Shown here in pieces: positions 1 through 64,000 of a DNA stretch of 64,000 bases. Location: positions 1-64,000 of IMG/VR virus record IMGVR_UViG_3300042889_001503; one strand, 5' to 3'. Each line of letters begins with the position of its first letter. The stretch's first letter is position 1. The notes under the pieces are model-generated. The model was not told the DNA's origin and made no database searches. It was given only the letters and a program-made list of their open reading frames with translations. The translations under genes were made by a program, and so were the position numbers.

Positions 1-44
1 TGCCCCGAATAACTATTACGAATAGTCAATTCCGTGTCACTCCC
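1..44 (-). ncRNA. ssrA: probable tmRNA 5' end (truncated by window edge)
   Basis: The minus strand reads GGGAGTGACACGGAATTGAC-N21-GCA. This matches the tmRNA 5' pattern (GGG.. acceptor strand with G3, GG..(T/C)GAC, GCA(T) at about nt 42) and is preceded by a complete Bacteroidetes promoter. Only 44 nt are visible. Confidence 0.55.
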
Positions 45-58
45 ATATTTTGATACCA

Positions 59-89
59 CAAAGATAATACATTTTTGGATAAATCCAAA
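59..89 (-). promoter_or_regulatory. Bacteroidetes-type primary sigma promoter (TTTG-N19-TATCTTTG)
   Basis: Minus strand TTTG at 86-89 and TATCTTTG at 59-66, with a 19 nt spacer. Confidence 0.7.
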
Positions 90-121
90 TAAAATTATAT
101 TTATTATTAAAATAAATATCA

Positions 122-1489
122 ATGCCTAATACAAACGACTCTCACGGGGAATCTAAAATAATATTTGAAGACGAAGATTGGTTAATTGTAGAACCTATGG
201 ACTACGATTCCTATTTATATTATGCTCCGGACAATACAAGATTAATGTGGAAAGATGTTAGGAATGGACAACTATTTTGTATTGTAGATAAGGAGAATAA
301 CGCCGGTCTTGGAGGAGGATTTAGAACTTATATAATTTTCAAAGACGAAGATAATAAAATCTCATATTATAATTGGAATAGTAAACCATTTTCAAAGAGT
401 ACTTTTCTTGAGGCAATACCTGAGGATATTAAACCACAAGTTGTAGAAGTTATTGGTGTTGGTAAAATGTATGATTTATTAACTAGAATTGTTAACGGAG
501 AACCGGTTAGTTCTCGTTGGATGGAAAATGTTGATGAGTCAGTTTATGATTTTAAATACACCCCAAAGGCACCATTTAAAAGTAAAATAGTGTTGAAGTT
601 TGATGACGACGAATATATTAAACTATTTGACCCAAGCGATGACGATATGTGGTACTACAACGTAATTACATCATACTATGATTCATATGAATGGGACGAT
701 GGTTACCAAGCTACCGAGGATTTTGGGGAGGGTTATTTTTTTAGTTACTTTAACGGTGATAACCTTAAAAAAATAAAAGAAATCCTTTCAATTATTGAAC
801 CTAGTTCAGTCCCGTTGGAAACGGATGAACAAAAATCAGATGCTGGTAAAAAATTACTTGATATGTTTGGAAATGAAATTGATAGCATCATCTCGGATTA
901 TACTAGCGAACAAAATCAATGTAAAACCAAAGGGTTTAACACAATGATAAAAAATGATTTTTGTAACGCATTTGACAATTACGGTATTTTTACAAAATAT
1001 TGTCTTACAGAATATTTTACAAGTGTTGGTATGTTATTATCTCTATACGATACGATGGGTGATAAAACATTAACTATAAGTGAATTATTGTTTAGAATAG
1101 GTTCAGAGATGCAGATTGCTGGTTGGAGTGAATATATTTATGAAGTTGATTGTGAGGATTTTGACCAAGAATCATTTGATTCATATACATCAACTAACTT
1201 AGATAAAATTATTGAAAAACTTGAAGATGAATCTCAATATGAAGATATTCACGCATATGGTGACATATACAGAAGACTTGATGCTAAGTTTAAAGTAAAT
1301 AACCGATATAAAACTAAATCCGGAAGAGAATTTTTCTATAGAGGAATTAACGTAAGAAATAACAGAATACTCATTGATGTGTTTAAAAAAGACAATGGAG
1401 GAATGGAAAGTAGAAGTTATACCGAAGAAGAATTTAATAACTTCTTAGTATCTCCGGAATTATTTGAAGGGTTCATTAGAATAAATTAA
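122..1489 (+). CDS. hypothetical protein, acidic (455 aa)
   Basis: Long ORF; TATTTAT motif at 98-104 upstream. Confidence 0.8.
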   Translation: MPNTNDSHGESKIIFEDEDWLIVEPMDYDSYLYYAPDNTRLMWKDVRNGQLFCIVDKENNAGLGGGFRTYIIFKDEDNKISYYNWNSKPFSKSTFLEAIPEDIKPQVVEVIGVGKMYDLLTRIVNGEPVSSRWMENVDESVYDFKYTPKAPFKSKIVLKFDDDEYIKLFDPSDDDMWYYNVITSYYDSYEWDDGYQATEDFGEGYFFSYFNGDNLKKIKEILSIIEPSSVPLETDEQKSDAGKKLLDMFGNEIDSIISDYTSEQNQCKTKGFNTMIKNDFCNAFDNYGIFTKYCLTEYFTSVGMLLSLYDTMGDKTLTISELLFRIGSEMQIAGWSEYIYEVDCEDFDQESFDSYTSTNLDKIIEKLEDESQYEDIHAYGDIYRRLDAKFKVNNRYKTKSGREFFYRGINVRNNRILIDVFKKDNGGMESRSYTEEEFNNFLVSPELFEGFIRIN

Positions 1490-1497
1490 AATAATTC

Positions 1498-1527
1498 TTT
1501 GTTATTTAATTATTTTTTCTATCTTTG
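1498..1527 (+). promoter_or_regulatory. Bacteroidetes-type promoter (TTTG-N18-TATCTTTG)
   Basis: TTTG 1498-1501, TATCTTTG 1520-1527, ATG at 1532. Confidence 0.55.
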
Positions 1528-1531
1528 CTGA

Positions 1532-2350
1532 ATGGAAAGAAATTATCAATTATTAAAAGACGTTTTGTCGGTTCCGACAGTAACATATCAAGAAGACCGT
1601 ATGGTGGAATTTATAACCAATTGGTTAGAAGAAAATGGAATTCCCTTCAATGTGGATGAACATAACAACATTTATGCAATAAAACAAACAGATGAGTTTG
1701 TGGATTACTTCCCCTGTGTAATTGCTCACACTGATACAGTTCATAATATTGACACGATTAATATTCGTGAGGAAATGTTACAAAATAGTCAGTATGAAAT
1801 CAAACCGGCTTTAAAAGCTTATAACGATTTGGGTAACCCAACCGGAATTGGTGGTGATGACAAATGTGGTGTTTATGCGTGTTTAGAACTATTAAAAGAA
1901 TTACCAAATCTGAAAGCCGCGTTCTTTGTATCTGAAGAAACCGGATGTCACGGGTCCAAGAAAGCCGACCCAAACTTCTTTATGAATGTTGGTTATGGTA
2001 TTCAGTTTGATGCTCCGGGAAATACAATGGTTACAGAAATTTGTATGGGAACAAGATTGTTTGATAGAGACAGTGAGTTTTTTGAAACTTGTAACGGTGT
2101 ATTAAATGAGAGTTTCAATGGACGACAAGAATACTTCTCAAACCCTTATACCGATGTTTACGCATTAAAGAACTCTTTTGACTTCGCCTGTATCAATTTT
2201 GCGATAGGTTATTACGACTATCACACAAGAAATGAGTATGTGGTTATCGAGGATGTTTATAATGGAATTGAGACGGGTAAAAAGATGATTCAAGAATTGG
2301 GGAATAAAAAATACCAATATAAAGTAGAATCAAAATTTAAAATGTTTTAA
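1532..2350 (+). CDS. M20/M28-family zinc peptidase
   Basis: Metal-ligand motifs AHTDTV, GGDDKCG, EETG, QFD, YH. Confidence 0.85.
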   Translation: MERNYQLLKDVLSVPTVTYQEDRMVEFITNWLEENGIPFNVDEHNNIYAIKQTDEFVDYFPCVIAHTDTVHNIDTINIREEMLQNSQYEIKPALKAYNDLGNPTGIGGDDKCGVYACLELLKELPNLKAAFFVSEETGCHGSKKADPNFFMNVGYGIQFDAPGNTMVTEICMGTRLFDRDSEFFETCNGVLNESFNGRQEYFSNPYTDVYALKNSFDFACINFAIGYYDYHTRNEYVVIEDVYNGIETGKKMIQELGNKKYQYKVESKFKMF

Positions 2351-2374
2351 GAGACTTCGGTCTCTTTTTTTTTT
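2349..2374 (+). terminator. rho-independent terminator
   Basis: AAGAGAC-TTCG-GTCTCTT followed by a T run. Confidence 0.9.
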
Positions 2375-2401
2375 ATATGATATTTATAAATAAAATATTT
2401 T

Positions 2402-3214
2402 ATGAAAAAACTATATTTCTTAAATGAAGAAGAAAAAAATAGAATTTTAAATCTTCACGAAAGTGCCACAAAACGACAATATTTAAGTGAGCAAATTCCA
2501 TTTGGACCTCAAATACCACCAAACCCATATAAGACAGCCCTTGATAATATGAAAGGTAATGCGAATTGGGAAGGAAAATATTCTTGTGTTCCTAGCCAAG
2601 GGGTTAAACCAACCAAATTAAAAGATGGGTCAACTATGTATATTATTAATGGTGTAAAATACTATAGTAATGGTAGAAAAAAAATGGCTGACGGTAAAAT
2701 GTTAAATTATGCTTGTGAGACGGAATTTATTAAAGAAGGTGAACGACAAACAAATATTACAAAAGTTTATTGTAGTGTTAAAAATGGGATGATAACAACC
2801 GGAAGTCTTAAAAATTCACCATGGAACGACTATGTTAAATCTTTTAAAATAACTAGTCAAGAAATAGAAACGGCTAAAAAATCTTGTCCTAAAACTAATA
2901 AAACTAAACAAAGTTCTGGTAATAGACAACAAATTATTTCTCAAACAGAAAATAACACAAAGGCAATTCAGAAATTATTAAAGTTACCTGAAACGGGGAT
3001 TATGGATACAACATTATTACAAAAAATTAATGAAGTGTTAAATGGTGGGGGACAACAAGCTCAACCAAGACCTCAAGTTGAACCAATCCAACAACTGACT
3101 CCGGCAGGTGTTAAAACACAACAATTAACAACTATGTCTCCGGAACAATTAACCGCAGGGTTGCAACAAATGCAACAAAAAGCTGCCGCTGCAACCGCAG
3201 GATTAAAACGATAA
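2402..3214 (+). CDS. putative internal virion protein with shared N-terminal leader and weak PG-binding-like segment
   Basis: Leader EEEKNRILNLHESATKRQYLSEQ; segment KAIQKLLKLPETGIMDTTLL; TATTTAT at 2381. Confidence 0.7.
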   Translation: MKKLYFLNEEEKNRILNLHESATKRQYLSEQIPFGPQIPPNPYKTALDNMKGNANWEGKYSCVPSQGVKPTKLKDGSTMYIINGVKYYSNGRKKMADGKMLNYACETEFIKEGERQTNITKVYCSVKNGMITTGSLKNSPWNDYVKSFKITSQEIETAKKSCPKTNKTKQSSGNRQQIISQTENNTKAIQKLLKLPETGIMDTTLLQKINEVLNGGGQQAQPRPQVEPIQQLTPAGVKTQQLTTMSPEQLTAGLQQMQQKAAAATAGLKR

Positions 3215-3223
3215 TATATAAAG

Positions 3224-3871
3224 ATGAAAAAAGTTATATTAGAAGAAATTGAAAATATGAAATACCTTTTGGGGTATAAAAGAGGTGTTGTTATTTCTGA
3301 ACAAGAAGAAAAAAATGATTTGATTGATAAATACTCAACTAAATCAATATCAAATTCTATCGATTCAGGTGATTACTCAAATCTTGACCCAAGAGTTGCT
3401 GATGCAATTAAACAATCTCAGAATATGGTTGGTGGACAATCTATTTTACCTAACTCAACTTCAGGAACTACGTCAGGAACTACGTCAGGAACTACTTCAG
3501 GAACTACGTCAGGAGCAACAACTCCGGCACCATCAACCCCTGCAACACCAATAAAAATCGGTGTAAAATATCCATCAATAATGGAATTACAAAATTCATT
3601 AAATACTAAATTTCAATCAGGATTAACTCCGGATGGTATGTATGGACCTAAAACCTCATCAAGTATTTTAGCAGCATTAACAAAAACATCAACAACAACC
3701 ACCGCAAATACGACACCGGTAAATACTGTTGTTGGTGGTGACGCATCATCTGAAGCGATTAAAAAAACCGCTGAGGCAAATGCTTCAATATCTAAAGGTG
3801 TTGTTGCTAATGCACCAAAACCGGCAGCAAATTCTAATTTTGCTGAAGTAGACGGTGGTGATTTTACATAA
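3224..3871 (+). CDS. putative internal virion protein with leader, SGTT repeats and PG_binding_1-like domain
   Basis: Leader EEIENMKYLLGY..ISEQ; segment ELQNSLN..LTPDGMYGPKT. Confidence 0.7.
   Translation: MKKVILEEIENMKYLLGYKRGVVISEQEEKNDLIDKYSTKSISNSIDSGDYSNLDPRVADAIKQSQNMVGGQSILPNSTSGTTSGTTSGTTSGTTSGATTPAPSTPATPIKIGVKYPSIMELQNSLNTKFQSGLTPDGMYGPKTSSSILAALTKTSTTTTANTTPVNTVVGGDASSEAIKKTAEANASISKGVVANAPKPAANSNFAEVDGGDFT
3461..3520 (+). repeat. 12-bp tandem repeat (TCAGGAACTACG, about 5 copies) encoding SGTT
   Basis: Directly visible in the sequence. Confidence 0.95.
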
Positions 3872-3897
3872 AATATAAACAATAAAAAATAAAAAAA

Positions 3898-4335
3898 ATG
3901 AAAAATTTATTCAACAGTATTTCTCAAGAAGAAAAAAATAGAATACTTGAGATGCACTCAGGTAAAAAAAATGTAATATCTGAACAATCTGAACACGGAA
4001 AAGGGGCGATTATTCCTGAACCTAAAAAAAATAAAGTTGCAACACCACAGATGTTAGATAAAGTTTTAAAAAAACTTAATTATGATATTGAAACAGGGGG
4101 TTCTAAATTAAAATTTATGAAAAATATACCTGAAAAAAAATTAACTTTATTTGTTACTTTTACTCCGGAATATGCGATTGTTAATAAGAAAAAAGATAAA
4201 GAACCAACTCAAACAGGAACTGATGGTAAAATTCACGGAATGGGATTAGCGATTCCAGCTGAAAAGTTTCCTTTATTGTTGAAACCTAATACTCTAAAAG
4301 AATTTGAAAAATTTCTTATGAGTTGTGAAAAATAA
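3898..4335 (+). CDS. putative internal virion protein with shared leader
   Basis: Leader SQEEKNRILEMHSGKKNVISEQ. Confidence 0.7.
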   Translation: MKNLFNSISQEEKNRILEMHSGKKNVISEQSEHGKGAIIPEPKKNKVATPQMLDKVLKKLNYDIETGGSKLKFMKNIPEKKLTLFVTFTPEYAIVNKKKDKEPTQTGTDGKIHGMGLAIPAEKFPLLLKPNTLKEFEKFLMSCEK

Positions 4336-4337
4336 TA

Positions 4338-4367
4338 AAAAAAAGAGGACTATTTGTCCTCTTTTTT
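4338..4367. terminator. bidirectional terminator between convergent genes
   Basis: A run-GAGGAC-TATTT-GTCCTC-T run. Confidence 0.85.
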
Positions 4368-6395
4368 CTTTCTACTCTTTTTTACCTCTTCCGGTTTAAC
4401 TACCACTTCTTTCTCTACGGAGATAAGGGTGTATGGAACACCCTCCACCATATTTCCTTTGATAATCTCTTCGGACACAAAATCCTCAATTTTATCTTGG
4501 ATTGCTCTTTTGATTGGTCTAGCCCCGTAGGTCTCATCAAATCCAACTTCAGATATTAGTTCTAAAATAGTTTCATCAAATGTGATGTCATATTTCAACC
4601 CAACTAGTCTGTTGGATAATTTATCCAATTCCAATTTAACAATTTTCTTAACGTCTTCCTTAACCAAAGAATTAAAGATAACTACCTCATCAATTCTGTT
4701 TAAGAATTCCGGAGTAAAAAATTTCTTAAGTTCTTTTTTAAGTGTCTCACGTTTGTATTCTTCTTCCACATAAGAACTAGCACCTGTTTTGAAACCAACC
4801 CCTGAACCAAAATCTTGTAATTTTTTAGCTCCAACATTAGATGTCATAATGATGACACAATTTTTGAAGTTAATCTTTCTCCCCATACCATCGGTAAGGT
4901 GACCGTCGTCTAATACTTGAAGAAGTGTTGAGAAGATATCTTTGTTTGCTTTCTCAATCTCATCAAATAGAATTACAGAATAAGGTTTGTTTTTCACCTG
5001 TTCAGTTAATTGTCCCCCCTCATCGTATCCAACGTATCCCGGAGGTGCACCAATCAATCTTGAAATGGTGTGTTTCTCTTGGTATTCAGACATATCCACA
5101 CGAATCATATTATCTTCACTACCAAACATTTGTTTCGCTAGTTGTTTTGCCAAGTATGTTTTACCCACACCTGTTGACCCTAAGAAGATGAATGAACCGA
5201 TTGGTTTGTTCGGGTCCTTGATACCAATTCTATTTCTACGGATTGACTTTGCAATCTTTGAAACAGCTTCTGCTTGTCCAATTACTTTATCAGATAGATT
5301 CGCCTCCATCTCAGATAATAGTTTGGTTTCATCTGCATTTAATTTGGTTACCGGGATTTTAGTCATATTGGAAACAACCTCATAAACTAAATCAAGGGTG
5401 ATAACTTTCTTGTGAGTAAGAAGTTCTTCCTCAAACTTTTTCTTTTCAGTCTCAAGTTTAGTTAAGATACGTTTTTCTTTATCACGTAGGTTTGCTGCCT
5501 CTTCATATCGTTGTTGTTTTACAACGTCCACCTTTTCTTGTTTGATGTCGGCAGCTTGTTGTTTCAACTTCTCGATTGATTCCGGCATTTTAATTTCCAC
5601 TTGACTTCTCGCTCCAACCTCATCGATGATGTCAAACCCTTTGTCCGGGAATTCTCTATCGGTGATGTATCTGTCGGCTAAGTCAACACATACTGACAAT
5701 ACTTCATCCGTATAAGTTACCTTATGGAAGTTCTCGTATTTGTCTTTTACGTTTTTAAGGATTTCTAAAGTTTCAGCTTTGGTTGCTGAATCCACAACAA
5801 CTTTTTGGAAACGTCTTTCTAACGCTCCGTCCTTCTCAAAGTTTTTTCTATACTCATCCAAGGTTGTTGCTCCAACACATTGAATCTCCCCACGGGCAAG
5901 TGCCGGTTTAAAGATGTTTGATGCGTCCATTGAACCTGATGAATTTCCTGCACCAACTATGGTGTGGATTTCGTCAATGAATACGATGATGTTTGGTGCG
6001 TTTTGAAGTTCTTCGATGATTACTTTCATTCTTTCTTCAAATTGTCCACGGTATTTGGTTCCGGCAACAATTGATGTCATATCTAAGGATACGATACGTT
6101 TGTCCATTAAGTTTCTTGGACATTCCCCATTATAAATCATAATGGCAAGACCTTCAACGATTGCGGTTTTACCACAACCAGGTTCACCAATGATTATTGG
6201 GTTATTTTTCTTTCTACGTGAAAGGATTTGAGCAATTCGAGTAATTTCTCTTTCTCTACCAATAACCGGGTCAAGTTTACCCTCTTCGGCAAGTTTTATC
6301 AAATCTCTACTAAAATTGTCTAATACGGGTGTTGATGAGTCAGTCTTAACTGCTTTATTACCACCATTACTTCCACCATCCATAGATTCTGTCAT
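4350..6395 (-). CDS. clpC: ClpC-like AAA+ ATPase lacking the N-terminal domain
   Basis: Two Walker A motifs ([16 protein letters not shown]), [17 protein letters not shown], a UVR-like middle domain ([12 protein letters not shown]) and a VGF ClpP-docking loop. Confidence 0.9.
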
Positions 6396-6451
6396 AATTT
6401 ATTTGTTTTAATTAAGTATAAGGATTATTTTCACTTTTTCAAATGATTCTA

Positions 6452-6482
6452 CAAAAGTAATACAAATAATTGGATGGACAAA
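6452..6482 (-). promoter_or_regulatory. Bacteroidetes-type promoter for clpC (TTTG-N19-TACTTTTG)
   Basis: Minus strand TTTG at 6479-6482 and TACTTTTG at 6452-6459. Confidence 0.7.
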
Positions 6483-6507
6483 ACAAATTTTAATTATATT
6501 TATCAAT

Positions 6508-6849
6508 ATGGAAAAAAGACCCGCTTGGAAAAAATATATGGACTTGGTTCATCCGGAATCTGAATTAACTGATGTCTACAGAAAAATTCGTCACGCCTTC
6601 CAAAGAGAGGGTTGGACTCAAGAACAATTGGAGAAACCCCCGTATTATCCTCAGGATATTATGAATTACTATCAAAAAATATCTAATTTAGTGACTGACT
6701 TAAAAACTGAGATGAAAACTTATTTTGGTGATATTGACTCTGACGAATTTACTGATTACATTCATAGTAAATTAAAACATATAGATTTAGAAACACCTTT
6801 AAGAGATGGCAATATTAAAAGAAACAATTCAAGGGACGAAGATAATTAA
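6508..6849 (+). CDS. hypothetical protein
   Basis: ORF with TATTTAT at 6497-6503. Confidence 0.65.
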   Translation: MEKRPAWKKYMDLVHPESELTDVYRKIRHAFQREGWTQEQLEKPPYYPQDIMNYYQKISNLVTDLKTEMKTYFGDIDSDEFTDYIHSKLKHIDLETPLRDGNIKRNNSRDEDN

Positions 6850-7048
6850 TGAAATCCAATCGTCAAATGTTAAAAAAACAGAATACGATACTGAAACTAA
6901 AGTAATGTTAGTTGAGTTTAATAATGGACAAAAATACGAGTATGATGAGGTTCCTCACCAAGTATATACTCAATTCAGAATGGCGGAATCTCAAGGGAAA
7001 TTCTTCTCAACAAAAATAGTTAAAACATACAAACACAAAAAACTTTAA
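6806..7048 (+). CDS. KTSC domain protein
   Basis: SSNV..YD....LVEFNNG..YEY..VP..VY..F..AESQGKFF pattern. Confidence 0.85.
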   Translation: MAILKETIQGTKIINEIQSSNVKKTEYDTETKVMLVEFNNGQKYEYDEVPHQVYTQFRMAESQGKFFSTKIVKTYKHKKL

Positions 7049-7078
7049 CAATTATAGATATTTAAGTATTTATAGTTA

Positions 7079-7855
7079 ATGAGTAATCTAAAAAGTATAT
7101 TATCTAGCTTTCATTTACAGGATGAACTAAATCCTAAGATTTGGGAATTACCTAATGAACGTGATATGTCCGACCCAAAAGGTCAGGTTGAAGTGATGGT
7201 TCCTAAGGTTAGAGAACGTCTATTAGAAATCGCCTATGAGTTCATAGAATTCTTAGGGGTTGATGTTATTATATCCGATGTTGTAATGACGGGTTCATTA
7301 GCCAATTACAATTGGTCCAAATATTCTGATGTTGATTTACACTTAATTGCCGACTTTGAACAATTCTCAGAAAAAGAACTCCCATTATATGAGGAACTCT
7401 TCAAATTAAAAAAAACTTTATTTAACGACAAACACAACATCAAAATCTATGGTTATGATGTAGAACTTTATGTCCAAGACGAAGTTGAATCTCATTTTAG
7501 TAGTGGGGAATATTCAGTTTTATTTAATGAATGGAAAACCAAACCGTCAAAAGAAAATGTTGAGATTGACACTAACTTAATTAAAACCAAATCTGAACAT
7601 TGGATGAAAACAATTGATGAGGTTATTGATGACGTAAAAGAAGAACCATTACAGTCCGGAGTTGAGAGTATCAATAAGGTTAAGGATAAATTAAAAAAAT
7701 ATAGAACTGCCGGATTAGAAGATGGTGGTGAAATGTCTGATGAAAATTTAGTATTCAAAGTTTTGAGAAGAAATGGGTACATTCAAAAACTTTTTGATTT
7801 TCAAAATGAATACCAAGACAATAAACTTTCTTTGAAAGAAAAATCAATTAATTAG
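7079..7855 (+). CDS. nucleotidyltransferase (Pol-beta superfamily)
   Basis: TGSLANYNWSKYSDVDLH (GS..DxD) and a downstream VELY motif. Confidence 0.8.
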   Translation: MSNLKSILSSFHLQDELNPKIWELPNERDMSDPKGQVEVMVPKVRERLLEIAYEFIEFLGVDVIISDVVMTGSLANYNWSKYSDVDLHLIADFEQFSEKELPLYEELFKLKKTLFNDKHNIKIYGYDVELYVQDEVESHFSSGEYSVLFNEWKTKPSKENVEIDTNLIKTKSEHWMKTIDEVIDDVKEEPLQSGVESINKVKDKLKKYRTAGLEDGGEMSDENLVFKVLRRNGYIQKLFDFQNEYQDNKLSLKEKSIN

Positions 7856-7935
7856 TAGAAATAACGACAGAATTATAACATTTTTAATTCTGAACATATT
7901 TATATATAAAATAATTCCAAACAAAAACACATAAA

Positions 7936-9288
7936 ATGGGAAACAATTTAAAACCGGTTGGTAGCGAAAAACTACAAGGAATGGAAAAAGTTCAACGTAT
8001 CATGGAAATCGCTAGATATAAGGAGAATATTCCAAACCCTATTAATGAAGATAAATCTACAGAATATACTAAAGTTTTAGCGAACGGTAGAACTTATAAA
8101 ATTGATAAGGAAAGAAATGGTTACGTACTTAAAAGTAGTATAAATGAATCAGCTAATGAGTTCGATTATATGGAGCCTATGAAAAATAGAAAATATTATT
8201 CTTCATATTCTCAAGCGTTGAAACGTCTTAACCTAGTTGCTAAAGAAGTTAACGTTAACGAAGGTAGTGAGAAAAACGTTAATTTATTTTATGAAAGTGA
8301 AAACGATGCAACCAAATACATTTTAAAAATGAAAGGTGGGGAAACTGACGAACAAGTTGCTCCGGCACCCGCTCCATCTGCGGCTCCTGCTCCGGCACCC
8401 GCTCCTGCTCCGGCACCCGCTCCGGCACCTGAAGAGATGTCAGAACCGGCACCTGAAGATATGGATTTAGGTGATGATATGGAAGATGACGACAACAATG
8501 AAGAAGTTACTTTAAAATCTATTCAAAAATTGACAGGTAAATTAGCTCAAAAATTAAGAGCGTTCCAAGAAACAGAAGAAGGTCAAGATATGACATCTAA
8601 AGATTCAAAATATGTTATTAACTCAATTTTGTCCGCAATAGATTTAGAATCTATTGATGATGAAGACAAAGAAGAAATTGTTAATAAAATTGAAGGTACT
8701 GAAGATGAAGGTATGGGAGATTTTAACCCTGATGATATGGGTGATAATGAAGCTGATTTTGGTGACGAAATGGGAGATGAAGAACCGGTTGCCCCTGAAG
8801 GAGAAATGGGTGAAGGTTTTGATGATTTTGAAATGAAATCAAGATTCAGAGATTTTGATGATGACGAATTTAGTGAAATTAATTTAGAAAAAGATTTTGA
8901 TTTTAAACCAAGACACCCAAAACATAGAAGTTTAAATCATCCTGATATTGACTCTAAACACTCAGGTCACATTGAAGATATGATTGAAGGAATTTTTACT
9001 GAATCTAAAGTTGATAAAATTATAGAAGGTTATTTTAAATTGAACGATAAAGAACAACAATTATTAGAATCTAAAAAAAGACAATCTAAATTAGTAACTG
9101 AAAATAAAAAAGCTAAAATTAATAAAATAAAACAATTGTCTGAAAGTATCTCTCAAGAAGTTGGTGCTAGAAAATTAATGGAAAAATATCCAAACGCTAA
9201 GTTGGTTGGTAAAACAAACAGACAAAATTTAGTATTTGAAATGAATGACAAACAATTAAGAGTTAATACAAAAGGTCAGGTTATATAA
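7936..9288 (+). CDS. acidic prohead core-like/internal protein with AP repeat
   Basis: D/E-rich; (AP)n linker; repeated [ILV]-N-E sites; TATTTAT at 7897. Confidence 0.6.
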   Translation: MGNNLKPVGSEKLQGMEKVQRIMEIARYKENIPNPINEDKSTEYTKVLANGRTYKIDKERNGYVLKSSINESANEFDYMEPMKNRKYYSSYSQALKRLNLVAKEVNVNEGSEKNVNLFYESENDATKYILKMKGGETDEQVAPAPAPSAAPAPAPAPAPAPAPAPEEMSEPAPEDMDLGDDMEDDDNNEEVTLKSIQKLTGKLAQKLRAFQETEEGQDMTSKDSKYVINSILSAIDLESIDDEDKEEIVNKIEGTEDEGMGDFNPDDMGDNEADFGDEMGDEEPVAPEGEMGEGFDDFEMKSRFRDFDDDEFSEINLEKDFDFKPRHPKHRSLNHPDIDSKHSGHIEDMIEGIFTESKVDKIIEGYFKLNDKEQQLLESKKRQSKLVTENKKAKINKIKQLSESISQEVGARKLMEKYPNAKLVGKTNRQNLVFEMNDKQLRVNTKGQVI

Positions 9289-9698
9289 TGAGTTATTTAA
9301 TATATGTTAATGAATTAGGTCCTAATTATAAAGGTGATAACATATATGAATTTATTTTCTCGGATAGTTCAGAAGACGTTTGGGGTGAATCTTGGGAATC
9401 AAAACCGTCTAACGGTTACCCACTCCCACCGGACATAGAACACATAAAAACAGTAGGAGTTTTGAAGAATGACCAAATCACAATGTCAGTAATTCAAAAC
9501 TCTGACTATTTTTCGATGATAGATTCAATGGATGATATAATCGCATTATGTTGGGAAAACGAAAGTGAAGACGTTGATTTCACACGTCAAAGAAGATTGG
9601 TGTTTAAGTTTGGAGAAACAGAACAATCAGTCAAAGATAAATTATACGAAAGAGATATCGTATTAGAGTTTGAAAAAAAAATCGAATATGAACACTAA
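9288..9698 (+). CDS. hypothetical protein
   Basis: ORF overlapping the upstream stop (TAATG). Confidence 0.75.
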   Translation: MSYLIYVNELGPNYKGDNIYEFIFSDSSEDVWGESWESKPSNGYPLPPDIEHIKTVGVLKNDQITMSVIQNSDYFSMIDSMDDIIALCWENESEDVDFTRQRRLVFKFGETEQSVKDKLYERDIVLEFEKKIEYEH

Positions 9699-10626
9699 TC
9701 AAAAAAAATTAAAACTAGTGAAGGAGGGAATTAAAGCGTCTACTCTAAATAAAATGACTGATAGTCAGGTTGATGTGTTGTTCAGTAAATTACAAGAACA
9801 AGTTAGTACGGTAACTGAACCTGCTAAAACAGGATATAAAGTTGGTGATAAAGGTGGTAATTTACCTGCAACACCTAAAGGGTATAATGTAAAGAAAAAT
9901 CCTGATGGGACTATTCTTGCAACCCCTAACGAACAAGACAATACTTTAAATGTTGTCCAAGACCCTGACGCGACTGAGGACGGTATGGGTATGTTTGAAG
10001 AAAAAGAAATTGATGAAAAATTTGAATCAAAAAAACAACAAAAATATTTCTTCGCTAAATGTGGTGATGGAAAAACAAAAGAACAAAAAAAATGGTGTAA
10101 AATGGCTGATGAGTTTGCTGAAAAGACTAACTTTGCCAAACTTCCTGAAAAGAAAAAAGAAACCAAAGAAGGTTATGATGATATGGTTGGTGGGGCTTTA
10201 AATAAAATTGCTCAATCCAAATTAAGTCAGGTAAAACCAAGTGTTACTATGGGAGAAAGTAAAATTGAAAAAGAAATTATGAGACTTGTAGAAAAACACA
10301 TTACACCAAAAATGTCTAAAAAAGATTTTAATAATCTTTTAGAAGGAGACACAAAGACAGCTCCGGCGAAACCAAAGGTTAGTCCTGGTACAAAACCAAA
10401 ACATCCATTCCAACCGGACCCTGATAAAAAAGGAGCTCCTAAAGCAAAAAAAAGAGTGATGGATGAGGATACAAAAACTGCACCGGCAAAACCAAAAGTT
10501 AATCCGGGAACAAAACCAAAACATCCTTTTGCTCCGGACCCAAGTAAACAAGGTGCTCCAAAAGCAATTAAAAGAGAATTACCAAGTTTTTTAAAATTCA
10601 ATCAGTTAGGACTTAAAACAAAATAA
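9688..10626 (+). CDS. Lys/Pro-rich protein with duplicated 33-aa peptide (start moved to MNTNQ)
   Basis: The ATG at 9688 overlaps the end of the previous gene; DTKTAPAKPKV.PGTKPKHPF.PDP.K.GAPKA occurs twice. Confidence 0.75.
   Translation: MNTNQKKLKLVKEGIKASTLNKMTDSQVDVLFSKLQEQVSTVTEPAKTGYKVGDKGGNLPATPKGYNVKKNPDGTILATPNEQDNTLNVVQDPDATEDGMGMFEEKEIDEKFESKKQQKYFFAKCGDGKTKEQKKWCKMADEFAEKTNFAKLPEKKKETKEGYDDMVGGALNKIAQSKLSQVKPSVTMGESKIEKEIMRLVEKHITPKMSKKDFNNLLEGDTKTAPAKPKVSPGTKPKHPFQPDPDKKGAPKAKKRVMDEDTKTAPAKPKVNPGTKPKHPFAPDPSKQGAPKAIKRELPSFLKFNQLGLKTK
10348..10566 (+). repeat. direct repeat, two copies of about 99 bp with 120-bp period
   Basis: Copies at 10348-10446 and 10468-10566. Confidence 0.85.
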
Positions 10627-10628
10627 TT

Positions 10629-12017
10629 ATGAGCGTAAATTTAAAAATGGAAAAAATATTGAAAGCCAAAAGTGACTTAGATAAAAAATTAGTTAATGAA
10701 GGGTTAACCAATAATCAAACAACTATGTTGAACGAAATTAATCGTCGTTTAAATGAGGCTCCTGTTAGTTATGATGGTCCTGAAAGAATGGAACCGGGTA
10801 TTGAAAGACAAATTAATCAAAGAGAAACCCCATATAAAGAACATCCAGCATTACCACAAGATGGTGATAGAGATTTCATTGAAATGATTACCTCTCAACG
10901 ATTTAAAGACTCTGTAGACAAAGTAAGAAGATTTTTAGGTGATACTACACCAATTCAGGGAAATAATCCAATGATGGGACTAATGAGTTCTGTAATGGGT
11001 AGTTTACAACAAATTAAAAGAGTTGAAGTTCAAAACAAAGAATATCTTGAAAACTTGGCAGTTGATTTAGTTAAAAAAGAATTAGGTATTCCTGAAGGTC
11101 AATTACAGTTTGAGGTTGAATTAGTTAATGGACCAATGGGAGCGTCTGAAGGAATGCAAACACAACCGGAACAACCGGACGAAGAAGATGTCGAAGAAGC
11201 ATTCAAAGAAAGCGAAGAACACCAAGAAGAAATAGAAGACTTTATGGATTCTATGGAAAAATTCAATTTAGAGAAAGCAAAAAGAAGAATGATTAATTCA
11301 TTAGTTCAAGGAGCGGCATTTAAAGGTGGACATATGTATACATTAGTTAGTGACGAGATAAATAGATTAAGTCCAAACTTACTAAACCTATATGGTGTTA
11401 CACAATCATTGATGGAACACTTATATTGGTTATATCCGGATATGGAAAATATGGCCGGTGGTGGAGGTGGTCAAATGGGACAATCAGAATCTGACCCTGA
11501 AACTGACCCACCAACAATTAAAGCGAAAGCATTTACATTCCCTTTATTAGTTCACGAAATAGTTAAAGGTATTTATTCATTATATGGTGACCAAGGATTA
11601 CCAAACGACCCTGTTCAAAGAAGTATGGTTGTCGGTGCTGAGGATACATTACCAGCAGAAATATGGGATTCAAGATTAGGTCCAATATTTTGGGAAAAAT
11701 TCAGAGATTCTTGGCCTGATAAATTATATGAAGACGACCAAAGACACCTTCAACAATACTTATTTATGAAATTGTCTCAATTAGAGGCGAAAGATTTTAT
11801 TGTATTAGCGAAAGCCATTATGGCTGATAAACCTGAAGCAAAAGAGGTAATAAATAGAATGGTTGCAGAAATCGTTGAAATCCTTAAAAACCACGAGTAT
11901 GAATCAAAAATGTCTGATGACGAAGATGATGAAGACGATAGTGAAAATTATGGTGATTACGGATTTGATGACTTAGATGACTTAGATGATATTGATTTAT
12001 CTTCGTTAGGATTCTAA
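10629..12017 (+). CDS. hypothetical protein upstream of terminase
   Basis: 462-aa ORF with an acidic C-terminus. Confidence 0.8.
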   Translation: MSVNLKMEKILKAKSDLDKKLVNEGLTNNQTTMLNEINRRLNEAPVSYDGPERMEPGIERQINQRETPYKEHPALPQDGDRDFIEMITSQRFKDSVDKVRRFLGDTTPIQGNNPMMGLMSSVMGSLQQIKRVEVQNKEYLENLAVDLVKKELGIPEGQLQFEVELVNGPMGASEGMQTQPEQPDEEDVEEAFKESEEHQEEIEDFMDSMEKFNLEKAKRRMINSLVQGAAFKGGHMYTLVSDEINRLSPNLLNLYGVTQSLMEHLYWLYPDMENMAGGGGGQMGQSESDPETDPPTIKAKAFTFPLLVHEIVKGIYSLYGDQGLPNDPVQRSMVVGAEDTLPAEIWDSRLGPIFWEKFRDSWPDKLYEDDQRHLQQYLFMKLSQLEAKDFIVLAKAIMADKPEAKEVINRMVAEIVEILKNHEYESKMSDDEDDEDDSENYGDYGFDDLDDLDDIDLSSLGF

Positions 12018-12038
12018 AAATTACCGACAACAGTATGT

Positions 12039-13808
12039 ATGTCGAATTTAACAAAAGAACAAGTATTAATAGAATACGTAAAATGTAGTAGAGATATTGA
12101 ATACGCACTTAAGACGTATTTAGAAACTTATGATAACACCGTTAAAAAATATGTTCCATTGGAACTTTTTCCGGACCAGTTAACATTACTGAATGACTAC
12201 GAAGAATACAATGAGAATATAGCATTAAAATACAGACAGGCCGGGGTATCAACAGTTACCGCGGCTTGGATGTCTAAAAAACTTGTATTCGCAAGAAAAG
12301 AAACTCCCGAAAAAATATTAATTATCGCCAATAAGTTGGATACTTCATTGGAGATGGCGAACAAGATAAAAGCGTTCGTTGGTCAATGGCCGTCTTGGAC
12401 AGGTGTAGATTTTGATAAAGCAAAAAATTCCCAAAAACATTATAAGTTAACAAACGGATGTGAGGTTAAAGCCGTTGCAACATCTAAGGATGCCTTGCGT
12501 GGATTTACACCAACCATACTTGTATTTGATGAGGCGGCGTTTATTGAGGCAGATAGTGATTTCTGGTCTGCCTGTATGGCGTCCCTATCTACGGGGGGTA
12601 AAGTAATTGTGGTTTCAACACCTAACGGTTATGACGCAATTTACTATGAAATATACGACCAAGCGTTACGTAATATGAATGACTTCAAAATTACGGAAAT
12701 GTTTTGGTATCGAGACCCAAGATACACCAAAGATTTATTTTTTGTTAAAACAGATAACATTATTCATTATTTGTTAAACAAAGAGGAATATGACCCTAAT
12801 GGATTTATTGATTGGGGTAGTAAATCATATGACGCTCGAAACTTTGATGATGTTAAATTATTAATGAATGACGGATACAAACCTTGTTCATCTTGGTTTG
12901 AGGCGATGGTTAAGAAATTAAAATACGATAAACGTAAGGTTTCTCAGGAGTTAGAATGTAACTTTTTAGGTTCCGGAGATAACGTATTTGATTCTCTTAT
13001 GATGCAAGATATTCGTGAAAATCAAATCCAAGAACCTATTAACAAATTGATGGGGAATGCTCTTTGGATTTGGAAGGAACCGGTTGTTGGACATAAATAC
13101 ATTATGGGTGTCGACGTTTCCCGTGGGGATTCTGAAGATTTTAGTTCATTTCAAATTGTTGATTTTGATGAAAGAGAACAAGTTGCTGAATATGTTGGTA
13201 AATTACCACCCGATACTATGGCTGAAATTTGTCATAAATGGGCTGTTATATATTCTTGTTTTGTCGTTATCGATATTACAGGTGGTATGGGTGTTGCAAC
13301 TTCAAGAAAACTCCAAGAAATGAATTATCGTGATTTATATGTTGATGGTGTTGATGTCTCTAACAAATGGAAATACGACCCAGCCGCGGCAGATAAAATT
13401 CCGGGATTAAATTTTAATAATAAAAGGGTTCAAATTATTGCCTCATTTGAAGAGGCGATGAGACATAAATTTAGGATTTATAGTTCTCGTTTAAATAATG
13501 AGATGAACACCTTTGTATATATCAATGGTAGACCTGACCACCAAAAAGGACATCACGATGATTTAATTATGTCAATCGCGATGGCGACGTATGTTGCGGA
13601 GTCTTCTTTTGGAAAATTAACTAAAGTTACGGAACAAACTAAAGCGATGTTAGATTCTTGGTCCGTTAACAATAATGAATCAATTAAAGAAAACATCAAT
13701 TTTAACCCTGTAATCCCACATTATCAAGATAGAATAAATCAATTTAACAGCCAACAAGTTAGTCGAGACGATTATCAAAAATATGGTTGGTTATTTGGCG
13801 GAATGTAA
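12039..13808 (+). CDS. terL: terminase large subunit (T4 gp17-like)
   Basis: LKYRQAGVST (Walker A region), LVFDEAAF (Walker B), STPNG, QELEC, nuclease motifs GVDVSRG and HDDLIM. Confidence 0.92.
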   Translation: MSNLTKEQVLIEYVKCSRDIEYALKTYLETYDNTVKKYVPLELFPDQLTLLNDYEEYNENIALKYRQAGVSTVTAAWMSKKLVFARKETPEKILIIANKLDTSLEMANKIKAFVGQWPSWTGVDFDKAKNSQKHYKLTNGCEVKAVATSKDALRGFTPTILVFDEAAFIEADSDFWSACMASLSTGGKVIVVSTPNGYDAIYYEIYDQALRNMNDFKITEMFWYRDPRYTKDLFFVKTDNIIHYLLNKEEYDPNGFIDWGSKSYDARNFDDVKLLMNDGYKPCSSWFEAMVKKLKYDKRKVSQELECNFLGSGDNVFDSLMMQDIRENQIQEPINKLMGNALWIWKEPVVGHKYIMGVDVSRGDSEDFSSFQIVDFDEREQVAEYVGKLPPDTMAEICHKWAVIYSCFVVIDITGGMGVATSRKLQEMNYRDLYVDGVDVSNKWKYDPAAADKIPGLNFNNKRVQIIASFEEAMRHKFRIYSSRLNNEMNTFVYINGRPDHQKGHHDDLIMSIAMATYVAESSFGKLTKVTEQTKAMLDSWSVNNNESIKENINFNPVIPHYQDRINQFNSQQVSRDDYQKYGWLFGGM

Positions 13809-13828
13809 TATTTATTTAAAAAGAATAA

Positions 13829-16800
13829 ATGGGATTTGATAGTAGAAAAAAATCGGGTAATATAATCGGGGGGTCAAGACTTAATGTTATTGGTCAGGGG
13901 ATTTATAATGTGAAAATTATCCCACCTGGATTTACTAAGCGTTTACCTGCGTATGCCGATGCTGGTGGAAACCCACCAAGTCAAACACCAAGTAACACTC
14001 CAACTCAAACTCCAACACTATCAATAACCCCATCAAATACGCCAACACCTACATATACTCCAACACCAACTCAAACTGCAACACCATTATATTGTGATTT
14101 TAGTTATTATGTTAACGCAATCACTCCAACTCCAACATCAACATCATTAGCGTGTGATTTCACATATGAAGTCGAATTATTTACAAATACCCCAACACCA
14201 ACCCCAACACCAACTCCAACACAAACAATAACACAAACACCAACACAAACTGAGACGCCAACACAAACACCAACACAAACTGAGACGCCAACACAAACTC
14301 CAACACCAACACAAACTGAGACGCCAACACAAACCCCAACACAAACCCCAACATCCTCTCCATTACCACCAACAGTTGAGTATTTCCAAGATTGTTGTGA
14401 TAGTCTTACCGTATATAAAGTTGGTGGTGTATCAACCCCTATTATTGTTGGTAACACTTATTACATCAACACTGATGGATTTAGTGGTTGTGGGACTGCG
14501 GTAAGTGGTCCACCATATAATAGTCAATCTTTAATTATTAGTGTTACATCATACTCAAATTGTGTTCTGTGTGAGGTAGACAATCCTTGCCCAACACCAA
14601 CACCAACACCAACAATGACAGTAACACCAACAAATACTCAAACCCCAACGGTTACACAAACACCGACGGTTACTCAAACACCAACTAATACACCAACAAA
14701 TACTCAAACCCCAACTAATACACTTACACCTACACCTACTCCAACAGTTTGTATTCCACAAATGATATATAGTGGTGAAAAATTTATTAATATACCACTT
14801 CATACTAGTGCGTCTTTCAAACCGGATGGTACGATATTATATATTGCAATTCATAATGGTTCACCAACTGATAGTGTATGTGCTTATTCATTATCAACAC
14901 CGTGGGATGTTTCAACAATTACATTACCACTAATAGGATGTTCAATTGCTGTTCCGGTAATTTCCGGATTAACCCCTACTAGTGTAATTGGTCATCATTT
15001 TTCACCGGACGGTAGTAAATTATTTGTAGTTGAGACAGCATCAAAAAGTGTCCTTAGATATATATTATCAACATCGTGGGATGTTACAACATCTAGTTAT
15101 TCACCCGGTGACTTATTTACTATAGTTGGTTTAACTCCGTCACATATTGATTTTACCCCTGACGGTTTATTTATGTTTGTTACTGTTACGGGTAGCCTTC
15201 TTAAAAAATATAGTTTAACCACACCTTGGGTTATAAATACGGGGGTTGTGGAAATTCAATCAATTTCCAACTCAATTGTTTCCGATTTTACTTTTCAAAA
15301 TAGTGGAACTTATTTGTTTTCAATAGTATCAGGTCCAAGTATAAGAAGACAAACACTATCTACACCGTATGATTTAACTTCAATTGTTCCTGTTTTAACT
15401 CAGACAGAAAATGTAAGTAGTTTTATTTCAGGAGGTAATCTTTATTCTCTTAATTTTAAAGATGGTTATAAAGGGTTTATTGGTGGTTATTACTCAACCG
15501 GTTTGAACGGAATTACAGCTTTTAATCTTACCTGTGAATACGATATTAGCGGGACTTTAATATTACCAACACCTACTCCAACACCAACTCAGACGGTTAC
15601 ACCAACCAATACAGTTACTCCAACACCAACATTACCACCATCGTTTGTTTCAGTATGGAGAACAACAACACCATCTGAAAGTATTACATTACCATATTCA
15701 CCATCAGGAACATATAGTGGAACAATAGATTGGGGCGACGGTAGTATATCCGCTAACACATATGCAAATAGAACACACACATACTCATTATCAGGTAATT
15801 CTACTGTTACAATTTATGGAACAACTAATGGTTGGGCGTTTGGTAATACTGGTGACATATTAAAAATTAGAGAAGTTTTAAAATGGGGACCATTAAAAAT
15901 TAGTAATGGTGCTCAAGTTTTTAGAGGATGTAGTAATTTAGTATTAACCGGTGTTACGGACACTATTGATTTAACAAGTGTTAATAATTTAATTTATATG
16001 TTTGGAGGTTGTTCATCTCTTACAACCATCAACAACGTTAATAGTTGGAATGTTTCAGGAATTACCGTTATGAGTAATATGTTTCAATCATCAACTTTTG
16101 ACGATGATATAAGTTCTTGGAGTGTTTCAAATGTTACAGATATGAATCGTATGTTCCAATTTGGAGCATTTAACCATAATATAAATTCGTGGAATGTTTC
16201 AGGGGTTACAAGTATGGAAAATATGTTTAGACAATCTTCTTTTAATCAACCATTATCAGGTTGGAATGTTTCAAAGGTTACATCTACTATGGCAGGTATG
16301 TTTGATGGAACCTTATTTAACCAAGATATAAGTATGTGGAATGTTTCAGGGGTTACAAGTATGAGTGGTATGTTTAGATACACCCCATTTAATTATTCTC
16401 TTAATAATTGGAATGTTTCAAAGGTAACAAATATGTCTAATATGTTTTATGGTGCGTCATTTAATTTACCATTATCAGGCTGGAATGTTTCAAAGGTTAC
16501 AAATATGAATTCTATGTTCGCATCAACTTCACAATTTAACCAAAACATTAATTCGTGGAATGTTTCAGGTGTTACAGATATGGGTTCTATGTTTTATCAA
16601 AACGCATATTTTAACCAACCATTATCCGGATGGAGTGTGTCAAACGTTAGAAATATGTCTTTTATGTTTTACAATTCACCATTTAATTATCCTATTGGTA
16701 ATTGGGATGTTTTAAATGTTACAGGAATGACATCTATGTTCCAAAGTTCATCATTTAACCAAGACATCGGAAATTGGAATATATCGGGAGTAACCAATTT

Positions 16801-17017
16801 CACTGATTTTATGTTTGCAAAAACACCGATTACATTCTCAACAATAAATTTAGATTCTATTTATAATGGATGGCAAACCAAAACACCGCAAACCGGATTA
16901 ACAATTAATTTTGGTTCTGCAAAATACACATTAGCGAGTCAACCGGGTAAAGATATACTAACAGGTTCAACTATGAGCGGTGGATATGGTTGGACAATAA
17001 CAGATGGGGGGATATAA
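13829..17017 (+). CDS. large surface/fibre protein: Pro/Thr linkers, Cys-rich module, beta-propeller-like repeats, DUF285/BspA-like repeats
   Basis: (PT)n tracts; F.PDG..L(Y/F)....Y.LSTPWDV repeats; IDWGDG; FNQPLSGWNVS.VT.M..MF repeats. Confidence 0.85.
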   Translation: MGFDSRKKSGNIIGGSRLNVIGQGIYNVKIIPPGFTKRLPAYADAGGNPPSQTPSNTPTQTPTLSITPSNTPTPTYTPTPTQTATPLYCDFSYYVNAITPTPTSTSLACDFTYEVELFTNTPTPTPTPTPTQTITQTPTQTETPTQTPTQTETPTQTPTPTQTETPTQTPTQTPTSSPLPPTVEYFQDCCDSLTVYKVGGVSTPIIVGNTYYINTDGFSGCGTAVSGPPYNSQSLIISVTSYSNCVLCEVDNPCPTPTPTPTMTVTPTNTQTPTVTQTPTVTQTPTNTPTNTQTPTNTLTPTPTPTVCIPQMIYSGEKFINIPLHTSASFKPDGTILYIAIHNGSPTDSVCAYSLSTPWDVSTITLPLIGCSIAVPVISGLTPTSVIGHHFSPDGSKLFVVETASKSVLRYILSTSWDVTTSSYSPGDLFTIVGLTPSHIDFTPDGLFMFVTVTGSLLKKYSLTTPWVINTGVVEIQSISNSIVSDFTFQNSGTYLFSIVSGPSIRRQTLSTPYDLTSIVPVLTQTENVSSFISGGNLYSLNFKDGYKGFIGGYYSTGLNGITAFNLTCEYDISGTLILPTPTPTPTQTVTPTNTVTPTPTLPPSFVSVWRTTTPSESITLPYSPSGTYSGTIDWGDGSISANTYANRTHTYSLSGNSTVTIYGTTNGWAFGNTGDILKIREVLKWGPLKISNGAQVFRGCSNLVLTGVTDTIDLTSVNNLIYMFGGCSSLTTINNVNSWNVSGITVMSNMFQSSTFDDDISSWSVSNVTDMNRMFQFGAFNHNINSWNVSGVTSMENMFRQSSFNQPLSGWNVSKVTSTMAGMFDGTLFNQDISMWNVSGVTSMSGMFRYTPFNYSLNNWNVSKVTNMSNMFYGASFNLPLSGWNVSKVTNMNSMFASTSQFNQNINSWNVSGVTDMGSMFYQNAYFNQPLSGWSVSNVRNMSFMFYNSPFNYPIGNWDVLNVTGMTSMFQSSSFNQDIGNWNISGVTNFTDFMFAKTPITFSTINLDSIYNGWQTKTPQTGLTINFGSAKYTLASQPGKDILTGSTMSGGYGWTITDGGI

Positions 17018-17020
17018 TAT

Positions 17021-19432
17021 ATGGGAACAATTTTAAAAATATTATCAATAAATTACGACGGACAATTCGCCGACATTACCTTTTACCCTTGTTCGGGTGG
17101 GAGTATTAATATCGGTGAAGTTAACTTACCATATAATTATTATTCGGAAAATTACTACGGAACATATAACATTTATTTACTTGATTCGGGTAAAACTTGT
17201 TTGTTAAATGTTCCTTGTTTAACACCTACGCCTACTCCAACAACAACAATGACATTAACTCCAACAAATACTCCAACACCAACAAACACACCCGCACCAA
17301 ATTGTGATTTATTAGGTTTAGATATTACAACCCCAACCCCAACTCCAACACCTACAATGACACCAACACCAAGTTCTACACCATTATTACCATTTATATC
17401 TGTGTGGAGAACAACATCTCCGTCTGAGAGTATAACATTACCTTATTACGGTTTAGATTATTCAGGAACCATTGATTGGGGTGATGGAAATTTTTCGGCG
17501 AATACATTTGCAAATAGGACACATATTTATACAACTCCTGATGACTATGTAATAACTATTACAGGTAAAGTTAATGTGTGGTCGTTTTATTATACACCAA
17601 CAAGTAAACTTAAAATAAGAGAAATAACACAGTGGGGATGTCTTAACATAACTCAACTATCATATAATTTTTATGAGTGTTCTAATTTAATATTAACAGG
17701 TGTTACTGACACTCTAAATTTATCTCAAGTGACAAATTTAACATATATATTTCGTGGATGTTCGTCTATTACAACCATAAATAATATTAATAATTGGGAT
17801 GTTTCTAACATTACAGGTATGTCAGGAATGTTTGGTCAAAGTAATTTTAACGATAACATTAATAATTGGGATGTTTCGGGAGTTGAGGATATGAGTTATA
17901 TGTTCCAAGGAGCAACATCTTTCAACGAACCATTATCTGGTTGGACTGTTTCAGGTGTTACAAATATGTCGAATATGTTCCAAGGAACAACATCTTTCAA
18001 CCAACCATTATCAGGTTGGAACGTTTCAAATGTTGCGTCTATGACATATATGTTCCAAAATTCACAATTTAATCAAGATATTAATAATTGGGATGTTTCA
18101 AGTGTTATTTATATGAATTATATGTTTAACGGCACACCGTTTAATCAACCGTTGTCAGGTTGGAATGTTTCAAATGTTACAAGTACGTATTATATGTTTG
18201 CTAGCACCCCATTCAATCAACCAATCGGAAATTGGGATGTCTCAAAAGTGGTTAATATGGAGGGTATGTTCCAAAACGCAACATCCTTCAACCAACCAAT
18301 TAATAATTGGAATGTTTCAGGAGTTACCAATATGACATCAATACTCCAAAGCACTGATTTCAACCTACCATTATCCGGATGGAATGTTTCAAATGTCTAT
18401 AATATGACTTTTATGTTTGCCAATTCACCATTCAATCAACCAATTGGGAATTGGAATGTTTCGGGTGTTACAAATATGGTAGGTATGTTCCAAGGAGCAA
18501 CATCGTTCAATCAACCATTATCCGGATGGAATGTAAGTAACGTTAATAGTATGAGGCAAATGTTTAATACTGCTACCGACTTTAACCAACCTATTGGGTC
18601 TTGGAATGTTTCGGGGGTTACAGATTTGGGTTATATGTTTTATGCGTCATCATTTGACTATCCATTATCTGGGTGGAATGTTTCAAAAGTTACAGATATG
18701 ACTTATATGTTTGCCAATTCCCCATTCAATCAACCAATCGGAAATTGGGATGTCTCAAAAGTTAAAAATATGTCAGGTATGTTTGTCAATACATCATTTG
18801 ATTATCCGATTGGGAATTGGACTGTTTCAGGGGTAACAAATATGAGTAATATGTTTCAAAACGACCAATATTTTAATCAACCATTATCTGGATGGAACGT
18901 CTCAAATGTTGTTGATATGACATCTATGTTCCGAAATTCACAATTTAATCAAGATATTAATAATTGGGATGTTTCAAGTGTTATTTATATGAATTATATG
19001 TTCGCATCTTCCCTATTTAATCAACCATTATCCGGATGGAATGTTTCAAATGTTGGTGATATGAACAATATGTTTTATAATTCGGAGTTCAATTACCCTA
19101 TTGGAAATTGGGATGTATCTAATGTTGTTAATATGAACAATATGTTTAATATTAATACATATTTTAACCAAGATATTGGAAATTGGAGTATATCAAATGT
19201 AACTAATTTTACTGACTTTATGTTAGGTAAAACACCATTAACATTCTCAACAACAAATTTAGATTCAATCTATAGTGGATGGTCAACTAAAAATCCGTAT
19301 ACAGGAAGAACAATAAATTTTGGAAGTGCTAACTACACAATATCCGGAGGACAACCAGGTAAAAATACATTAACGGGTTCAACTATGAGTGGAGGATATG
19401 GTTGGACAATAACTGATGGAGGAGGAATTTAA
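17021..19432 (+). CDS. DUF285/BspA-like repeat surface protein with shared N-terminal module
   Basis: Roughly 20 repeats of about 25 aa (FNQP(L/I)..W(N/D)VS.VT.M..MF); IDWGDG; PT linker. Confidence 0.88.
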   Translation: MGTILKILSINYDGQFADITFYPCSGGSINIGEVNLPYNYYSENYYGTYNIYLLDSGKTCLLNVPCLTPTPTPTTTMTLTPTNTPTPTNTPAPNCDLLGLDITTPTPTPTPTMTPTPSSTPLLPFISVWRTTSPSESITLPYYGLDYSGTIDWGDGNFSANTFANRTHIYTTPDDYVITITGKVNVWSFYYTPTSKLKIREITQWGCLNITQLSYNFYECSNLILTGVTDTLNLSQVTNLTYIFRGCSSITTINNINNWDVSNITGMSGMFGQSNFNDNINNWDVSGVEDMSYMFQGATSFNEPLSGWTVSGVTNMSNMFQGTTSFNQPLSGWNVSNVASMTYMFQNSQFNQDINNWDVSSVIYMNYMFNGTPFNQPLSGWNVSNVTSTYYMFASTPFNQPIGNWDVSKVVNMEGMFQNATSFNQPINNWNVSGVTNMTSILQSTDFNLPLSGWNVSNVYNMTFMFANSPFNQPIGNWNVSGVTNMVGMFQGATSFNQPLSGWNVSNVNSMRQMFNTATDFNQPIGSWNVSGVTDLGYMFYASSFDYPLSGWNVSKVTDMTYMFANSPFNQPIGNWDVSKVKNMSGMFVNTSFDYPIGNWTVSGVTNMSNMFQNDQYFNQPLSGWNVSNVVDMTSMFRNSQFNQDINNWDVSSVIYMNYMFASSLFNQPLSGWNVSNVGDMNNMFYNSEFNYPIGNWDVSNVVNMNNMFNINTYFNQDIGNWSISNVTNFTDFMLGKTPLTFSTTNLDSIYSGWSTKNPYTGRTINFGSANYTISGGQPGKNTLTGSTMSGGYGWTITDGGGI

Positions 19433-19436
19433 TATT

Positions 19437-21650
19437 ATGAAAACTTTTGAAATATTTACAACAAATTACGACGGGTATATCGGAGATATAAGTTATTCCG
19501 CATATACCGGAGGAACTATTAGTTTAGGTTCACAGTTATTACCATACGATTATAATACAGATTATTATTATGGAACATATACCGTATACATACCTTTTTA
19601 TAATAAAACCTGTATTTTAGATTATCCGCCACCTTCTTGGGATTTAATCGGTGATACGTTAATATTGTTCATTTCAAGTTGGAAAACCGACAATGAAGGT
19701 TTTACTAACACTAATCAAATTGGTATTGTGTTAGACCCATCAGGAACTTTTAATTTTGTAATTGATTGGGGTGATGGAAATACAGACACAATAACATCAT
19801 ATAGTCAACCTGAGCTTATACATACTTACAATGTTATAGGAACATATACTATACGTATGTTTGGAGTAATTGACGGGTTTAATATAGGAAATTATGCTGG
19901 TGATTATGGTAAAATTTTAAGTGTTCAACAGTGGGGTGATGTAAAATTAATTGATGGTGGATATCAATTTTATTATTGTTTTAATTTAGATTTATCTACC
20001 GTAATCGATACTTTAGACACTTCAAATCTGACTAATATCGACGCTATGTTTGCAGAATGTTATAGTTTAACATCTGTAAATAATATACAATCGTGGGACA
20101 TTTCTAATATAACAAGTTTATCTTATTTATTCTCCGGATGTATATTATTTAATCAAAACTTAAATAATTGGGATATTTCGGGAATTACAAATATAAGTGG
20201 AATGTTTTATTTGACAAGTTATAATCAACCATTATCCGGGTGGAATGTTTCAAATGTTCAATACACAAATTATATGTTTAGTAATTCTCAATTTAATCAA
20301 CCATTATCCGGATGGGATGTTTCAAATGTTGTTGATATGAGTAATATGTTTGAGTCTTGTCCATTTAACCAACCAATCAATAATTGGAATGTTTCAGGTG
20401 TTACAAATATGGGTTATATGTTTAATGGGTCATCATTTAATCAACCATTATCCGGATGGGATGTTTCAAATGTTACAGATATGAGTTATATGTTCTATAA
20501 CAACTCAATATTTAATCAACCTATTGAAAATTGGAATGTTTCAAATGTTACAAATATGAGTGGTATGTTCTATTACAACTCAGCATTTAACCATCCAATT
20601 GGGAATTGGAATGTTTCGGGTGTTACCAATATGAGTTATATGTTCTATTACAACTCAACATTTAACCATCCAATTGGGGATTGGAATGTTTCGGGTGTTA
20701 CCAATATGTCGGGTATGTTCTCTAATAATCAAATATTTAATCAACCATTATCCGGGTGGAACGTCTCAAATGTTACCAATATGTCGAATATGTTCTATTC
20801 CAACTCAACATTTAATCAACCATTATCAAGTTGGACTGTTAGTAATGTAACAAATATGTCAGGTATGTTTTATAATAATAGAATATTTAACCAACAAATT
20901 GATAATTGGGATGTATCTAAAGTTACAAATATGAGTTATATGTTTTTTAACAGTTTATTTGACCAACCATTATCCGGATGGAATGTTTCTAAAGTTACTC
21001 TTATGTTTTCCATGTTTAATAATTCTCAATTTAATCAAAATATAAATAATTGGAATGTTTCTGGAGTTACAAATATGAGTGATATGTTCTCTAATAATCA
21101 AATATTTAATCAACCATTATCCGGGTGGAATGTTTCAAAGGTTACAAGTATGAGTAATATGTTTGCCACTTCATCATTCAATCAACCAATTAATAATTGG
21201 AATGTGTCGGGTGTCACAGATATGGGTGCGATGTTCTATCAATCTCAATTTAATCAACCATTATCCGGGTGGAATGTTTCAAATGTTATTAGTTTGTTTA
21301 ATATGTTTAGGGGTTCAAAATTTAATCAACCTATTGGAAATTGGGATATTTCTAAAGTATCTAATGTTGTGTATATGTTTTATGAAAACCAATATTTTAA
21401 ACAAAATTTAGGGAATTGGAACATATCAGGTGTTACAAATTTTTATTATTTTATGGGAACTAAAAACCCTATTACTTTTTTCACATACAATTTAGATAGT
21501 ATTTATAATGGGTGGGTAACAAAAAACCCACAAATAGGGATACAGATTAATTTTGGTAGTGCAAAATACACATCAGCTGGTTTGGCGGCAAGGACAACCC
21601 TTGTAACAACTTATTTTTGGTCAATTAGCGACGGAGGAATGTTAACTTAA
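19437..21650 (+). CDS. DUF285/BspA-like repeat surface protein with shared N-terminal module (start MKTFEIF)
   Basis: Same repeat type; the ATG at 19437 follows the upstream stop and aligns with the paralog N-termini. Confidence 0.88.
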   Translation: MKTFEIFTTNYDGYIGDISYSAYTGGTISLGSQLLPYDYNTDYYYGTYTVYIPFYNKTCILDYPPPSWDLIGDTLILFISSWKTDNEGFTNTNQIGIVLDPSGTFNFVIDWGDGNTDTITSYSQPELIHTYNVIGTYTIRMFGVIDGFNIGNYAGDYGKILSVQQWGDVKLIDGGYQFYYCFNLDLSTVIDTLDTSNLTNIDAMFAECYSLTSVNNIQSWDISNITSLSYLFSGCILFNQNLNNWDISGITNISGMFYLTSYNQPLSGWNVSNVQYTNYMFSNSQFNQPLSGWDVSNVVDMSNMFESCPFNQPINNWNVSGVTNMGYMFNGSSFNQPLSGWDVSNVTDMSYMFYNNSIFNQPIENWNVSNVTNMSGMFYYNSAFNHPIGNWNVSGVTNMSYMFYYNSTFNHPIGDWNVSGVTNMSGMFSNNQIFNQPLSGWNVSNVTNMSNMFYSNSTFNQPLSSWTVSNVTNMSGMFYNNRIFNQQIDNWDVSKVTNMSYMFFNSLFDQPLSGWNVSKVTLMFSMFNNSQFNQNINNWNVSGVTNMSDMFSNNQIFNQPLSGWNVSKVTSMSNMFATSSFNQPINNWNVSGVTDMGAMFYQSQFNQPLSGWNVSNVISLFNMFRGSKFNQPIGNWDISKVSNVVYMFYENQYFKQNLGNWNISGVTNFYYFMGTKNPITFFTYNLDSIYNGWVTKNPQIGIQINFGSAKYTSAGLAARTTLVTTYFWSISDGGMLT

Positions 21651-21653
21651 TTT

Positions 21654-21863
21654 ATGGAATATATATATAGAATATCGACAAATAATTATACCGGATATAC
21701 CGCCGATATAACTTTTAATCCATCAACAGGTGGAACAATTAATATTGGTACGGTTACATTACCGTATGATTACCCTACAGATTATCCGTATGGTGATTAT
21801 TATATATACATACCGGCAACAGGTGTATCGGGGTCTTTGAATAATCCCCCACCAACACCTTAA
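21654..21863 (+). CDS. stand-alone copy of the shared N-terminal module (69 aa)
   Basis: NYTGYTADITFNPSTGGTINIGTVTLPYDY..DYPYGDYYIY aligns with the N-termini of 17021, 19437 and 21884. Confidence 0.8.
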   Translation: MEYIYRISTNNYTGYTADITFNPSTGGTINIGTVTLPYDYPTDYPYGDYYIYIPATGVSGSLNNPPPTP

Positions 21864-21883
21864 TTTATACGAACTAACAATAT

Positions 21884-24800
21884 ATGAGTACAACTTTAGA
21901 AATATTAACTGCGAATTATAACGGACAATTAGCCGATATAACCTTTTTCCCTTGTTCGGGGGGGGTTATAAATATTGGTGAAGTTACATTACCGTATAAT
22001 TACGAATCCGAAAATTATTATGGAACTTACATTATTTACGTAATGTATTACGATGAAACTTGCTCGTTGGATATTCCTTGTATATCATTAACACCGACAA
22101 ATACACCGACAAATACACCGACACCTACTATTACAGATACTCCAACTCAAACACCAACTCAAACTAATACTGTTACACCAACTAATACTGGAACACCAGC
22201 ACAAACCCCAACACAAACGACAACGCAGACACAAACACAAACACCTTCCAATACAGCTACACCTACTAACACTATCACTCCAACTCAAACTCCAACTAAG
22301 ACTCATACTCCCACACCAACAAATCGCCCTACAACAACACCAACAATGACACCAACAAATACTCCTACACAAACAAATACTCAAACAAATACGCCAACAA
22401 ATACGCAAACGCAAACACAAACGCAAACTCAAACCACTACACAAACTCCGACTAACACTCCAACACAAACACAAACTCAAACACAAACACCGTCACCATT
22501 ACCTCCAACAATTGGGTATTTTGAAGATTGTTGTTACCCATCTATAATATATAAAGTGGGTGGAATAATATATCCTGTTTTTATTGATAACTTCTATTAT
22601 ATAGAGACTACCGGATATAGTGGTTGTGTTAAAGCAATAAATCCTACGTCATTTAACAGTCAATATGAAATTATTAGTTTAACTTCATATGTGAGTTGCC
22701 TTATTTGTCAATTAGACCACGAATGTATTTTACCTACACCTACACCAACTCCAACTCAAACTGTGACTCCAACGGTAACGCCAACAGTAACTCCAACAAT
22801 TTCAACAACACCAACAAATACTCCTACACAAACACAAACACAAACTTCAACACCAACACAAACACCTACCAATACACCAACAAACACTCAAACACAAACT
22901 CAAACACAAACACAAACTCAAACTTCAACACCGACACAAACACCTACTCAAACTCCGACTAACACTCCAACCAAAACTCAAACTCCAACAACAACAACGA
23001 CATTAACCGCAACACCAACTCAGACTCAAACTCCAACAAACACTCAAACACCAACAAAAACTCAAACACCAACACCAACAAAAACAATGACTCAAACACC
23101 TACTAATACTCAAACACAAACACCAACCAAAACTCAAACACAGACGCCTACAAACACACCAGTTTGTTCAGCACCTCAAATGTTAGGTGTTACATTGTCA
23201 TCAGGTTCAATTTTATCTGTTTCGATTATTCCGGGACCAAATTGTAGTGGTATTTTTATGATATATTCTTATGATAATATAAACTTTAATTCTGCTGTGG
23301 CAACTCCAAGTAACTGTACATCACCGTTTACTTTTGACTCTCTTACTACAACAGGAAATGTTTATGTAAAAGTGGGTCAATTATGTACATCAGGTGGTAT
23401 TAGCGCATATTCTGAAGTTTTCCCATATTTCTTCCCAACCCCAACTCCGACACCAACACCAACAAATACACAAACGCCTACTAAAACTCCAACCAACACT
23501 CCAACTAAAACTCAAACCCCAACAACAACAACAACATTAACTGCAACTCCGACTCAGACTCAGACGCCAACTAAAACTCCTACTAACACTCCAACCAAAA
23601 CACAAACACAAACTCCAACTAAAACTCAAACTCCAACAACAACAACAACATTAACTGCAACTCCGACGCAAACACAAACGCCTACTAAAACTCCTACACA
23701 AACACCTACTCGAACAAACACTCCAACGCCAACAACATCGTGTGGTGTTACATTAATTTCTACCACATATGTTTCAGGAACCACTTGGAATTATAATTTC
23801 ACAACAGCAGGTTCTTGTGGAACACTTTTACCGGAATATTCGTCTGATAATATAACTTGGACTTTGGGTGGTGCAGGTGGTTGTACTTCACCTAGGTCGG
23901 CAATAACCGGTATTAATAGTGGAACAATATACTTTAGAATGACATTATTTTGTTCGTCTCTTACGGGAGTTTCAAATGTTATTACTTATGTGTTCCCATC
24001 ACCAACACCTACACCTACAAGAACTCAAACACCAACACCAACAAAAACACCTACACCTACACCGACTGAAACACCACCTGGAGTAACTTGTGTATGTTAT
24101 GAATTATATTGGTCTCCACCAGGTGGTCCTTTCTTTGGTTCAACAACTTTTGATTATATTGATTGTGAAGGGTTCCCTGCAAGTTCCTTTGCTAACAATA
24201 TGGGTGATTCACCGAATATTTGTGCTCAAGAAAACACTATTTCATTTGGCGGTGGTGACAATTCAGGTGGTTGGCTTCCATCAATATATAATTGTTGCGC
24301 AACAAATATTACATTAGGATATAGAGTGTCAAATGCTGTATGTTCGTTACCTGGTTGGGCGTTAGTTAATCAATGTATAAATCGTTCCGCAATTTTAGGT
24401 TTATGTGACGCAACCGAATTATATGATGATGATATATCCGGTAATTGTACCTTCGCATTTGCAGCTGCGGGTTATTATAAAACCACTGATAACTTTAGTA
24501 GAAGATATTGGGATGGAACCGCATTTACGGGTGCTTGTTTTTCGTGTGGTTGTTTAGTTGTTAATACAGTAATAACATTATCTGATGGTTCAACTAAATT
24601 AATACAAGATGTTCAAGTTAACGACATACTTAAATCTATTGATGTTTCAGGAATGCCACAACCATCAAACGAATGGTACTCTTGGAGTAGTGACACTTTA
24701 AATTATGTAGAATCAACCTCTACAGTAATTAATTTTACAATATATGAATTTGATTCGGTTATTAATATTAATAACGATAAATTAATTGCGACTGATTCTC

Positions 24801-25006
24801 ATAACCACGTTGTTAAACAAAATGGTGTTTGGTATATCAGAACAACATCTGATTTAAATGTTGGTGATGTATTATTAGATATTGACAATACTGAATTTGA
24901 AATCACATCATTAGTGACAATTACAGAATCAACAACAGTTTATAACGTTGATGTGAATAATAGTAATTTATATTTTGCGAATAATGTCTTAACTCACAAT
25001 AAGTAA
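21884..25006 (+). CDS. mucin-like Thr/Pro-rich surface protein with C-terminal Hint domain
   Basis: Shared N-module; long TPTQT tracts; Cys-rich modules; C-terminal CLVVNT...TDSH...VYNVDV..LYFANNVLTHNK. Confidence 0.85.
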   Translation: MSTTLEILTANYNGQLADITFFPCSGGVINIGEVTLPYNYESENYYGTYIIYVMYYDETCSLDIPCISLTPTNTPTNTPTPTITDTPTQTPTQTNTVTPTNTGTPAQTPTQTTTQTQTQTPSNTATPTNTITPTQTPTKTHTPTPTNRPTTTPTMTPTNTPTQTNTQTNTPTNTQTQTQTQTQTTTQTPTNTPTQTQTQTQTPSPLPPTIGYFEDCCYPSIIYKVGGIIYPVFIDNFYYIETTGYSGCVKAINPTSFNSQYEIISLTSYVSCLICQLDHECILPTPTPTPTQTVTPTVTPTVTPTISTTPTNTPTQTQTQTSTPTQTPTNTPTNTQTQTQTQTQTQTSTPTQTPTQTPTNTPTKTQTPTTTTTLTATPTQTQTPTNTQTPTKTQTPTPTKTMTQTPTNTQTQTPTKTQTQTPTNTPVCSAPQMLGVTLSSGSILSVSIIPGPNCSGIFMIYSYDNINFNSAVATPSNCTSPFTFDSLTTTGNVYVKVGQLCTSGGISAYSEVFPYFFPTPTPTPTPTNTQTPTKTPTNTPTKTQTPTTTTTLTATPTQTQTPTKTPTNTPTKTQTQTPTKTQTPTTTTTLTATPTQTQTPTKTPTQTPTRTNTPTPTTSCGVTLISTTYVSGTTWNYNFTTAGSCGTLLPEYSSDNITWTLGGAGGCTSPRSAITGINSGTIYFRMTLFCSSLTGVSNVITYVFPSPTPTPTRTQTPTPTKTPTPTPTETPPGVTCVCYELYWSPPGGPFFGSTTFDYIDCEGFPASSFANNMGDSPNICAQENTISFGGGDNSGGWLPSIYNCCATNITLGYRVSNAVCSLPGWALVNQCINRSAILGLCDATELYDDDISGNCTFAFAAAGYYKTTDNFSRRYWDGTAFTGACFSCGCLVVNTVITLSDGSTKLIQDVQVNDILKSIDVSGMPQPSNEWYSWSSDTLNYVESTSTVINFTIYEFDSVININNDKLIATDSHNHVVKQNGVWYIRTTSDLNVGDVLLDIDNTEFEITSLVTITESTTVYNVDVNNSNLYFANNVLTHNK
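24551..25003 (+). other. Hint (intein/Hedgehog-like) domain
   Basis: Cys1 at 24551, block B TxxH, block F VYN, terminal His-Asn followed by a single Lys and a stop. Confidence 0.8.
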
Positions 25007-25070
25007 AACAGATACTTATTAGAACAAAGTAAACTATTTATATAAGGAAAATTATATTTAAATTTAGAAT

Positions 25071-26957
25071 ATGGAAAATAATGAAAATAATGATTTAACG
25101 GTTTGGCAAAGGTTATCAAGAGCCTTTGGACCAAACGCGTTATTAAATCAAGACTACCCAACATATAAGTTAGATAAGAAAGAGTTGTTAAAGACAACAT
25201 CACAAGCGGAATATGAAAGAGAAAAATTACAAGCTCAACAAACATATTACCTATCTAACCAATGGACTAAGATTGAAAGTAATCTATACACTCAAGCAGT
25301 TTATTATGAACCAACTCGTTTGGCTTCATTTTACGATTATGAATCTATGGAATACACCCCTGAGATATCAGCGGCATTAGACATCTATGGTGAAGAATCA
25401 ACAACTGTTGATGAGAATGGATATATGTTACAAATTTATTCTGAATCAAAAAGAATAAAATCTATACTAGCCGATTTATTCAATAACGTATTAGACGTTA
25501 ATACGAATTTAACTATGTGGACAAGAAATACTTGTAAGTATGGTGATAACTTTGTTTATTTAAAATTAGATTCAGATAAAGGTATTGTTGGTTGTATGCA
25601 ATTACCAAACATTGAAATAGAACGTTTGGAAAGAGGTATGGCAGCAAAATCTGCAACTATAGATGAACCTGCAGAACACAAAGGATTAAGATTTAAGTGG
25701 AAGGCAAAAGATATGGAGTTTAACTCTTGGGAAGTTGCCCACTTCCGTTTATTAGGTGACGATAGAAAACTTCCATACGGAACGTCAATGTTAGAAAAAG
25801 CAAGACGTATTTGGAAACAATTATTATTATCGGAAGATGCGATGTTAATTTATAGAACTTCAAGAGCACCGGAAAGACGTGTGTTCAAAGTATTCGTTGG
25901 TAATATGGATGATAAAGATGTTGAGGCTTACGTACAACGTGTTGCAAACAAATTTAAACGTGACCAAGTTGTTGATGCTAAAACAGGTAATGTCGATATG
26001 AGATTCAACCAAATGGCTGTTGACCAAGATTACTTTATTCCTGTTAGAGACCCAGCGGCGGCATCACCAATTGATACGTTACCGGGAGCAACAAACTTAT
26101 CTGAAATTGCCGATATAGAATATATCCAAAAGAAATTATTAACCGCTCTTCGTGTTCCTAAAGCATTTTTAGGATTTGAAGAAACTGCCGGTGATGGTAA
26201 GAATTTATCATTACAGGATATTCGTTTTGCAAGAACAATCAATAAGATTCAAAAATCAATGATTGCCGAATTAAATAAAATTGCAATCATTCATTTATTC
26301 TTATTAGGGTTTGAAGATGAGTTATCTAACTTTACGTTAGGACTAACCAATCCATCATCCCAAGCAGATTTATTAAAGAATGACCTTTGGAAAGAAAAAA
26401 TTGCATTATACCAACAAGCCGTTGCGGCAATTGCGGGTATTGCTCCGGTATCTGTATCGTGGGCTAAGAAACATATTTTAGGATTCTCTGATGAGGAAAT
26501 CAAACTTGATTTACAACAACAAAGAATTGAGATGGCTGTCGGAGCTGAATTAACAAATACGGCAACTATCATAACACATACAGGTATCTTCGATAATATC
26601 GATAAATTATATGGTAACCCTGCATCCGGAGCAACTGCCGGTGGTGCGGCACCATCATCCCCACCACCACCGGGAGGTGGAGGAGGTTTCGGCGGAGGTG
26701 GAGACTTAGGTGGAGGAATGGAAGATTTAGGTGGACCTGAACCAGGACCTGAACCGGGTGGACCTGAACCGGGTGGAGCCCCTGAGGCGGCAGCTCCCGA
26801 AGCAGAAGTAACTCCTGAATCATTTAATAGAGATAATTTAAAAATATTGGTAGAAAGAAGTAATATGACAGAAGATGATTCATACATTGATTTATCCAAA
26901 GGTGGAAACTCTTTAGGAGAAATTGAAGCTCAATTAGGTAAACTTCTAAAAGATTAG
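25071..26957 (+). CDS. portal protein (T4 gp20-like)
   Basis: LLLSEDAMLIYRTSRAPERRVFKVFVGNM, DYFIP, IDTLPG, YIQKKLLTALRVP; G/P-rich tail. Confidence 0.92.
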   Translation: MENNENNDLTVWQRLSRAFGPNALLNQDYPTYKLDKKELLKTTSQAEYEREKLQAQQTYYLSNQWTKIESNLYTQAVYYEPTRLASFYDYESMEYTPEISAALDIYGEESTTVDENGYMLQIYSESKRIKSILADLFNNVLDVNTNLTMWTRNTCKYGDNFVYLKLDSDKGIVGCMQLPNIEIERLERGMAAKSATIDEPAEHKGLRFKWKAKDMEFNSWEVAHFRLLGDDRKLPYGTSMLEKARRIWKQLLLSEDAMLIYRTSRAPERRVFKVFVGNMDDKDVEAYVQRVANKFKRDQVVDAKTGNVDMRFNQMAVDQDYFIPVRDPAAASPIDTLPGATNLSEIADIEYIQKKLLTALRVPKAFLGFEETAGDGKNLSLQDIRFARTINKIQKSMIAELNKIAIIHLFLLGFEDELSNFTLGLTNPSSQADLLKNDLWKEKIALYQQAVAAIAGIAPVSVSWAKKHILGFSDEEIKLDLQQQRIEMAVGAELTNTATIITHTGIFDNIDKLYGNPASGATAGGAAPSSPPPPGGGGGFGGGGDLGGGMEDLGGPEPGPEPGGPEPGGAPEAAAPEAEVTPESFNRDNLKILVERSNMTEDDSYIDLSKGGNSLGEIEAQLGKLLKD

Positions 26958-26979
26958 ATATTTATAAATAAAAAAACTT

Positions 26980-27696
26980 ATGAACTTCGGTATATTAAAA
27001 ACAAAAATAGAAAGAGTGTTGTTAGAATCATACGCTAACGACACATTTAAAGACGAAATAAAAAATTTCAAAAAATATGTTTTAGAAAACAAAAACATAA
27101 GTAAATTATTTTATTTATACGATGAATTAAATTCTCCAAAAGCATTAAGTGAATCTTACGCCAGAGAGTTTATTAACGAAAGTATTAAAATGTATGAGAA
27201 CACAATCAATAAAATCAAGCAATCTGATTTAAATAAAATAAAATCTTGGGTTGGTAATAAACAGATAGAGAATCAATATGAGACTATCGATACGTTGTTT
27301 TCTTCAGATATATTAACGATTGAATCTAAAATTAAATGTAGAAACATTCTGTCAGAATCTCTTAGAAAATTACCGGTGGTGAAAACAGAAGGGATTGATT
27401 TACCGTTAACAACAATGGTAAGTGTTGCAAACAAAACTATTAAAAGTTATATTGATGGTTTAACTGAATCTGACAAAAAAGAATTAATGTCTTTATTGTC
27501 TGAAGATGATTCAACATTGAATGAAAAATACGTTACACTTAAAGAAGGTGTAGTTACGAAACTAACGGAAATGAAGAATGCTAGCACTGATTCAACAATG
27601 CAAATAAGAATTGAGGATACTATCTCAAAAGTAATTTCTGAAAAATACGACAAACTTACGTACTTCAAACTTAAAAACCTTAAAGAAAATCTTTAA
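26980..27696 (+). CDS. hypothetical head-module protein
   Basis: ORF after the portal gene, with TATTTATAAATA upstream. Confidence 0.75.
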   Translation: MNFGILKTKIERVLLESYANDTFKDEIKNFKKYVLENKNISKLFYLYDELNSPKALSESYAREFINESIKMYENTINKIKQSDLNKIKSWVGNKQIENQYETIDTLFSSDILTIESKIKCRNILSESLRKLPVVKTEGIDLPLTTMVSVANKTIKSYIDGLTESDKKELMSLLSEDDSTLNEKYVTLKEGVVTKLTEMKNASTDSTMQIRIEDTISKVISEKYDKLTYFKLKNLKENL

Positions 27697-27887
27697 TTAT
27701 CGTCTGATTTAAATTTTTTCTGAACATACTTAGCTTTTGAAAGACCATCACGTTTAATTACTGATGGTTTTTTAAATTCTTTTCGTTTTGATAATTCAGA
27801 GCTTTGACGGGTTTTAATTACTTTACTTTTATAGAGTTTTAGAGCTTTCTCAATCGTAATGTGATTATTTAATTTTACTATTAGCAT
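27693..27887 (-). CDS. rpsU: ribosomal protein bS21
   Basis: MLIVKL....IEKALK.YK.KV.KT.Q..EL..RKEF.KPSV.KR, a Bacteroidetes-type bS21 pattern. Confidence 0.85.
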   Translation of the reverse strand: MLIVKLNNHITIEKALKLYKSKVIKTRQSSELSKRKEFKKPSVIKRDGLSKAKYVQKKFKSDDN

Positions 27888-27890
27888 ATA

Positions 27891-27910
27891 CTACATATAT
27901 CTCCCTCCTA
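27891..27910 (-). promoter_or_regulatory. AGGAGG motif plus ATG-TAG start-stop element upstream of bS21
   Basis: Minus strand TAGGAGG-GAGATAT-ATG-TAG-TAT-ATG(bS21). Confidence 0.45.
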
Positions 27911-27920
27911 CAAAAAAGTT

Positions 27921-27949
27921 TTGACATTACCCATAAAAACACCTATTAT
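27921..27949 (+). promoter_or_regulatory. possible sigma70-like promoter TTGACA-N17-TATTAT
   Basis: TTGACA at 27921-27926 and TATTAT at 27944-27949, upstream of the ORF at 27982. Confidence 0.4.
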
Positions 27950-27981
27950 TTTTAAAAATAAACAGGAAAATATGAAAATTA

Positions 27982-28452
27982 ATGAAAAAGGGAAAAACTT
28001 CTCTACTACACGGGTTCAAAACAGCGAAGATTGTTTATGGAACGGTAGACTCAATCAAACTTAAATCACTTTACTTAAACATCCAAACTTGGGTTGAACC
28101 AATATACGAATGTGATAATTGGACAAGAACAGTTCTTAACCTAAGTAGGAGTATTAAACACTCAATCTACGAGTCAATAAACAAAGATATATTCAACGAC
28201 AAATTTATTGTAGACTTAGATTTAAGGTCCAGCGGACTCAATCTAAACAAAAAATCGTTTATGAACCTTGAAATAAATTTTTATTTAATACAAGAAGATT
28301 TGGATTTCAAATGTAACGAAATAAAAGAATCATTACAACAAATAACAAAACAAATTTTTAAAGATAATTTTTTAGATAATGAAAATTTTAACTTTTATCT
28401 AACCAAAAACAGTAAAATCACAGAAGAATTGTTACAAACCGAGAATGTTTAA
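27982..28452 (+). CDS. hypothetical protein
   Basis: 156-aa ORF divergent from bS21. Confidence 0.75.
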   Translation: MKKGKTSLLHGFKTAKIVYGTVDSIKLKSLYLNIQTWVEPIYECDNWTRTVLNLSRSIKHSIYESINKDIFNDKFIVDLDLRSSGLNLNKKSFMNLEINFYLIQEDLDFKCNEIKESLQQITKQIFKDNFLDNENFNFYLTKNSKITEELLQTENV

Positions 28453-28475
28453 TATTTATAAATAAAACATTCAAA

Positions 28476-29201
28476 ATGAATTTAAGAATATTACAACCAA
28501 GTGAATCAGGGAAAGGTATATTAGTTGAATACGATGCTGGGTATATTAACCCAAATGATAATCGTAACGAAACATTAATTAGAGAATCTAGCGAAACTCT
28601 TGACCACACTAAACCAATTGAGTTTTATGCCGTATTACAAAAATATGATACCCCTAATAGAAATGGTAGATTATATCCTGAACGTATATTAAAAAGAGAG
28701 GCGGAGAATTATAAAAAAATGATTAAAAAGGGAACAGCCCTATCCGAGTTAAATCACCCGGAATCATCTTTAATCGATTTAGATAGAGTTTCTCACGCAA
28801 TCACCGAAGTATGGTGGGAAGGTAATGTCCTAATGGGTAAAATAAAACTACTTACATCACCGGGATATCACGAAAGTGGTATTTGTTCAACCAAAGGTGA
28901 CTTAGCAGCTAACTACCTAAGACAAGGAGTTACATTAGGTATCTCATCAAGAGGTGTAGGTTCCCTTAAAAAGATTGGTGAACAAAATGAAGTTCAAGAC
29001 GATTTTGAATTAATCTGTTTTGATTTAGTATCATCACCATCAACCCCGGGAGCGTATCTATTCTTAAATAAAGAGGATAAACAACTATACGATGAGAACT
29101 TAGAAGAAGAGAAAAAAATGAGTGTTGAGAGACACGTTGGTGATTCCGGAAATAAATCGCTTGACTTAATGAAAAAATTAAACGATTATTTGGGTTACTA
29201 A
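28476..29201 (+). CDS. prohead core protease (T4 gp21-like)
   Basis: NRNGRLYP, ELNHP, SHAI, GISSRGVGSL, DLVSSPSTPGAY. Confidence 0.92.
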   Translation: MNLRILQPSESGKGILVEYDAGYINPNDNRNETLIRESSETLDHTKPIEFYAVLQKYDTPNRNGRLYPERILKREAENYKKMIKKGTALSELNHPESSLIDLDRVSHAITEVWWEGNVLMGKIKLLTSPGYHESGICSTKGDLAANYLRQGVTLGISSRGVGSLKKIGEQNEVQDDFELICFDLVSSPSTPGAYLFLNKEDKQLYDENLEEEKKMSVERHVGDSGNKSLDLMKKLNDYLGY

Positions 29202-29215
29202 TAAAAAAAAACAAA

Positions 29216-29425
29216 ATGGAAGAAAAGTATTTTATCGCAAAAGTTACCTTGGACTCAGTTGATGAGGCATCAGGTAAGATTAAAAAATTAAGAGAAGAAA
29301 AATTAGTAAGTGGTTACAACCCTACTGATGTTGAGGCGAAAGTTACCAAAGTTTTTGAACATTATACAATGGAGTGGAGAATTACCGCTATTGTAGAAAG
29401 TAAAATTGATGAAGTAATTGAGTAG
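29216..29425 (+). CDS. small protein, DUF4494-like
   Basis: YFIAKV......GKIKKLREEKLV......VEAKV resembles Bacteroidetes DUF4494 (recognised from memory, not searched). Confidence 0.45.
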   Translation: MEEKYFIAKVTLDSVDEASGKIKKLREEKLVSGYNPTDVEAKVTKVFEHYTMEWRITAIVESKIDEVIE

Positions 29426-29446
29426 TTAAATTTTTAATTATTAAGT

Positions 29447-29474
29447 AAAAGAGGACATATAGTCCTCTTTTTTT
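29447..29474 (+). terminator. rho-independent terminator
   Basis: AAAAGAGGAC-ATATA-GTCCTCTTTT followed by a T run. Confidence 0.88.
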
Positions 29475-29592
29475 ATGCTTTTTATTTTTTGGAGATATTT
29501 ATCAATGTATAAAAACCTAACTCAATTTAAGTAAATTTTAAACTTTTTTTGAATTAGGAGATATTTATATATTAAAATAACAACAAAACGAA

Positions 29593-31104
29593 ATGGCAAA
29601 AGAAAAATCTTTAGTTGAAGAGGCTATCATCCAAATGAAAAACTTGGAAGAAGCGGTAGCTGAAAATGCAAAAGGAATACTTGCTTCTACAATGAAACAA
29701 GAAATCAAAGACCTAGTAAAAGAATCTCTAACTGAACAAGACGAGATTAACCCTGATGACGTTGAAGTGGATGAACCTATGGGTTCTGATGATATTGCCG
29801 ATATTGATATGGGTGATGATTCAGATGAAGAAGGTGATGAAATGGATACTGATGATACTGATGACGAAGAAGATATGGACTTTGGTGACGAAGAAGATAT
29901 GGACGACGAGGAAGACACTATTGACTTAACTGACGCAGACGATGAAGAAGTACTTAGAGTATTTCAACTTATGGGTCCGGATGACAACATTGTCGTAACA
30001 AAAGACGACAAAGGAAACACTCACCTTAAAGATGAGGAAACCGGTAAAGAGTATATGATTGTTGGTGAAAGTGAAGAAGAAGAATTTGAAATGTCTGAAG
30101 AATGGGACGAAGAACTTGAAGAAGATGAGATGGGTGACGAATCTATTGAATCAATCGTTGAGAGAATGTTCGGTTCTGATGATGAAGACGAAGACGAAGT
30201 GGAATTTGATTTTGAAGAGTTTGACGAATCTGATGATATGGACGATGAAGAAATCGTTTATGAAATCGAAATGGATGAAGAAGACGAAGAAGAATTAGGT
30301 GAAGAAGAAATGGATGATGAATCTATTACTGAAGCTAAAATGTCTATCAAACCAAAAGGTGTTGGGATGGGTAATCAATCAAAATTTAAATTTAACAAAT
30401 CACCTAATCAAGGAACAGGATTTAAAACTAAAATGAAAGAGGCTCCAAAATCTGTAGGAACAGGTAAAGCGAAATTCGAGTATAAAGAAGGTGAAAATTC
30501 AGGAACTAAATTAGGAACAAACAAAGTTGTTAAGAAAACTGAAACAAAAGAAGGTTCAACTAGAAAACCAATGGTTAAAAAAGTTGAAGGTAAAAAAGAA
30601 GAGACAAAAGAGGCTGTAAGAACTTTAGGTTCAGGGTCTAACTTTAGAAAAGGTGGTTTACCAAAACCAAGAGCTCATTCAAGTTTTAATACTGCTATCA
30701 AAGAAAGTAACACTAATTCAGAGTTACAAGTTCTTAGAGAAAAAAACGAAGAATACAGAAAAGCACTTAATGTTTTCAGAAGTAAATTAAACGAGGTTGC
30801 AATCTTCAATTCAAACTTGGCTTACGCTACACGTTTGTTCACTGAACATTCAACATCAAAACAAGAAAAAATTAACATTTTAAGAAGATTTGATGGTGTT
30901 GAAACTATCAAAGAATCTAAAAATCTATATCAGGTCGTTAAAAATGAATTATCCTCAGGAACTAAAACTCAAACTATGAACGAGTCAATTGAAAGAACAA
31001 TCGCAAAATCACCTTCTACAGGAGCGGTTAACTTACTTGAATCAAAAACATATGAGAATCCACAGTTCTTAAGAATGAAAGATTTAATGGCAAAAATAAA
31101 ATAA
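29593..31104 (+). CDS. prohead scaffold/core protein (gp22-like)
   Basis: Lies between protease and MCP; very acidic middle; coiled-coil NEVAIFNSNLAYATRLF; C-terminal FLRMKDLMAKIK. Confidence 0.8.
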   Translation: MAKEKSLVEEAIIQMKNLEEAVAENAKGILASTMKQEIKDLVKESLTEQDEINPDDVEVDEPMGSDDIADIDMGDDSDEEGDEMDTDDTDDEEDMDFGDEEDMDDEEDTIDLTDADDEEVLRVFQLMGPDDNIVVTKDDKGNTHLKDEETGKEYMIVGESEEEEFEMSEEWDEELEEDEMGDESIESIVERMFGSDDEDEDEVEFDFEEFDESDDMDDEEIVYEIEMDEEDEEELGEEEMDDESITEAKMSIKPKGVGMGNQSKFKFNKSPNQGTGFKTKMKEAPKSVGTGKAKFEYKEGENSGTKLGTNKVVKKTETKEGSTRKPMVKKVEGKKEETKEAVRTLGSGSNFRKGGLPKPRAHSSFNTAIKESNTNSELQVLREKNEEYRKALNVFRSKLNEVAIFNSNLAYATRLFTEHSTSKQEKINILRRFDGVETIKESKNLYQVVKNELSSGTKTQTMNESIERTIAKSPSTGAVNLLESKTYENPQFLRMKDLMAKIK

Positions 31105-31136
31105 AAATAAATTAAAATTAATAAAAACCAAAAAAA

Positions 31137-33008
31137 ATGGGAGCATTATTAGAATCAGGATTAGTTGGTAACATCGGGTTAAAACACCTTAAAGTTATCA
31201 AAGAAGACACAATCAACAAATGGGATAAATTAGGATTCCTAGAAGGTCTTAAAGGACACATGAGAGAAAACGTAGCTCAGTTATATGAGAACCAAGCGTC
31301 TTTCTTAATAAACGAAGCTACAGGTGAAGGTTCAAACGGTTCATTCGAAACGGTTGTATTCCCTATCGTAAGAAGAGTATTCTCTAAATTACTTGCGAAT
31401 GAAATCGTATCAGTACAAGCTATGAACTTACCAATCGGTAAATTGTTCTTCTTCGTACCTAAAATTCAAGGTTACCAATCAGGTCAAGAAACTATCTTAG
31501 GAACTCAATTAGGTGGTGGTACTCACTACGGACCAATTGGTGCGGCTGATGGACAAACTGCGGCTGATGGTCAATCAGGAGCTGGTTACACAGGAGCAAA
31601 CGCATTCAAGAAAAATCTTTATGATTTATTCTATGAAGGAAACGAAGGTCAATTAGACCCTCCAGGATTGTTTGACTACTCTAAAGGACAATGGTCGGCA
31701 GTTACTAAACCAACAACAGTTATGGTTTGGTCAAATGGTAGTTTAGTTGTTGCTGACGCAACTGCATTAGCTAACCAATTCAATGGAAAAAACATTAGAA
31801 AAGTAATCGTAGCATTATCAGGATTCACAACTGCTGGTACAGGTAAATTAATCGGACCAGACGGTAATGAAGTTGATACTGAAACTTTCTTATCTGATTT
31901 AAGAATCTACAGTGATTCTACAACTGCATGGACTTCAACAACATCACCTTGTAGTGTTGTAAGTGGGTCTACCGGAATAAACTCATTATTGTTTAGAGTT
32001 GTTACTCAACAATATGGTGAAGGTATCGTTTCAGGATTAAACGGAAGAGGAACTACATCATTTGCAACTACAGGTAATAACGGTACTTACAATGATACTT
32101 GTTCTCCTGCAGGAATCATCTACTTAGAAGTTGATTTATCTTGTCCAACTTGTCCTTCTTGTGGTGACACATTAGACGGTTATACAGGAACAACTATCGG
32201 AGTATTACCATCAACTGGGTTTACTGCTGTTTACAGACGTTACGCTGATATGGAATTTGAAGATAAAATCGGTGAGGTTTCTTTCGAATTAGATTCAGTT
32301 ACTGTATCTGTTACAGAAAGAAAATTAAGAGCACAATGGTCTCCTGAGTTAGCTCAAGACGTTGCAGCTTTCCACAACATCGATGCTGAGGCTGAATTAA
32401 CAGCTTTATTATCTGAACAAGTTGCGGCTGAAATCGACCGTGAAATCTTAAGAGATTTACGTAAAGGTGCGGCATGGAACTTACGTTGGGATTACAATGG
32501 TTGGAGAAGAATCTCTTCAACAACAAACTATACACAAAAAGATTGGAACCAAACTTTGATTACTGCAATTAACCAATTGTCAGCACAAATCCACAAATCT
32601 ACTTTAAGAGGTGGAGCTAACTGGATTGTAGTATCTTCTGAGGTTTCAGCGATTATGGATGACTTAGAATACTTCCACGTATCTAATGCTTCACCTGAAC
32701 AAGACCAATATAATATGGGTATTGAAAGAGTTGGAACATTAGCAGGACGTTACCAAGTATATCGTGACCCTTACTTCCCAGCTAACCAAGTGTTAATTGG
32801 ACACAAAGGAACATCGTTACTTGATACAGGATACATCTACGCTCCGTATGTACCATTACAATTAACACCTACAATGTACAACCCATTCAACTTTACACCG
32901 ATTAAAGGTATAATGACTCGTTACGCGAAAAAGATGGTGAATAATAGATTTTACGGCAGAATTACTGTAGATGGTGTTAGAACATTCGATTTAAGAGAAT
33001 TGAGATAA
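31137..33008 (+). CDS. major capsid protein (T4 gp23-like)
   Basis: FPIVRRVF..L.A..IVSVQAM, RKLRAQWSPELAQDV.AFH.IDAEAEL, EIDREI, GYIYAPYVPL, GIMTRYA. Confidence 0.95.
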   Translation: MGALLESGLVGNIGLKHLKVIKEDTINKWDKLGFLEGLKGHMRENVAQLYENQASFLINEATGEGSNGSFETVVFPIVRRVFSKLLANEIVSVQAMNLPIGKLFFFVPKIQGYQSGQETILGTQLGGGTHYGPIGAADGQTAADGQSGAGYTGANAFKKNLYDLFYEGNEGQLDPPGLFDYSKGQWSAVTKPTTVMVWSNGSLVVADATALANQFNGKNIRKVIVALSGFTTAGTGKLIGPDGNEVDTETFLSDLRIYSDSTTAWTSTTSPCSVVSGSTGINSLLFRVVTQQYGEGIVSGLNGRGTTSFATTGNNGTYNDTCSPAGIIYLEVDLSCPTCPSCGDTLDGYTGTTIGVLPSTGFTAVYRRYADMEFEDKIGEVSFELDSVTVSVTERKLRAQWSPELAQDVAAFHNIDAEAELTALLSEQVAAEIDREILRDLRKGAAWNLRWDYNGWRRISSTTNYTQKDWNQTLITAINQLSAQIHKSTLRGGANWIVVSSEVSAIMDDLEYFHVSNASPEQDQYNMGIERVGTLAGRYQVYRDPYFPANQVLIGHKGTSLLDTGYIYAPYVPLQLTPTMYNPFNFTPIKGIMTRYAKKMVNNRFYGRITVDGVRTFDLRELR

Positions 33009-33030
33009 TCAAAATCTTAAAATATTTAAC

Positions 33031-33058
33031 AAAAAGGGACTATATGTCCCTTTTTTTT
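33031..33058 (+). terminator. rho-independent terminator after MCP
   Basis: AAAAAGGGAC-TATAT-GTCCCTTTTT followed by a T run. Confidence 0.9.
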
Positions 33059-33103
33059 ATGTATATTTGTAAACAATCAAGTTTATGGTTGTATTTATAA
33101 TAT

Positions 33104-33784
33104 ATGAAGAAAATACTATTAGAAAAATCAGTTGTTGATGAAATTTTGAGATTATATAATGATGAGATGTTAGGCTCTCCATCTATATCTGAAAAATTAA
33201 ATATTAACAAACAAGTTGTGTTACGAACATTAAAAGAAAATGGTGCTATTGTCGGTATCTCCGGTAGAAAATATAAGGGTGGGAAATCTGAATCAGATAA
33301 ACGACATTATCTTAAAAATAGAGAAAAACGATTACAATATTTTTCTGATTGGCAAAAAGATAATAGAGACCGTCTAAATGATTACCATCAAAAATGGAGA
33401 GAAAAAAATATTGATAAACATAGAGAATATAAACGTAAGTATGAAAAACATCGTAAAGATACTGACCCCCTCTATAAACTAATCACCAATTTCAGAACTG
33501 CAATATGGACAGTATTAAAAGAAAGTAATGTAGACAAATATGGACATTACTTTGATGTTCTACAATATAGTCCGGAGGAATTGATTAATCATTTAGAAAA
33601 ACAATTTAAGGATGATATGACGTGGGATAACTATGGAATTTGGCACGTGGACCATAAACTACCAATTACATCTTTTGATATACAAGAGATGGGTGACGAG
33701 GAATTTATGAGATGTTGGTGTTTGGATAACCTTCAACCAATGTGGGGTGAGGAGAATATTCGTAAATCAAATAAAGTTTTTTAA
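33104..33784 (+). CDS. HNH endonuclease (free-standing, homing-type)
   Basis: WHVDHKLP...NLQPMWGEENIRKSNK; N-terminal HTH-like segment; basic helical linker. Confidence 0.8.
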   Translation: MKKILLEKSVVDEILRLYNDEMLGSPSISEKLNINKQVVLRTLKENGAIVGISGRKYKGGKSESDKRHYLKNREKRLQYFSDWQKDNRDRLNDYHQKWREKNIDKHREYKRKYEKHRKDTDPLYKLITNFRTAIWTVLKESNVDKYGHYFDVLQYSPEELINHLEKQFKDDMTWDNYGIWHVDHKLPITSFDIQEMGDEEFMRCWCLDNLQPMWGEENIRKSNKVF

Positions 33785-33814
33785 ATACTGAGGTATTTAT
33801 ATAAAAAGAAAAAT

Positions 33815-34957
33815 ATGAACAATTTATTTGAGATATCGAGTGAGGAAAGAAGTAGAATATTAAATCTTCACGAGAGTGCAACAAAACGACAATATTTAAC
33901 GTTAGAACAGGTTGTTCAACCCCAATATCATTCGACAACTACATCAAAATCGACTAACACTACTTTTCCGGTTCAAAATGTTGGTGATAAATTTGCTTAT
34001 GGTCAGGTTGATTCTCCAAATGTTAAGTCAAAAATAATTTCATTAAAACCTCAAATTGATAAATTTATCAAGGATGATGGTGGTAAAAATTTTGTTATAA
34101 CTATTACTGCAGGGGAATCTAATGTTACGAATCCAAAAGGATTTGAAGAAAAGGGTAGTTTAGCATTGGCGAGAGCTAATTCTGTGAAAGGGTATTTTGA
34201 AGAAGTATTTCAAGATTTAATTAAAAATGGTGTTTTAACTATTAAAGTTCCTACAGATGTTAGTCAAGTATCTTTAGGTAAAACACCATATGATAAGACT
34301 AAAGGTGATAATAAAAATCCTGATAAGATTAAATTATATAGTGGTGAGCAATTTGTAAACTTTACTATCACAGGTAGTGGTTCAAAGTGTAATTTTGTTT
34401 TAGATGTTGAAGCTGGTCAAGGGGACCCTAATTTAGATTATGTAACAACTGATGAGATTTTAGAAGGTAAAGGGGAAGTTACATTTACTCCGGGACAGAT
34501 TCCGGATAGATTGGTTATTATGGATAGTCAGGGTAAAATAGAAACGGACACAGGGTATATTACGGGTGACGTTAGTAAATACCCGGATTGGAAATATACT
34601 CCACTATATGTTTATCTTTTAACTTTGGTAAGTCAAACTAACCCGGTTGCGGTTTCAGGTAGTGAAATATTAACGATAACAGTTACAGATTATGCTGATT
34701 TGGTTAAACAATTATTGAATGACCCCAATTCACGTAGTTATCAAAAAATGGGTAGTGAGATAGAACCGGGGTTAAAAGCTATGGCGGGTATGATTAAAAA
34801 AGGGCGAACAGAGTTTGTTATTTATAAATTATCGAATGCGGGAACCACAGTTCAATTTGATTCACCAAATAATGATAAAAAAATCAAAGTATATTCACCT
34901 ATTGGAACCGGAACAATTAAAACAGGTTACGGGTTAGTAGGTCGTTGTATTAATTAA
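33815..34957 (+). CDS. putative internal virion protein with shared leader and OmpA-C-like segment
   Basis: Leader EERSRILNLHESATKRQYLTLEQ; AGES.V.N....LALARANSVKGYF. Confidence 0.65.
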   Translation: MNNLFEISSEERSRILNLHESATKRQYLTLEQVVQPQYHSTTTSKSTNTTFPVQNVGDKFAYGQVDSPNVKSKIISLKPQIDKFIKDDGGKNFVITITAGESNVTNPKGFEEKGSLALARANSVKGYFEEVFQDLIKNGVLTIKVPTDVSQVSLGKTPYDKTKGDNKNPDKIKLYSGEQFVNFTITGSGSKCNFVLDVEAGQGDPNLDYVTTDEILEGKGEVTFTPGQIPDRLVIMDSQGKIETDTGYITGDVSKYPDWKYTPLYVYLLTLVSQTNPVAVSGSEILTITVTDYADLVKQLLNDPNSRSYQKMGSEIEPGLKAMAGMIKKGRTEFVIYKLSNAGTTVQFDSPNNDKKIKVYSPIGTGTIKTGYGLVGRCIN

Positions 34958-35198
34958 TTCGTTTTGAACTAATTAACTCATAAGTTAATTTATTATCTTT
35001 TGCGTAGGCAATATAGGTTTTGATAGTATCGTTTTTAGTAATTTTCATTATAGAAAAAACTTTTTTGTTATAAACTTTAGATAACGAATCCATCAAGACG
35101 TTGGCATCTTTGTCAATGTCTTTTGTTTTTGGTTTAACTTGAGCCACAGAGGTTAATGTTCCGATAAGTAATAACGATAATAAGAATAACTTTTTCAT
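34950..35198 (-). CDS. small secreted protein with Sec signal peptide
   Basis: MKKLFLLSLLLIGTLTSVA|Q; Bacteroidetes promoter upstream. Confidence 0.7.
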   Translation of the reverse strand: MKKLFLLSLLLIGTLTSVAQVKPKTKDIDKDANVLMDSLSKVYNKKVFSIMKITKNDTIKTYIAYAKDNKLTYELISSKRIN

Positions 35199-35218
35199 AG
35201 TGTTTGTGTTTTGTTTGA

Positions 35219-35249
35219 CAAATATAAATATAATATTTTAACTGCCAAA
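35219..35249 (-). promoter_or_regulatory. Bacteroidetes-type promoter (TTTG-N19-TATATTTG)
   Basis: Minus strand TTTG at 35246-35249 and TATATTTG at 35219-35226. Confidence 0.65.
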
Positions 35250-35260
35250 ATTTTTATATA

Positions 35261-35286
35261 AAAAAAGACGTTATTCTACGTCTTTT
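35261..35286 (-). terminator. terminator hairpin
   Basis: AAAAAAGACGT-TATTCT-ACGTCTTTTT. Confidence 0.7.
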
Positions 35287-35495
35287 TCTTTTTTGGCGGT
35301 TACTCTAATTGCTTTTGATAATACTTCACATTCTCCTAATGAGAATATTCCGGATTGATATGCGTATTTAACGGCTTGGGTTAGATAGTATATTCCGTGT
35401 TCTTTATCCATAGTTTCAAGTATGGCATCTAAGTGTTCTTCAGATTGGATTGGTATTGATTCAAATAGCTTTCCGAATAATTGAGGTTCTTCCAT
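35271..35495 (-). CDS. hypothetical protein (74 aa, start MEEPQLF)
   Basis: The upstream extension in the track is antisense to the 35526 gene; the ATG at 35495 has an A-rich leader. Confidence 0.65.
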   Translation of the reverse strand: MEEPQLFGKLFESIPIQSEEHLDAILETMDKEHGIYYLTQAVKYAYQSGIFSLGECEVLSKAIRVTAKKEKDVE

Positions 35496-35525
35496 TTTTT
35501 TAATTTGTTTGATATTTATAAGTAT

Positions 35526-36755
35526 ATGAACAAAAATAACAAAATACAGATTAAAGAGGCTACCGGAGAGAGTGGAACTAGAGGTTCGTTTATAGCACCT
35601 CTTCAAGTGGGTATTAGAAAATTCAAAAAATCTCAAATGGGTCCGTTTACGACATCGGTATCTAAGTATGATAATCCTGAATTGGAATTTGATAGTTATG
35701 ATGGTTCGATGGATGAAACAAAGAAACAGATTAAGAAGATAGAGGGGAAGGCAAGAAAGGTAACTAATTATATGACGAAACACCCTGATTCGACCAATAG
35801 TGATGAAGAGGGTAACAACATTAATCAAACACCCGGTAAGAAAAATTTAAAAGTTGTTCCAATTAAAGAAAATACGTTGGCTAGTAATGCCGGTGAATAC
35901 AATGGTCCAATTGAGTTAGGATTAAAAAAATGGAGAAAGACTGAATTATTTCCTTTTAGTATTGATGTTGATAATCACCATAATAAAAAAGCTAAAGGTA
36001 AACATATAAAAAATAATGTTGAACGTGTTATTGGTATGTGGGAGAAAGGTGTTGACGGAAGTTATGATATAGACACACACGACGTTCATACGGTTAAAGA
36101 ATGGGTTGAGATAACCGAAGGCACCATATTGGGAGATATTGTCCCAAATGGACTAAAAATGTCCTCTAATTACGACAGAGTTATTGATAAGTTTAGAAAG
36201 GATATTCCTGAGGATAAAATGAAGGAATATGATTTGATTTCTGAGAAGATAAAAGATTTTGTTCAAGATAGGGGATATGTTATAAAAGTATTGAATTCTT
36301 GTAACACCGGATTTAAAGGGGTTAGAACAAATAAGGCAATTATTTTATGTTCACCTGAAATGTTTCCAAATTTTGCATCATTTGTTTATATTTTATTCCA
36401 CGAATTAAGGCACGAACAACAGATGAGTGAATTTGATTTGAAGGATTCCTATATGGGGGATATTGAGGATTTTGAGGAATTTTATAAAATCTATTGGGAT
36501 ATGGAAATGGATGCCGATAATTACGGTAAGGATTGGGTTAAAAAAATTGGTGATGTGTTAAAATTGCCTGAGGATGTTTATTATCTAGATAATATGATTA
36601 AAAATTATCCATCAATGTCAAATATGGTTAGACAAATGACATCACACCTACACAGAGAAATACAAACCTTAAAGAGTCGAGGAATGACGTATACGGACAT
36701 TAGTGACTTGGATATCGTTAAGAAACACTTACAGAGTCTTGAAGATATGTTTTAA
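35526..36755 (+). CDS. modular protein with internal repeat and C-terminal HExxH metalloprotease-like domain
   Basis: FHELRHEQQ..EMDAD; two IKE..G...P...G..K..K....PF units; TATTTAT at 35513. Confidence 0.7.
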   Translation: MNKNNKIQIKEATGESGTRGSFIAPLQVGIRKFKKSQMGPFTTSVSKYDNPELEFDSYDGSMDETKKQIKKIEGKARKVTNYMTKHPDSTNSDEEGNNINQTPGKKNLKVVPIKENTLASNAGEYNGPIELGLKKWRKTELFPFSIDVDNHHNKKAKGKHIKNNVERVIGMWEKGVDGSYDIDTHDVHTVKEWVEITEGTILGDIVPNGLKMSSNYDRVIDKFRKDIPEDKMKEYDLISEKIKDFVQDRGYVIKVLNSCNTGFKGVRTNKAIILCSPEMFPNFASFVYILFHELRHEQQMSEFDLKDSYMGDIEDFEEFYKIYWDMEMDADNYGKDWVKKIGDVLKLPEDVYYLDNMIKNYPSMSNMVRQMTSHLHREIQTLKSRGMTYTDISDLDIVKKHLQSLEDMF

Positions 36756-36759
36756 ATAA

Positions 36760-36788
36760 CAAACCCCTACTCAACAGTGGGGGTTTTT
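36760..36788. terminator. bidirectional terminator
   Basis: AAACCCCTAC-TCAACA-GTGGGGGTTT between convergent genes. Confidence 0.75.
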
Positions 36789-37210
36789 GATTTAATTAAG
36801 ATTCTATTCTTTAATTTTGATAATGAATGTTCCACTTGGGATTTCATTTGTTCAATACGTTGCATTCTATTTTGTTGCACTTTGTTATCATACATATTGG
36901 ACATTTTCTTCCAATCTCTATCAGTAAGGGGGATATTACTATAATAACAAACGTGATTGATTATTGTAATTTTTTTATCGTCTAAGATAATGAATACACC
37001 TAATTTTTTATTTTCTATAATTCTATGGTCAGATAGTGGAGCAATTTCATAAATGGAATTGGAATGTCGTAAGACATTACGGAAAATAAATTTACAATCA
37101 TTGATATCCGCCAATCTTCCCGGGTCAACAACATCGTATAATATCTGTAACTCTAATAGTTTCTTTCTAACAGCTCTACGTTTTAATTTTCGTTTTATGT
37201 ATTTTATCAT
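36767..37210 (-). CDS. hypothetical protein
   Basis: ORF; TATCTTTG (minus strand, 37231-37238) upstream. Confidence 0.7.
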   Translation of the reverse strand: MIKYIKRKLKRRAVRKKLLELQILYDVVDPGRLADINDCKFIFRNVLRHSNSIYEIAPLSDHRIIENKKLGVFIILDDKKITIINHVCYYSNIPLTDRDWKKMSNMYDNKVQQNRMQRIEQMKSQVEHSLSKLKNRILIKSKTPTVE

Positions 37211-37288
37211 ATCTTTAGTGAATTATCGGACAAAGATACGTAAAAATTTTATATATAAAAAAATAATTTGATAAAAAAAAGGAGAAAA

Positions 37289-37567
37289 TTAAATTCCTCC
37301 TTTATTTTTTGCTTTATCTAAGTAGTCATAAGCTCTATCTCCATACATTTCATATATTTTTTTGAAGAATTGTGCGGGGTTTTTTCTTATGTATCTAAGA
37401 ACATCATTTGGGATATACGAACCGTATTTGTCACCAAAGATTGATTTGACTTGTCTCTCTCTATCACTCGTTGGTCTATTAACATCGGATGAGTAATCTT
37501 GTTCAGACATTACTTTTTTAATAATGTTTGATAAATCTGATTCTGAAAGTTTAACTACCTTACCCAT
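37289..37567 (-). CDS. small protein with leader-like N-terminus
   Basis: MGKVVKLSESDLSNIIKKVMSEQ. Confidence 0.7.
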   Translation of the reverse strand: MGKVVKLSESDLSNIIKKVMSEQDYSSDVNRPTSDRERQVKSIFGDKYGSYIPNDVLRYIRKNPAQFFKKIYEMYGDRAYDYLDKAKNKGGI

Positions 37568-37570
37568 AAC

Positions 37571-38176
37571 TTACGAATTTAATCCATTCATTCCACCAAG
37601 TTCGATTGCATCTAGTAAGACAACTGCCTTACCATACGCGTTTGTCCAAGTTGGGTGGGGTGGGACAACTGTTATAGTGTTACCACTACAATCAAGTACA
37701 CACATAATTGTTTCTGTTCCTGCGGATATAGGTGGTGGTGATACACAATTTTCACAATCTAAAAAGGGACCTGAATAGTAATAATAATTTGTTTCACCCG
37801 AATTAGTTAACCCATCAAAAGTTACGCAAAATGGTGTTCCTCTACCAAATTGTATTTCATAAGTACTACCTGATGTGGGAGCACCAAAGTAACTACAAAA
37901 TTCAGTTGGGTCTATATTAATCTCTTCTAATGTACCACATCGTATAAATTTAAAATTTAAATCCACTGTGGTCTCACTTAAACACTCACAACAATCTGTA
38001 TATGATATCCCCAAGGTTACCCCTATAGTTGGAGGGTTAGACGTTTCTACCCCAACAGTAGCACAAAATCCTATCTCGTCAATAGAATACCCTACTGTTT
38101 CTCCCACTGTTAACGTTATTGCAGAAACAATGTATTCCTCATTAGTTAAACAATCATTTATAATATAATTTGCCAT
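37571..38176 (-). CDS. Cys-rich virion-type protein
   Basis: Two C..(FC)..DC..C modules similar to those in 13829 and 21884. Confidence 0.7.
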   Translation of the reverse strand: MANYIINDCLTNEEYIVSAITLTVGETVGYSIDEIGFCATVGVETSNPPTIGVTLGISYTDCCECLSETTVDLNFKFIRCGTLEEINIDPTEFCSYFGAPTSGSTYEIQFGRGTPFCVTFDGLTNSGETNYYYYSGPFLDCENCVSPPPISAGTETIMCVLDCSGNTITVVPPHPTWTNAYGKAVVLLDAIELGGMNGLNS

Positions 38177-38222
38177 ATATTTTGTATTATTTTTTTTTTA
38201 GTTTTTATTTATAAATATCTTA

Positions 38223-39683
38223 TTATTCCAAATACTTCACATTAACAATCTGAAATTTGATTTGTTTTTTGTAGGTATTAATCACCCCACTACTCTCAAC
38301 TTTCAAATCAACATAGTATTCGTTTGGTATTTTATCCCTCGTATCGAACATAAAGTAATATTCATTTGGGGTTTGGTTAATTCTTGTCCATCCTTGAACT
38401 TGAACTTCTGTTTGCCCTTCTCTTACATACACTCGGTAATGAGCCTTTACGTTTGGAAGTAACTTATTTGTTGTGTAAGCTTGTTTAATTACCACGCCAA
38501 CTTTTCTAATATCTGTGTTGTATATTTTTTCGTCTTGTTTTATTCCGTAAAAATCAAATCCATAAATCTTTGGGTCCTGAGTTGACGTACCAATTTGAAT
38601 TGAATGTTTTAACGGGTATAATACAAAGTCATTGGTTATATTAGGTAAAGAAAAACCATTTAATTTTAACCCTGACCAAATGTCATAAAAAGAACAAGGT
38701 GTACGATACCCAATTAATGGTGGTATTGTAACTTCATAAACACCTTTGGTTCTCTGACATACATCTAAGTAAGGACTCATTAATCCTAAAATAGGAGTTC
38801 CATTGGAATCCGAAATAGACACTGACGGTAATTCATCTAAGTTGATAGGATTACCATCTTCGTATATGTATAAGTATAATTTATTGATTTTCCCTAACGA
38901 AAATGAGTTTCTGTCATCCTCAATCAAATCATCATAGTTTGTTTCTAAGAATGGTTCGTAGAAGGTTTGAGTATGTCTTGTAAAGAATTGAACTTCGTAG
39001 TTCTCAGTTAACCCCGTTAAGTTTTCAATTTGAGGTAAATAAGCAATTCCCCATCCTGTTACACCGGTTAAACCATTTGTTAAGATATTATTAATTTCAC
39101 TTGTCATATCAAAAGATATGTCTTCATTCCCGAATTGAAAATGTTGTGTGTCTACAATAGTTAACGCACTGTATGGTGTTGAACCTGAATTATTATTGTT
39201 ATAGATACCCGGTGATGTCCACCCACTTAATGTTGTTGTTTGAATCCAATTTGACGGTCTTGTTGAGAAGTTTCTATCTGAATTACTATAATCATATATT
39301 AAGTCAGCAAAGTCATATCCAACACCTTCGTCCCACATTTGGTTGTTAGGTATTCTAAATAATATTAAATCAAAGGAAGTTGCTCTCAATCTAGCTTGAG
39401 ATGTTGTTGTATTTAACTCTTCAATATTAAAGGTTGATGTGTTAACCATTCTTAACGTATGTGTCATAGCATCAGGACAAGTTGTAGATATTGTTCCGTC
39501 AGATATTTTTTCTTGAAGAAGAGACATATCCAAATCAAAAATGAAACGGCTAAACCCATTTGGGTATTGTGAAGTCGCTAATGAACCATAAAATAGTTCA
39601 GTCACAGGGTTTCTTCCGGTGTTTGTTAAACTATTTGATATGATTGTATTGTTTTTACTAAAATAGGAATTGTTAATTGACAT
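38223..39683 (-). CDS. putative structural protein (start MSINNSY)
   Basis: Beta-rich 486-aa ORF; TATTTAT at 39698-39704 just upstream of the ATG at 39683. Confidence 0.7.
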   Translation of the reverse strand: MSINNSYFSKNNTIISNSLTNTGRNPVTELFYGSLATSQYPNGFSRFIFDLDMSLLQEKISDGTISTTCPDAMTHTLRMVNTSTFNIEELNTTTSQARLRATSFDLILFRIPNNQMWDEGVGYDFADLIYDYSNSDRNFSTRPSNWIQTTTLSGWTSPGIYNNNNSGSTPYSALTIVDTQHFQFGNEDISFDMTSEINNILTNGLTGVTGWGIAYLPQIENLTGLTENYEVQFFTRHTQTFYEPFLETNYDDLIEDDRNSFSLGKINKLYLYIYEDGNPINLDELPSVSISDSNGTPILGLMSPYLDVCQRTKGVYEVTIPPLIGYRTPCSFYDIWSGLKLNGFSLPNITNDFVLYPLKHSIQIGTSTQDPKIYGFDFYGIKQDEKIYNTDIRKVGVVIKQAYTTNKLLPNVKAHYRVYVREGQTEVQVQGWTRINQTPNEYYFMFDTRDKIPNEYYVDLKVESSGVINTYKKQIKFQIVNVKYLE

Positions 39684-39705
39684 AAAATCTTTTAACAATA
39701 AATAT

Positions 39706-41274
39706 TTAGTTTAATCGAATATTTTGATTTAAGACAGTATTATTTACATCGGCTAGTAATTGATTGATACTAGTCTTGGTTGTTTTAGAACCTTGAGTCG
39801 CTTCATCCGGAACCATATTAGCATGAGGATGGACGTGATTGTTTAAAAATTCAACAATTTTCTCAATCAGTTTAACCAATTCTTCACCTCTAACACTTGA
39901 GTATGTTTTCTCAAATAATGTATCTCCGGCACCAACAAATTTATCCTGTGGAATACCGTATAACGTATTAGATAAATCAATTTGTCCTTTAGGACTTGTT
40001 GCGTTTTGAGATAATAAAAATACTTTTTGAGCACCTAACACACCGTAAGTAACATCTTCATTTTGAAATGTTGTTGGTATTACTGTTTCTTCTTTAACAG
40101 TTCCTTGAGGACCAAATAAAGGTTTACCCCCTTTATTTTCTGAAACCAAAAACCAACCTTCTTCTTTTGAATTATTTAATTTAATTTTATTAAAAAATCT
40201 TTTGTAATTCACGTATTCAACAACATCATTTAATGCCGTTGATGGTGTAAAGTTTTTACCGGTATCGTATGTTTGTTTTGATGGTGTAACAACAAAAGGA
40301 AATTGGTCAGCAAGATTTTTTGGGTTATTAATTGTTATTCCTGTAAATGTAACATTTGGGTTAAATACTTTAGAAATAAAATCATTAATTGATTTAACCG
40401 ATTCCTGAAAAGTTTTACCCACAAACGATATGGACTCTAGTTCAACACCATAATCTTCACCACTATTTAATTTTAATATGGTATCGTATTTAAAGTTGTC
40501 CGTATTAACTTTTGGACTTGGTTTAAGATTATACAATTTAACTGACCCGGTAAAGGAATCTGCCGTCGTATTTAATGTTGCAATATCCCAAACAATCATT
40601 TTTTTAACTAATAAAACATCTTGAACTAATCTATATTTTGTTTCAGGTGGTAATGTTTTTTTAGTTTGAGTAAATCTTGTTAACTGTAAAAAGGCTCTAT
40701 TTTGATTACCAATTGGGAATTTATCTTTAGATAATTCTTTTGTTTTTCCGGCACGGATTAATACTTCATTTTCTTTTACAATAACGTCAGCGGTTCCTCT
40801 ACCTAACAAAGCGTTGTCACCAGGTTCAGGGAAGATACCTTGACTGTTTTTATCACGGTATTCACCGTCTTGGTTTTTAAGACTCATACCTTGTTTAATT
40901 CTATCTCCGGCTGCCAAGAATTTTTTGGCGCCTTGGTAGTGTTCAAAAGGTGTTGTCATTGGAGACGAGAACGGACCTTGAATATAAAATTGGTTATTAA
41001 ATTCGGACATTCTATTCATATAAACAATATGAACATACTCATCCTTTTTAGGTGTCTGACTAATATAAAACGGTAATAACGGCATAAAAAGTAATGGGTC
41101 TCTCGATGTCCATATATCTTTTTGTTCATCCCAATTCGGAACGGACGCGATTATATCGTTATAATTTTTAGTTTCAGGAATAACTCTAATTCTACCCAAC
41201 ATCATTGGGTCTTGGTTATCGTAAACATATCCCGGAAATAATATTTGATACTTATTTTGACTATCTATTATCAT
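39706..41274 (-). CDS. baseplate hub/spike protein (gp5/VgrG-like)
   Basis: N-terminal OB-fold signature DNQDPMMLGRIRV; PEPGD..L.GR; C-terminal VRGEEL...HVHPH metal-binding tip. Confidence 0.7.
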   Translation of the reverse strand: MIIDSQNKYQILFPGYVYDNQDPMMLGRIRVIPETKNYNDIIASVPNWDEQKDIWTSRDPLLFMPLLPFYISQTPKKDEYVHIVYMNRMSEFNNQFYIQGPFSSPMTTPFEHYQGAKKFLAAGDRIKQGMSLKNQDGEYRDKNSQGIFPEPGDNALLGRGTADVIVKENEVLIRAGKTKELSKDKFPIGNQNRAFLQLTRFTQTKKTLPPETKYRLVQDVLLVKKMIVWDIATLNTTADSFTGSVKLYNLKPSPKVNTDNFKYDTILKLNSGEDYGVELESISFVGKTFQESVKSINDFISKVFNPNVTFTGITINNPKNLADQFPFVVTPSKQTYDTGKNFTPSTALNDVVEYVNYKRFFNKIKLNNSKEEGWFLVSENKGGKPLFGPQGTVKEETVIPTTFQNEDVTYGVLGAQKVFLLSQNATSPKGQIDLSNTLYGIPQDKFVGAGDTLFEKTYSSVRGEELVKLIEKIVEFLNNHVHPHANMVPDEATQGSKTTKTSINQLLADVNNTVLNQNIRLN

Positions 41275-41485
41275 TTGGTTTTATTCTTTTTTGATATTCT
41301 TTTAATATGGTGTTGTAAGTTAACTCTAACTTATCTAATTGTTCAGTTCCTTTTAAAACTAATTTTTTAGTAAATTCAAAATCCTCCAAAAGATAATCCA
41401 TCGCAAGAATTAAATCTTTATTTGACGATGTTTTATGTTCTTTAATGATTTGTAATACTTTTTCAGATTTTTCTTTCTTATCCAT
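41261..41485 (-). CDS. hypothetical protein
   Basis: 74-aa ORF within the operon. Confidence 0.7.
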   Translation of the reverse strand: MDKKEKSEKVLQIIKEHKTSSNKDLILAMDYLLEDFEFTKKLVLKGTEQLDKLELTYNTILKEYQKRIKPNDNR

Positions 41486-41487
41486 AA

Positions 41488-43383
41488 TTAGAATTTTTTA
41501 CCATACGAACTGGCAGGAACAGTCAAGAACGCCGGAGTTACCACCAATGGTCCCACCGCAACTTGAAGTTTATTATTTTCCGCATCTTCCATAGCCATCG
41601 CTTTCATTTGTCCAAACTTCCCTAATAAATCAAAATTTGGTGCACCACTTGGCATCGCTCCGGTAGGGATTCCCATACTTTGCATTTCTTCAATGGCACC
41701 AATAAAGGCTCTTGATTCGGAGTAACCATCCAATAATTGTGCGGCATATAAGAATGGTAATGGTATTCCACTACTCAGTCCGGGGAGATTTAATAAATTC
41801 AATAACGCCAATATATCGTCTATTAAGTTTTTACACTTACGATAATCCGTTATCAATCCAATGATTGCCAATAATAACGCAATTAATTTTAATATCATTG
41901 CATATTTTTTAACAATCTTTTCTTTAACAATATCTTTAATAACTTGTTGAACAAGTTTCAAAATGTCTTCTTTAATTAATTTAAACAATTCCTCAACAAA
42001 TATTGCACCTACTTTAGATACTAAATTAATGAAGAACTTTTTAAATATTTTAGCGAAATCAACAAATGATTTTATATTGTCCGCCAATGTATTACCCAAC
42101 GCTTTATACATAACAATAATTGGTAATATCATTTTTGGAGTAATTAAAGCACTAATCATTCCGTTACTTATTAATTTTATAAAATTTGTGTCAACAACAA
42201 CCTGTGGGGTAACATTTATTCCAACACCAATCCAAGCCGGATTGTTTGCCAAAACATCTGTTATGTTATTTGCCGCCTCTTCAAACTCAGAACCTTCATA
42301 AAAATTTAATTGTCCTAACGCACTTATAATTTCGTTGAAGTTAACAGGTAAATCAATGTTATCACAATCCTCAAATTGAATAACCCCTTTCTTAATGTTT
42401 TGTGTTCTAATATCAATATTTCTTAAATCAATTTCAGTAAACTCAAAAAATGAATCGTCAACACCATCTAGTTCAGCTATCTTAGCAATACCACTAGTAT
42501 CTATTTCATTACCCCTACTATCAAAACAAAGTCCTAATATTCTTGCCAATATTAATTCGTATTTACTTGCGTTTTCAACTTGAGATGTTCCCGCAGATAC
42601 TTTCATTGATATTGCACCGGATAAGGATTCCATAATAGACCCAATAATATCGGTGTCTTCCGCCATTCTTATTGTGTCGTAATAATCAACCATAAATTCA
42701 CCTACTCTAAGAGGTCCGGTTCTACTACTTAAATCAACCTGAAACCAACCACCTGTTACACCATTTGGGTCAGCGTTTACATATTGTATTTTAAATAAAT
42801 CTTGACCCGACTTACCTACGTGAGTGTATATACTATTATTTTGAGTTAATTGATGTAATTCTCGATTCATTGAGAATGGAATTTGTCCTACTTGAATCGA
42901 CTTCTTTTCGTAAACAACAGCACCTACTTCATCTTGGGGGTCAATTAATAATCTATTAAATAAATCGATAGAACCAACTTTTACATAAATTGTTTCCGGA
43001 GATGTGTATGTTTGTTGTTGGTCACACCCTAATGCTGTTAAACAATCTTTAATAACAATTGTTCGTAACCTTGGTTGTACGTTTTTAATTGTTCTAATTA
43101 AGAGTCTTTTAATATATGATGGTGAACCACTACCATTTCCACCTGTTGTGTTGGTTAAATCTAAAAGTTGTTCAAATTGGTTTTTTACTTGTTTCTGATA
43201 TCTTTTAGTTTGACTTTTAACACTGTTTAATGATTCTGAAACTTGAGATTTTGTTTTTTCAAAGGAACTACCCGCTTTTCTATTTGCCTCGTCATACTGA
43301 GACTTAATATCAGCAAAAGATTTTGTTGCGTTAACTTTCTTTTGAATTTTATTATATCCAAAATTAATGTCTAATGAACCCAT
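41488..43383 (-). CDS. hypothetical protein, probably baseplate/tail-associated
   Basis: 631-aa ORF next to the gp5-like gene. Confidence 0.7.
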   Translation of the reverse strand: MGSLDINFGYNKIQKKVNATKSFADIKSQYDEANRKAGSSFEKTKSQVSESLNSVKSQTKRYQKQVKNQFEQLLDLTNTTGGNGSGSPSYIKRLLIRTIKNVQPRLRTIVIKDCLTALGCDQQQTYTSPETIYVKVGSIDLFNRLLIDPQDEVGAVVYEKKSIQVGQIPFSMNRELHQLTQNNSIYTHVGKSGQDLFKIQYVNADPNGVTGGWFQVDLSSRTGPLRVGEFMVDYYDTIRMAEDTDIIGSIMESLSGAISMKVSAGTSQVENASKYELILARILGLCFDSRGNEIDTSGIAKIAELDGVDDSFFEFTEIDLRNIDIRTQNIKKGVIQFEDCDNIDLPVNFNEIISALGQLNFYEGSEFEEAANNITDVLANNPAWIGVGINVTPQVVVDTNFIKLISNGMISALITPKMILPIIVMYKALGNTLADNIKSFVDFAKIFKKFFINLVSKVGAIFVEELFKLIKEDILKLVQQVIKDIVKEKIVKKYAMILKLIALLLAIIGLITDYRKCKNLIDDILALLNLLNLPGLSSGIPLPFLYAAQLLDGYSESRAFIGAIEEMQSMGIPTGAMPSGAPNFDLLGKFGQMKAMAMEDAENNKLQVAVGPLVVTPAFLTVPASSYGKKF

Positions 43384-43384
43384 A

Positions 43385-43765
43385 TTATTTTTTCATTTTA
43401 TAAGAATCGTTATCTTTTGAAATGTCTTTTTCCATTAGAGTTCTGAATAGTTCATCATCCCCTAAATCAGTTATTGAGAATCCTGCTCCACTATCTTTAT
43501 TAGCGTTAGATTTTTCCCACATAGAAGATTGTAACTTAGATAGGGTTAGTTTTTTCTCAATACAGTCGTTAACAATTTTTTGTTGTTTTTCGATAACCGG
43601 ACCAATGACAGTCATATCCTCCGGTTCTTTCATCATTGTTAACATCTTGTTTTGTATTCTTATTGCAGTATTTCGTTGTTCCACAACTTCGTTATAGATT
43701 TCCTGCATCAATGATAACATTGATTCTTTTGAAAGATTAATTTCTTTTTTTGTCGGTCTTGCCAT
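43385..43765 (-). CDS. hypothetical coiled-coil protein
   Basis: ORF with TATTTAT at 43770-43776. Confidence 0.7.
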   Translation of the reverse strand: MARPTKKEINLSKESMLSLMQEIYNEVVEQRNTAIRIQNKMLTMMKEPEDMTVIGPVIEKQQKIVNDCIEKKLTLSKLQSSMWEKSNANKDSGAGFSITDLGDDELFRTLMEKDISKDNDSYKMKK

Positions 43766-43790
43766 AACAATAAATATTTAATATTGGATT

Positions 43791-44540
43791 TTATTTAACC
43801 ATAGTTTGGACTAACTCAAAATACATATTTTTATATTTCTTCATTGACCCTCTAATTTCTTTAGTAGAAAGGTTGGTCATTTCCCTCAATGAGAGTAATA
43901 TTATATTCTTGTTGAATTTATTATTGTCGTTACCCACAAAAATATTTTCATAATTATCGAATAAATCGTATAATGCTTGTCCGAGTTTTATTTCATTCTC
44001 ACTTAGATTTTCATTTTTAACAAACAAATCTAATTTGATTAAAAAATGATGAATAATCCTTTCAGAATCTAAATTATCATTTTCAATGTAATATGCGAAC
44101 CCTTCATCGTTTTCTAAACTAGTTGAAATATCTTCGTAAGAAATTTTTCTATTAGTTTCTTTTTGGTCCTTAATAATTTGACCCATAAGATAATTTTTAC
44201 ATATGGTTCCAAAATAAGAGTAAGCCTTCTTTTCTTTAGAAGGCTTAAACTTATCTATTTTTGTTATTAAGAATGAGTGAGTATCTGTATGGATTTCATT
44301 AAAATCCATGTCTTTTCTATATAATTTGTATCTTCTTATAATCGAAGATATCATCTTATCTAAAGGTTTTAATAAAAACTCATTATAAATTTTATTTCTC
44401 TCGTGATGACATTCGGTTTCTAAAAATCGAACAACTGCCAGTTCTTCTCGAACATCAAAATAATTTAATTGGGTTGGTTTTCTACCTTTCTTCTTTAACT
44501 CAACGCTGGTGTCTCCTGTCAAATTAACTGATTCAGTCAT
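43791..44540 (-). CDS. sigma-factor-like protein (T4 gp55-like late sigma)
   Basis: Region-2-like KIDKFKPSKEKKAYSYFGTICKNYL. Confidence 0.6.
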   Translation of the reverse strand: MTESVNLTGDTSVELKKKGRKPTQLNYFDVREELAVVRFLETECHHERNKIYNEFLLKPLDKMISSIIRRYKLYRKDMDFNEIHTDTHSFLITKIDKFKPSKEKKAYSYFGTICKNYLMGQIIKDQKETNRKISYEDISTSLENDEGFAYYIENDNLDSERIIHHFLIKLDLFVKNENLSENEIKLGQALYDLFDNYENIFVGNDNNKFNKNIILLSLREMTNLSTKEIRGSMKKYKNMYFELVQTMVK

Positions 44541-45352
44541 TACGATTCTTGAGATTCGTATTTTATGGCTCTGTCATTAATAAAGAAAAACTCTTTTTTT
44601 GCTGACTCTACCCAAAATTTAACCTCGTCCGGGGAAATGATATCGTCACCATTTTTGTAATTCCAAAAAATAGAACCTTCACGTAAGTTCATATGTTTGT
44701 AACCAATTTTAGGAATTGTCATAATTCTTATTGAGTTGTATGTCATTCTTAAAAAGAATTCGTACCCAAAGGTTAATTTAAACGATGGTTTTAACAATCC
44801 ATAATCAATGAATGATTCTTTTTTAATTACTATCCCTGATAGTTGGAAATTTTGATAATCCATTAACGTTTCATTTGTTAAGATTCCCATTTCAGGTGTA
44901 AAATTTGCTGCGAATGTTGCCTCATTAGTGAAACCCGCAAAATTTGTGTTTTGGTCTACGTCAACAACTATTGGTAAAAATGCCGATACCTCAGGATATA
45001 TTTCAGAATATTTAAGAACGTTCTTAAACCAAATTGAAGAATATTCATCATCAAATTCAAACAATGAAACCCACGTTGATTTTGCACTTCTAACACCATA
45101 GTTAATTTGTGCCGAGTAATTTGGTTCTTTAGTCCACTCAACTTTAATTACCGGTAAATCACCAAAGTCAAAATCGTTTAAGTATTCAACTAAAGATGTT
45201 TCGTTAGTATGAACAATAACAAGTTCTTTTATTTCTGTTTTTTGTATTCTTAACGAATCGATAGCTTTTTTAAAGTATTCGTCAAAATCTCGTGCTTTAG
45301 ACGATTTAATCGGTAAGATAACCGATACATCAAATGTTTTAATTTCTTCCAT
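44540..45352 (-). CDS. glycosyltransferase, GT2/GT-A fold
   Basis: VSVILPI, NYGV, FEFDDEY. Confidence 0.75.
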   Translation of the reverse strand: MEEIKTFDVSVILPIKSSKARDFDEYFKKAIDSLRIQKTEIKELVIVHTNETSLVEYLNDFDFGDLPVIKVEWTKEPNYSAQINYGVRSAKSTWVSLFEFDDEYSSIWFKNVLKYSEIYPEVSAFLPIVVDVDQNTNFAGFTNEATFAANFTPEMGILTNETLMDYQNFQLSGIVIKKESFIDYGLLKPSFKLTFGYEFFLRMTYNSIRIMTIPKIGYKHMNLREGSIFWNYKNGDDIISPDEVKFWVESAKKEFFFINDRAIKYESQES

Positions 45353-45359
45353 ATTGTTC

Positions 45360-46415
45360 TTAAATTGTTTGTAGTTTAGATAATTGTTCAGTAAAAGATT
45401 CTTGTCTTGACGTTAAATATTTATCAAATAATTCAACAGATTCTTTTTCAAAAGATTCTTTAGTTGGTAATGAATCAACAGTTTTTTTCATTTGAATAAA
45501 TAAGTTTTCGTTTACATTATCCTCTAACCAATTTTGTAAATAATCGGCAATGAAGTCAACTAATTGTATTTTATTGTTAATCCATAAACCATTTTCCTCA
45601 CTCATCCATTCAGGAATTAAACTAGGAACTAAACCTAATACAGGTATTCCACATTTCATAGATTCTAATGGGTATGTTCCATAAGCACTTGTCTCATCAA
45701 TCCATACTGATAAACAAGATTCTTCCAACCCGGTTGAAAATTCTTTTTCTGTTAGACTTCTCATATCTCTGAAGGTTACCCATCTATATTGAGGAAATTT
45801 AATGTAGAATGTTTTAATTAAGTTAACCGTATCTCTTTGGTCTCTTGAATGTACTGTAATGATTGGTTTTGCGGGTAAGGTTTGAGGTTTAAAACTATCA
45901 GAAATGTATGGAGTTAAGATATCAAAAGATATGTTTCTCATAACACTTTCGATTTGTTCTTTTTGTTTGTTTGATGTTGTTATACATTTTAAAAATCCTA
46001 AGTCACTCCAAGATTGTCCTGGCTGTAACGTTTCTAACATATGGTCGTATGATTGACATAATACAATTTTACCACAAGGTAAATTGTTAACTTGAGACAT
46101 AACAAAACCGTATAGTTCCGGGATGATAATTAAGTCTTCCGGAGAAACATCTAAATTCTGACCCTCAATTGATTTATGTGGTATTACCATATATTCTTCA
46201 CCTAACCATTCAGATACACCAGTGTAATCAGGAGTTTCGTGTAAAATAATTGGGTTATACCCGGCGTTTAATAATGATAACGCTAATCTATAGATGTAAG
46301 CAATAGATGCTTTAGCGTTACCTTTGGTGTCTTGAGCAATAAGATAAATTCTAGATTTCTTATTTTTCATATTCTCAATAGACAATTCTAATTTTGTAAT
46401 TTGTTCTTGATTCAT
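45360..46415 (-). CDS. glycosyltransferase, GT-B-like
   Basis: SAYGTYPLESMKCGIPVLG motif. Confidence 0.7.
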   Translation of the reverse strand: MNQEQITKLELSIENMKNKKSRIYLIAQDTKGNAKASIAYIYRLALSLLNAGYNPIILHETPDYTGVSEWLGEEYMVIPHKSIEGQNLDVSPEDLIIIPELYGFVMSQVNNLPCGKIVLCQSYDHMLETLQPGQSWSDLGFLKCITTSNKQKEQIESVMRNISFDILTPYISDSFKPQTLPAKPIITVHSRDQRDTVNLIKTFYIKFPQYRWVTFRDMRSLTEKEFSTGLEESCLSVWIDETSAYGTYPLESMKCGIPVLGLVPSLIPEWMSEENGLWINNKIQLVDFIADYLQNWLEDNVNENLFIQMKKTVDSLPTKESFEKESVELFDKYLTSRQESFTEQLSKLQTI

Positions 46416-46416
46416 A

Positions 46417-46695
46417 TTATATTTTATTTAGTAAGTTTTTATAAAGTAGCGTGTTAAACGCAATTTTAAATGGTATTGATAAATTGTTAGTACCCTTTGC
46501 ACCTAATTGTTCATCAATCTCTTCCGGTTCGTCCATAATTATTTCCATCATTAATTTAACCGTTTCATATTTAATTATACTAATGTGGGTTGATTCTGTA
46601 ATACCTGAGGTAACAACTTTATCCCCTTTAATTTGAACGTAGTCATCTATTTTGTCTAAATCCAAATAATAATTTTCACCTAATACTTTTAACAT
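46417..46695 (-). CDS. hypothetical protein
   Basis: ORF within the operon. Confidence 0.7.
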   Translation of the reverse strand: MLKVLGENYYLDLDKIDDYVQIKGDKVVTSGITESTHISIIKYETVKLMMEIIMDEPEEIDEQLGAKGTNNLSIPFKIAFNTLLYKNLLNKI

Positions 46696-47291
46696 TATAT
46701 TATTTTTGTTAATTCAAATTCTAATTCTTTAATTGTTGTTATAGAATTGTCTAATTTGATATGTTTATTGTATTCCGTTTGATATTGTATGATAATTTTA
46801 TCATCCGGATGTTCTAATAATAAGGCGGGATTAGCCGTAAGTAAAACATCAATTTCGTCCCACATTGAATTTATTGTCATATTACTATAGAATTTTACTT
46901 TTTCTATCTGACAACCAAATTTTGATAAGAAGAATAACGATGATGGTTTTGACCTACCCATTTCATCAGACACAATTAATATGTCGTGATTATCTCTTAA
47001 ATTTACGTATATCTCATTTAAATCATTGAAGGTTGAATATTCAGTTGATTGAGAGTGTCCAAAAATTTCCATAGGAAACTCCTCATATAAAAATGAATAT
47101 AATTCTTCGTCCGTTTGGAACTTAAAATGATTTCTAAGATTTAAACTATCTACCGGTAGGGATATCTCATATTTAAAAGATTCTTCGTCTTCCAACCCCT
47201 CCGTCTTATCTATCATATATTTTTGATAGGTTTGTTCTATTTTATCTATTGTATTTCTTAATACTCCGTTAATCTCAATTGCTATTCTCAT
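46695..47291 (-). CDS. HAD-like 5'(3')-nucleotidase homolog with degenerate motif I
   Basis: MRIAIEINGVLRN in place of DxDGVL; C-terminal EYNK. Confidence 0.5.
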   Translation of the reverse strand: MRIAIEINGVLRNTIDKIEQTYQKYMIDKTEGLEDEESFKYEISLPVDSLNLRNHFKFQTDEELYSFLYEEFPMEIFGHSQSTEYSTFNDLNEIYVNLRDNHDILIVSDEMGRSKPSSLFFLSKFGCQIEKVKFYSNMTINSMWDEIDVLLTANPALLLEHPDDKIIIQYQTEYNKHIKLDNSITTIKELEFELTKII

Positions 47292-48036
47292 CCGGTTCGT
47301 TATCGTATTTACGTAATATCTTACTAATTAATGGGTTTCGTACAATATCGTTTTTATCTTTAAATTCAAACGTTGACACATAGTCATCATCTCTAAACTT
47401 TTCGATTGCGTCCCATAAACCACTGTGGGTTTTATTTTTATATTTGTCCGATTGTTCCACATCACCTGATATGAAGAATTTACTGTTAAACCCAATTCTT
47501 GTTAAAAGAAGTTTCATTTGACTTGGCGAGGCATTCTGACCTTCTTCAAATATTAGAATAGAATTATCAATATTCATACCTCTCATAAACGCTAATGCAA
47601 ATACTTCAATAACTTCAATCTCTTTAAGTTTTTCACGAGATTCTTTTCCAATAATTTTATTTAATAAATAATATGATGGAAAAATATATGGGTCTAATTT
47701 TTCTTCTACGTTACCGGGTAGTGAACCTAATTTTTCTTCGGCTTCAACCGCCGGTCTAACAATGATAATTTTCTCATAAGGAGTTTTTGGGTCTGATAAT
47801 AAATCAATTGCAGCTTTCATTGTTATGTAACTTTTACCAACGCCCGCTGGTCCGGAACAAACAGTAATTTCACTTTCAATTAGAGTATCGTAATACTTTT
47901 TTTGATTTACTGTTAAAAACTTTTCTTTAGTTTTTCTCCTGATGATTTGACCAATTAAATCTTTTTTACTTACCGGTTTACCGGTGACTTCCGGAGTCGG
48001 AGTTGTTGTTGGTTTTCTTTTTCTAGCTTCAGCCAT
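47275..48036 (-). CDS. phoH: PhoH-family ATPase
   Basis: GPAGVGKS, RPAVE, LGSLPG, AFMRG, EGQN, GDVEQSD, DIVRNPLI. Confidence 0.92.
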   Translation of the reverse strand: MAEARKRKPTTTPTPEVTGKPVSKKDLIGQIIRRKTKEKFLTVNQKKYYDTLIESEITVCSGPAGVGKSYITMKAAIDLLSDPKTPYEKIIIVRPAVEAEEKLGSLPGNVEEKLDPYIFPSYYLLNKIIGKESREKLKEIEVIEVFALAFMRGMNIDNSILIFEEGQNASPSQMKLLLTRIGFNSKFFISGDVEQSDKYKNKTHSGLWDAIEKFRDDDYVSTFEFKDKNDIVRNPLISKILRKYDNEPDENSN

Positions 48037-48043
48037 TTTTTAA

Positions 48044-49033
48044 TTATTGTTGTTTATAATATGTTAACCAATGTTCAATCATTTCGTCTAACATAGTTTC
48101 AAAGGTATAGTCGTGAGTCCATCCCGTTGCTTTTACTAATTTTGATGGGTCACCTTTTAAATTATGTAATTCTTCCGGTCTTAAAAACTTCTCATCTTGT
48201 TTCACATATAATTCCCAATCTAAATCTAATTTTCCAAAAACATACTCACATAGGTCTTGTACTGAATGTGATATCCCTGTTGCACATACAAAATCATCAG
48301 GTTTATCCAATTGAAGAATCTCCCACATTACTTTAACATAATCTTTAGCGTGTCCCCAATCTCGAGTAGCATCTAAGTTACCTAGTTTAAGTTCATTCGA
48401 TAATCCAAATTTAATTTTAACGGCCTCTTTACAGACTTTATTAGTTACAAAGTTAGTTCCTCTTCTTGGTGATTCGTGGTTGAATAATATTCCGTTTGAT
48501 ATGAACATACCATAAGAATTTCTATAGTTACGACAAATATTGTAACTAAAAACTTTGGCACATCCGTAAGGTGATACAGGGTTCAATGGTGTAGTTTCTC
48601 TTTGATATCCATCGGTATCAATTGAATTACCAAACATTTCTGATGATGACGCTTGATAAATTTTAATAGATGGGTCTAATAATTTAACCGACTCTAAAAC
48701 ATTTAAAGTTCCTATTCCAGTAACATTTGCGGTGTATAATGGTTGGTCAAATGATATTCTTACGTGTGACTGAGCGGCTAAATTATATATCTCAATTGGT
48801 TTAACCTCACTAATAACTCGTACTAATGATGATAAGTCAGTTAAATCAGCGTAATGTAATTTAACTTTATCATATACTTTATCCAATCTTGATGTTTGAT
48901 TTTCTGCTACTGAATTTCTTTTTAAAGTTCCGTGAACTTCATATCCTTTTTCTATTAAGAATTCTGCAAGATAAGAACCATCTTGACCATTAATCCCTGT
49001 AATTAAAGCAATTTTATTTTCTTGTGTTTTCAT
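48044..49033 (-). CDS. gmd: GDP-mannose 4,6-dehydratase
   Basis: ALITGINGQDGSYLAE, NLAAQSHV, YQASSSEMFG, SPYGCAK, NHESPRRG, RDWGHAKDYV. Confidence 0.95.
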   Translation of the reverse strand: MKTQENKIALITGINGQDGSYLAEFLIEKGYEVHGTLKRNSVAENQTSRLDKVYDKVKLHYADLTDLSSLVRVISEVKPIEIYNLAAQSHVRISFDQPLYTANVTGIGTLNVLESVKLLDPSIKIYQASSSEMFGNSIDTDGYQRETTPLNPVSPYGCAKVFSYNICRNYRNSYGMFISNGILFNHESPRRGTNFVTNKVCKEAVKIKFGLSNELKLGNLDATRDWGHAKDYVKVMWEILQLDKPDDFVCATGISHSVQDLCEYVFGKLDLDWELYVKQDEKFLRPEELHNLKGDPSKLVKATGWTHDYTFETMLDEMIEHWLTYYKQQ

Positions 49034-49916
49034 AATTTTCTATAAACCAATTTATTGTTTCTTTTAATCCCTGTTCAATTGGGGTAAATTCAAAATTAGG
49101 TAAATACGATTTTAATTTTGAATTATCCGATGGTTTTCTAAATTGACCATCAGGTTTTGTTTTGTCAAATATTACTTTCCCTTTAAAGTTAAACTCATTA
49201 ACTAATAAATCAACCAAATCTTTAATACTAATTTCATTTGAGTTACTGAATATAATAGGTTCTGATTCATTATAATTGTCTAAGGCCCATTCAGATAATT
49301 TTGCGATATCTTTAGAATATATAAATTCCCTTAATGGTGTTCCACTACCCCAAACAACAAAATCAGCGTTATCTCTTTGAGCGTTATACATTTTATGTAA
49401 TAACATAGGGATTACGTGACCGGTGTCTAATGAAAAATTATCATTTGGTCCGTAAATGTTTGTTGGGATTACTGACACATATTCTAACCCATATTGTTCC
49501 CTATAAGCTCTTATTTGAATATCAGCCATTCTTTTTGCGTATGCGTATGGGTAATTTGAAAAGTGAGGGGCTCCTAAGTGAATTTTTTTCTCAGTTATTG
49601 GGTATTCAATATTGTCCGGAAATACACAAGTTGATAAAAATGATACTAATTTTTTAACATTATTTTTTCTGGCCGATTCAATAACGTTAGTGTTAATCAT
49701 TATGTTATCGTAAAAAAACTCTCCTTTATAATTCATATTGGCACTAAGACCACCTACTTTACCGGCACAATGAATAACGTGAGTTGGTTTATGGTATTCA
49801 AACATTTTATCGGTTTCTTCAATATTTCTCAAATCATACTCTTTACCAATTTTTACATCAGAAGTAATGGAAGAACCAACTAAACCATTACCACCGGTTA
49901 CTAATAATTTTTTCAT
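49014..49916 (-). CDS. fcl: GDP-4-keto-6-deoxymannose epimerase/reductase (GDP-L-fucose synthase / ColC-like)
   Basis: GGNGLVG, AGKVGG, LSTCVFP, YAYAKR, PTNIYGPNDNF, WGSGTPLREF. Confidence 0.9.
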   Translation of the reverse strand: MKKLLVTGGNGLVGSSITSDVKIGKEYDLRNIEETDKMFEYHKPTHVIHCAGKVGGLSANMNYKGEFFYDNIMINTNVIESARKNNVKKLVSFLSTCVFPDNIEYPITEKKIHLGAPHFSNYPYAYAKRMADIQIRAYREQYGLEYVSVIPTNIYGPNDNFSLDTGHVIPMLLHKMYNAQRDNADFVVWGSGTPLREFIYSKDIAKLSEWALDNYNESEPIIFSNSNEISIKDLVDLLVNEFNFKGKVIFDKTKPDGQFRKPSDNSKLKSYLPNFEFTPIEQGLKETINWFIENYENTRK

Positions 49917-51064
49917 ATATTTTCGTTAACAATTTTAATTACTTTAGTTATTTCTTCTTCAGTCATTTGGTGATTGTTTGGTAAGTATAAACCATATTCG
50001 TGTACTAACTTTGAATTAGGTAATTCTTGTTTCCCATATCTTTCATACCAAAATGGGTGTTCGTTTATTGACCCACAAATTAATGGTCGACATTCGATAT
50101 CATTATTTTGTAATTCAGTTATCAATCTGTCAAGATTTTTAGTTATTATAGGATAAGAAAAATTTGACACATAGGAATTACTTGTTGGTTTAACCTCCCA
50201 AAAATCATTTTTGATACCTTCTTTATATCTTATGTAATTCTTATATCTAGATTCAACAATATGGTCTAATTTATCCATTTGTTGAATTCCGATAAACGCT
50301 TGTAAGTCAGTTGCTCTTAAATTAAACCCCGGGTAATAAAAGGTGTATAATGATTTAAAATCATTAACCTTATATTTTTCGCGTAATTCTTTTTGTTTCG
50401 ATAAAGGTAAATCTCTGTCCCACCCGTGCGACCTAATGGATAATAAAATATGATACAATTCTTCATTATCTGTTGATACCATACCACCTTCAATTGTTGA
50501 CATATGATGTCCAAAATAAAATGAAAAGGTTGATAAATCTCCAAAAGTTCCTAAATGTTTATCACCGTATTTTGAACCAATAGATTCACAAGTATCCTCA
50601 ATTAATAAAATATCATTTTCTTCACATAGCTCAATGATTTCTTTCATATGATTAGGAAAACCTAATACGTGAACTAATATAATTGCGGAAGGGTTTTCTT
50701 CTTTAATTAACGTTTTTAAATGGTTAATATCTAAACCTAAATTATCCTTATCACAATCACACATAATAGGCGTTAATCCTAATTGTATTGCCGGTGTCAC
50801 AGTAGTTACCCAAGAAACTGCTGGAACAATAATTTTATTATTTTTTAACTTACCGGATAGTATTAACGAATAAATCGCCGCTAAATTGGCTGAAGACCCG
50901 GAATTCACAAATACCGAATACTTACACCCTAACCATTTAGACCATAAGTCCTCAAAAGTTGTTGTTAATTCTCCTTTAGTTAATCTTGGATTGGTTTTTA
51001 ACCATTCTATTAATTTGGTGATGTCATCAAAATCAATAGTGTCCTTTACTAGTTTAATACTCAT
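49913..51064 (-). CDS. colD: ColD-like GDP-4-keto-6-deoxymannose 3-dehydratase (DegT/DnrJ family)
   Basis: NSGSSAN, VPAVSW, EDTCES, SFYFGHHMSTIEGG (His in place of the Schiff-base Lys), RSHGW.R, PGFNLR. Confidence 0.75.
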   Translation of the reverse strand: MSIKLVKDTIDFDDITKLIEWLKTNPRLTKGELTTTFEDLWSKWLGCKYSVFVNSGSSANLAAIYSLILSGKLKNNKIIVPAVSWVTTVTPAIQLGLTPIMCDCDKDNLGLDINHLKTLIKEENPSAIILVHVLGFPNHMKEIIELCEENDILLIEDTCESIGSKYGDKHLGTFGDLSTFSFYFGHHMSTIEGGMVSTDNEELYHILLSIRSHGWDRDLPLSKQKELREKYKVNDFKSLYTFYYPGFNLRATDLQAFIGIQQMDKLDHIVESRYKNYIRYKEGIKNDFWEVKPTSNSYVSNFSYPIITKNLDRLITELQNNDIECRPLICGSINEHPFWYERYGKQELPNSKLVHEYGLYLPNNHQMTEEEITKVIKIVNENI

Positions 51065-51833
51065 ATATGTCTTTAATTGTTAAGTTGATTAGGTCGTTAT
51101 AATCTATTGTTTTTTCGCAACTATAATAACCACCTCTTTTTATTTTTAAGTTATTGGATTCGTCGTATTCTATGTAATCTATAATGTTTTTATTTAATTT
51201 TGTAAAGATGTCCTCAATAAACTTTTGAACATTGATTAATTCACCTAAACCAACAATACAATCTTTATCGGCTTTTAATGAAACATCAACAATGTTTTTA
51301 GGGTGGGTTAAATCTCTATTAAAATTAATATCACCAATAGATATTTTTTTATCGTTCAGTATTGAATCAAATATTTTACCAAAGAGAAACCCTTCTTTTC
51401 TATAAACAGAATTAAAGTTAAATGGGTAGATTATTATTACGTTAGGGTAAACATCTCTGTTATGATTAATATAGTTACAGAGAATTTCTTTTGATTTAAT
51501 ATATGGTGAGTAATTATAGTTATACTCATCACTTAGGGAGACACACCCGTCGTATTTATTCCACAATTCTGATGTTGAATAAATGATGACCTTATTTGAG
51601 ATGTCTTTAAACTTATTAATAACTTCTAACGTATAATCAAAATTAGTTTTTATAAAAAACTCATCAGATTCATTTAAAAAAGTTCGTTGTTCCGCAAATA
51701 ATAAAAAAACCTTGTCATACTTTTTAGAACAAAGTGTTGCAAAATCTATGTTTCGGGACGATATTTTTTCATAATCATTGGGGAAATAATGACTTAACTG
51801 AGATGTATTCCCAATTACTAAATTACTCAACAC
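51054..51833 (-). CDS. NAD-dependent epimerase/dehydratase-like protein
   Basis: LVIGNTSQL, YSTSE, YIKSK (YxxxK), RDLTH. Confidence 0.65.
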   Translation of the reverse strand: MLSNLVIGNTSQLSHYFPNDYEKISSRNIDFATLCSKKYDKVFLLFAEQRTFLNESDEFFIKTNFDYTLEVINKFKDISNKVIIYSTSELWNKYDGCVSLSDEYNYNYSPYIKSKEILCNYINHNRDVYPNVIIIYPFNFNSVYRKEGFLFGKIFDSILNDKKISIGDINFNRDLTHPKNIVDVSLKADKDCIVGLGELINVQKFIEDIFTKLNKNIIDYIEYDESNNLKIKRGGYYSCEKTIDYNDLINLTIKDIYEY

Positions 51834-52167
51834 CTTTATATAATTTTACCGAATCCTCAATTAATGATTTACCTTGACTTATTGAATTATCAACCATCCG
51901 ATTTATTGCCTCAACATATTTAGGTCGTTTACTTTTAAAACAGATGTCAATTTTTTTCTTTAACACAGCAATTTCAGAGTCGGTTTTAGCATCACTAATG
52001 GCGTCTTCTAAATACCACATTCTACAATGTAATATGGATAATTTTTCAATCACCTCACCTAAATTATCGGTTTCAATGATATCATCAGGTAATTCAACAT
52101 TTTTATTTTTAGTTAAAATTTCTAATGTTTTATTTTTAATTATTTCTTCAATTTTTTCACCTATCAT
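51823..52167 (-). CDS. hypothetical protein, DUF4254-like
   Basis: LGEVIEKLSIL..RMWYLED. Confidence 0.45.
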   Translation of the reverse strand: MIGEKIEEIIKNKTLEILTKNKNVELPDDIIETDNLGEVIEKLSILHCRMWYLEDAISDAKTDSEIAVLKKKIDICFKSKRPKYVEAINRMVDNSISQGKSLIEDSVKLYKGVE

Positions 52168-52169
52168 AA

Positions 52170-53039
52170 TTATTTAATTTTTAAATTTATTTCATTTTGT
52201 ATTGTTGTTATCATATTAGGATAATTTAAATTATTTGACCATAAATTTTTATTTTTACCATCATAATAAAATATACCTTCAGATTCATTAAATGTGAATG
52301 AAATGAATGTTTTTTTATCGTCATTAAAATTTTCTTTAGTATGTGTAAAACAAAATGGTCCGGAAGCCCTTCCTACAATAATATCACAATGATTTGAAAT
52401 TAGACTAATTTGTAATAAATCAGGTAATGATTCTGTTATTTGTGGATATGTTGTAATAACATTAGAATTATTTTCATATAATTGATTAGTACTTAAAAAT
52501 AAACAATTAGGGTTATTTTCAGACAAATTTTCAACAATAGGTGTGAAACTAAAATTATGTGATTGACTTGAATTTACATTACCGTCACAAACTAAAATAA
52601 TTAAATCATATTTTAGTTTTAATTCTTTTATTTTGTTTACAATATTATCATGCGATTTTAAATTAGTATTAATCACAGAGGGTAAATACTTATTAAAATC
52701 ATTATCTAATTCAATATTATAGAAATCACAAATATCGGTAACTAATTTAAAATGATTAATAAATGAACAACCAGGAATAGGTTGGTGTGATACATAAATC
52801 ATTTGTTTTTGTCCTATCCAAGTATTCACAATATTATTTTCTAAATTTGTGTTGTGAATATCATAATTTCCGGGGATACCCACAATTTCATTAACTTCAG
52901 GTAAATCTTCAAATAATGGTGATTGTAGATTATGATAGTATGTAATGTTATAATGGTTTTTTAAAATATTAATTAATATTCTTGAGTAAAATATATCACC
53001 ATTGTGGAAATGATTATATAATGTTATATTGTTTTTCAT
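52170..53039 (-). CDS. putative glycosyltransferase (GT-B-like)
   Basis: HNGD N-terminal motif; CDIIVGRASGP; start taken as MKNNITLY. Confidence 0.55.
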   Translation of the reverse strand: MKNNITLYNHFHNGDIFYSRILINILKNHYNITYYHNLQSPLFEDLPEVNEIVGIPGNYDIHNTNLENNIVNTWIGQKQMIYVSHQPIPGCSFINHFKLVTDICDFYNIELDNDFNKYLPSVINTNLKSHDNIVNKIKELKLKYDLIILVCDGNVNSSQSHNFSFTPIVENLSENNPNCLFLSTNQLYENNSNVITTYPQITESLPDLLQISLISNHCDIIVGRASGPFCFTHTKENFNDDKKTFISFTFNESEGIFYYDGKNKNLWSNNLNYPNMITTIQNEINLKIK

Positions 53040-53043
53040 ATTA

Positions 53044-53817
53044 TTAACTATAATGTATGTGTTTATCCATATATTTAAAATTTTCATTTAAATTATTTAA
53101 TAATGAAAAAGTTGATACGTTACTTCTACTTACTAATTTAAAATCAGTTAATGATAATAAAATAGAATCAACAATAACTTCTTCGGCTAATTTAGATTTA
53201 TTTGGTAGATTTGAAAAATGTAAACCAACATTAGAATCACCCCTTCTTGATTCAGTATAAATTAAAGTATCACCTAATTCTTTTTTAAAAAAATTCAAAG
53301 AATTATTATCATCAGTCATTAAATAAATTTTATCATAACTGTTATGTTTAAATTCTTCATTAATATTTGACAAAATAATTTCATCAGATAATAATGCTCC
53401 GTGAGTACTATGGTCTGTACCTCTTTTTTGAACACCTAAAGTTTTTAACCCTTTAAAATAATTTTTATCAATATTGTTAAAAAAAATATTATCCATTAAT
53501 TTTAAATCAATCAATGTTTGAGAGGGGGTTTTTAAATTTTTTAAAATAGTTAATTCATCAAGTCCATTTCCAATAGCTTCAGGGAAATAATACCCATAAG
53601 GGGTTAAATTAATAAATGTTGACGTAATTGGTTCAATATCATAAACTTGTTTAAAAAATTTATCATATAGATTTTCGTTAGATAAATCACTATACATATA
53701 ATTAAACCATTCAACATTAAATTTTTGATTATTATCGTTAAAATACATTATACCCGCTAATAATGTTAAAAAATCCGAAAAAAAACCTTCGTTTCGGTTT
53801 ATTATTAATTTATTCAT
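53044..53817 (-). CDS. NodZ/FUT-like GDP-sugar (fucosyl/colitosyl) transferase
   Basis: EGFFS, LGVQKRGTD, IYLMTDD, D..LLS.TD....SNVS. Confidence 0.7.
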   Translation of the reverse strand: MNKLIINRNEGFFSDFLTLLAGIMYFNDNNQKFNVEWFNYMYSDLSNENLYDKFFKQVYDIEPITSTFINLTPYGYYFPEAIGNGLDELTILKNLKTPSQTLIDLKLMDNIFFNNIDKNYFKGLKTLGVQKRGTDHSTHGALLSDEIILSNINEEFKHNSYDKIYLMTDDNNSLNFFKKELGDTLIYTESRRGDSNVGLHFSNLPNKSKLAEEVIVDSILLSLTDFKLVSRSNVSTFSLLNNLNENFKYMDKHIHYS

Positions 53818-53823
53818 ATTTTA

Positions 53824-54501
53824 TTATAAATTTTTATTTAATTCAAAATTTATTGATTTTCTTTTTAGATATAAATTTTTATCAATATAATCATTTTTAG
53901 AATTTTCTAAATGTATATTGTCTCGACCACCGAATCCAACATCAGGATGTTCATGTTTAATTATTAGTTCATTAAAATAAGTTTGTTTATTTAATAAGTT
54001 TGCAACATCCATAAATTCGTTATCCGCCCATAAAGATTTATATTCTGGATGATAAATGTAATTAAACCTCTCATAATATTTTTTACCTAAAATACATAAA
54101 GTATTCAATCTATTACCTTGATAACCATCATTAAACCATAAAACACCATCAGTATCCGGATATTTTTCTTTCATTTTTTTTCTAATGATTGTATCGTAAC
54201 CTTTAACTTTTGGTATCATATCATCAGATGCTAATAAGACAATATCCCAATCATTTTCGGTTTCCATATCTCTATTTATGGCTTCGATTTTTGATTTACT
54301 TTCACCATAAATGTATGATAAGTTTTTGTATTCTTTAAACATCTCAATAACACCCGGTTGATTCATAACTTTATCATCAGTGTCTAATGTTACTAAAAAT
54401 TTAATATTATCTAAATCATCACACATTGTGTAATACATTTTTAAAACATTAAAGAATTTAAATGTTCGTCCTCTAGTAGGAAACTTAATTAAAATTTTCA
54501 T
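53824..54501 (-). CDS. glycosyltransferase, GT-A fold
   Basis: KFPTRGR, LASDDM, WADNE, IKHEH. Confidence 0.7.
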   Translation of the reverse strand: MKILIKFPTRGRTFKFFNVLKMYYTMCDDLDNIKFLVTLDTDDKVMNQPGVIEMFKEYKNLSYIYGESKSKIEAINRDMETENDWDIVLLASDDMIPKVKGYDTIIRKKMKEKYPDTDGVLWFNDGYQGNRLNTLCILGKKYYERFNYIYHPEYKSLWADNEFMDVANLLNKQTYFNELIIKHEHPDVGFGGRDNIHLENSKNDYIDKNLYLKRKSINFELNKNL

Positions 54502-55882
54502 TCTTAAAATTTTTGTTCATTATTTTATTATACAACTCTTGTTGGTTGTTATTCGCCTCTGTTGATACGGTTCCGTCACTTTCGTGGTGAAAATATACAA
54601 AAAGAGGTTTTGGTATTCTTTTCCCCGAATATCCCTTCAATCCCATTCTAATCCATAAATCATAATCTTCCCATCCTTTCAATGTAACATCATACCCGTC
54701 ACAAACATCAAACGCTTCTTTATGAAACATTGAACAATTAACTATAAACGGACCTTCTCTTAATCTTTCTATAGACCATTCAGGTCTTTTTTCGATTCCT
54801 TGTATTTGACCTATATGATGTGTATCACAATAAACCGGACTAATGGTTTTATTGTTTTTTAAAATGTTAACACAGAATTGAATATAATCCGGATGAATAG
54901 TGTCATCACCATCTAATGGTAGTATAAAAATACCATTTGAATTTTTAACCCCATTATTTCTTGCTGAAGATGGTCCTTGATTTTCTTGATATATGATTTT
55001 AATATTTGGATGGTCTTTAATACTCTCTAATTTTAATTTAACGTAAGTATCGGTTGACCCGTCATCAACAATTACTATCTCTACATTTTTATAGGTAGAA
55101 TCAAATACTGATTGTAACGATTTTTCGAATTGTAACCCATAATTGTAAATCGGAATTATAACAGAAACTAACGGTAACTTTGGATTAATTTTATTTATCG
55201 GGTATTTTGATTCTAATTTAATAGGTAATTTTTCTTTGTATTTTTCTAAAAATAATAATCTATTCTGTTCCCACTGATTATTGGTCATACCAATAGAAAG
55301 ATGTGTTAACGGGACATTTGAAATTGTTCCAACTTTAACTCCGGATAAATGATTACTCATACAAAATGATGTATCATAAAAATGGAATCCGGTAAATGAT
55401 TCATCAAAATTAGTTTTTAAATTACTTTTTTTAACGGCAAAGAAAACACCATCAACAATAACGGAATCTATTATTTTTGACCCAAATGGTTTATTATATT
55501 CAGATAACCATTTTTTACCTTCGTGCTGATGATAAACTTGACCAATCATCTCACCCTGTATGTCCCACCATCTTCCGGAATTAGGGTAATATGATGTTCC
55601 AGCAACACCTAAAATACCGTATTCAGGTTTTTTGGTAAAATGTTCTAAAACTCGTTTACCCCAATATTCTTTTTCAAAAATGATATCATTATGACAAAAC
55701 ACAATAATATCATTAACTGATTCGTTTAATCCTTTGTTATAAACTTCAGTTAAACTAAATTGGTTATGGTTAACATACTCCAATATTTGAACATTTTTTA
55801 AACCAACAGTTTGTAACAAATGTTGTCTAAATTTGTTATTATATTGTTCGTCTTTATGTGTTGAATAAATTACTGTTATCAT
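54485..55882 (-). CDS. two-domain glycosyltransferase (GT2-like plus GT2)
   Basis: YNKG..FCHNDI..GVAG..VDGVF..FHFYD; second domain VSVIIPIYN, VDDGSTD, ARNNG, LDGDD, EDYDLW. Confidence 0.88.
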   Translation of the reverse strand: MITVIYSTHKDEQYNNKFRQHLLQTVGLKNVQILEYVNHNQFSLTEVYNKGLNESVNDIIVFCHNDIIFEKEYWGKRVLEHFTKKPEYGILGVAGTSYYPNSGRWWDIQGEMIGQVYHQHEGKKWLSEYNKPFGSKIIDSVIVDGVFFAVKKSNLKTNFDESFTGFHFYDTSFCMSNHLSGVKVGTISNVPLTHLSIGMTNNQWEQNRLLFLEKYKEKLPIKLESKYPINKINPKLPLVSVIIPIYNYGLQFEKSLQSVFDSTYKNVEIVIVDDGSTDTYVKLKLESIKDHPNIKIIYQENQGPSSARNNGVKNSNGIFILPLDGDDTIHPDYIQFCVNILKNNKTISPVYCDTHHIGQIQGIEKRPEWSIERLREGPFIVNCSMFHKEAFDVCDGYDVTLKGWEDYDLWIRMGLKGYSGKRIPKPLFVYFHHESDGTVSTEANNNQQELYNKIMNKNFKNENFN

Positions 55883-56484
55883 ACTAATCCTGTTGAACCA
55901 AATCCGTTTTCACCCCGTTCTTTTTTATTTATTTTCTCAACTTGATTTAATCCTACCCAAGCACCGTTTACAACGGGACAAAGAACCGCTTGTCCGAATT
56001 TCATACCTTTTGGTATTCTAACCTCAGTTGGGTTTGTATTAAAGATGATTCCTTTAACTTCTCCGGTGTAACCATTATCCACGGTTCCCGGTGAATTTAA
56101 AACCATAAGTCCTTGGTTGATTGCCAACCCACTTTTTGTTCTAACTTGTATCTCAAAACCGTCTTTAATGTCGAAACATAGTCCACTAGGAACTAACGCT
56201 CTACCAAACGGTGGGATAACAACATCCTCAACAGAATGTAAGTCAAACCCCGAATCACTATCGTAGTTATATTTTGGGTGAACAGCATCCGGGTGAAGTA
56301 TCTCATAAGGTAAATCTAATTTAGTTGCCCCCTCGGCAATATCTTTTTCAATTTGTTCTAAATCAATATCCATTTCTTTCAAAATGTCATCGTAATCCAC
56401 CTCACCTGTTTCGGATGAGAATGTCTCTTGTAAATTAAGTAATTTTTTTCTTAAATTTTCTAACTCTTCAAAATTGTCTAACAT
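55879..56484 (-). CDS. dut: dUTPase with acidic N-terminal extension
   Basis: SGFDL, RTKSGLA, NSPGTVDNGYTGE, RGENGFGSTG. Confidence 0.92.
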   Translation of the reverse strand: MLDNFEELENLRKKLLNLQETFSSETGEVDYDDILKEMDIDLEQIEKDIAEGATKLDLPYEILHPDAVHPKYNYDSDSGFDLHSVEDVVIPPFGRALVPSGLCFDIKDGFEIQVRTKSGLAINQGLMVLNSPGTVDNGYTGEVKGIIFNTNPTEVRIPKGMKFGQAVLCPVVNGAWVGLNQVEKINKKERGENGFGSTGLV

Positions 56485-57185
56485 TATTCTAATTCTTTTA
56501 ATTTTTTTATTACGTCAATTAGTACAAGTACGTCTCGTTCACAGTAAGCGGTGATTTCAGGTAACATATTTTTGTTCCAATATGCGTCGTGAACTTTATC
56601 TCCGGTAACATCACCTTCCTTTGGTGATGGAACATCCATACAAGTACACATTAAGTCTAACGAACCAATTGCCGTATATGCTCCGTATTGCCAAATTTCT
56701 TTGGTATCGATAGCTTTAATCTCCCACGGTTTTGTGTCGTAAGATGGTAAAAGTGTTGGAGGCATTAATCCGTTGATAATCATTCGTTTTGCCAACATAG
56801 GGATATCAAAATTCTTAAGATTGTGTCCACATAGATAAAAATCTAATTTACCACAACGATTAAGTAATGTTTGACATTCTTTTAATAGAACCTTTTCATC
56901 ATCACCTGAAAACGATTGTTTTTTAATATCACCATTGTCCATAACAAAGGCAACACTAACACAAACAATTTTTGCAAACTCAGGAACTAATGCGGCTCTT
57001 TTTTCAAAAACTTTATCGGCAGAAAATCCGGCATCTTCAGGAAATCGTTTTTGGAACCAATCAAAATATTTCTCAAATTGACTCGCAACATTAGGATTGT
57101 TAACTTTACACTCGGTATAGTTTTTACATCCACCAACAGTTTCTATATCAAGAAACAATATTTTGGTTAAAGGTATTTTTATCAT
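56484..57185 (-). CDS. 3'-5' exonuclease (PolB exo-like, DEDDy)
   Basis: FLDIETV, GHNLKNFDIP, YCERDV. Confidence 0.85.
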   Translation of the reverse strand: MIKIPLTKILFLDIETVGGCKNYTECKVNNPNVASQFEKYFDWFQKRFPEDAGFSADKVFEKRAALVPEFAKIVCVSVAFVMDNGDIKKQSFSGDDEKVLLKECQTLLNRCGKLDFYLCGHNLKNFDIPMLAKRMIINGLMPPTLLPSYDTKPWEIKAIDTKEIWQYGAYTAIGSLDLMCTCMDVPSPKEGDVTGDKVHDAYWNKNMLPEITAYCERDVLVLIDVIKKLKELE

Positions 57186-57188
57186 TTT

Positions 57189-58409
57189 TTATTTTATTAA
57201 AGATTTGTAAAATTCTGCTCTATTTTTTGTAACCACGTTAAGGTCGTATTTGTCTTTTACTGTATTATATAATCTTTCACCCAATACTTTAATCATTTCA
57301 GGGTTCTGAACTAATTTCTTAATTGCTTTAGACCAATCACTATGATTTCTACTTTCAGGGATTAAAATAGCGTTACCCTCTTCGTTAAATTCACCATTTT
57401 TCAAACAGTGAACTAAATCGATTGTGTATGGTCCAATTTCAGACGCGATTAAAGCTTTCTTATAAAACCCTGCCTCAATAACTTTTAATTGAGATTTCAT
57501 TCTGTTGAAGATGTGATTTTTAATCGGAGCCAAAGATATATCAAATTTTGAATAATTCATAGCGTAAGTTGTGACAGGTTTTGTCCAAACTCTAACATAA
57601 GGTAAAACATTTCCGGAATTATATTCACCTTCTTTAAATTGTTGTAAGAATTTTTTATAGTCATCATCAACTGTTTGATAATTGGTTGTAAAAATTTCCT
57701 CATAACGAGCCCATACAGTTTCGTGTGGTTTAATTTCTCGTTGTTTTTCTTCACCTGTTTGAGGATTTATTTCAGTTACAGTTCCTCTTGTATCAAAACC
57801 ACAAATCACATATTGTAATTTATCGTTAATGTCACTATTTTTTTGAACAAACCCCCCAAGTAATTCTAAATCGTGTAAGTGAGATGAGCCACCTAACCAC
57901 CCAACTCTAATTTTATCAGAAGGAGGTGTTGGTTGATTAAACTGTAATTCTTTTGGGTTAATGGCGTTTGGAAATACAATAACGTTTTTGTTTAATTTTT
58001 TGATTTCCTCAGCAAATATATCAGTAGTGGTGGTTACATAACTTGCCGCTCTCAGATTATTTTTAATTTTCTCATCAATTTTGTGTTTAACAATAATACT
58101 ATGTATTGGATGCTCAACCGTTGGTAACCAATAATCATCTAAATCGACAATAACGATAATACCCATTGACTTTAACCATTGGATTAATTGAGGGGCGATA
58201 TTATAATCTTGTCCAATTGTTCTGTGAGCATGAATTATCTGATATTTTTTCCAATATTCAATATTATTTATTTGAGGTTCGTAGTCAATATCTACGTGGA
58301 AGTCATCCGGATATAAGTTTTGTAAGAATACGTGAGGGTCAACAGAGCGAAATTTACCAACACCTGTTTTGTCACTTGGTAGAACTAATACATTAATTTT
58401 TTCTTTCAT
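57189..58409 (-). CDS. glycosyltransferase, GT-B (GT4-like)
   Basis: DLDDYW, GWLGGSSH..DL, DISLAP, FNRMKSQLKVIEAG, IAS. Confidence 0.8.
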   Translation of the reverse strand: MKEKINVLVLPSDKTGVGKFRSVDPHVFLQNLYPDDFHVDIDYEPQINNIEYWKKYQIIHAHRTIGQDYNIAPQLIQWLKSMGIIVIVDLDDYWLPTVEHPIHSIIVKHKIDEKIKNNLRAASYVTTTTDIFAEEIKKLNKNVIVFPNAINPKELQFNQPTPPSDKIRVGWLGGSSHLHDLELLGGFVQKNSDINDKLQYVICGFDTRGTVTEINPQTGEEKQREIKPHETVWARYEEIFTTNYQTVDDDYKKFLQQFKEGEYNSGNVLPYVRVWTKPVTTYAMNYSKFDISLAPIKNHIFNRMKSQLKVIEAGFYKKALIASEIGPYTIDLVHCLKNGEFNEEGNAILIPESRNHSDWSKAIKKLVQNPEMIKVLGERLYNTVKDKYDLNVVTKNRAEFYKSLIK

Positions 58410-58521
58410 AGTTTTAAATTATATTCTAAAATATAATAAAAAACAAAAAGAATATCAACCATATAAAACTAAAAAACCCCCAACTTGGTAGATGAGGGTT
58501 AATCTTGAGAGTAAATAAAGT

Positions 58522-59157
58522 TTAAGAGATTTTTTTTATCTTAGTAACCTTACCTTCAAATATATGTTTTCCAACTTTAAAAGAAAAGACTTCATTAGAT
58601 TTTTGTTCTGATTCAGACAAAATTCCATTTTCTTGTAGAACTTCCTCTACAACTTCACGAAGCATAGATTTTAATTCATTCACATTAAAGTTTGGTGATT
58701 GTGTCTGTTGTGGTCTTTTAGTTTGTTCGTTAACCGATTGTTTTGGTTGTTGATTCCCTTTTAAATTCATCAATCTAGATGCTTTCTCAACTAATTCGTC
58801 AGATAATACTGAACCACCACCACCCATTGAGTTTGGAACTTCTATTGGGTGTTCAATCATCAATCGTTTAATTGCGTCCGGTAATTTTGATGACATAACT
58901 CTATCTGCCGTTAGAGGTTGTGGCATTGTTGGTGCTTTAGGTATTGATGATAAATAAGGTTGTTCTGATTGTTGAGATTCTTGTAAAAATTCTTGTGGAA
59001 TATTATATTTTGCACCAACAGGTTCAAAAGATTCAACTTCAGGTGAATTATAGGAATCCATTGATGATGCCACACCACCTCTCGGTGTATTGTTATGGGC
59101 ATCCATTATTTTTTTAGATACCACTAATTTTTCCATTAAACTTAATTCGTTTGTCAT
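58522..59157 (-). CDS. hypothetical protein
   Basis: 211-aa ORF. Confidence 0.75.
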   Translation of the reverse strand: MTNELSLMEKLVVSKKIMDAHNNTPRGGVASSMDSYNSPEVESFEPVGAKYNIPQEFLQESQQSEQPYLSSIPKAPTMPQPLTADRVMSSKLPDAIKRLMIEHPIEVPNSMGGGGSVLSDELVEKASRLMNLKGNQQPKQSVNEQTKRPQQTQSPNFNVNELKSMLREVVEEVLQENGILSESEQKSNEVFSFKVGKHIFEGKVTKIKKIS

Positions 59158-59175
59158 AAAATTTAATTATTGTAT

Positions 59176-59565
59176 TTAGTTTTGTCCGAAGACAGCGTTT
59201 ATTATAACTTTTGTCATACTTTTATCCCCGTTAAGATTATAACCGGGTTTTGGTTCTGTAAACTTTTCACCTGATGGTCTGAATGATTGGATTTTATCAA
59301 CCCTAAATAATCTCCACCCCGGTAAAGGTTGTTCCCCTTTATATCCTGTGTGAGAAGCTCCTTCACTGTCCCAAGCACGTAATACAGGGTTTCCGGCTTT
59401 TGAGTATCCAAAACAAACAGGTTCAATATCTCGTAAACCACGTCCTCCGGGTTCATCACCGTCGTAATAAATTATTATCTTATCTTTATTTTTAATAGCG
59501 TTAACAATTGAGTCAATTGACGCTACTTCTAAAATAAGAGATTTAACTGTGTTGTAAAGTTTCAT
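59176..59565 (-). CDS. stand-alone WYL-domain protein
   Basis: IYY......R.IEP..G......LRAW......WRLFRVDKI. Confidence 0.75.
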   Translation of the reverse strand: MKLYNTVKSLILEVASIDSIVNAIKNKDKIIIYYDGDEPGGRGLRDIEPVCFGYSKAGNPVLRAWDSEGASHTGYKGEQPLPGWRLFRVDKIQSFRPSGEKFTEPKPGYNLNGDKSMTKVIINAVFGQN

Positions 59566-59861
59566 TACGCACTTGGTGTTGTATAAGGTGCATTTGGTTT
59601 ATACTCATTAATAACTAATTCAGAGTTTCTTTCTTGAATATCTTGAATAGCTCCCGCTTGTTGATTATAAACATCTAAAAAGTTACCTGTTCCTTTACCT
59701 GCGGTATCACCATCGGCAATTGCGTCAGGGTTAACTGAGGAGTATTCATTTGCTGTTTTTTTAAAATCATTTTTTGGAAATAATAATCTTCTTTGAGCCT
59801 CGGCAATTGATGACAAATCATTAGATGGTTGTTCAAAATTTAATGGTTCATTTACTGGCAT
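59565..59861 (-). CDS. hypothetical protein
   Basis: ORF coupled to the WYL gene (TAATG overlap). Confidence 0.7.
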   Translation of the reverse strand: MPVNEPLNFEQPSNDLSSIAEAQRRLLFPKNDFKKTANEYSSVNPDAIADGDTAGKGTGNFLDVYNQQAGAIQDIQERNSELVINEYKPNAPYTTPSA

Positions 59862-59866
59862 AATTG

Positions 59867-60334
59867 TTATATTTTTTGTATTAATTCGTTTATTCTTTTT
59901 AGACTCTCTGTGATAGCGGTGTCAAATTTATTAATTGATGAACTATGTTTTTGATTCGGTCTATTCATATCTTTAATCCCTTCTTTTTCGTGAGGGTTAA
60001 TGTATTGATTTGGTAATACTTCCGATTTTGATTGTTTTCCGGTATTAATACTATCTCTATCTCCTTTTAGGGTATTGTTCACCCAATCTTTAACGTAGTG
60101 TCCCCCATTTAAAATATGGGAAGTCTCATCTTGATGTCCATTGAAATTATCAAACCAATTCTTCATTCGTTTTAGTTGTTGATAAGTCACCTCACCTTTT
60201 TCACGCAAATCTTTATTACGTTTAAAACCTTCGGTAGTTTCATCAACTTCCCCAACAGCTTGATTACATTGTTCTAAATATTCAATAACGTCTTGCGGTA
60301 CCGTATATGTCTTTCCGTATAAATCACTATTCAT
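59867..60334 (-). CDS. hypothetical protein with C-terminal ITESLKRINELI helix
   Basis: ORF within the operon. Confidence 0.72.
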   Translation of the reverse strand: MNSDLYGKTYTVPQDVIEYLEQCNQAVGEVDETTEGFKRNKDLREKGEVTYQQLKRMKNWFDNFNGHQDETSHILNGGHYVKDWVNNTLKGDRDSINTGKQSKSEVLPNQYINPHEKEGIKDMNRPNQKHSSSINKFDTAITESLKRINELIQKI

Positions 60335-61160
60335 CTGAAGATTTTAACGCTTTTATCAGAGTATTGATACTAATACCTTCTTTATCTGCAATATTTTTAA
60401 TTACTTGTAAATTTTTCTTTAATATTTTACTAACACCGGTGTTTTTAATAACATCAGAAGAATCTTTTGATTTTTTGGTTAAAATATCCTCAACCATTTT
60501 CTTCATCATTTTTTTCTGTTGTTCTTCTATGGTATCCTTTTCTGATAATCTTTGTCTTAATTCACCGTCTTCTTTTTTTGCCTTTGGTAGTTTACCAAAT
60601 TCTTTAGCTCTTTCGATTGCGTTCTCAACACCCATTTCTTCAAGAGTTTTGACGGTATCTTTAAAGTCCATATCTTTTGTTTCTTCATATCCAAAAGCTT
60701 CTGAATAATCAACTTCATTAATTACTTCATCTGAACCTTCTTTACTTTCACCATAATAAACACGATAACCTCTTGTTAATGGGTCGTTTGTCGCTCTTGA
60801 CATTGCAATGGTTTGGTCCATAGTTTTGTGTGGAGTTAACACTTGACTAAGATTTGGTATTCTTGAACCTAACATATTACCGTCCTCATCAACAAATTCG
60901 TCAATTTCTTCTTTGGGTTTAATTCCTTTAAGTTTTTTATCTAAAGCTTTTTTAGAAACTTTTGATTTTGTTTTTAACGCTGAAGAAACCACACCTTTAA
61001 CTTTTTTTTCGTCTTTTTTATCGAACTCAAGTTTATCGTCAGACTTTCTTGATTCCGTTAAAGTGTCCGCCACATTATAATAAAGGGATATTTTGTTACC
61101 TCTATCTTTAATGTAGAAGTAACAATTGTTCCCAAAATATTCGGTATTAAAATTAATCAT
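60327..61160 (-). CDS. hypothetical protein
   Basis: ORF; TATTTAT at 61176-61182 (minus strand). Confidence 0.75.
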   Translation of the reverse strand: MINFNTEYFGNNCYFYIKDRGNKISLYYNVADTLTESRKSDDKLEFDKKDEKKVKGVVSSALKTKSKVSKKALDKKLKGIKPKEEIDEFVDEDGNMLGSRIPNLSQVLTPHKTMDQTIAMSRATNDPLTRGYRVYYGESKEGSDEVINEVDYSEAFGYEETKDMDFKDTVKTLEEMGVENAIERAKEFGKLPKAKKEDGELRQRLSEKDTIEEQQKKMMKKMVEDILTKKSKDSSDVIKNTGVSKILKKNLQVIKNIADKEGISINTLIKALKSSDE

Positions 61161-61215
61161 ATCAACTTTTTATATATAAATACTTCGTTTCTGACTATTT
61201 ATCATAAAAAAGATT

Positions 61216-64000
61216 GTGAGTCAAAATATAAATCAATTTCCGAAACCAAATTGGGGTGTAAAATTAGCGTTAGACGTTAGTGATATATCATTATCTACTG
61301 ATGAAAGAAACTATAAAGAAGAGGTTGTTTTTTCCCCTTATTTAATTGCCGAGACATATGGTAATAAATTACCTATTAATTTTGATATTAATAACCCAAT
61401 TTCTGCACAACAAATTGATTTATACTATAAAAACTATAACTTCAATAATCTTTTTGTTTCTAAAAACTATTACAACCCTGATAATGTTGATTTATTTTGT
61501 TTAACCGCTAATACATCTTGTGATATTGGTTTAACCGGGATTGACAATGGGTTGGTGGAATCAATGACGGGACAGTCAATCACATTTACAAACGGTATTA
61601 ATGATTACACCAAATTCAATAGATTGTCTTTTGATAGACGATTAAAGTTATTTCAAGTTACAGGATACACTAGTTCTAATGTTAGATTCTCAGGTTTTAA
61701 TGACACAATATTATATGAGGTTGTTAGTAAAAATGATAGTGTAGGTAGATACCACGAACTTTATGGTGGATTCTATCAAGGGTTCTATAGATTATTTGGT
61801 TATGACTATAACATTTTTCCTGAAAGAATGAATAAAGGATGGTCGGTTGAAATGTTGTTAAAACCAAGATTAATTAACGAATATACTCCATCGTTAGGTG
61901 AAACAACCTTAAATGAGATTTACCCAAACAACAAAGATATATTCTTTTACTTTGGGGCTCGTGCTGAAAATAAATTCTATCATTACGCCGACGGACACCC
62001 AAGATGTTTTACCGGTTACACTAGAGTTACCTCAGAGGTCACAGGTTTAACAACTTGTGCTTGTTGTAATAATTCTGTTGTTAATAGTAGATGTATCTAT
62101 GTTTATCCACCTAGACCAACTAAAGCGGATTGTGATGGTTGTATTAGTTGTGGTTGGGAATATAAAATACACGATTGTCCATTACCTACACCAACACCAA
62201 CTCCAACACCAACTCCGATACCGGTCCCTTCAAATTGCGAACCAATCACGGCTTGTACTGCGGGATGTACTTGTGTACAATGTATATCTTGTAACGATTG
62301 TCAAACTTGTGATAATTGTAATGTAACTCCGGGTTCAGTTGAGAATACTTGTGAGAGTGACCCATTGTTTGATTCAATGTCAAACGCATTATCATTTAAA
62401 TTATGTGGTGACCCACATAACCCTCAAATTGGTGTTAGATTACTAAGATTTACCGGAGGATGTGAGACTAGTGGAAGTTGTTCAACAACAGGAATTACTT
62501 ACACAACAGGATACACTATAGACAATTATTGTACACCACCAATTTATCCTTATTGTTTAGAAGTTAATCCAAGTTATTTAGATATGGAACATTGGTTTCA
62601 TATTACAGCCGTTTGGGAGAGATATACTTGGTTAGACACTTGTGACTTATGGTATAGAGGGGGTATTGGAGATATCACGGAGAAAAAATATTTAGATGGA
62701 TTAGCAAATAACTCAAAAGAGTTAATCACTGTTCCATATACACAAACTTGTGGGACTGACCCACAACAAATTGATTTGGTTAATCTAAATGAGAAATGGT
62801 TGATTGATAAGGATTTTAGAAAAGGAAGATTAAAAATATACATTAATGGAAGAATATTCCACACATTTCAAGATATTGAGGAAATTATCCCAAGAGCATT
62901 ATCCACAGATAAGGAAAAACAAGTCGGTGTTCCTTATAATATTTCGTGGGGTGGTGGAACCCAAGGTTTAAGAGAAAATTTAACTTTCTCGGCAATTACC
63001 GGAACAACTTATATCCAAGACCCGGAATGTTTACCAACTAACGATTTGTTAGGAACAACGTTTAGTGGATTAACGACTGATATATTATTAGAACAAAATT
63101 TTGGTGGAACATTTGATGGGGGTATATCTCAATTCAGAATGTATGTGGAGCCATTATCATCAGACGAAGTTAAACATAATTTTAAATTATTAAAAGATAC
63201 GTTTGATATGTTTAATCCTGATTGCCCTGATTGTGGTGAAAATTTCTGTCCGGTTGATGATTTTACATATGTGATTAATGGTCCTACTCCAACACCTACC
63301 AATACTCAAACACCAACACCCACATCAGAACCATTAAATTTAACCCTTTTCGTGGAATATACACCGGGTTCTATAATTGCGTATTATAGATTAGTATTGA
63401 ACCGTTCATATAGTGAAGAAATAAATGTTACTTTTGAAAATGTTCTAAATGTCTATAGTGGGACTCCGATTACAATATTTACTGGTGTTACGGTTAGTTT
63501 AGGGGATTTATCAGGACAAACTATTGTTACAATAAATGAAGATTATAACAACTATAATGGGGAACCATTTTTTAGTCAATTATCGGGAACTCCGAATGGA
63601 AGTACGTGGGAAATAATTTTAATCCAACCAACACCAACCCCAACACCAACTAATACCGTAACTCCAACTAATACCATAACACCAACTAATACCGTAACTC
63701 CAACTAATACCATAACACCAACACAAACCTTAACTCCGACTAATACCATAACACCAACACAAACCTTAACTCCGACTAATACTCCAACTGAAACACCAAC
63801 TCAAACCTTAACTGAAACTCCGACAAACACTCCAACTCCGACTATTACAGAAACTCCAACTAATACTCCAACAAATACCTTAACACCAACTCCGACCCCT
63901 ACACCAATTATACCATTAGTTTTAATACAAGGTTTATTTTCTTATGAAGGTTGCATACCTTGTGAGACTTCTTGTTTATTAGGTTTAATTACTTTATATA
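61216..64000 (+). CDS. large virion-type protein with split LamG/ConA-like domain, Cys-rich and Pro/Thr tracts (runs off window; not in ORF track)
   Basis: Manual translation from GTG 61216 stays open to 64000: GWSVEMLLKP, HWFHITAVW, LKIYINGR, FDGGISQFRMY..PLS..EV; CxxC run; (TPTNT)n; TATTTAT at 61196-61202. Confidence 0.85.
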   Translation, partial: MSQNINQFPKPNWGVKLALDVSDISLSTDERNYKEEVVFSPYLIAETYGNKLPINFDINNPISAQQIDLYYKNYNFNNLFVSKNYYNPDNVDLFCLTANTSCDIGLTGIDNGLVESMTGQSITFTNGINDYTKFNRLSFDRRLKLFQVTGYTSSNVRFSGFNDTILYEVVSKNDSVGRYHELYGGFYQGFYRLFGYDYNIFPERMNKGWSVEMLLKPRLINEYTPSLGETTLNEIYPNNKDIFFYFGARAENKFYHYADGHPRCFTGYTRVTSEVTGLTTCACCNNSVVNSRCIYVYPPRPTKADCDGCISCGWEYKIHDCPLPTPTPTPTPTPIPVPSNCEPITACTAGCTCVQCISCNDCQTCDNCNVTPGSVENTCESDPLFDSMSNALSFKLCGDPHNPQIGVRLLRFTGGCETSGSCSTTGITYTTGYTIDNYCTPPIYPYCLEVNPSYLDMEHWFHITAVWERYTWLDTCDLWYRGGIGDITEKKYLDGLANNSKELITVPYTQTCGTDPQQIDLVNLNEKWLIDKDFRKGRLKIYINGRIFHTFQDIEEIIPRALSTDKEKQVGVPYNISWGGGTQGLRENLTFSAITGTTYIQDPECLPTNDLLGTTFSGLTTDILLEQNFGGTFDGGISQFRMYVEPLSSDEVKHNFKLLKDTFDMFNPDCPDCGENFCPVDDFTYVINGPTPTPTNTQTPTPTSEPLNLTLFVEYTPGSIIAYYRLVLNRSYSEEINVTFENVLNVYSGTPITIFTGVTVSLGDLSGQTIVTINEDYNNYNGEPFFSQLSGTPNGSTWEIILIQPTPTPTPTNTVTPTNTITPTNTVTPTNTITPTQTLTPTNTITPTQTLTPTNTPTETPTQTLTETPTNTPTPTITETPTNTPTNTLTPTPTPTPIIPLVLIQGLFSYEGCIPCETSCLLGLITLY

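What the first reader, a model, noticed from the sequence alone, without database searches (positions are those of the whole stretch)
48044..53817. Apparently complete GDP-L-colitose route in a phage (gmd + colD-like + colC/fcl-like) next to a NodZ-like transferase
The DegT-family gene has SFYFGHHMSTIEGG, with His at the position where aminotransferases have the PLP-binding Lys. This is the established signature of 3-dehydratases (ColD/E1), and the flanking motifs (VPAVSW, EDxCES, R.HGW.R.LP, PG(F/Y)N.R) match ColD. With Gmd and an Fcl/ColC-type reductase this would give a 3,6-dideoxyhexose best known from O-antigens. Routine annotation would probably miscall it as an aminotransferase plus fucose synthase.
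Basis: partly seen in the sequence, partly recalled or inferred. Interest (0 to 1): 0.65.

Follow-up and report, generated by a model that had tools for sequence, protein, structure and literature searches.

The report
Phage 3,6-dideoxy-sugar (colitose-type) gene cassette
A roughly 300-kb lake-water phage carries intact, conserved genes for turning GDP-mannose into fucose-like and 3-deoxy-fucose-like (colitose-type) sugars and for attaching them to an unknown target; no paper I could search describes this sugar chemistry in a virus.

Summary
Window 48044-53817 (minus strand) carries overlapping ORFs for Gmd, an Fcl-family epimerase/reductase, and a DegT-family protein with His where aminotransferases have the PLP lysine. 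There is also a FUT8/NodZ-fold transferase.

- **ColD-type enzyme:** its best solved match is E. coli ColD (E 2.6e-66). It lacks the E1 iron-sulfur cysteines and sits in the His-type clade of the tree. It falls in a sister clade to characterised ColD (36% identity), not inside it.
- **The reductase is not ColC-type:** it lies outside the ColC clade and lacks ColC signature residues. It is much closer to eukaryote-type GDP-fucose synthases.
51054-51833 encodes a compact GMD/RMD-fold reductase-like protein ('SDR259') whose ORF overlaps the ColD-like start.
- **Cassette variants in related phages:** this slot holds either SDR259 or a divergent Fcl paralogue, never both. One complete relative has Gmd, ColD-like and SDR259 but no Fcl.

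Best reading: Gmd plus the ColD-like enzyme make GDP-4-keto-3,6-dideoxymannose. Fcl probably finishes it to GDP-L-colitose and also makes GDP-L-fucose. SDR259 may make a different isomer. A GDP-3,6-dideoxyhexose is likely; colitose specifically is about even odds. Interest is moderate.

The parts
48044..49033 (-). Gmd, GDP-mannose 4,6-dehydratase (329 aa)
   Evidence: Pfam GDP_Man_Dehyd 390 bits over the full length. TIGR01472 scores 399 bits, just under the 415 cut-off. The Ser-x-Glu, YxxxK and FNHESPRRG motifs are visible in the translation. It overlaps the Fcl ORF by 20 nt. dN/dS 0.04-0.09.
49014..49916 (-). Fcl/GFS-type GDP-4-keto-6-deoxymannose epimerase/reductase (300 aa); candidate last enzyme for both GDP-L-fucose and GDP-L-colitose
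   Evidence: Best PDB matches are GDP-L-fucose synthases: human 4e5y E 8.7e-96, E. coli 1bws E 6e-55. It is 29% identical to E. coli O55 ColC and 34% to E. coli Fcl. It falls in a third Fcl clade, outside the ColC clade, and lacks ColC signature residues. The Ser-x-Cys, YxxxK and His motifs are kept.
49913..51064 (-). ColD-like PMP-dependent sugar 3-dehydratase (383 aa); catalytic His186 at codon 50507-50509
   Evidence: Pfam DegT 250.7 bits. Best PDB match is ColD 2gms at E 2.6e-66, against E1 at 3e-43 and PerA at 4e-31. His sits in the Lys column. Three of the four E1 iron-sulfur cysteines are absent. The His-type clade has 100% support; the protein lies in the sister clade to canonical ColD. 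It overlaps Fcl by 4 nt and SDR259 by 11 nt.
51054..51833 (-). SDR259: compact GMD/RMD-fold short-chain dehydrogenase-like protein (259 aa, GTG start); candidate 4-ketoreductase
   Evidence: Weak Pfam GDP_Man_Dehyd hit, 38 bits. The family profile hits only GMDs in the PDB, at E 2e-7. AF2 model pLDDT 92. Foldseek top matches are GMD (TM 0.77-0.80) and RMD 2pk3/6x3b. Thr87, Glu89, Tyr111, Lys115 and Arg27 are invariant in 30 homologues. It lies directly upstream of, and overlaps, the ColD-like gene in 29 related loci, and never occurs with the Fcl paralogue.
51823..52167 (-). DUF4254-like small protein (114 aa), conserved at the head of the cassette
   Evidence: Pfam DUF4254 20.9 bits, below the cut-off. 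Homologues at 65-83% identity sit upstream of the cassette in relatives of several cassette types. Function unknown.
52170..53087 (-). Probable glycosyltransferase with a GT9-like fold (305 aa), in the variable block
   Evidence: No Pfam hit. The Atlas structure search gives TM 0.69 to a GT9 cluster and feature scores of 0.96-0.98 to viral clusters. Relatives are 37-48% identical and not always present.
53044..53817 (-). FUT8/NodZ-fold (GT23-like) fucosyltransferase-superfamily protein (257 aa)
   Evidence: Pfam NodZ 22.8 bits, below the cut-off. Atlas feature hits to NodZ, FUT8_N_cat and O-FucT clusters at 0.95-0.98. AF2 model pLDDT 94. Foldseek top matches are FUT8 (E 5e-9, TM 0.67-0.69), NodZ, AtFUT1 and POFUT2. 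Arg132 and Asp135 are invariant in an H-x-R-x-x-D-like motif.
53824..54501 (-). Unknown 225-aa protein in the variable block
   Evidence: No Pfam or NCBIfam hit. Homologues at 61-70% identity sit next to the double GT2 gene in some relatives.
54485..55882 (-). Two-domain GT2 glycosyltransferase (465 aa), the conserved left border of the variable block
   Evidence: Pfam Glyco_tranf_2_5 (residues 7-215) and Glycos_transf_2 (residues 240-347). Conserved in relatives.

Best explanation
The block is a phage-borne GDP-mannose deoxy-sugar cassette with attached glycosyltransferases.

1. **Gmd** converts host GDP-mannose to GDP-4-keto-6-deoxy-D-mannose.
2. **The ColD-like enzyme** uses PMP, with His186 as the acid/base, to remove the C3 hydroxyl. 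This gives GDP-4-keto-3,6-dideoxy-D-mannose. The cofactor is recharged by transamination with glutamate, and no iron-sulfur partner is needed.
3. **The Fcl-type epimerase/reductase** then most likely epimerises C5 and reduces C4. From the ColD product this gives GDP-L-colitose (3-deoxy-L-fucose). Directly from the Gmd product it gives GDP-L-fucose.
4. **SDR259**, the compact GMD/RMD-like protein coupled to the ColD-like gene, is probably a second terminal 4-ketoreductase. It would give an alternative, possibly D-series, product.
5. **The FUT8/NodZ-fold, GT9-like and GT2 transferases** place these sugars on an unidentified acceptor: host envelope glycan or phage virion protein.

Shown here: gene identities, the His substitution, absence of the iron-sulfur motif, gene coupling, conservation and cassette variants. 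Inferred: substrates, products, stereochemistry and acceptor.
For: - **ColD-type identity:** best PDB match is ColD, well ahead of E1 and aminotransferases. His is in the Lys column in 85 of 85 clade members. The C-x57-C-x-C-x7-C motif found in E1-like proteins is replaced by Arg217, Leu219 and Leu227, as in E. coli ColD. The His-type clade is separated from Lys-type enzymes with 100% support. The mechanistic framework comes from the review PMC8987622.
- **GDP-mannose branch:** ORFs overlap in the order SDR259, ColD-like, Fcl, Gmd. In relatives the ColD-like and Gmd ORFs overlap by 4 nt.
- **An Fcl-type enzyme is enough as partner:** 15 related phage loci have only Fcl paralogue, ColD-like and Gmd, often with a GT11 gene just upstream. 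The complete V2-type genome G002 has no other Fcl-type gene and no SDR259. GT11 is the Pfam family of alpha-1,2-fucosyltransferases, and the gene annotated 'alpha-1,2-fucosyltransferase' in the E. coli O55 colitose locus presumably belongs to it. Cellular ColD homologues also sit next to Fcl-type enzymes.
- **SDR259 role:** GMD/RMD fold, conserved Thr/Glu/Tyr/Lys, strict coupling to the ColD-like gene, and mutual exclusion with the Fcl paralogue. The complete 268.7-kb relative G001 has Gmd, ColD-like and SDR259 but no Fcl-type gene.
- **Selection:** dN/dS 0.02-0.08.
- **Transferases:** fucosyltransferase fold.
- **Possible expression:** lake metatranscriptome contigs match parts of all four genes at 95-100% identity. 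This is a weak hint only.
Against: - The ColD-like protein is only 36% identical to E. coli ColD and lies in a sister clade with no characterised member. Cellular members of that clade have Gmd within 6 kb in only 5 of 28 loci.
- The Fcl-type enzyme is outside the ColC clade and lacks ColC-invariant residues. Whether GFS-type enzymes accept the 3-deoxy substrate was not found in the papers I could read.
- SDR259 keeps only the first glycine of the GxxGxxG nucleotide-binding motif.
- Distant SDR259 relatives sit with Gmd and no ColD-like gene, so SDR259 may act on the Gmd product (a rhamnose-type sugar) rather than on the ColD product.
- No biochemical data exist for any of these proteins.
- The RNA-library contigs may be DNA carry-over.
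Confidence: 0.6

Rival explanations
1. The dideoxy branch is finished by SDR259 alone, and the Fcl-type enzyme makes only GDP-L-fucose. If SDR259 is a plain RMD-like 4-ketoreductase with no C5 epimerisation, the product is a GDP-3,6-dideoxy-D-hexose (arabino = tyvelose-type, or lyxo), not colitose.
For: - SDR259 overlaps the ColD-like start in all 29 loci that have it, and is never found with the Fcl paralogue that otherwise fills that slot.
- The complete genome G001 has SDR259, ColD-like and Gmd but no Fcl-type gene.
- SDR259 has a GMD/RMD fold and a conserved catalytic set.
- The window Fcl is a short-branch, GFS-like sequence, whereas the paralogue in SDR259-less phages sits on a long stem.
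- A viral GMD-fold enzyme is linked to GDP-D-rhamnose synthesis: PBCV-1, Tonetti 2003, known to me only from its title as cited in PMC9614988.
Against: - Distant SDR259 relatives pair with Gmd without any ColD-like gene, so the family does not need a 3-deoxy substrate.
- The nucleotide-binding glycine motif is degenerate.
- Nothing prevents the Fcl-type enzyme from also using the ColD product.
- Stereochemistry cannot be read from sequence.
- G001 has one other RmlD-like SDR elsewhere in its genome.
Confidence: 0.25
2. The DegT-family protein is not a GDP-sugar 3-dehydratase. It would then act on another nucleotide sugar (CDP-, dTDP- or GDP-heptose series), or work as a slow aminotransferase giving a 4-amino-4,6-dideoxy sugar.
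For: - Best NCBIfam model is RfbH/E1 (233 bits, well below its cut-off of 423), and JGI names the homologues as CDP-type dehydrases.
- No member of its clade has been characterised.
- Most cellular members of that clade lack a nearby Gmd.
- SpnQ, another His-type enzyme, shows aminotransferase activity under some conditions (PMC8987622).
Against: - The PDB score to ColD (228 bits) is far above E1 (152 bits).
- The E1/SpnQ iron-sulfur cysteines are absent, and no E3-type reductase, cytidylyltransferase or CDP/dTDP-glucose dehydratase is in the block.
- The gene overlaps Gmd and Fcl-family genes in every phage locus examined.
- There is no lysine to hold PLP as an internal aldimine.
Confidence: 0.1
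3. The cassette makes only GDP-L-fucose. The ColD-like and SDR259 genes would be inactive passengers.
For: Gmd, Fcl and fucosyltransferase genes are already known in cyanophages (PMC9602691).
Against: - The ColD-like and SDR259 genes are under strong purifying selection (dN/dS 0.02-0.08), with all catalytic residues kept.
- Some relatives keep the ColD-like gene but have no Fcl.
Confidence: 0.03

Closest known systems
GDP-L-colitose pathway of Gram-negative O-antigens (Gmd, ColD/WbdK, ColC/WbdJ; E. coli O55 and O111, Yersinia pseudotuberculosis VI, Vibrio cholerae O139)
   Same: Gmd is followed by a His-type, iron-sulfur-free, PMP-dependent DegT-family 3-dehydratase and an Fcl-family SDR, with fucosyltransferase-family transferases nearby. 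The ColD motifs and catalytic His are conserved.
   Different: The ColD-like protein lies in a sister clade (36% identity). The SDR is GFS-type, not ColC-type. An extra GMD/RMD-like SDR is coupled to the ColD-like gene. The block has no manB, manC, wzx or wzy. The genes sit in a jumbo phage rather than an O-antigen locus.
CDP-3,6-dideoxyhexose pathway (E1/RfbH/DdhC with E3 reductase; abequose, paratose, tyvelose, ascarylose)
   Same: His replaces the PLP lysine, and C3 is deoxygenated on a 4-keto-6-deoxy sugar nucleotide (PMC8987622). RfbH is the top NCBIfam model.
   Different: The window protein lacks three of the four [2Fe-2S] cysteines and scores lower to E1 than to ColD. No E3 or CDP-glucose genes are present.
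GDP-fucose/fucosyltransferase ('LPS') gene clusters of T4-like cyanophages (P-SSM2, S-SSM7, S-SCSM1) and ACG-2014f/S-CAM7
   Same: These are also phage-encoded Gmd and Fcl genes with GT11, NodZ or O-FucT-type transferases (PMC9602691). ACG-2014f has the same Gmd, Fcl, ColD-like trio with the His. S-CAM7 annotates a 3-dehydrase.
   Different: The cyanophage ColD-like proteins are only about 37% identical and belong to another subclade. Those clusters have no SDR259. The 3-dehydratase step is not discussed in the papers I could search.
GDP-D-rhamnose route: RMD (GDP-4-keto-6-deoxy-D-mannose reductase) and the PBCV-1 GDP-fucose/GDP-rhamnose enzymes
   Same: SDR259 has the GMD/RMD fold and the Thr/Glu/Tyr/Lys set. 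Distant relatives sit beside Gmd without a ColD-like gene.
   Different: SDR259 is 259 aa against about 300-370. It shares only about 14-18% identity with solved GMD and RMD structures, has a degenerate glycine motif, and in this phage lineage is coupled to a 3-dehydratase.

Membership tests
ColD (GDP-4-keto-6-deoxy-D-mannose 3-dehydratase) | DegT/aspartate-aminotransferase-type fold | tested here: met
   Pfam PF01041 scores 250.7 bits over residues 15-379.
ColD (GDP-4-keto-6-deoxy-D-mannose 3-dehydratase) | Histidine in place of the PLP-binding lysine | tested here: met
   His186 aligns with ColD His188 and with PerA Lys. The column is His in 85 of 85 clade rows and Lys in 4 of 4 outgroup rows.
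ColD (GDP-4-keto-6-deoxy-D-mannose 3-dehydratase) | No [2Fe-2S] cysteine motif (which distinguishes it from E1 and SpnQ) | tested here: met
   E1-like proteins show C-x57-C-x-C-x7-C. The window protein has Arg217, Leu219 and Leu227 at the last three positions, as E. coli ColD does.
ColD (GDP-4-keto-6-deoxy-D-mannose 3-dehydratase) | Groups with characterised ColD in a phylogeny | tested here: not met
   It falls in the sister clade (31 rows) of the canonical ColD clade (48 rows, 98% support), at 36% identity to E. coli ColD. It is still nearer ColD than E1-like or Lys-type enzymes. The tree is a quick search with SH-aLRT support only.
ColD (GDP-4-keto-6-deoxy-D-mannose 3-dehydratase) | Genomic linkage to gmd and an Fcl/ColC-family gene | tested here: met
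   The ORFs overlap in the window. ColD-like and Gmd overlap by 4 nt in related phage loci.
ColD (GDP-4-keto-6-deoxy-D-mannose 3-dehydratase) | Catalyses C3 deoxygenation of GDP-4-keto-6-deoxymannose with PMP and glutamate | not testable with these tools
   This needs an enzyme assay.
ColC (GDP-L-colitose synthase) | Member of the ColC clade of the Fcl family | tested here: not met
   The window SDR lies in a separate 16-row clade (96%). The ColC clade (36 rows, 99%) excludes it. Identity to E. coli O55 ColC is 29%.
ColC (GDP-L-colitose synthase) | ColC-invariant residues (Asn at E. coli Fcl position 18; Tyr-Tyr at 256-257) | tested here: not met
   The window has Ser, Leu and Val at these columns. 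The phage paralogue also has Fcl-like residues there. These signature positions were derived here by clade comparison, not taken from experiments.
GDP-L-fucose synthase (Fcl/GFS/GMER) | Sequence membership and catalytic Ser/Tyr/Lys plus Cys and His | tested here: met
   The PDB's best matches are all GDP-fucose synthases, E 8.7e-96. The Ser-x-Cys, YxxxK and His motifs align. NCBIfam NF047922 scores 247 bits, below its strict cut-off of 500.
GDP-mannose 4,6-dehydratase (Gmd) | Full-length match to the family model and catalytic motifs | tested here: met
   PF16363 scores 390 bits over positions 1-332. TIGR01472 scores 399 bits, slightly under its cut-off of 415.
GMD/RMD-type extended SDR (for SDR259) | Fold and catalytic Thr/Tyr/Lys (plus Glu) | tested here: met
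   The pLDDT-92 model matches GMD at TM 0.77-0.80 and RMD at 0.70-0.77. Thr87, Glu89, Tyr111 and Lys115 are invariant.
GMD/RMD-type extended SDR (for SDR259) | GxxGxxG dinucleotide-binding motif | tested here: not met
   Only the first Gly (Gly8) is conserved; the motif reads G-N-T-S-Q-L-S. Cofactor binding is therefore unproven.
GT23 / fucosyltransferase superfamily (NodZ, FUT8) | Family model match | tested here: inconclusive
   Pfam NodZ scores 22.8 bits against a cut-off of 28.3, N-terminus only. About half of the homologues carry a precomputed NodZ hit.
GT23 / fucosyltransferase superfamily (NodZ, FUT8) | GT-B fucosyltransferase fold with a conserved Arg in an H-x-R-x-x-D-type motif | tested here: met
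   Foldseek's top matches are FUT8, NodZ, AtFUT1 and POFUT2. Arg132, Thr134 and Asp135 are invariant. Equating this motif with the GDP-fucose-binding motif rests on my own knowledge.

The most novel reading that the evidence does not exclude
Lake jumbo phages carry a modular switch at the slot just upstream of the ColD-like gene. That slot holds either a divergent Fcl paralogue, giving L-colitose, or SDR259. SDR259 is known so far only from viral and metagenomic contigs and is a miniaturised GMD/RMD-derived reductase. It would convert the ColD product into a GDP-linked 3,6-dideoxy-D-hexose (tyvelose-type). That sugar nucleotide has not been described to my knowledge: known tyvelose is CDP-activated. 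On this reading the window phage makes a new GDP-3,6-dideoxyhexose in addition to GDP-L-fucose, and phage lineages vary their glycan by swapping this one gene.
Probability: 0.2. Interest if true: 0.7.

Novelty: new variant of a known kind. Interest (0 to 1): 0.5.

Why it matters
3,6-Dideoxyhexoses are classic bacterial O-antigen determinants. I found no paper describing a virus-encoded route to one.

- **Scale:** the cassette sits in an abundant lineage of lake jumbo phages. There are thousands of homologues at 77-97% identity, and complete genomes of 269-321 kb.
- **Context:** it lies beside a low-GC, rapidly changing block of glycosyltransferases, much like an O-antigen locus carried by a virus.
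- **Consequence if active:** phages can decorate either the host surface or their own particles with rare deoxy sugars. That bears on superinfection exclusion, receptor masking and grazing.
- **Enzymology:** the cassette offers uncharacterised ColD-clade and GMD-derived enzymes for making rare sugar nucleotides.
- **Annotation:** His-type DegT proteins, including the reference ColD, are still named aminotransferases by a major pipeline.

Tried and rejected
- **Nucleotide search of the phage collection:** no match for the region. The window's own record is probably withheld.
- **Primary ColD and E1 structure papers:** reading them by DOI or PMC id failed because they are not held. ColD GDP-binding residues were therefore not checked one by one.
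- **E1 reference:** the NCBIfam RfbH search in the control genomes gave none over the cut-off. I used E1-like proteins from fetched loci, recognised by their cysteine motif, but did not scan them against RfbH.
- **First guess at the E. coli O55 O-antigen position:** wrong, then corrected.
- **SDR259 as an RmlD homologue:** considered because of its N-terminal motif. Dropped because profile and fold searches point to GMD/RMD.
- **Divergent SDR259 hidden in the Fcl-paralogue loci:** the profile search found none.
- **ColC-like signature residues in either phage Fcl type:** none found.
- **The second SDR in complete relative G001:** unrelated to SDR259 (hhalign probability 0.5%) and sits beside transketolase-like genes.
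- **Metatranscriptome contigs:** they cover only short pieces and cannot prove transcription.
- **Failed script:** one script call returned no answer and was rerun.

Full report
**Setting**

The window is bases 70628-134627 of a 159,912-bp IMG/VR viral contig that CheckV rates 53% complete.
- Complete relatives with terminal repeats are 308-321 kb, and a further one that CheckV rates complete is 269 kb, so this is a jumbo phage.
- Its major capsid protein is nearest to those of Flavobacterium phage immuto, Microcystis phage Mel-JY01 and uncultured huge phages.
- The stretch occurs at 98-100% of sampled words in 18 lake-water metagenome runs. The host is unknown.
- G+C is about 30% and drops to 21.7% at 52-54 kb.

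**Anatomy**

All genes from about 37.5 to 61 kb are on the minus strand. In transcription order the relevant ones are:

| Coordinates | Gene |
|---|---|
| 57189-58409 | glycosyltransferase |
| 56484-57185 | exonuclease |
| 55879-56484 | dUTPase |
| 54485-55882 | two-domain GT2 |
| 53824-54501 | unknown, 225 aa |
| 53044-53817 | FUT8/NodZ-fold protein |
| 52170-53087 | GT9-like-fold protein |
| 51823-52167 | DUF4254-like |
| 51054-51833 | SDR259 |
| 49913-51064 | ColD-like |
| 49014-49916 | Fcl-type SDR |
| 48044-49033 | Gmd |
| 47275-48036 | PhoH |
| 44540-45352 | further on, a weak GT2 |

Sources. SDR259 overlaps the ColD-like gene by 11 nt, ColD-like overlaps Fcl by 4 nt, and Fcl overlaps Gmd by 20 nt.

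**The DegT-family protein**

- *Solved structures.* E. coli ColD is the top match (2gms, 228 bits, E 2.6e-66). E1 follows at 152 bits, and perosamine synthase and other aminotransferases score at or below about 120 bits. The PDB's own H188N and H188K mutant chains identify the catalytic His, and the window's His186 aligns with it.
- *Reference locus.* I fetched the E. coli O55:H7 O-antigen locus for ColD and ColC and the O157 locus for PerA and Fcl. Identity to E. coli ColD is 36%.
- *The His column.* It is His in the window protein, two relatives, cyanophage ACG-2014f and ColD, and Lys in PerA. Across 89 sequences it is His in 85 of 85 His-clade rows and Lys in 4 of 4 outgroup rows.
- *Iron-sulfur motif.* Two E1-like proteins from fetched loci carry C-x57-C-x-C-x7-C. 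The window protein and E. coli ColD keep only the first Cys. The review PMC8987622 states that E1 and SpnQ hold a [2Fe-2S] cluster that ColD lacks, and that His replaces the catalytic Lys in all three.
- *Phylogeny.* In a quick maximum-likelihood tree the His-type enzymes form one group (100% SH-aLRT), with the E1-like pair basal. A canonical ColD clade (48 rows, 98%) holds E. coli ColD. The window protein lies in its sister clade (31 rows). There it sits in a 100%-supported subclade with proteins from Pelagibacteraceae and Prochlorococcus single-cell genomes and from Saprospiraceae, Acidobacteria and Poribacteria assemblies.

The enzyme is therefore ColD-like in mechanism-defining features, but it is not a member of the characterised ColD clade.

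**Context in cellular genomes**

A His-containing peptide pattern found more than 600 stretches in species-representative genomes.

| Clade | Gmd within 6 kb | Fcl/ColC homologue nearby | Type of that homologue |
|---|---|---|---|
| Canonical ColD | 39 of 47 | 42 of 47 | 33 ColC-type, 9 Fcl-type |
| Sister clade (cellular members) | 5 of 28 | 16 of 28 | 15 Fcl-type, 1 ColC-type |

Sources. Fcl-type partners for ColD homologues are thus not unusual. Linkage of the sister clade to Gmd is weak outside phages.

**The Fcl-type SDR**

- It matches GDP-L-fucose synthases: human 4e5y at 324 bits, E. coli at about 190 bits. It matches E. coli O55 ColC at only 150 bits and 29% identity.
- In the family tree the ColC clade (36 rows, 99%) excludes it. 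It lies in a third clade (16 rows, 96%) with Fcl-like genes that neighbour sister-clade ColD homologues.
- Three columns are invariant in the ColC clade (Asn; Tyr-Tyr) and differ in bacterial Fcl. At these columns the window has Fcl-like or other residues.
- The catalytic Ser-x-Cys, YxxxK and His motifs are shared by all three groups, so they do not discriminate.

Chemically, colitose is 3-deoxy-L-fucose. An Fcl mechanism acting on the 3-deoxy intermediate would give colitose. This is an inference, not a tested result.

**The overlooked gene, SDR259**

- Pfam gives only a weak GDP_Man_Dehyd match.
- The word search found 974 homologues at E ≤ 0.001; the 120 best listed are 228-274 aa long.
- A 30-sequence alignment shows invariant Thr87, Glu89, Tyr111, Lys115 and Arg27, but only the first Gly of the dinucleotide motif.
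- The profile hits only GMDs in the PDB, at E 2e-7. GMD-typical motifs are visible in the alignment.
- An AlphaFold model (pLDDT 92) matches GMD structures best (TM 0.77-0.80) and RMD reductases at 0.70-0.77.

**Comparative genomics of the cassette**

I fetched 44 viral loci with the ColD-like protein as query and 55 with the SDR259 profile. Three cassette types appear:

| Type | Gene content | Loci |
|---|---|---|
| V1 (window type) | SDR259, ColD-like, then Fcl and Gmd in either order | 24 |
| V2 | 308-aa Fcl paralogue (43-45% identical to the window Fcl, on a long stem in the tree), ColD-like, Gmd; no SDR259; often a GT11 gene just upstream | 15 |
| V3 | SDR259, ColD-like, Gmd; no Fcl within 9 kb (L112, L126) or within 4 kb (L151) | 3 distinct contigs: L112 (= L162), L126 (= L152), L151 |

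- SDR259 and the paralogue never co-occur.
- A complete V3 genome (G001, 268,739 bp) has no Fcl-type gene at all. Its only other SDR is unrelated to SDR259 and lies beside transketolase-like genes 150 kb away.
- A complete V2 genome has only Gmd and the paralogue.
- Distant SDR259 relatives (37-47% identity) sometimes sit with Gmd, with or without Fcl, and no ColD-like gene within 4 kb.
- All four window genes have dN/dS of 0.02-0.08 against close relatives.

**Reading of these patterns**

V2 shows that an Fcl-family enzyme alone can partner this ColD-like enzyme. That supports a colitose-type route in the lineage. V3 shows that SDR259 alone can also be the only phage-encoded candidate for the last step. 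The window (V1) has both, so it may make GDP-L-fucose, GDP-L-colitose and an SDR259 product. I cannot tell from sequence which enzyme takes the ColD product in this phage, or the C4/C5 stereochemistry of the SDR259 product.

**Transferases**

- The 257-aa ORF at 53044-53817 has a sub-threshold NodZ hit and Atlas feature hits to NodZ, FUT8 and O-FucT clusters. Its pLDDT-94 model has FUT8, NodZ, AtFUT1 and POFUT2 as best structural matches.
- The 305-aa ORF has a GT9-like fold.
- Between the conserved double GT2 gene and the DUF4254-like gene, relatives carry different sets of small transferases (GT11, GT10, GT25) and methyltransferases. The block behaves as a variable island.
- The family scans of the ten ORFs between 47275 and 55882 found no flippase, polymerase or initiating phosphotransferase. 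The acceptor stays open.
- No ManC-type gene is in the 160-kb record, so GDP-mannose presumably comes from the host or from the missing half of the genome.

**Prior knowledge**

- Gmd, Fcl and fucosyltransferase genes in cyanophages are published (PMC9602691).
- ACG-2014f has the same Gmd, Fcl, ColD-like trio, annotated 'nucleotide-sugar epimerase' twice and 'aminotransferase'.
- S-CAM7 and S-H68 GenBank records, and JGI's automatic names, already say 'CDP-...-3-dehydrase'.
- I found no paper on a phage or giant-virus route to colitose or any other 3,6-dideoxyhexose.

**Expression**

Contigs from three lake metatranscriptome libraries match short parts of Gmd, Fcl, ColD-like and SDR259 at 95-100% identity. 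DNA carry-over is not excluded, so this is only a hint.

**Verdict**

- A ColD-type 3-deoxygenation step on the GDP-mannose branch is likely, at about 0.8.
- Colitose as a product of this particular phage is about even odds.
- The claim that the SDR is ColC-like is not supported.
- The coupled GMD/RMD-like SDR259 and its exchange with an Fcl paralogue are the most novel aspects.

Noticed in passing
window 52000-54000: G+C falls to 21.7%, against about 30% around it. The dip lies exactly over the variable glycosyltransferase genes, as in horizontally exchanged O-antigen-like islands.
   Followed up: partly
window 49014-49916 (-): The phage Fcl is much closer to eukaryote-type GDP-fucose synthases in the PDB (human 4e5y, 324 bits; Naegleria 6aqy) than to E. 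coli Fcl (about 190 bits). The origin of this clade was not traced.
   Followed up: partly
L103:10149-12027, L131:10170-12053 versus window 48044-49916: Gmd and Fcl are in the opposite order in otherwise syntenic relatives: ColD-Gmd-Fcl-PhoH against ColD-Fcl-Gmd-PhoH.
   Followed up: no
L005:5701-6867 (E. coli O55:H7 CB9615): RefSeq/PGAP names the structurally characterised reference ColD 'DegT/DnrJ/EryC1/StrS family aminotransferase' and ColC 'GDP-L-fucose synthase family protein'.
   Followed up: yes
L174, L176-L181, L183, L184, L187, L188: Distant SDR259 relatives (37-47% identity) sit next to Gmd, with or without Fcl, and no ColD-like gene within 4 kb. One contig is labelled as a giant-virus MAG and one is 428 kb.
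   Followed up: partly
L189:133-2912 (G001, complete 268.7-kb relative): A split transketolase-like pair (202 and 156 aa) is followed by an RmlD-like 259-aa SDR and an unknown 313-aa ORF. This may be another sugar-modifying module.
   Followed up: no
window 51823-52167 (-): A small DUF4254-like protein is conserved at the head of the cassette in relatives of several cassette types (65-83% identity). Its function is unknown.
   Followed up: no
L103:12031-13023; L126:11120-12175; L122:12552-13538: Relatives add further sugar-nucleotide enzymes to the same cassette. These are a full-length 331-aa GMD-family SDR, a UDP-glucose/GDP-mannose dehydrogenase-like protein and a UDP-GlcNAc 2-epimerase.
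   Followed up: no
window 4350-6395 (-): A 681-aa FtsH-like ATP-dependent protease gene is present (phrog_4871, E 1e-240).
   Followed up: no
window 22000-24000: There is a strong local composition anomaly (GC skew -0.48, GC 0.38) inside the 1040-aa ORF 21884-25006.
   Followed up: no
L011, L018, L019 (Pelagibacteraceae and Prochlorococcus single-cell genomes): The nearest cellular homologues of the phage ColD-like protein (45-52% identity) come from marine single-cell assemblies. In L019 a ColC-type gene lies directly upstream. I did not check whether these contigs are cellular or from infecting phages.
   Followed up: no
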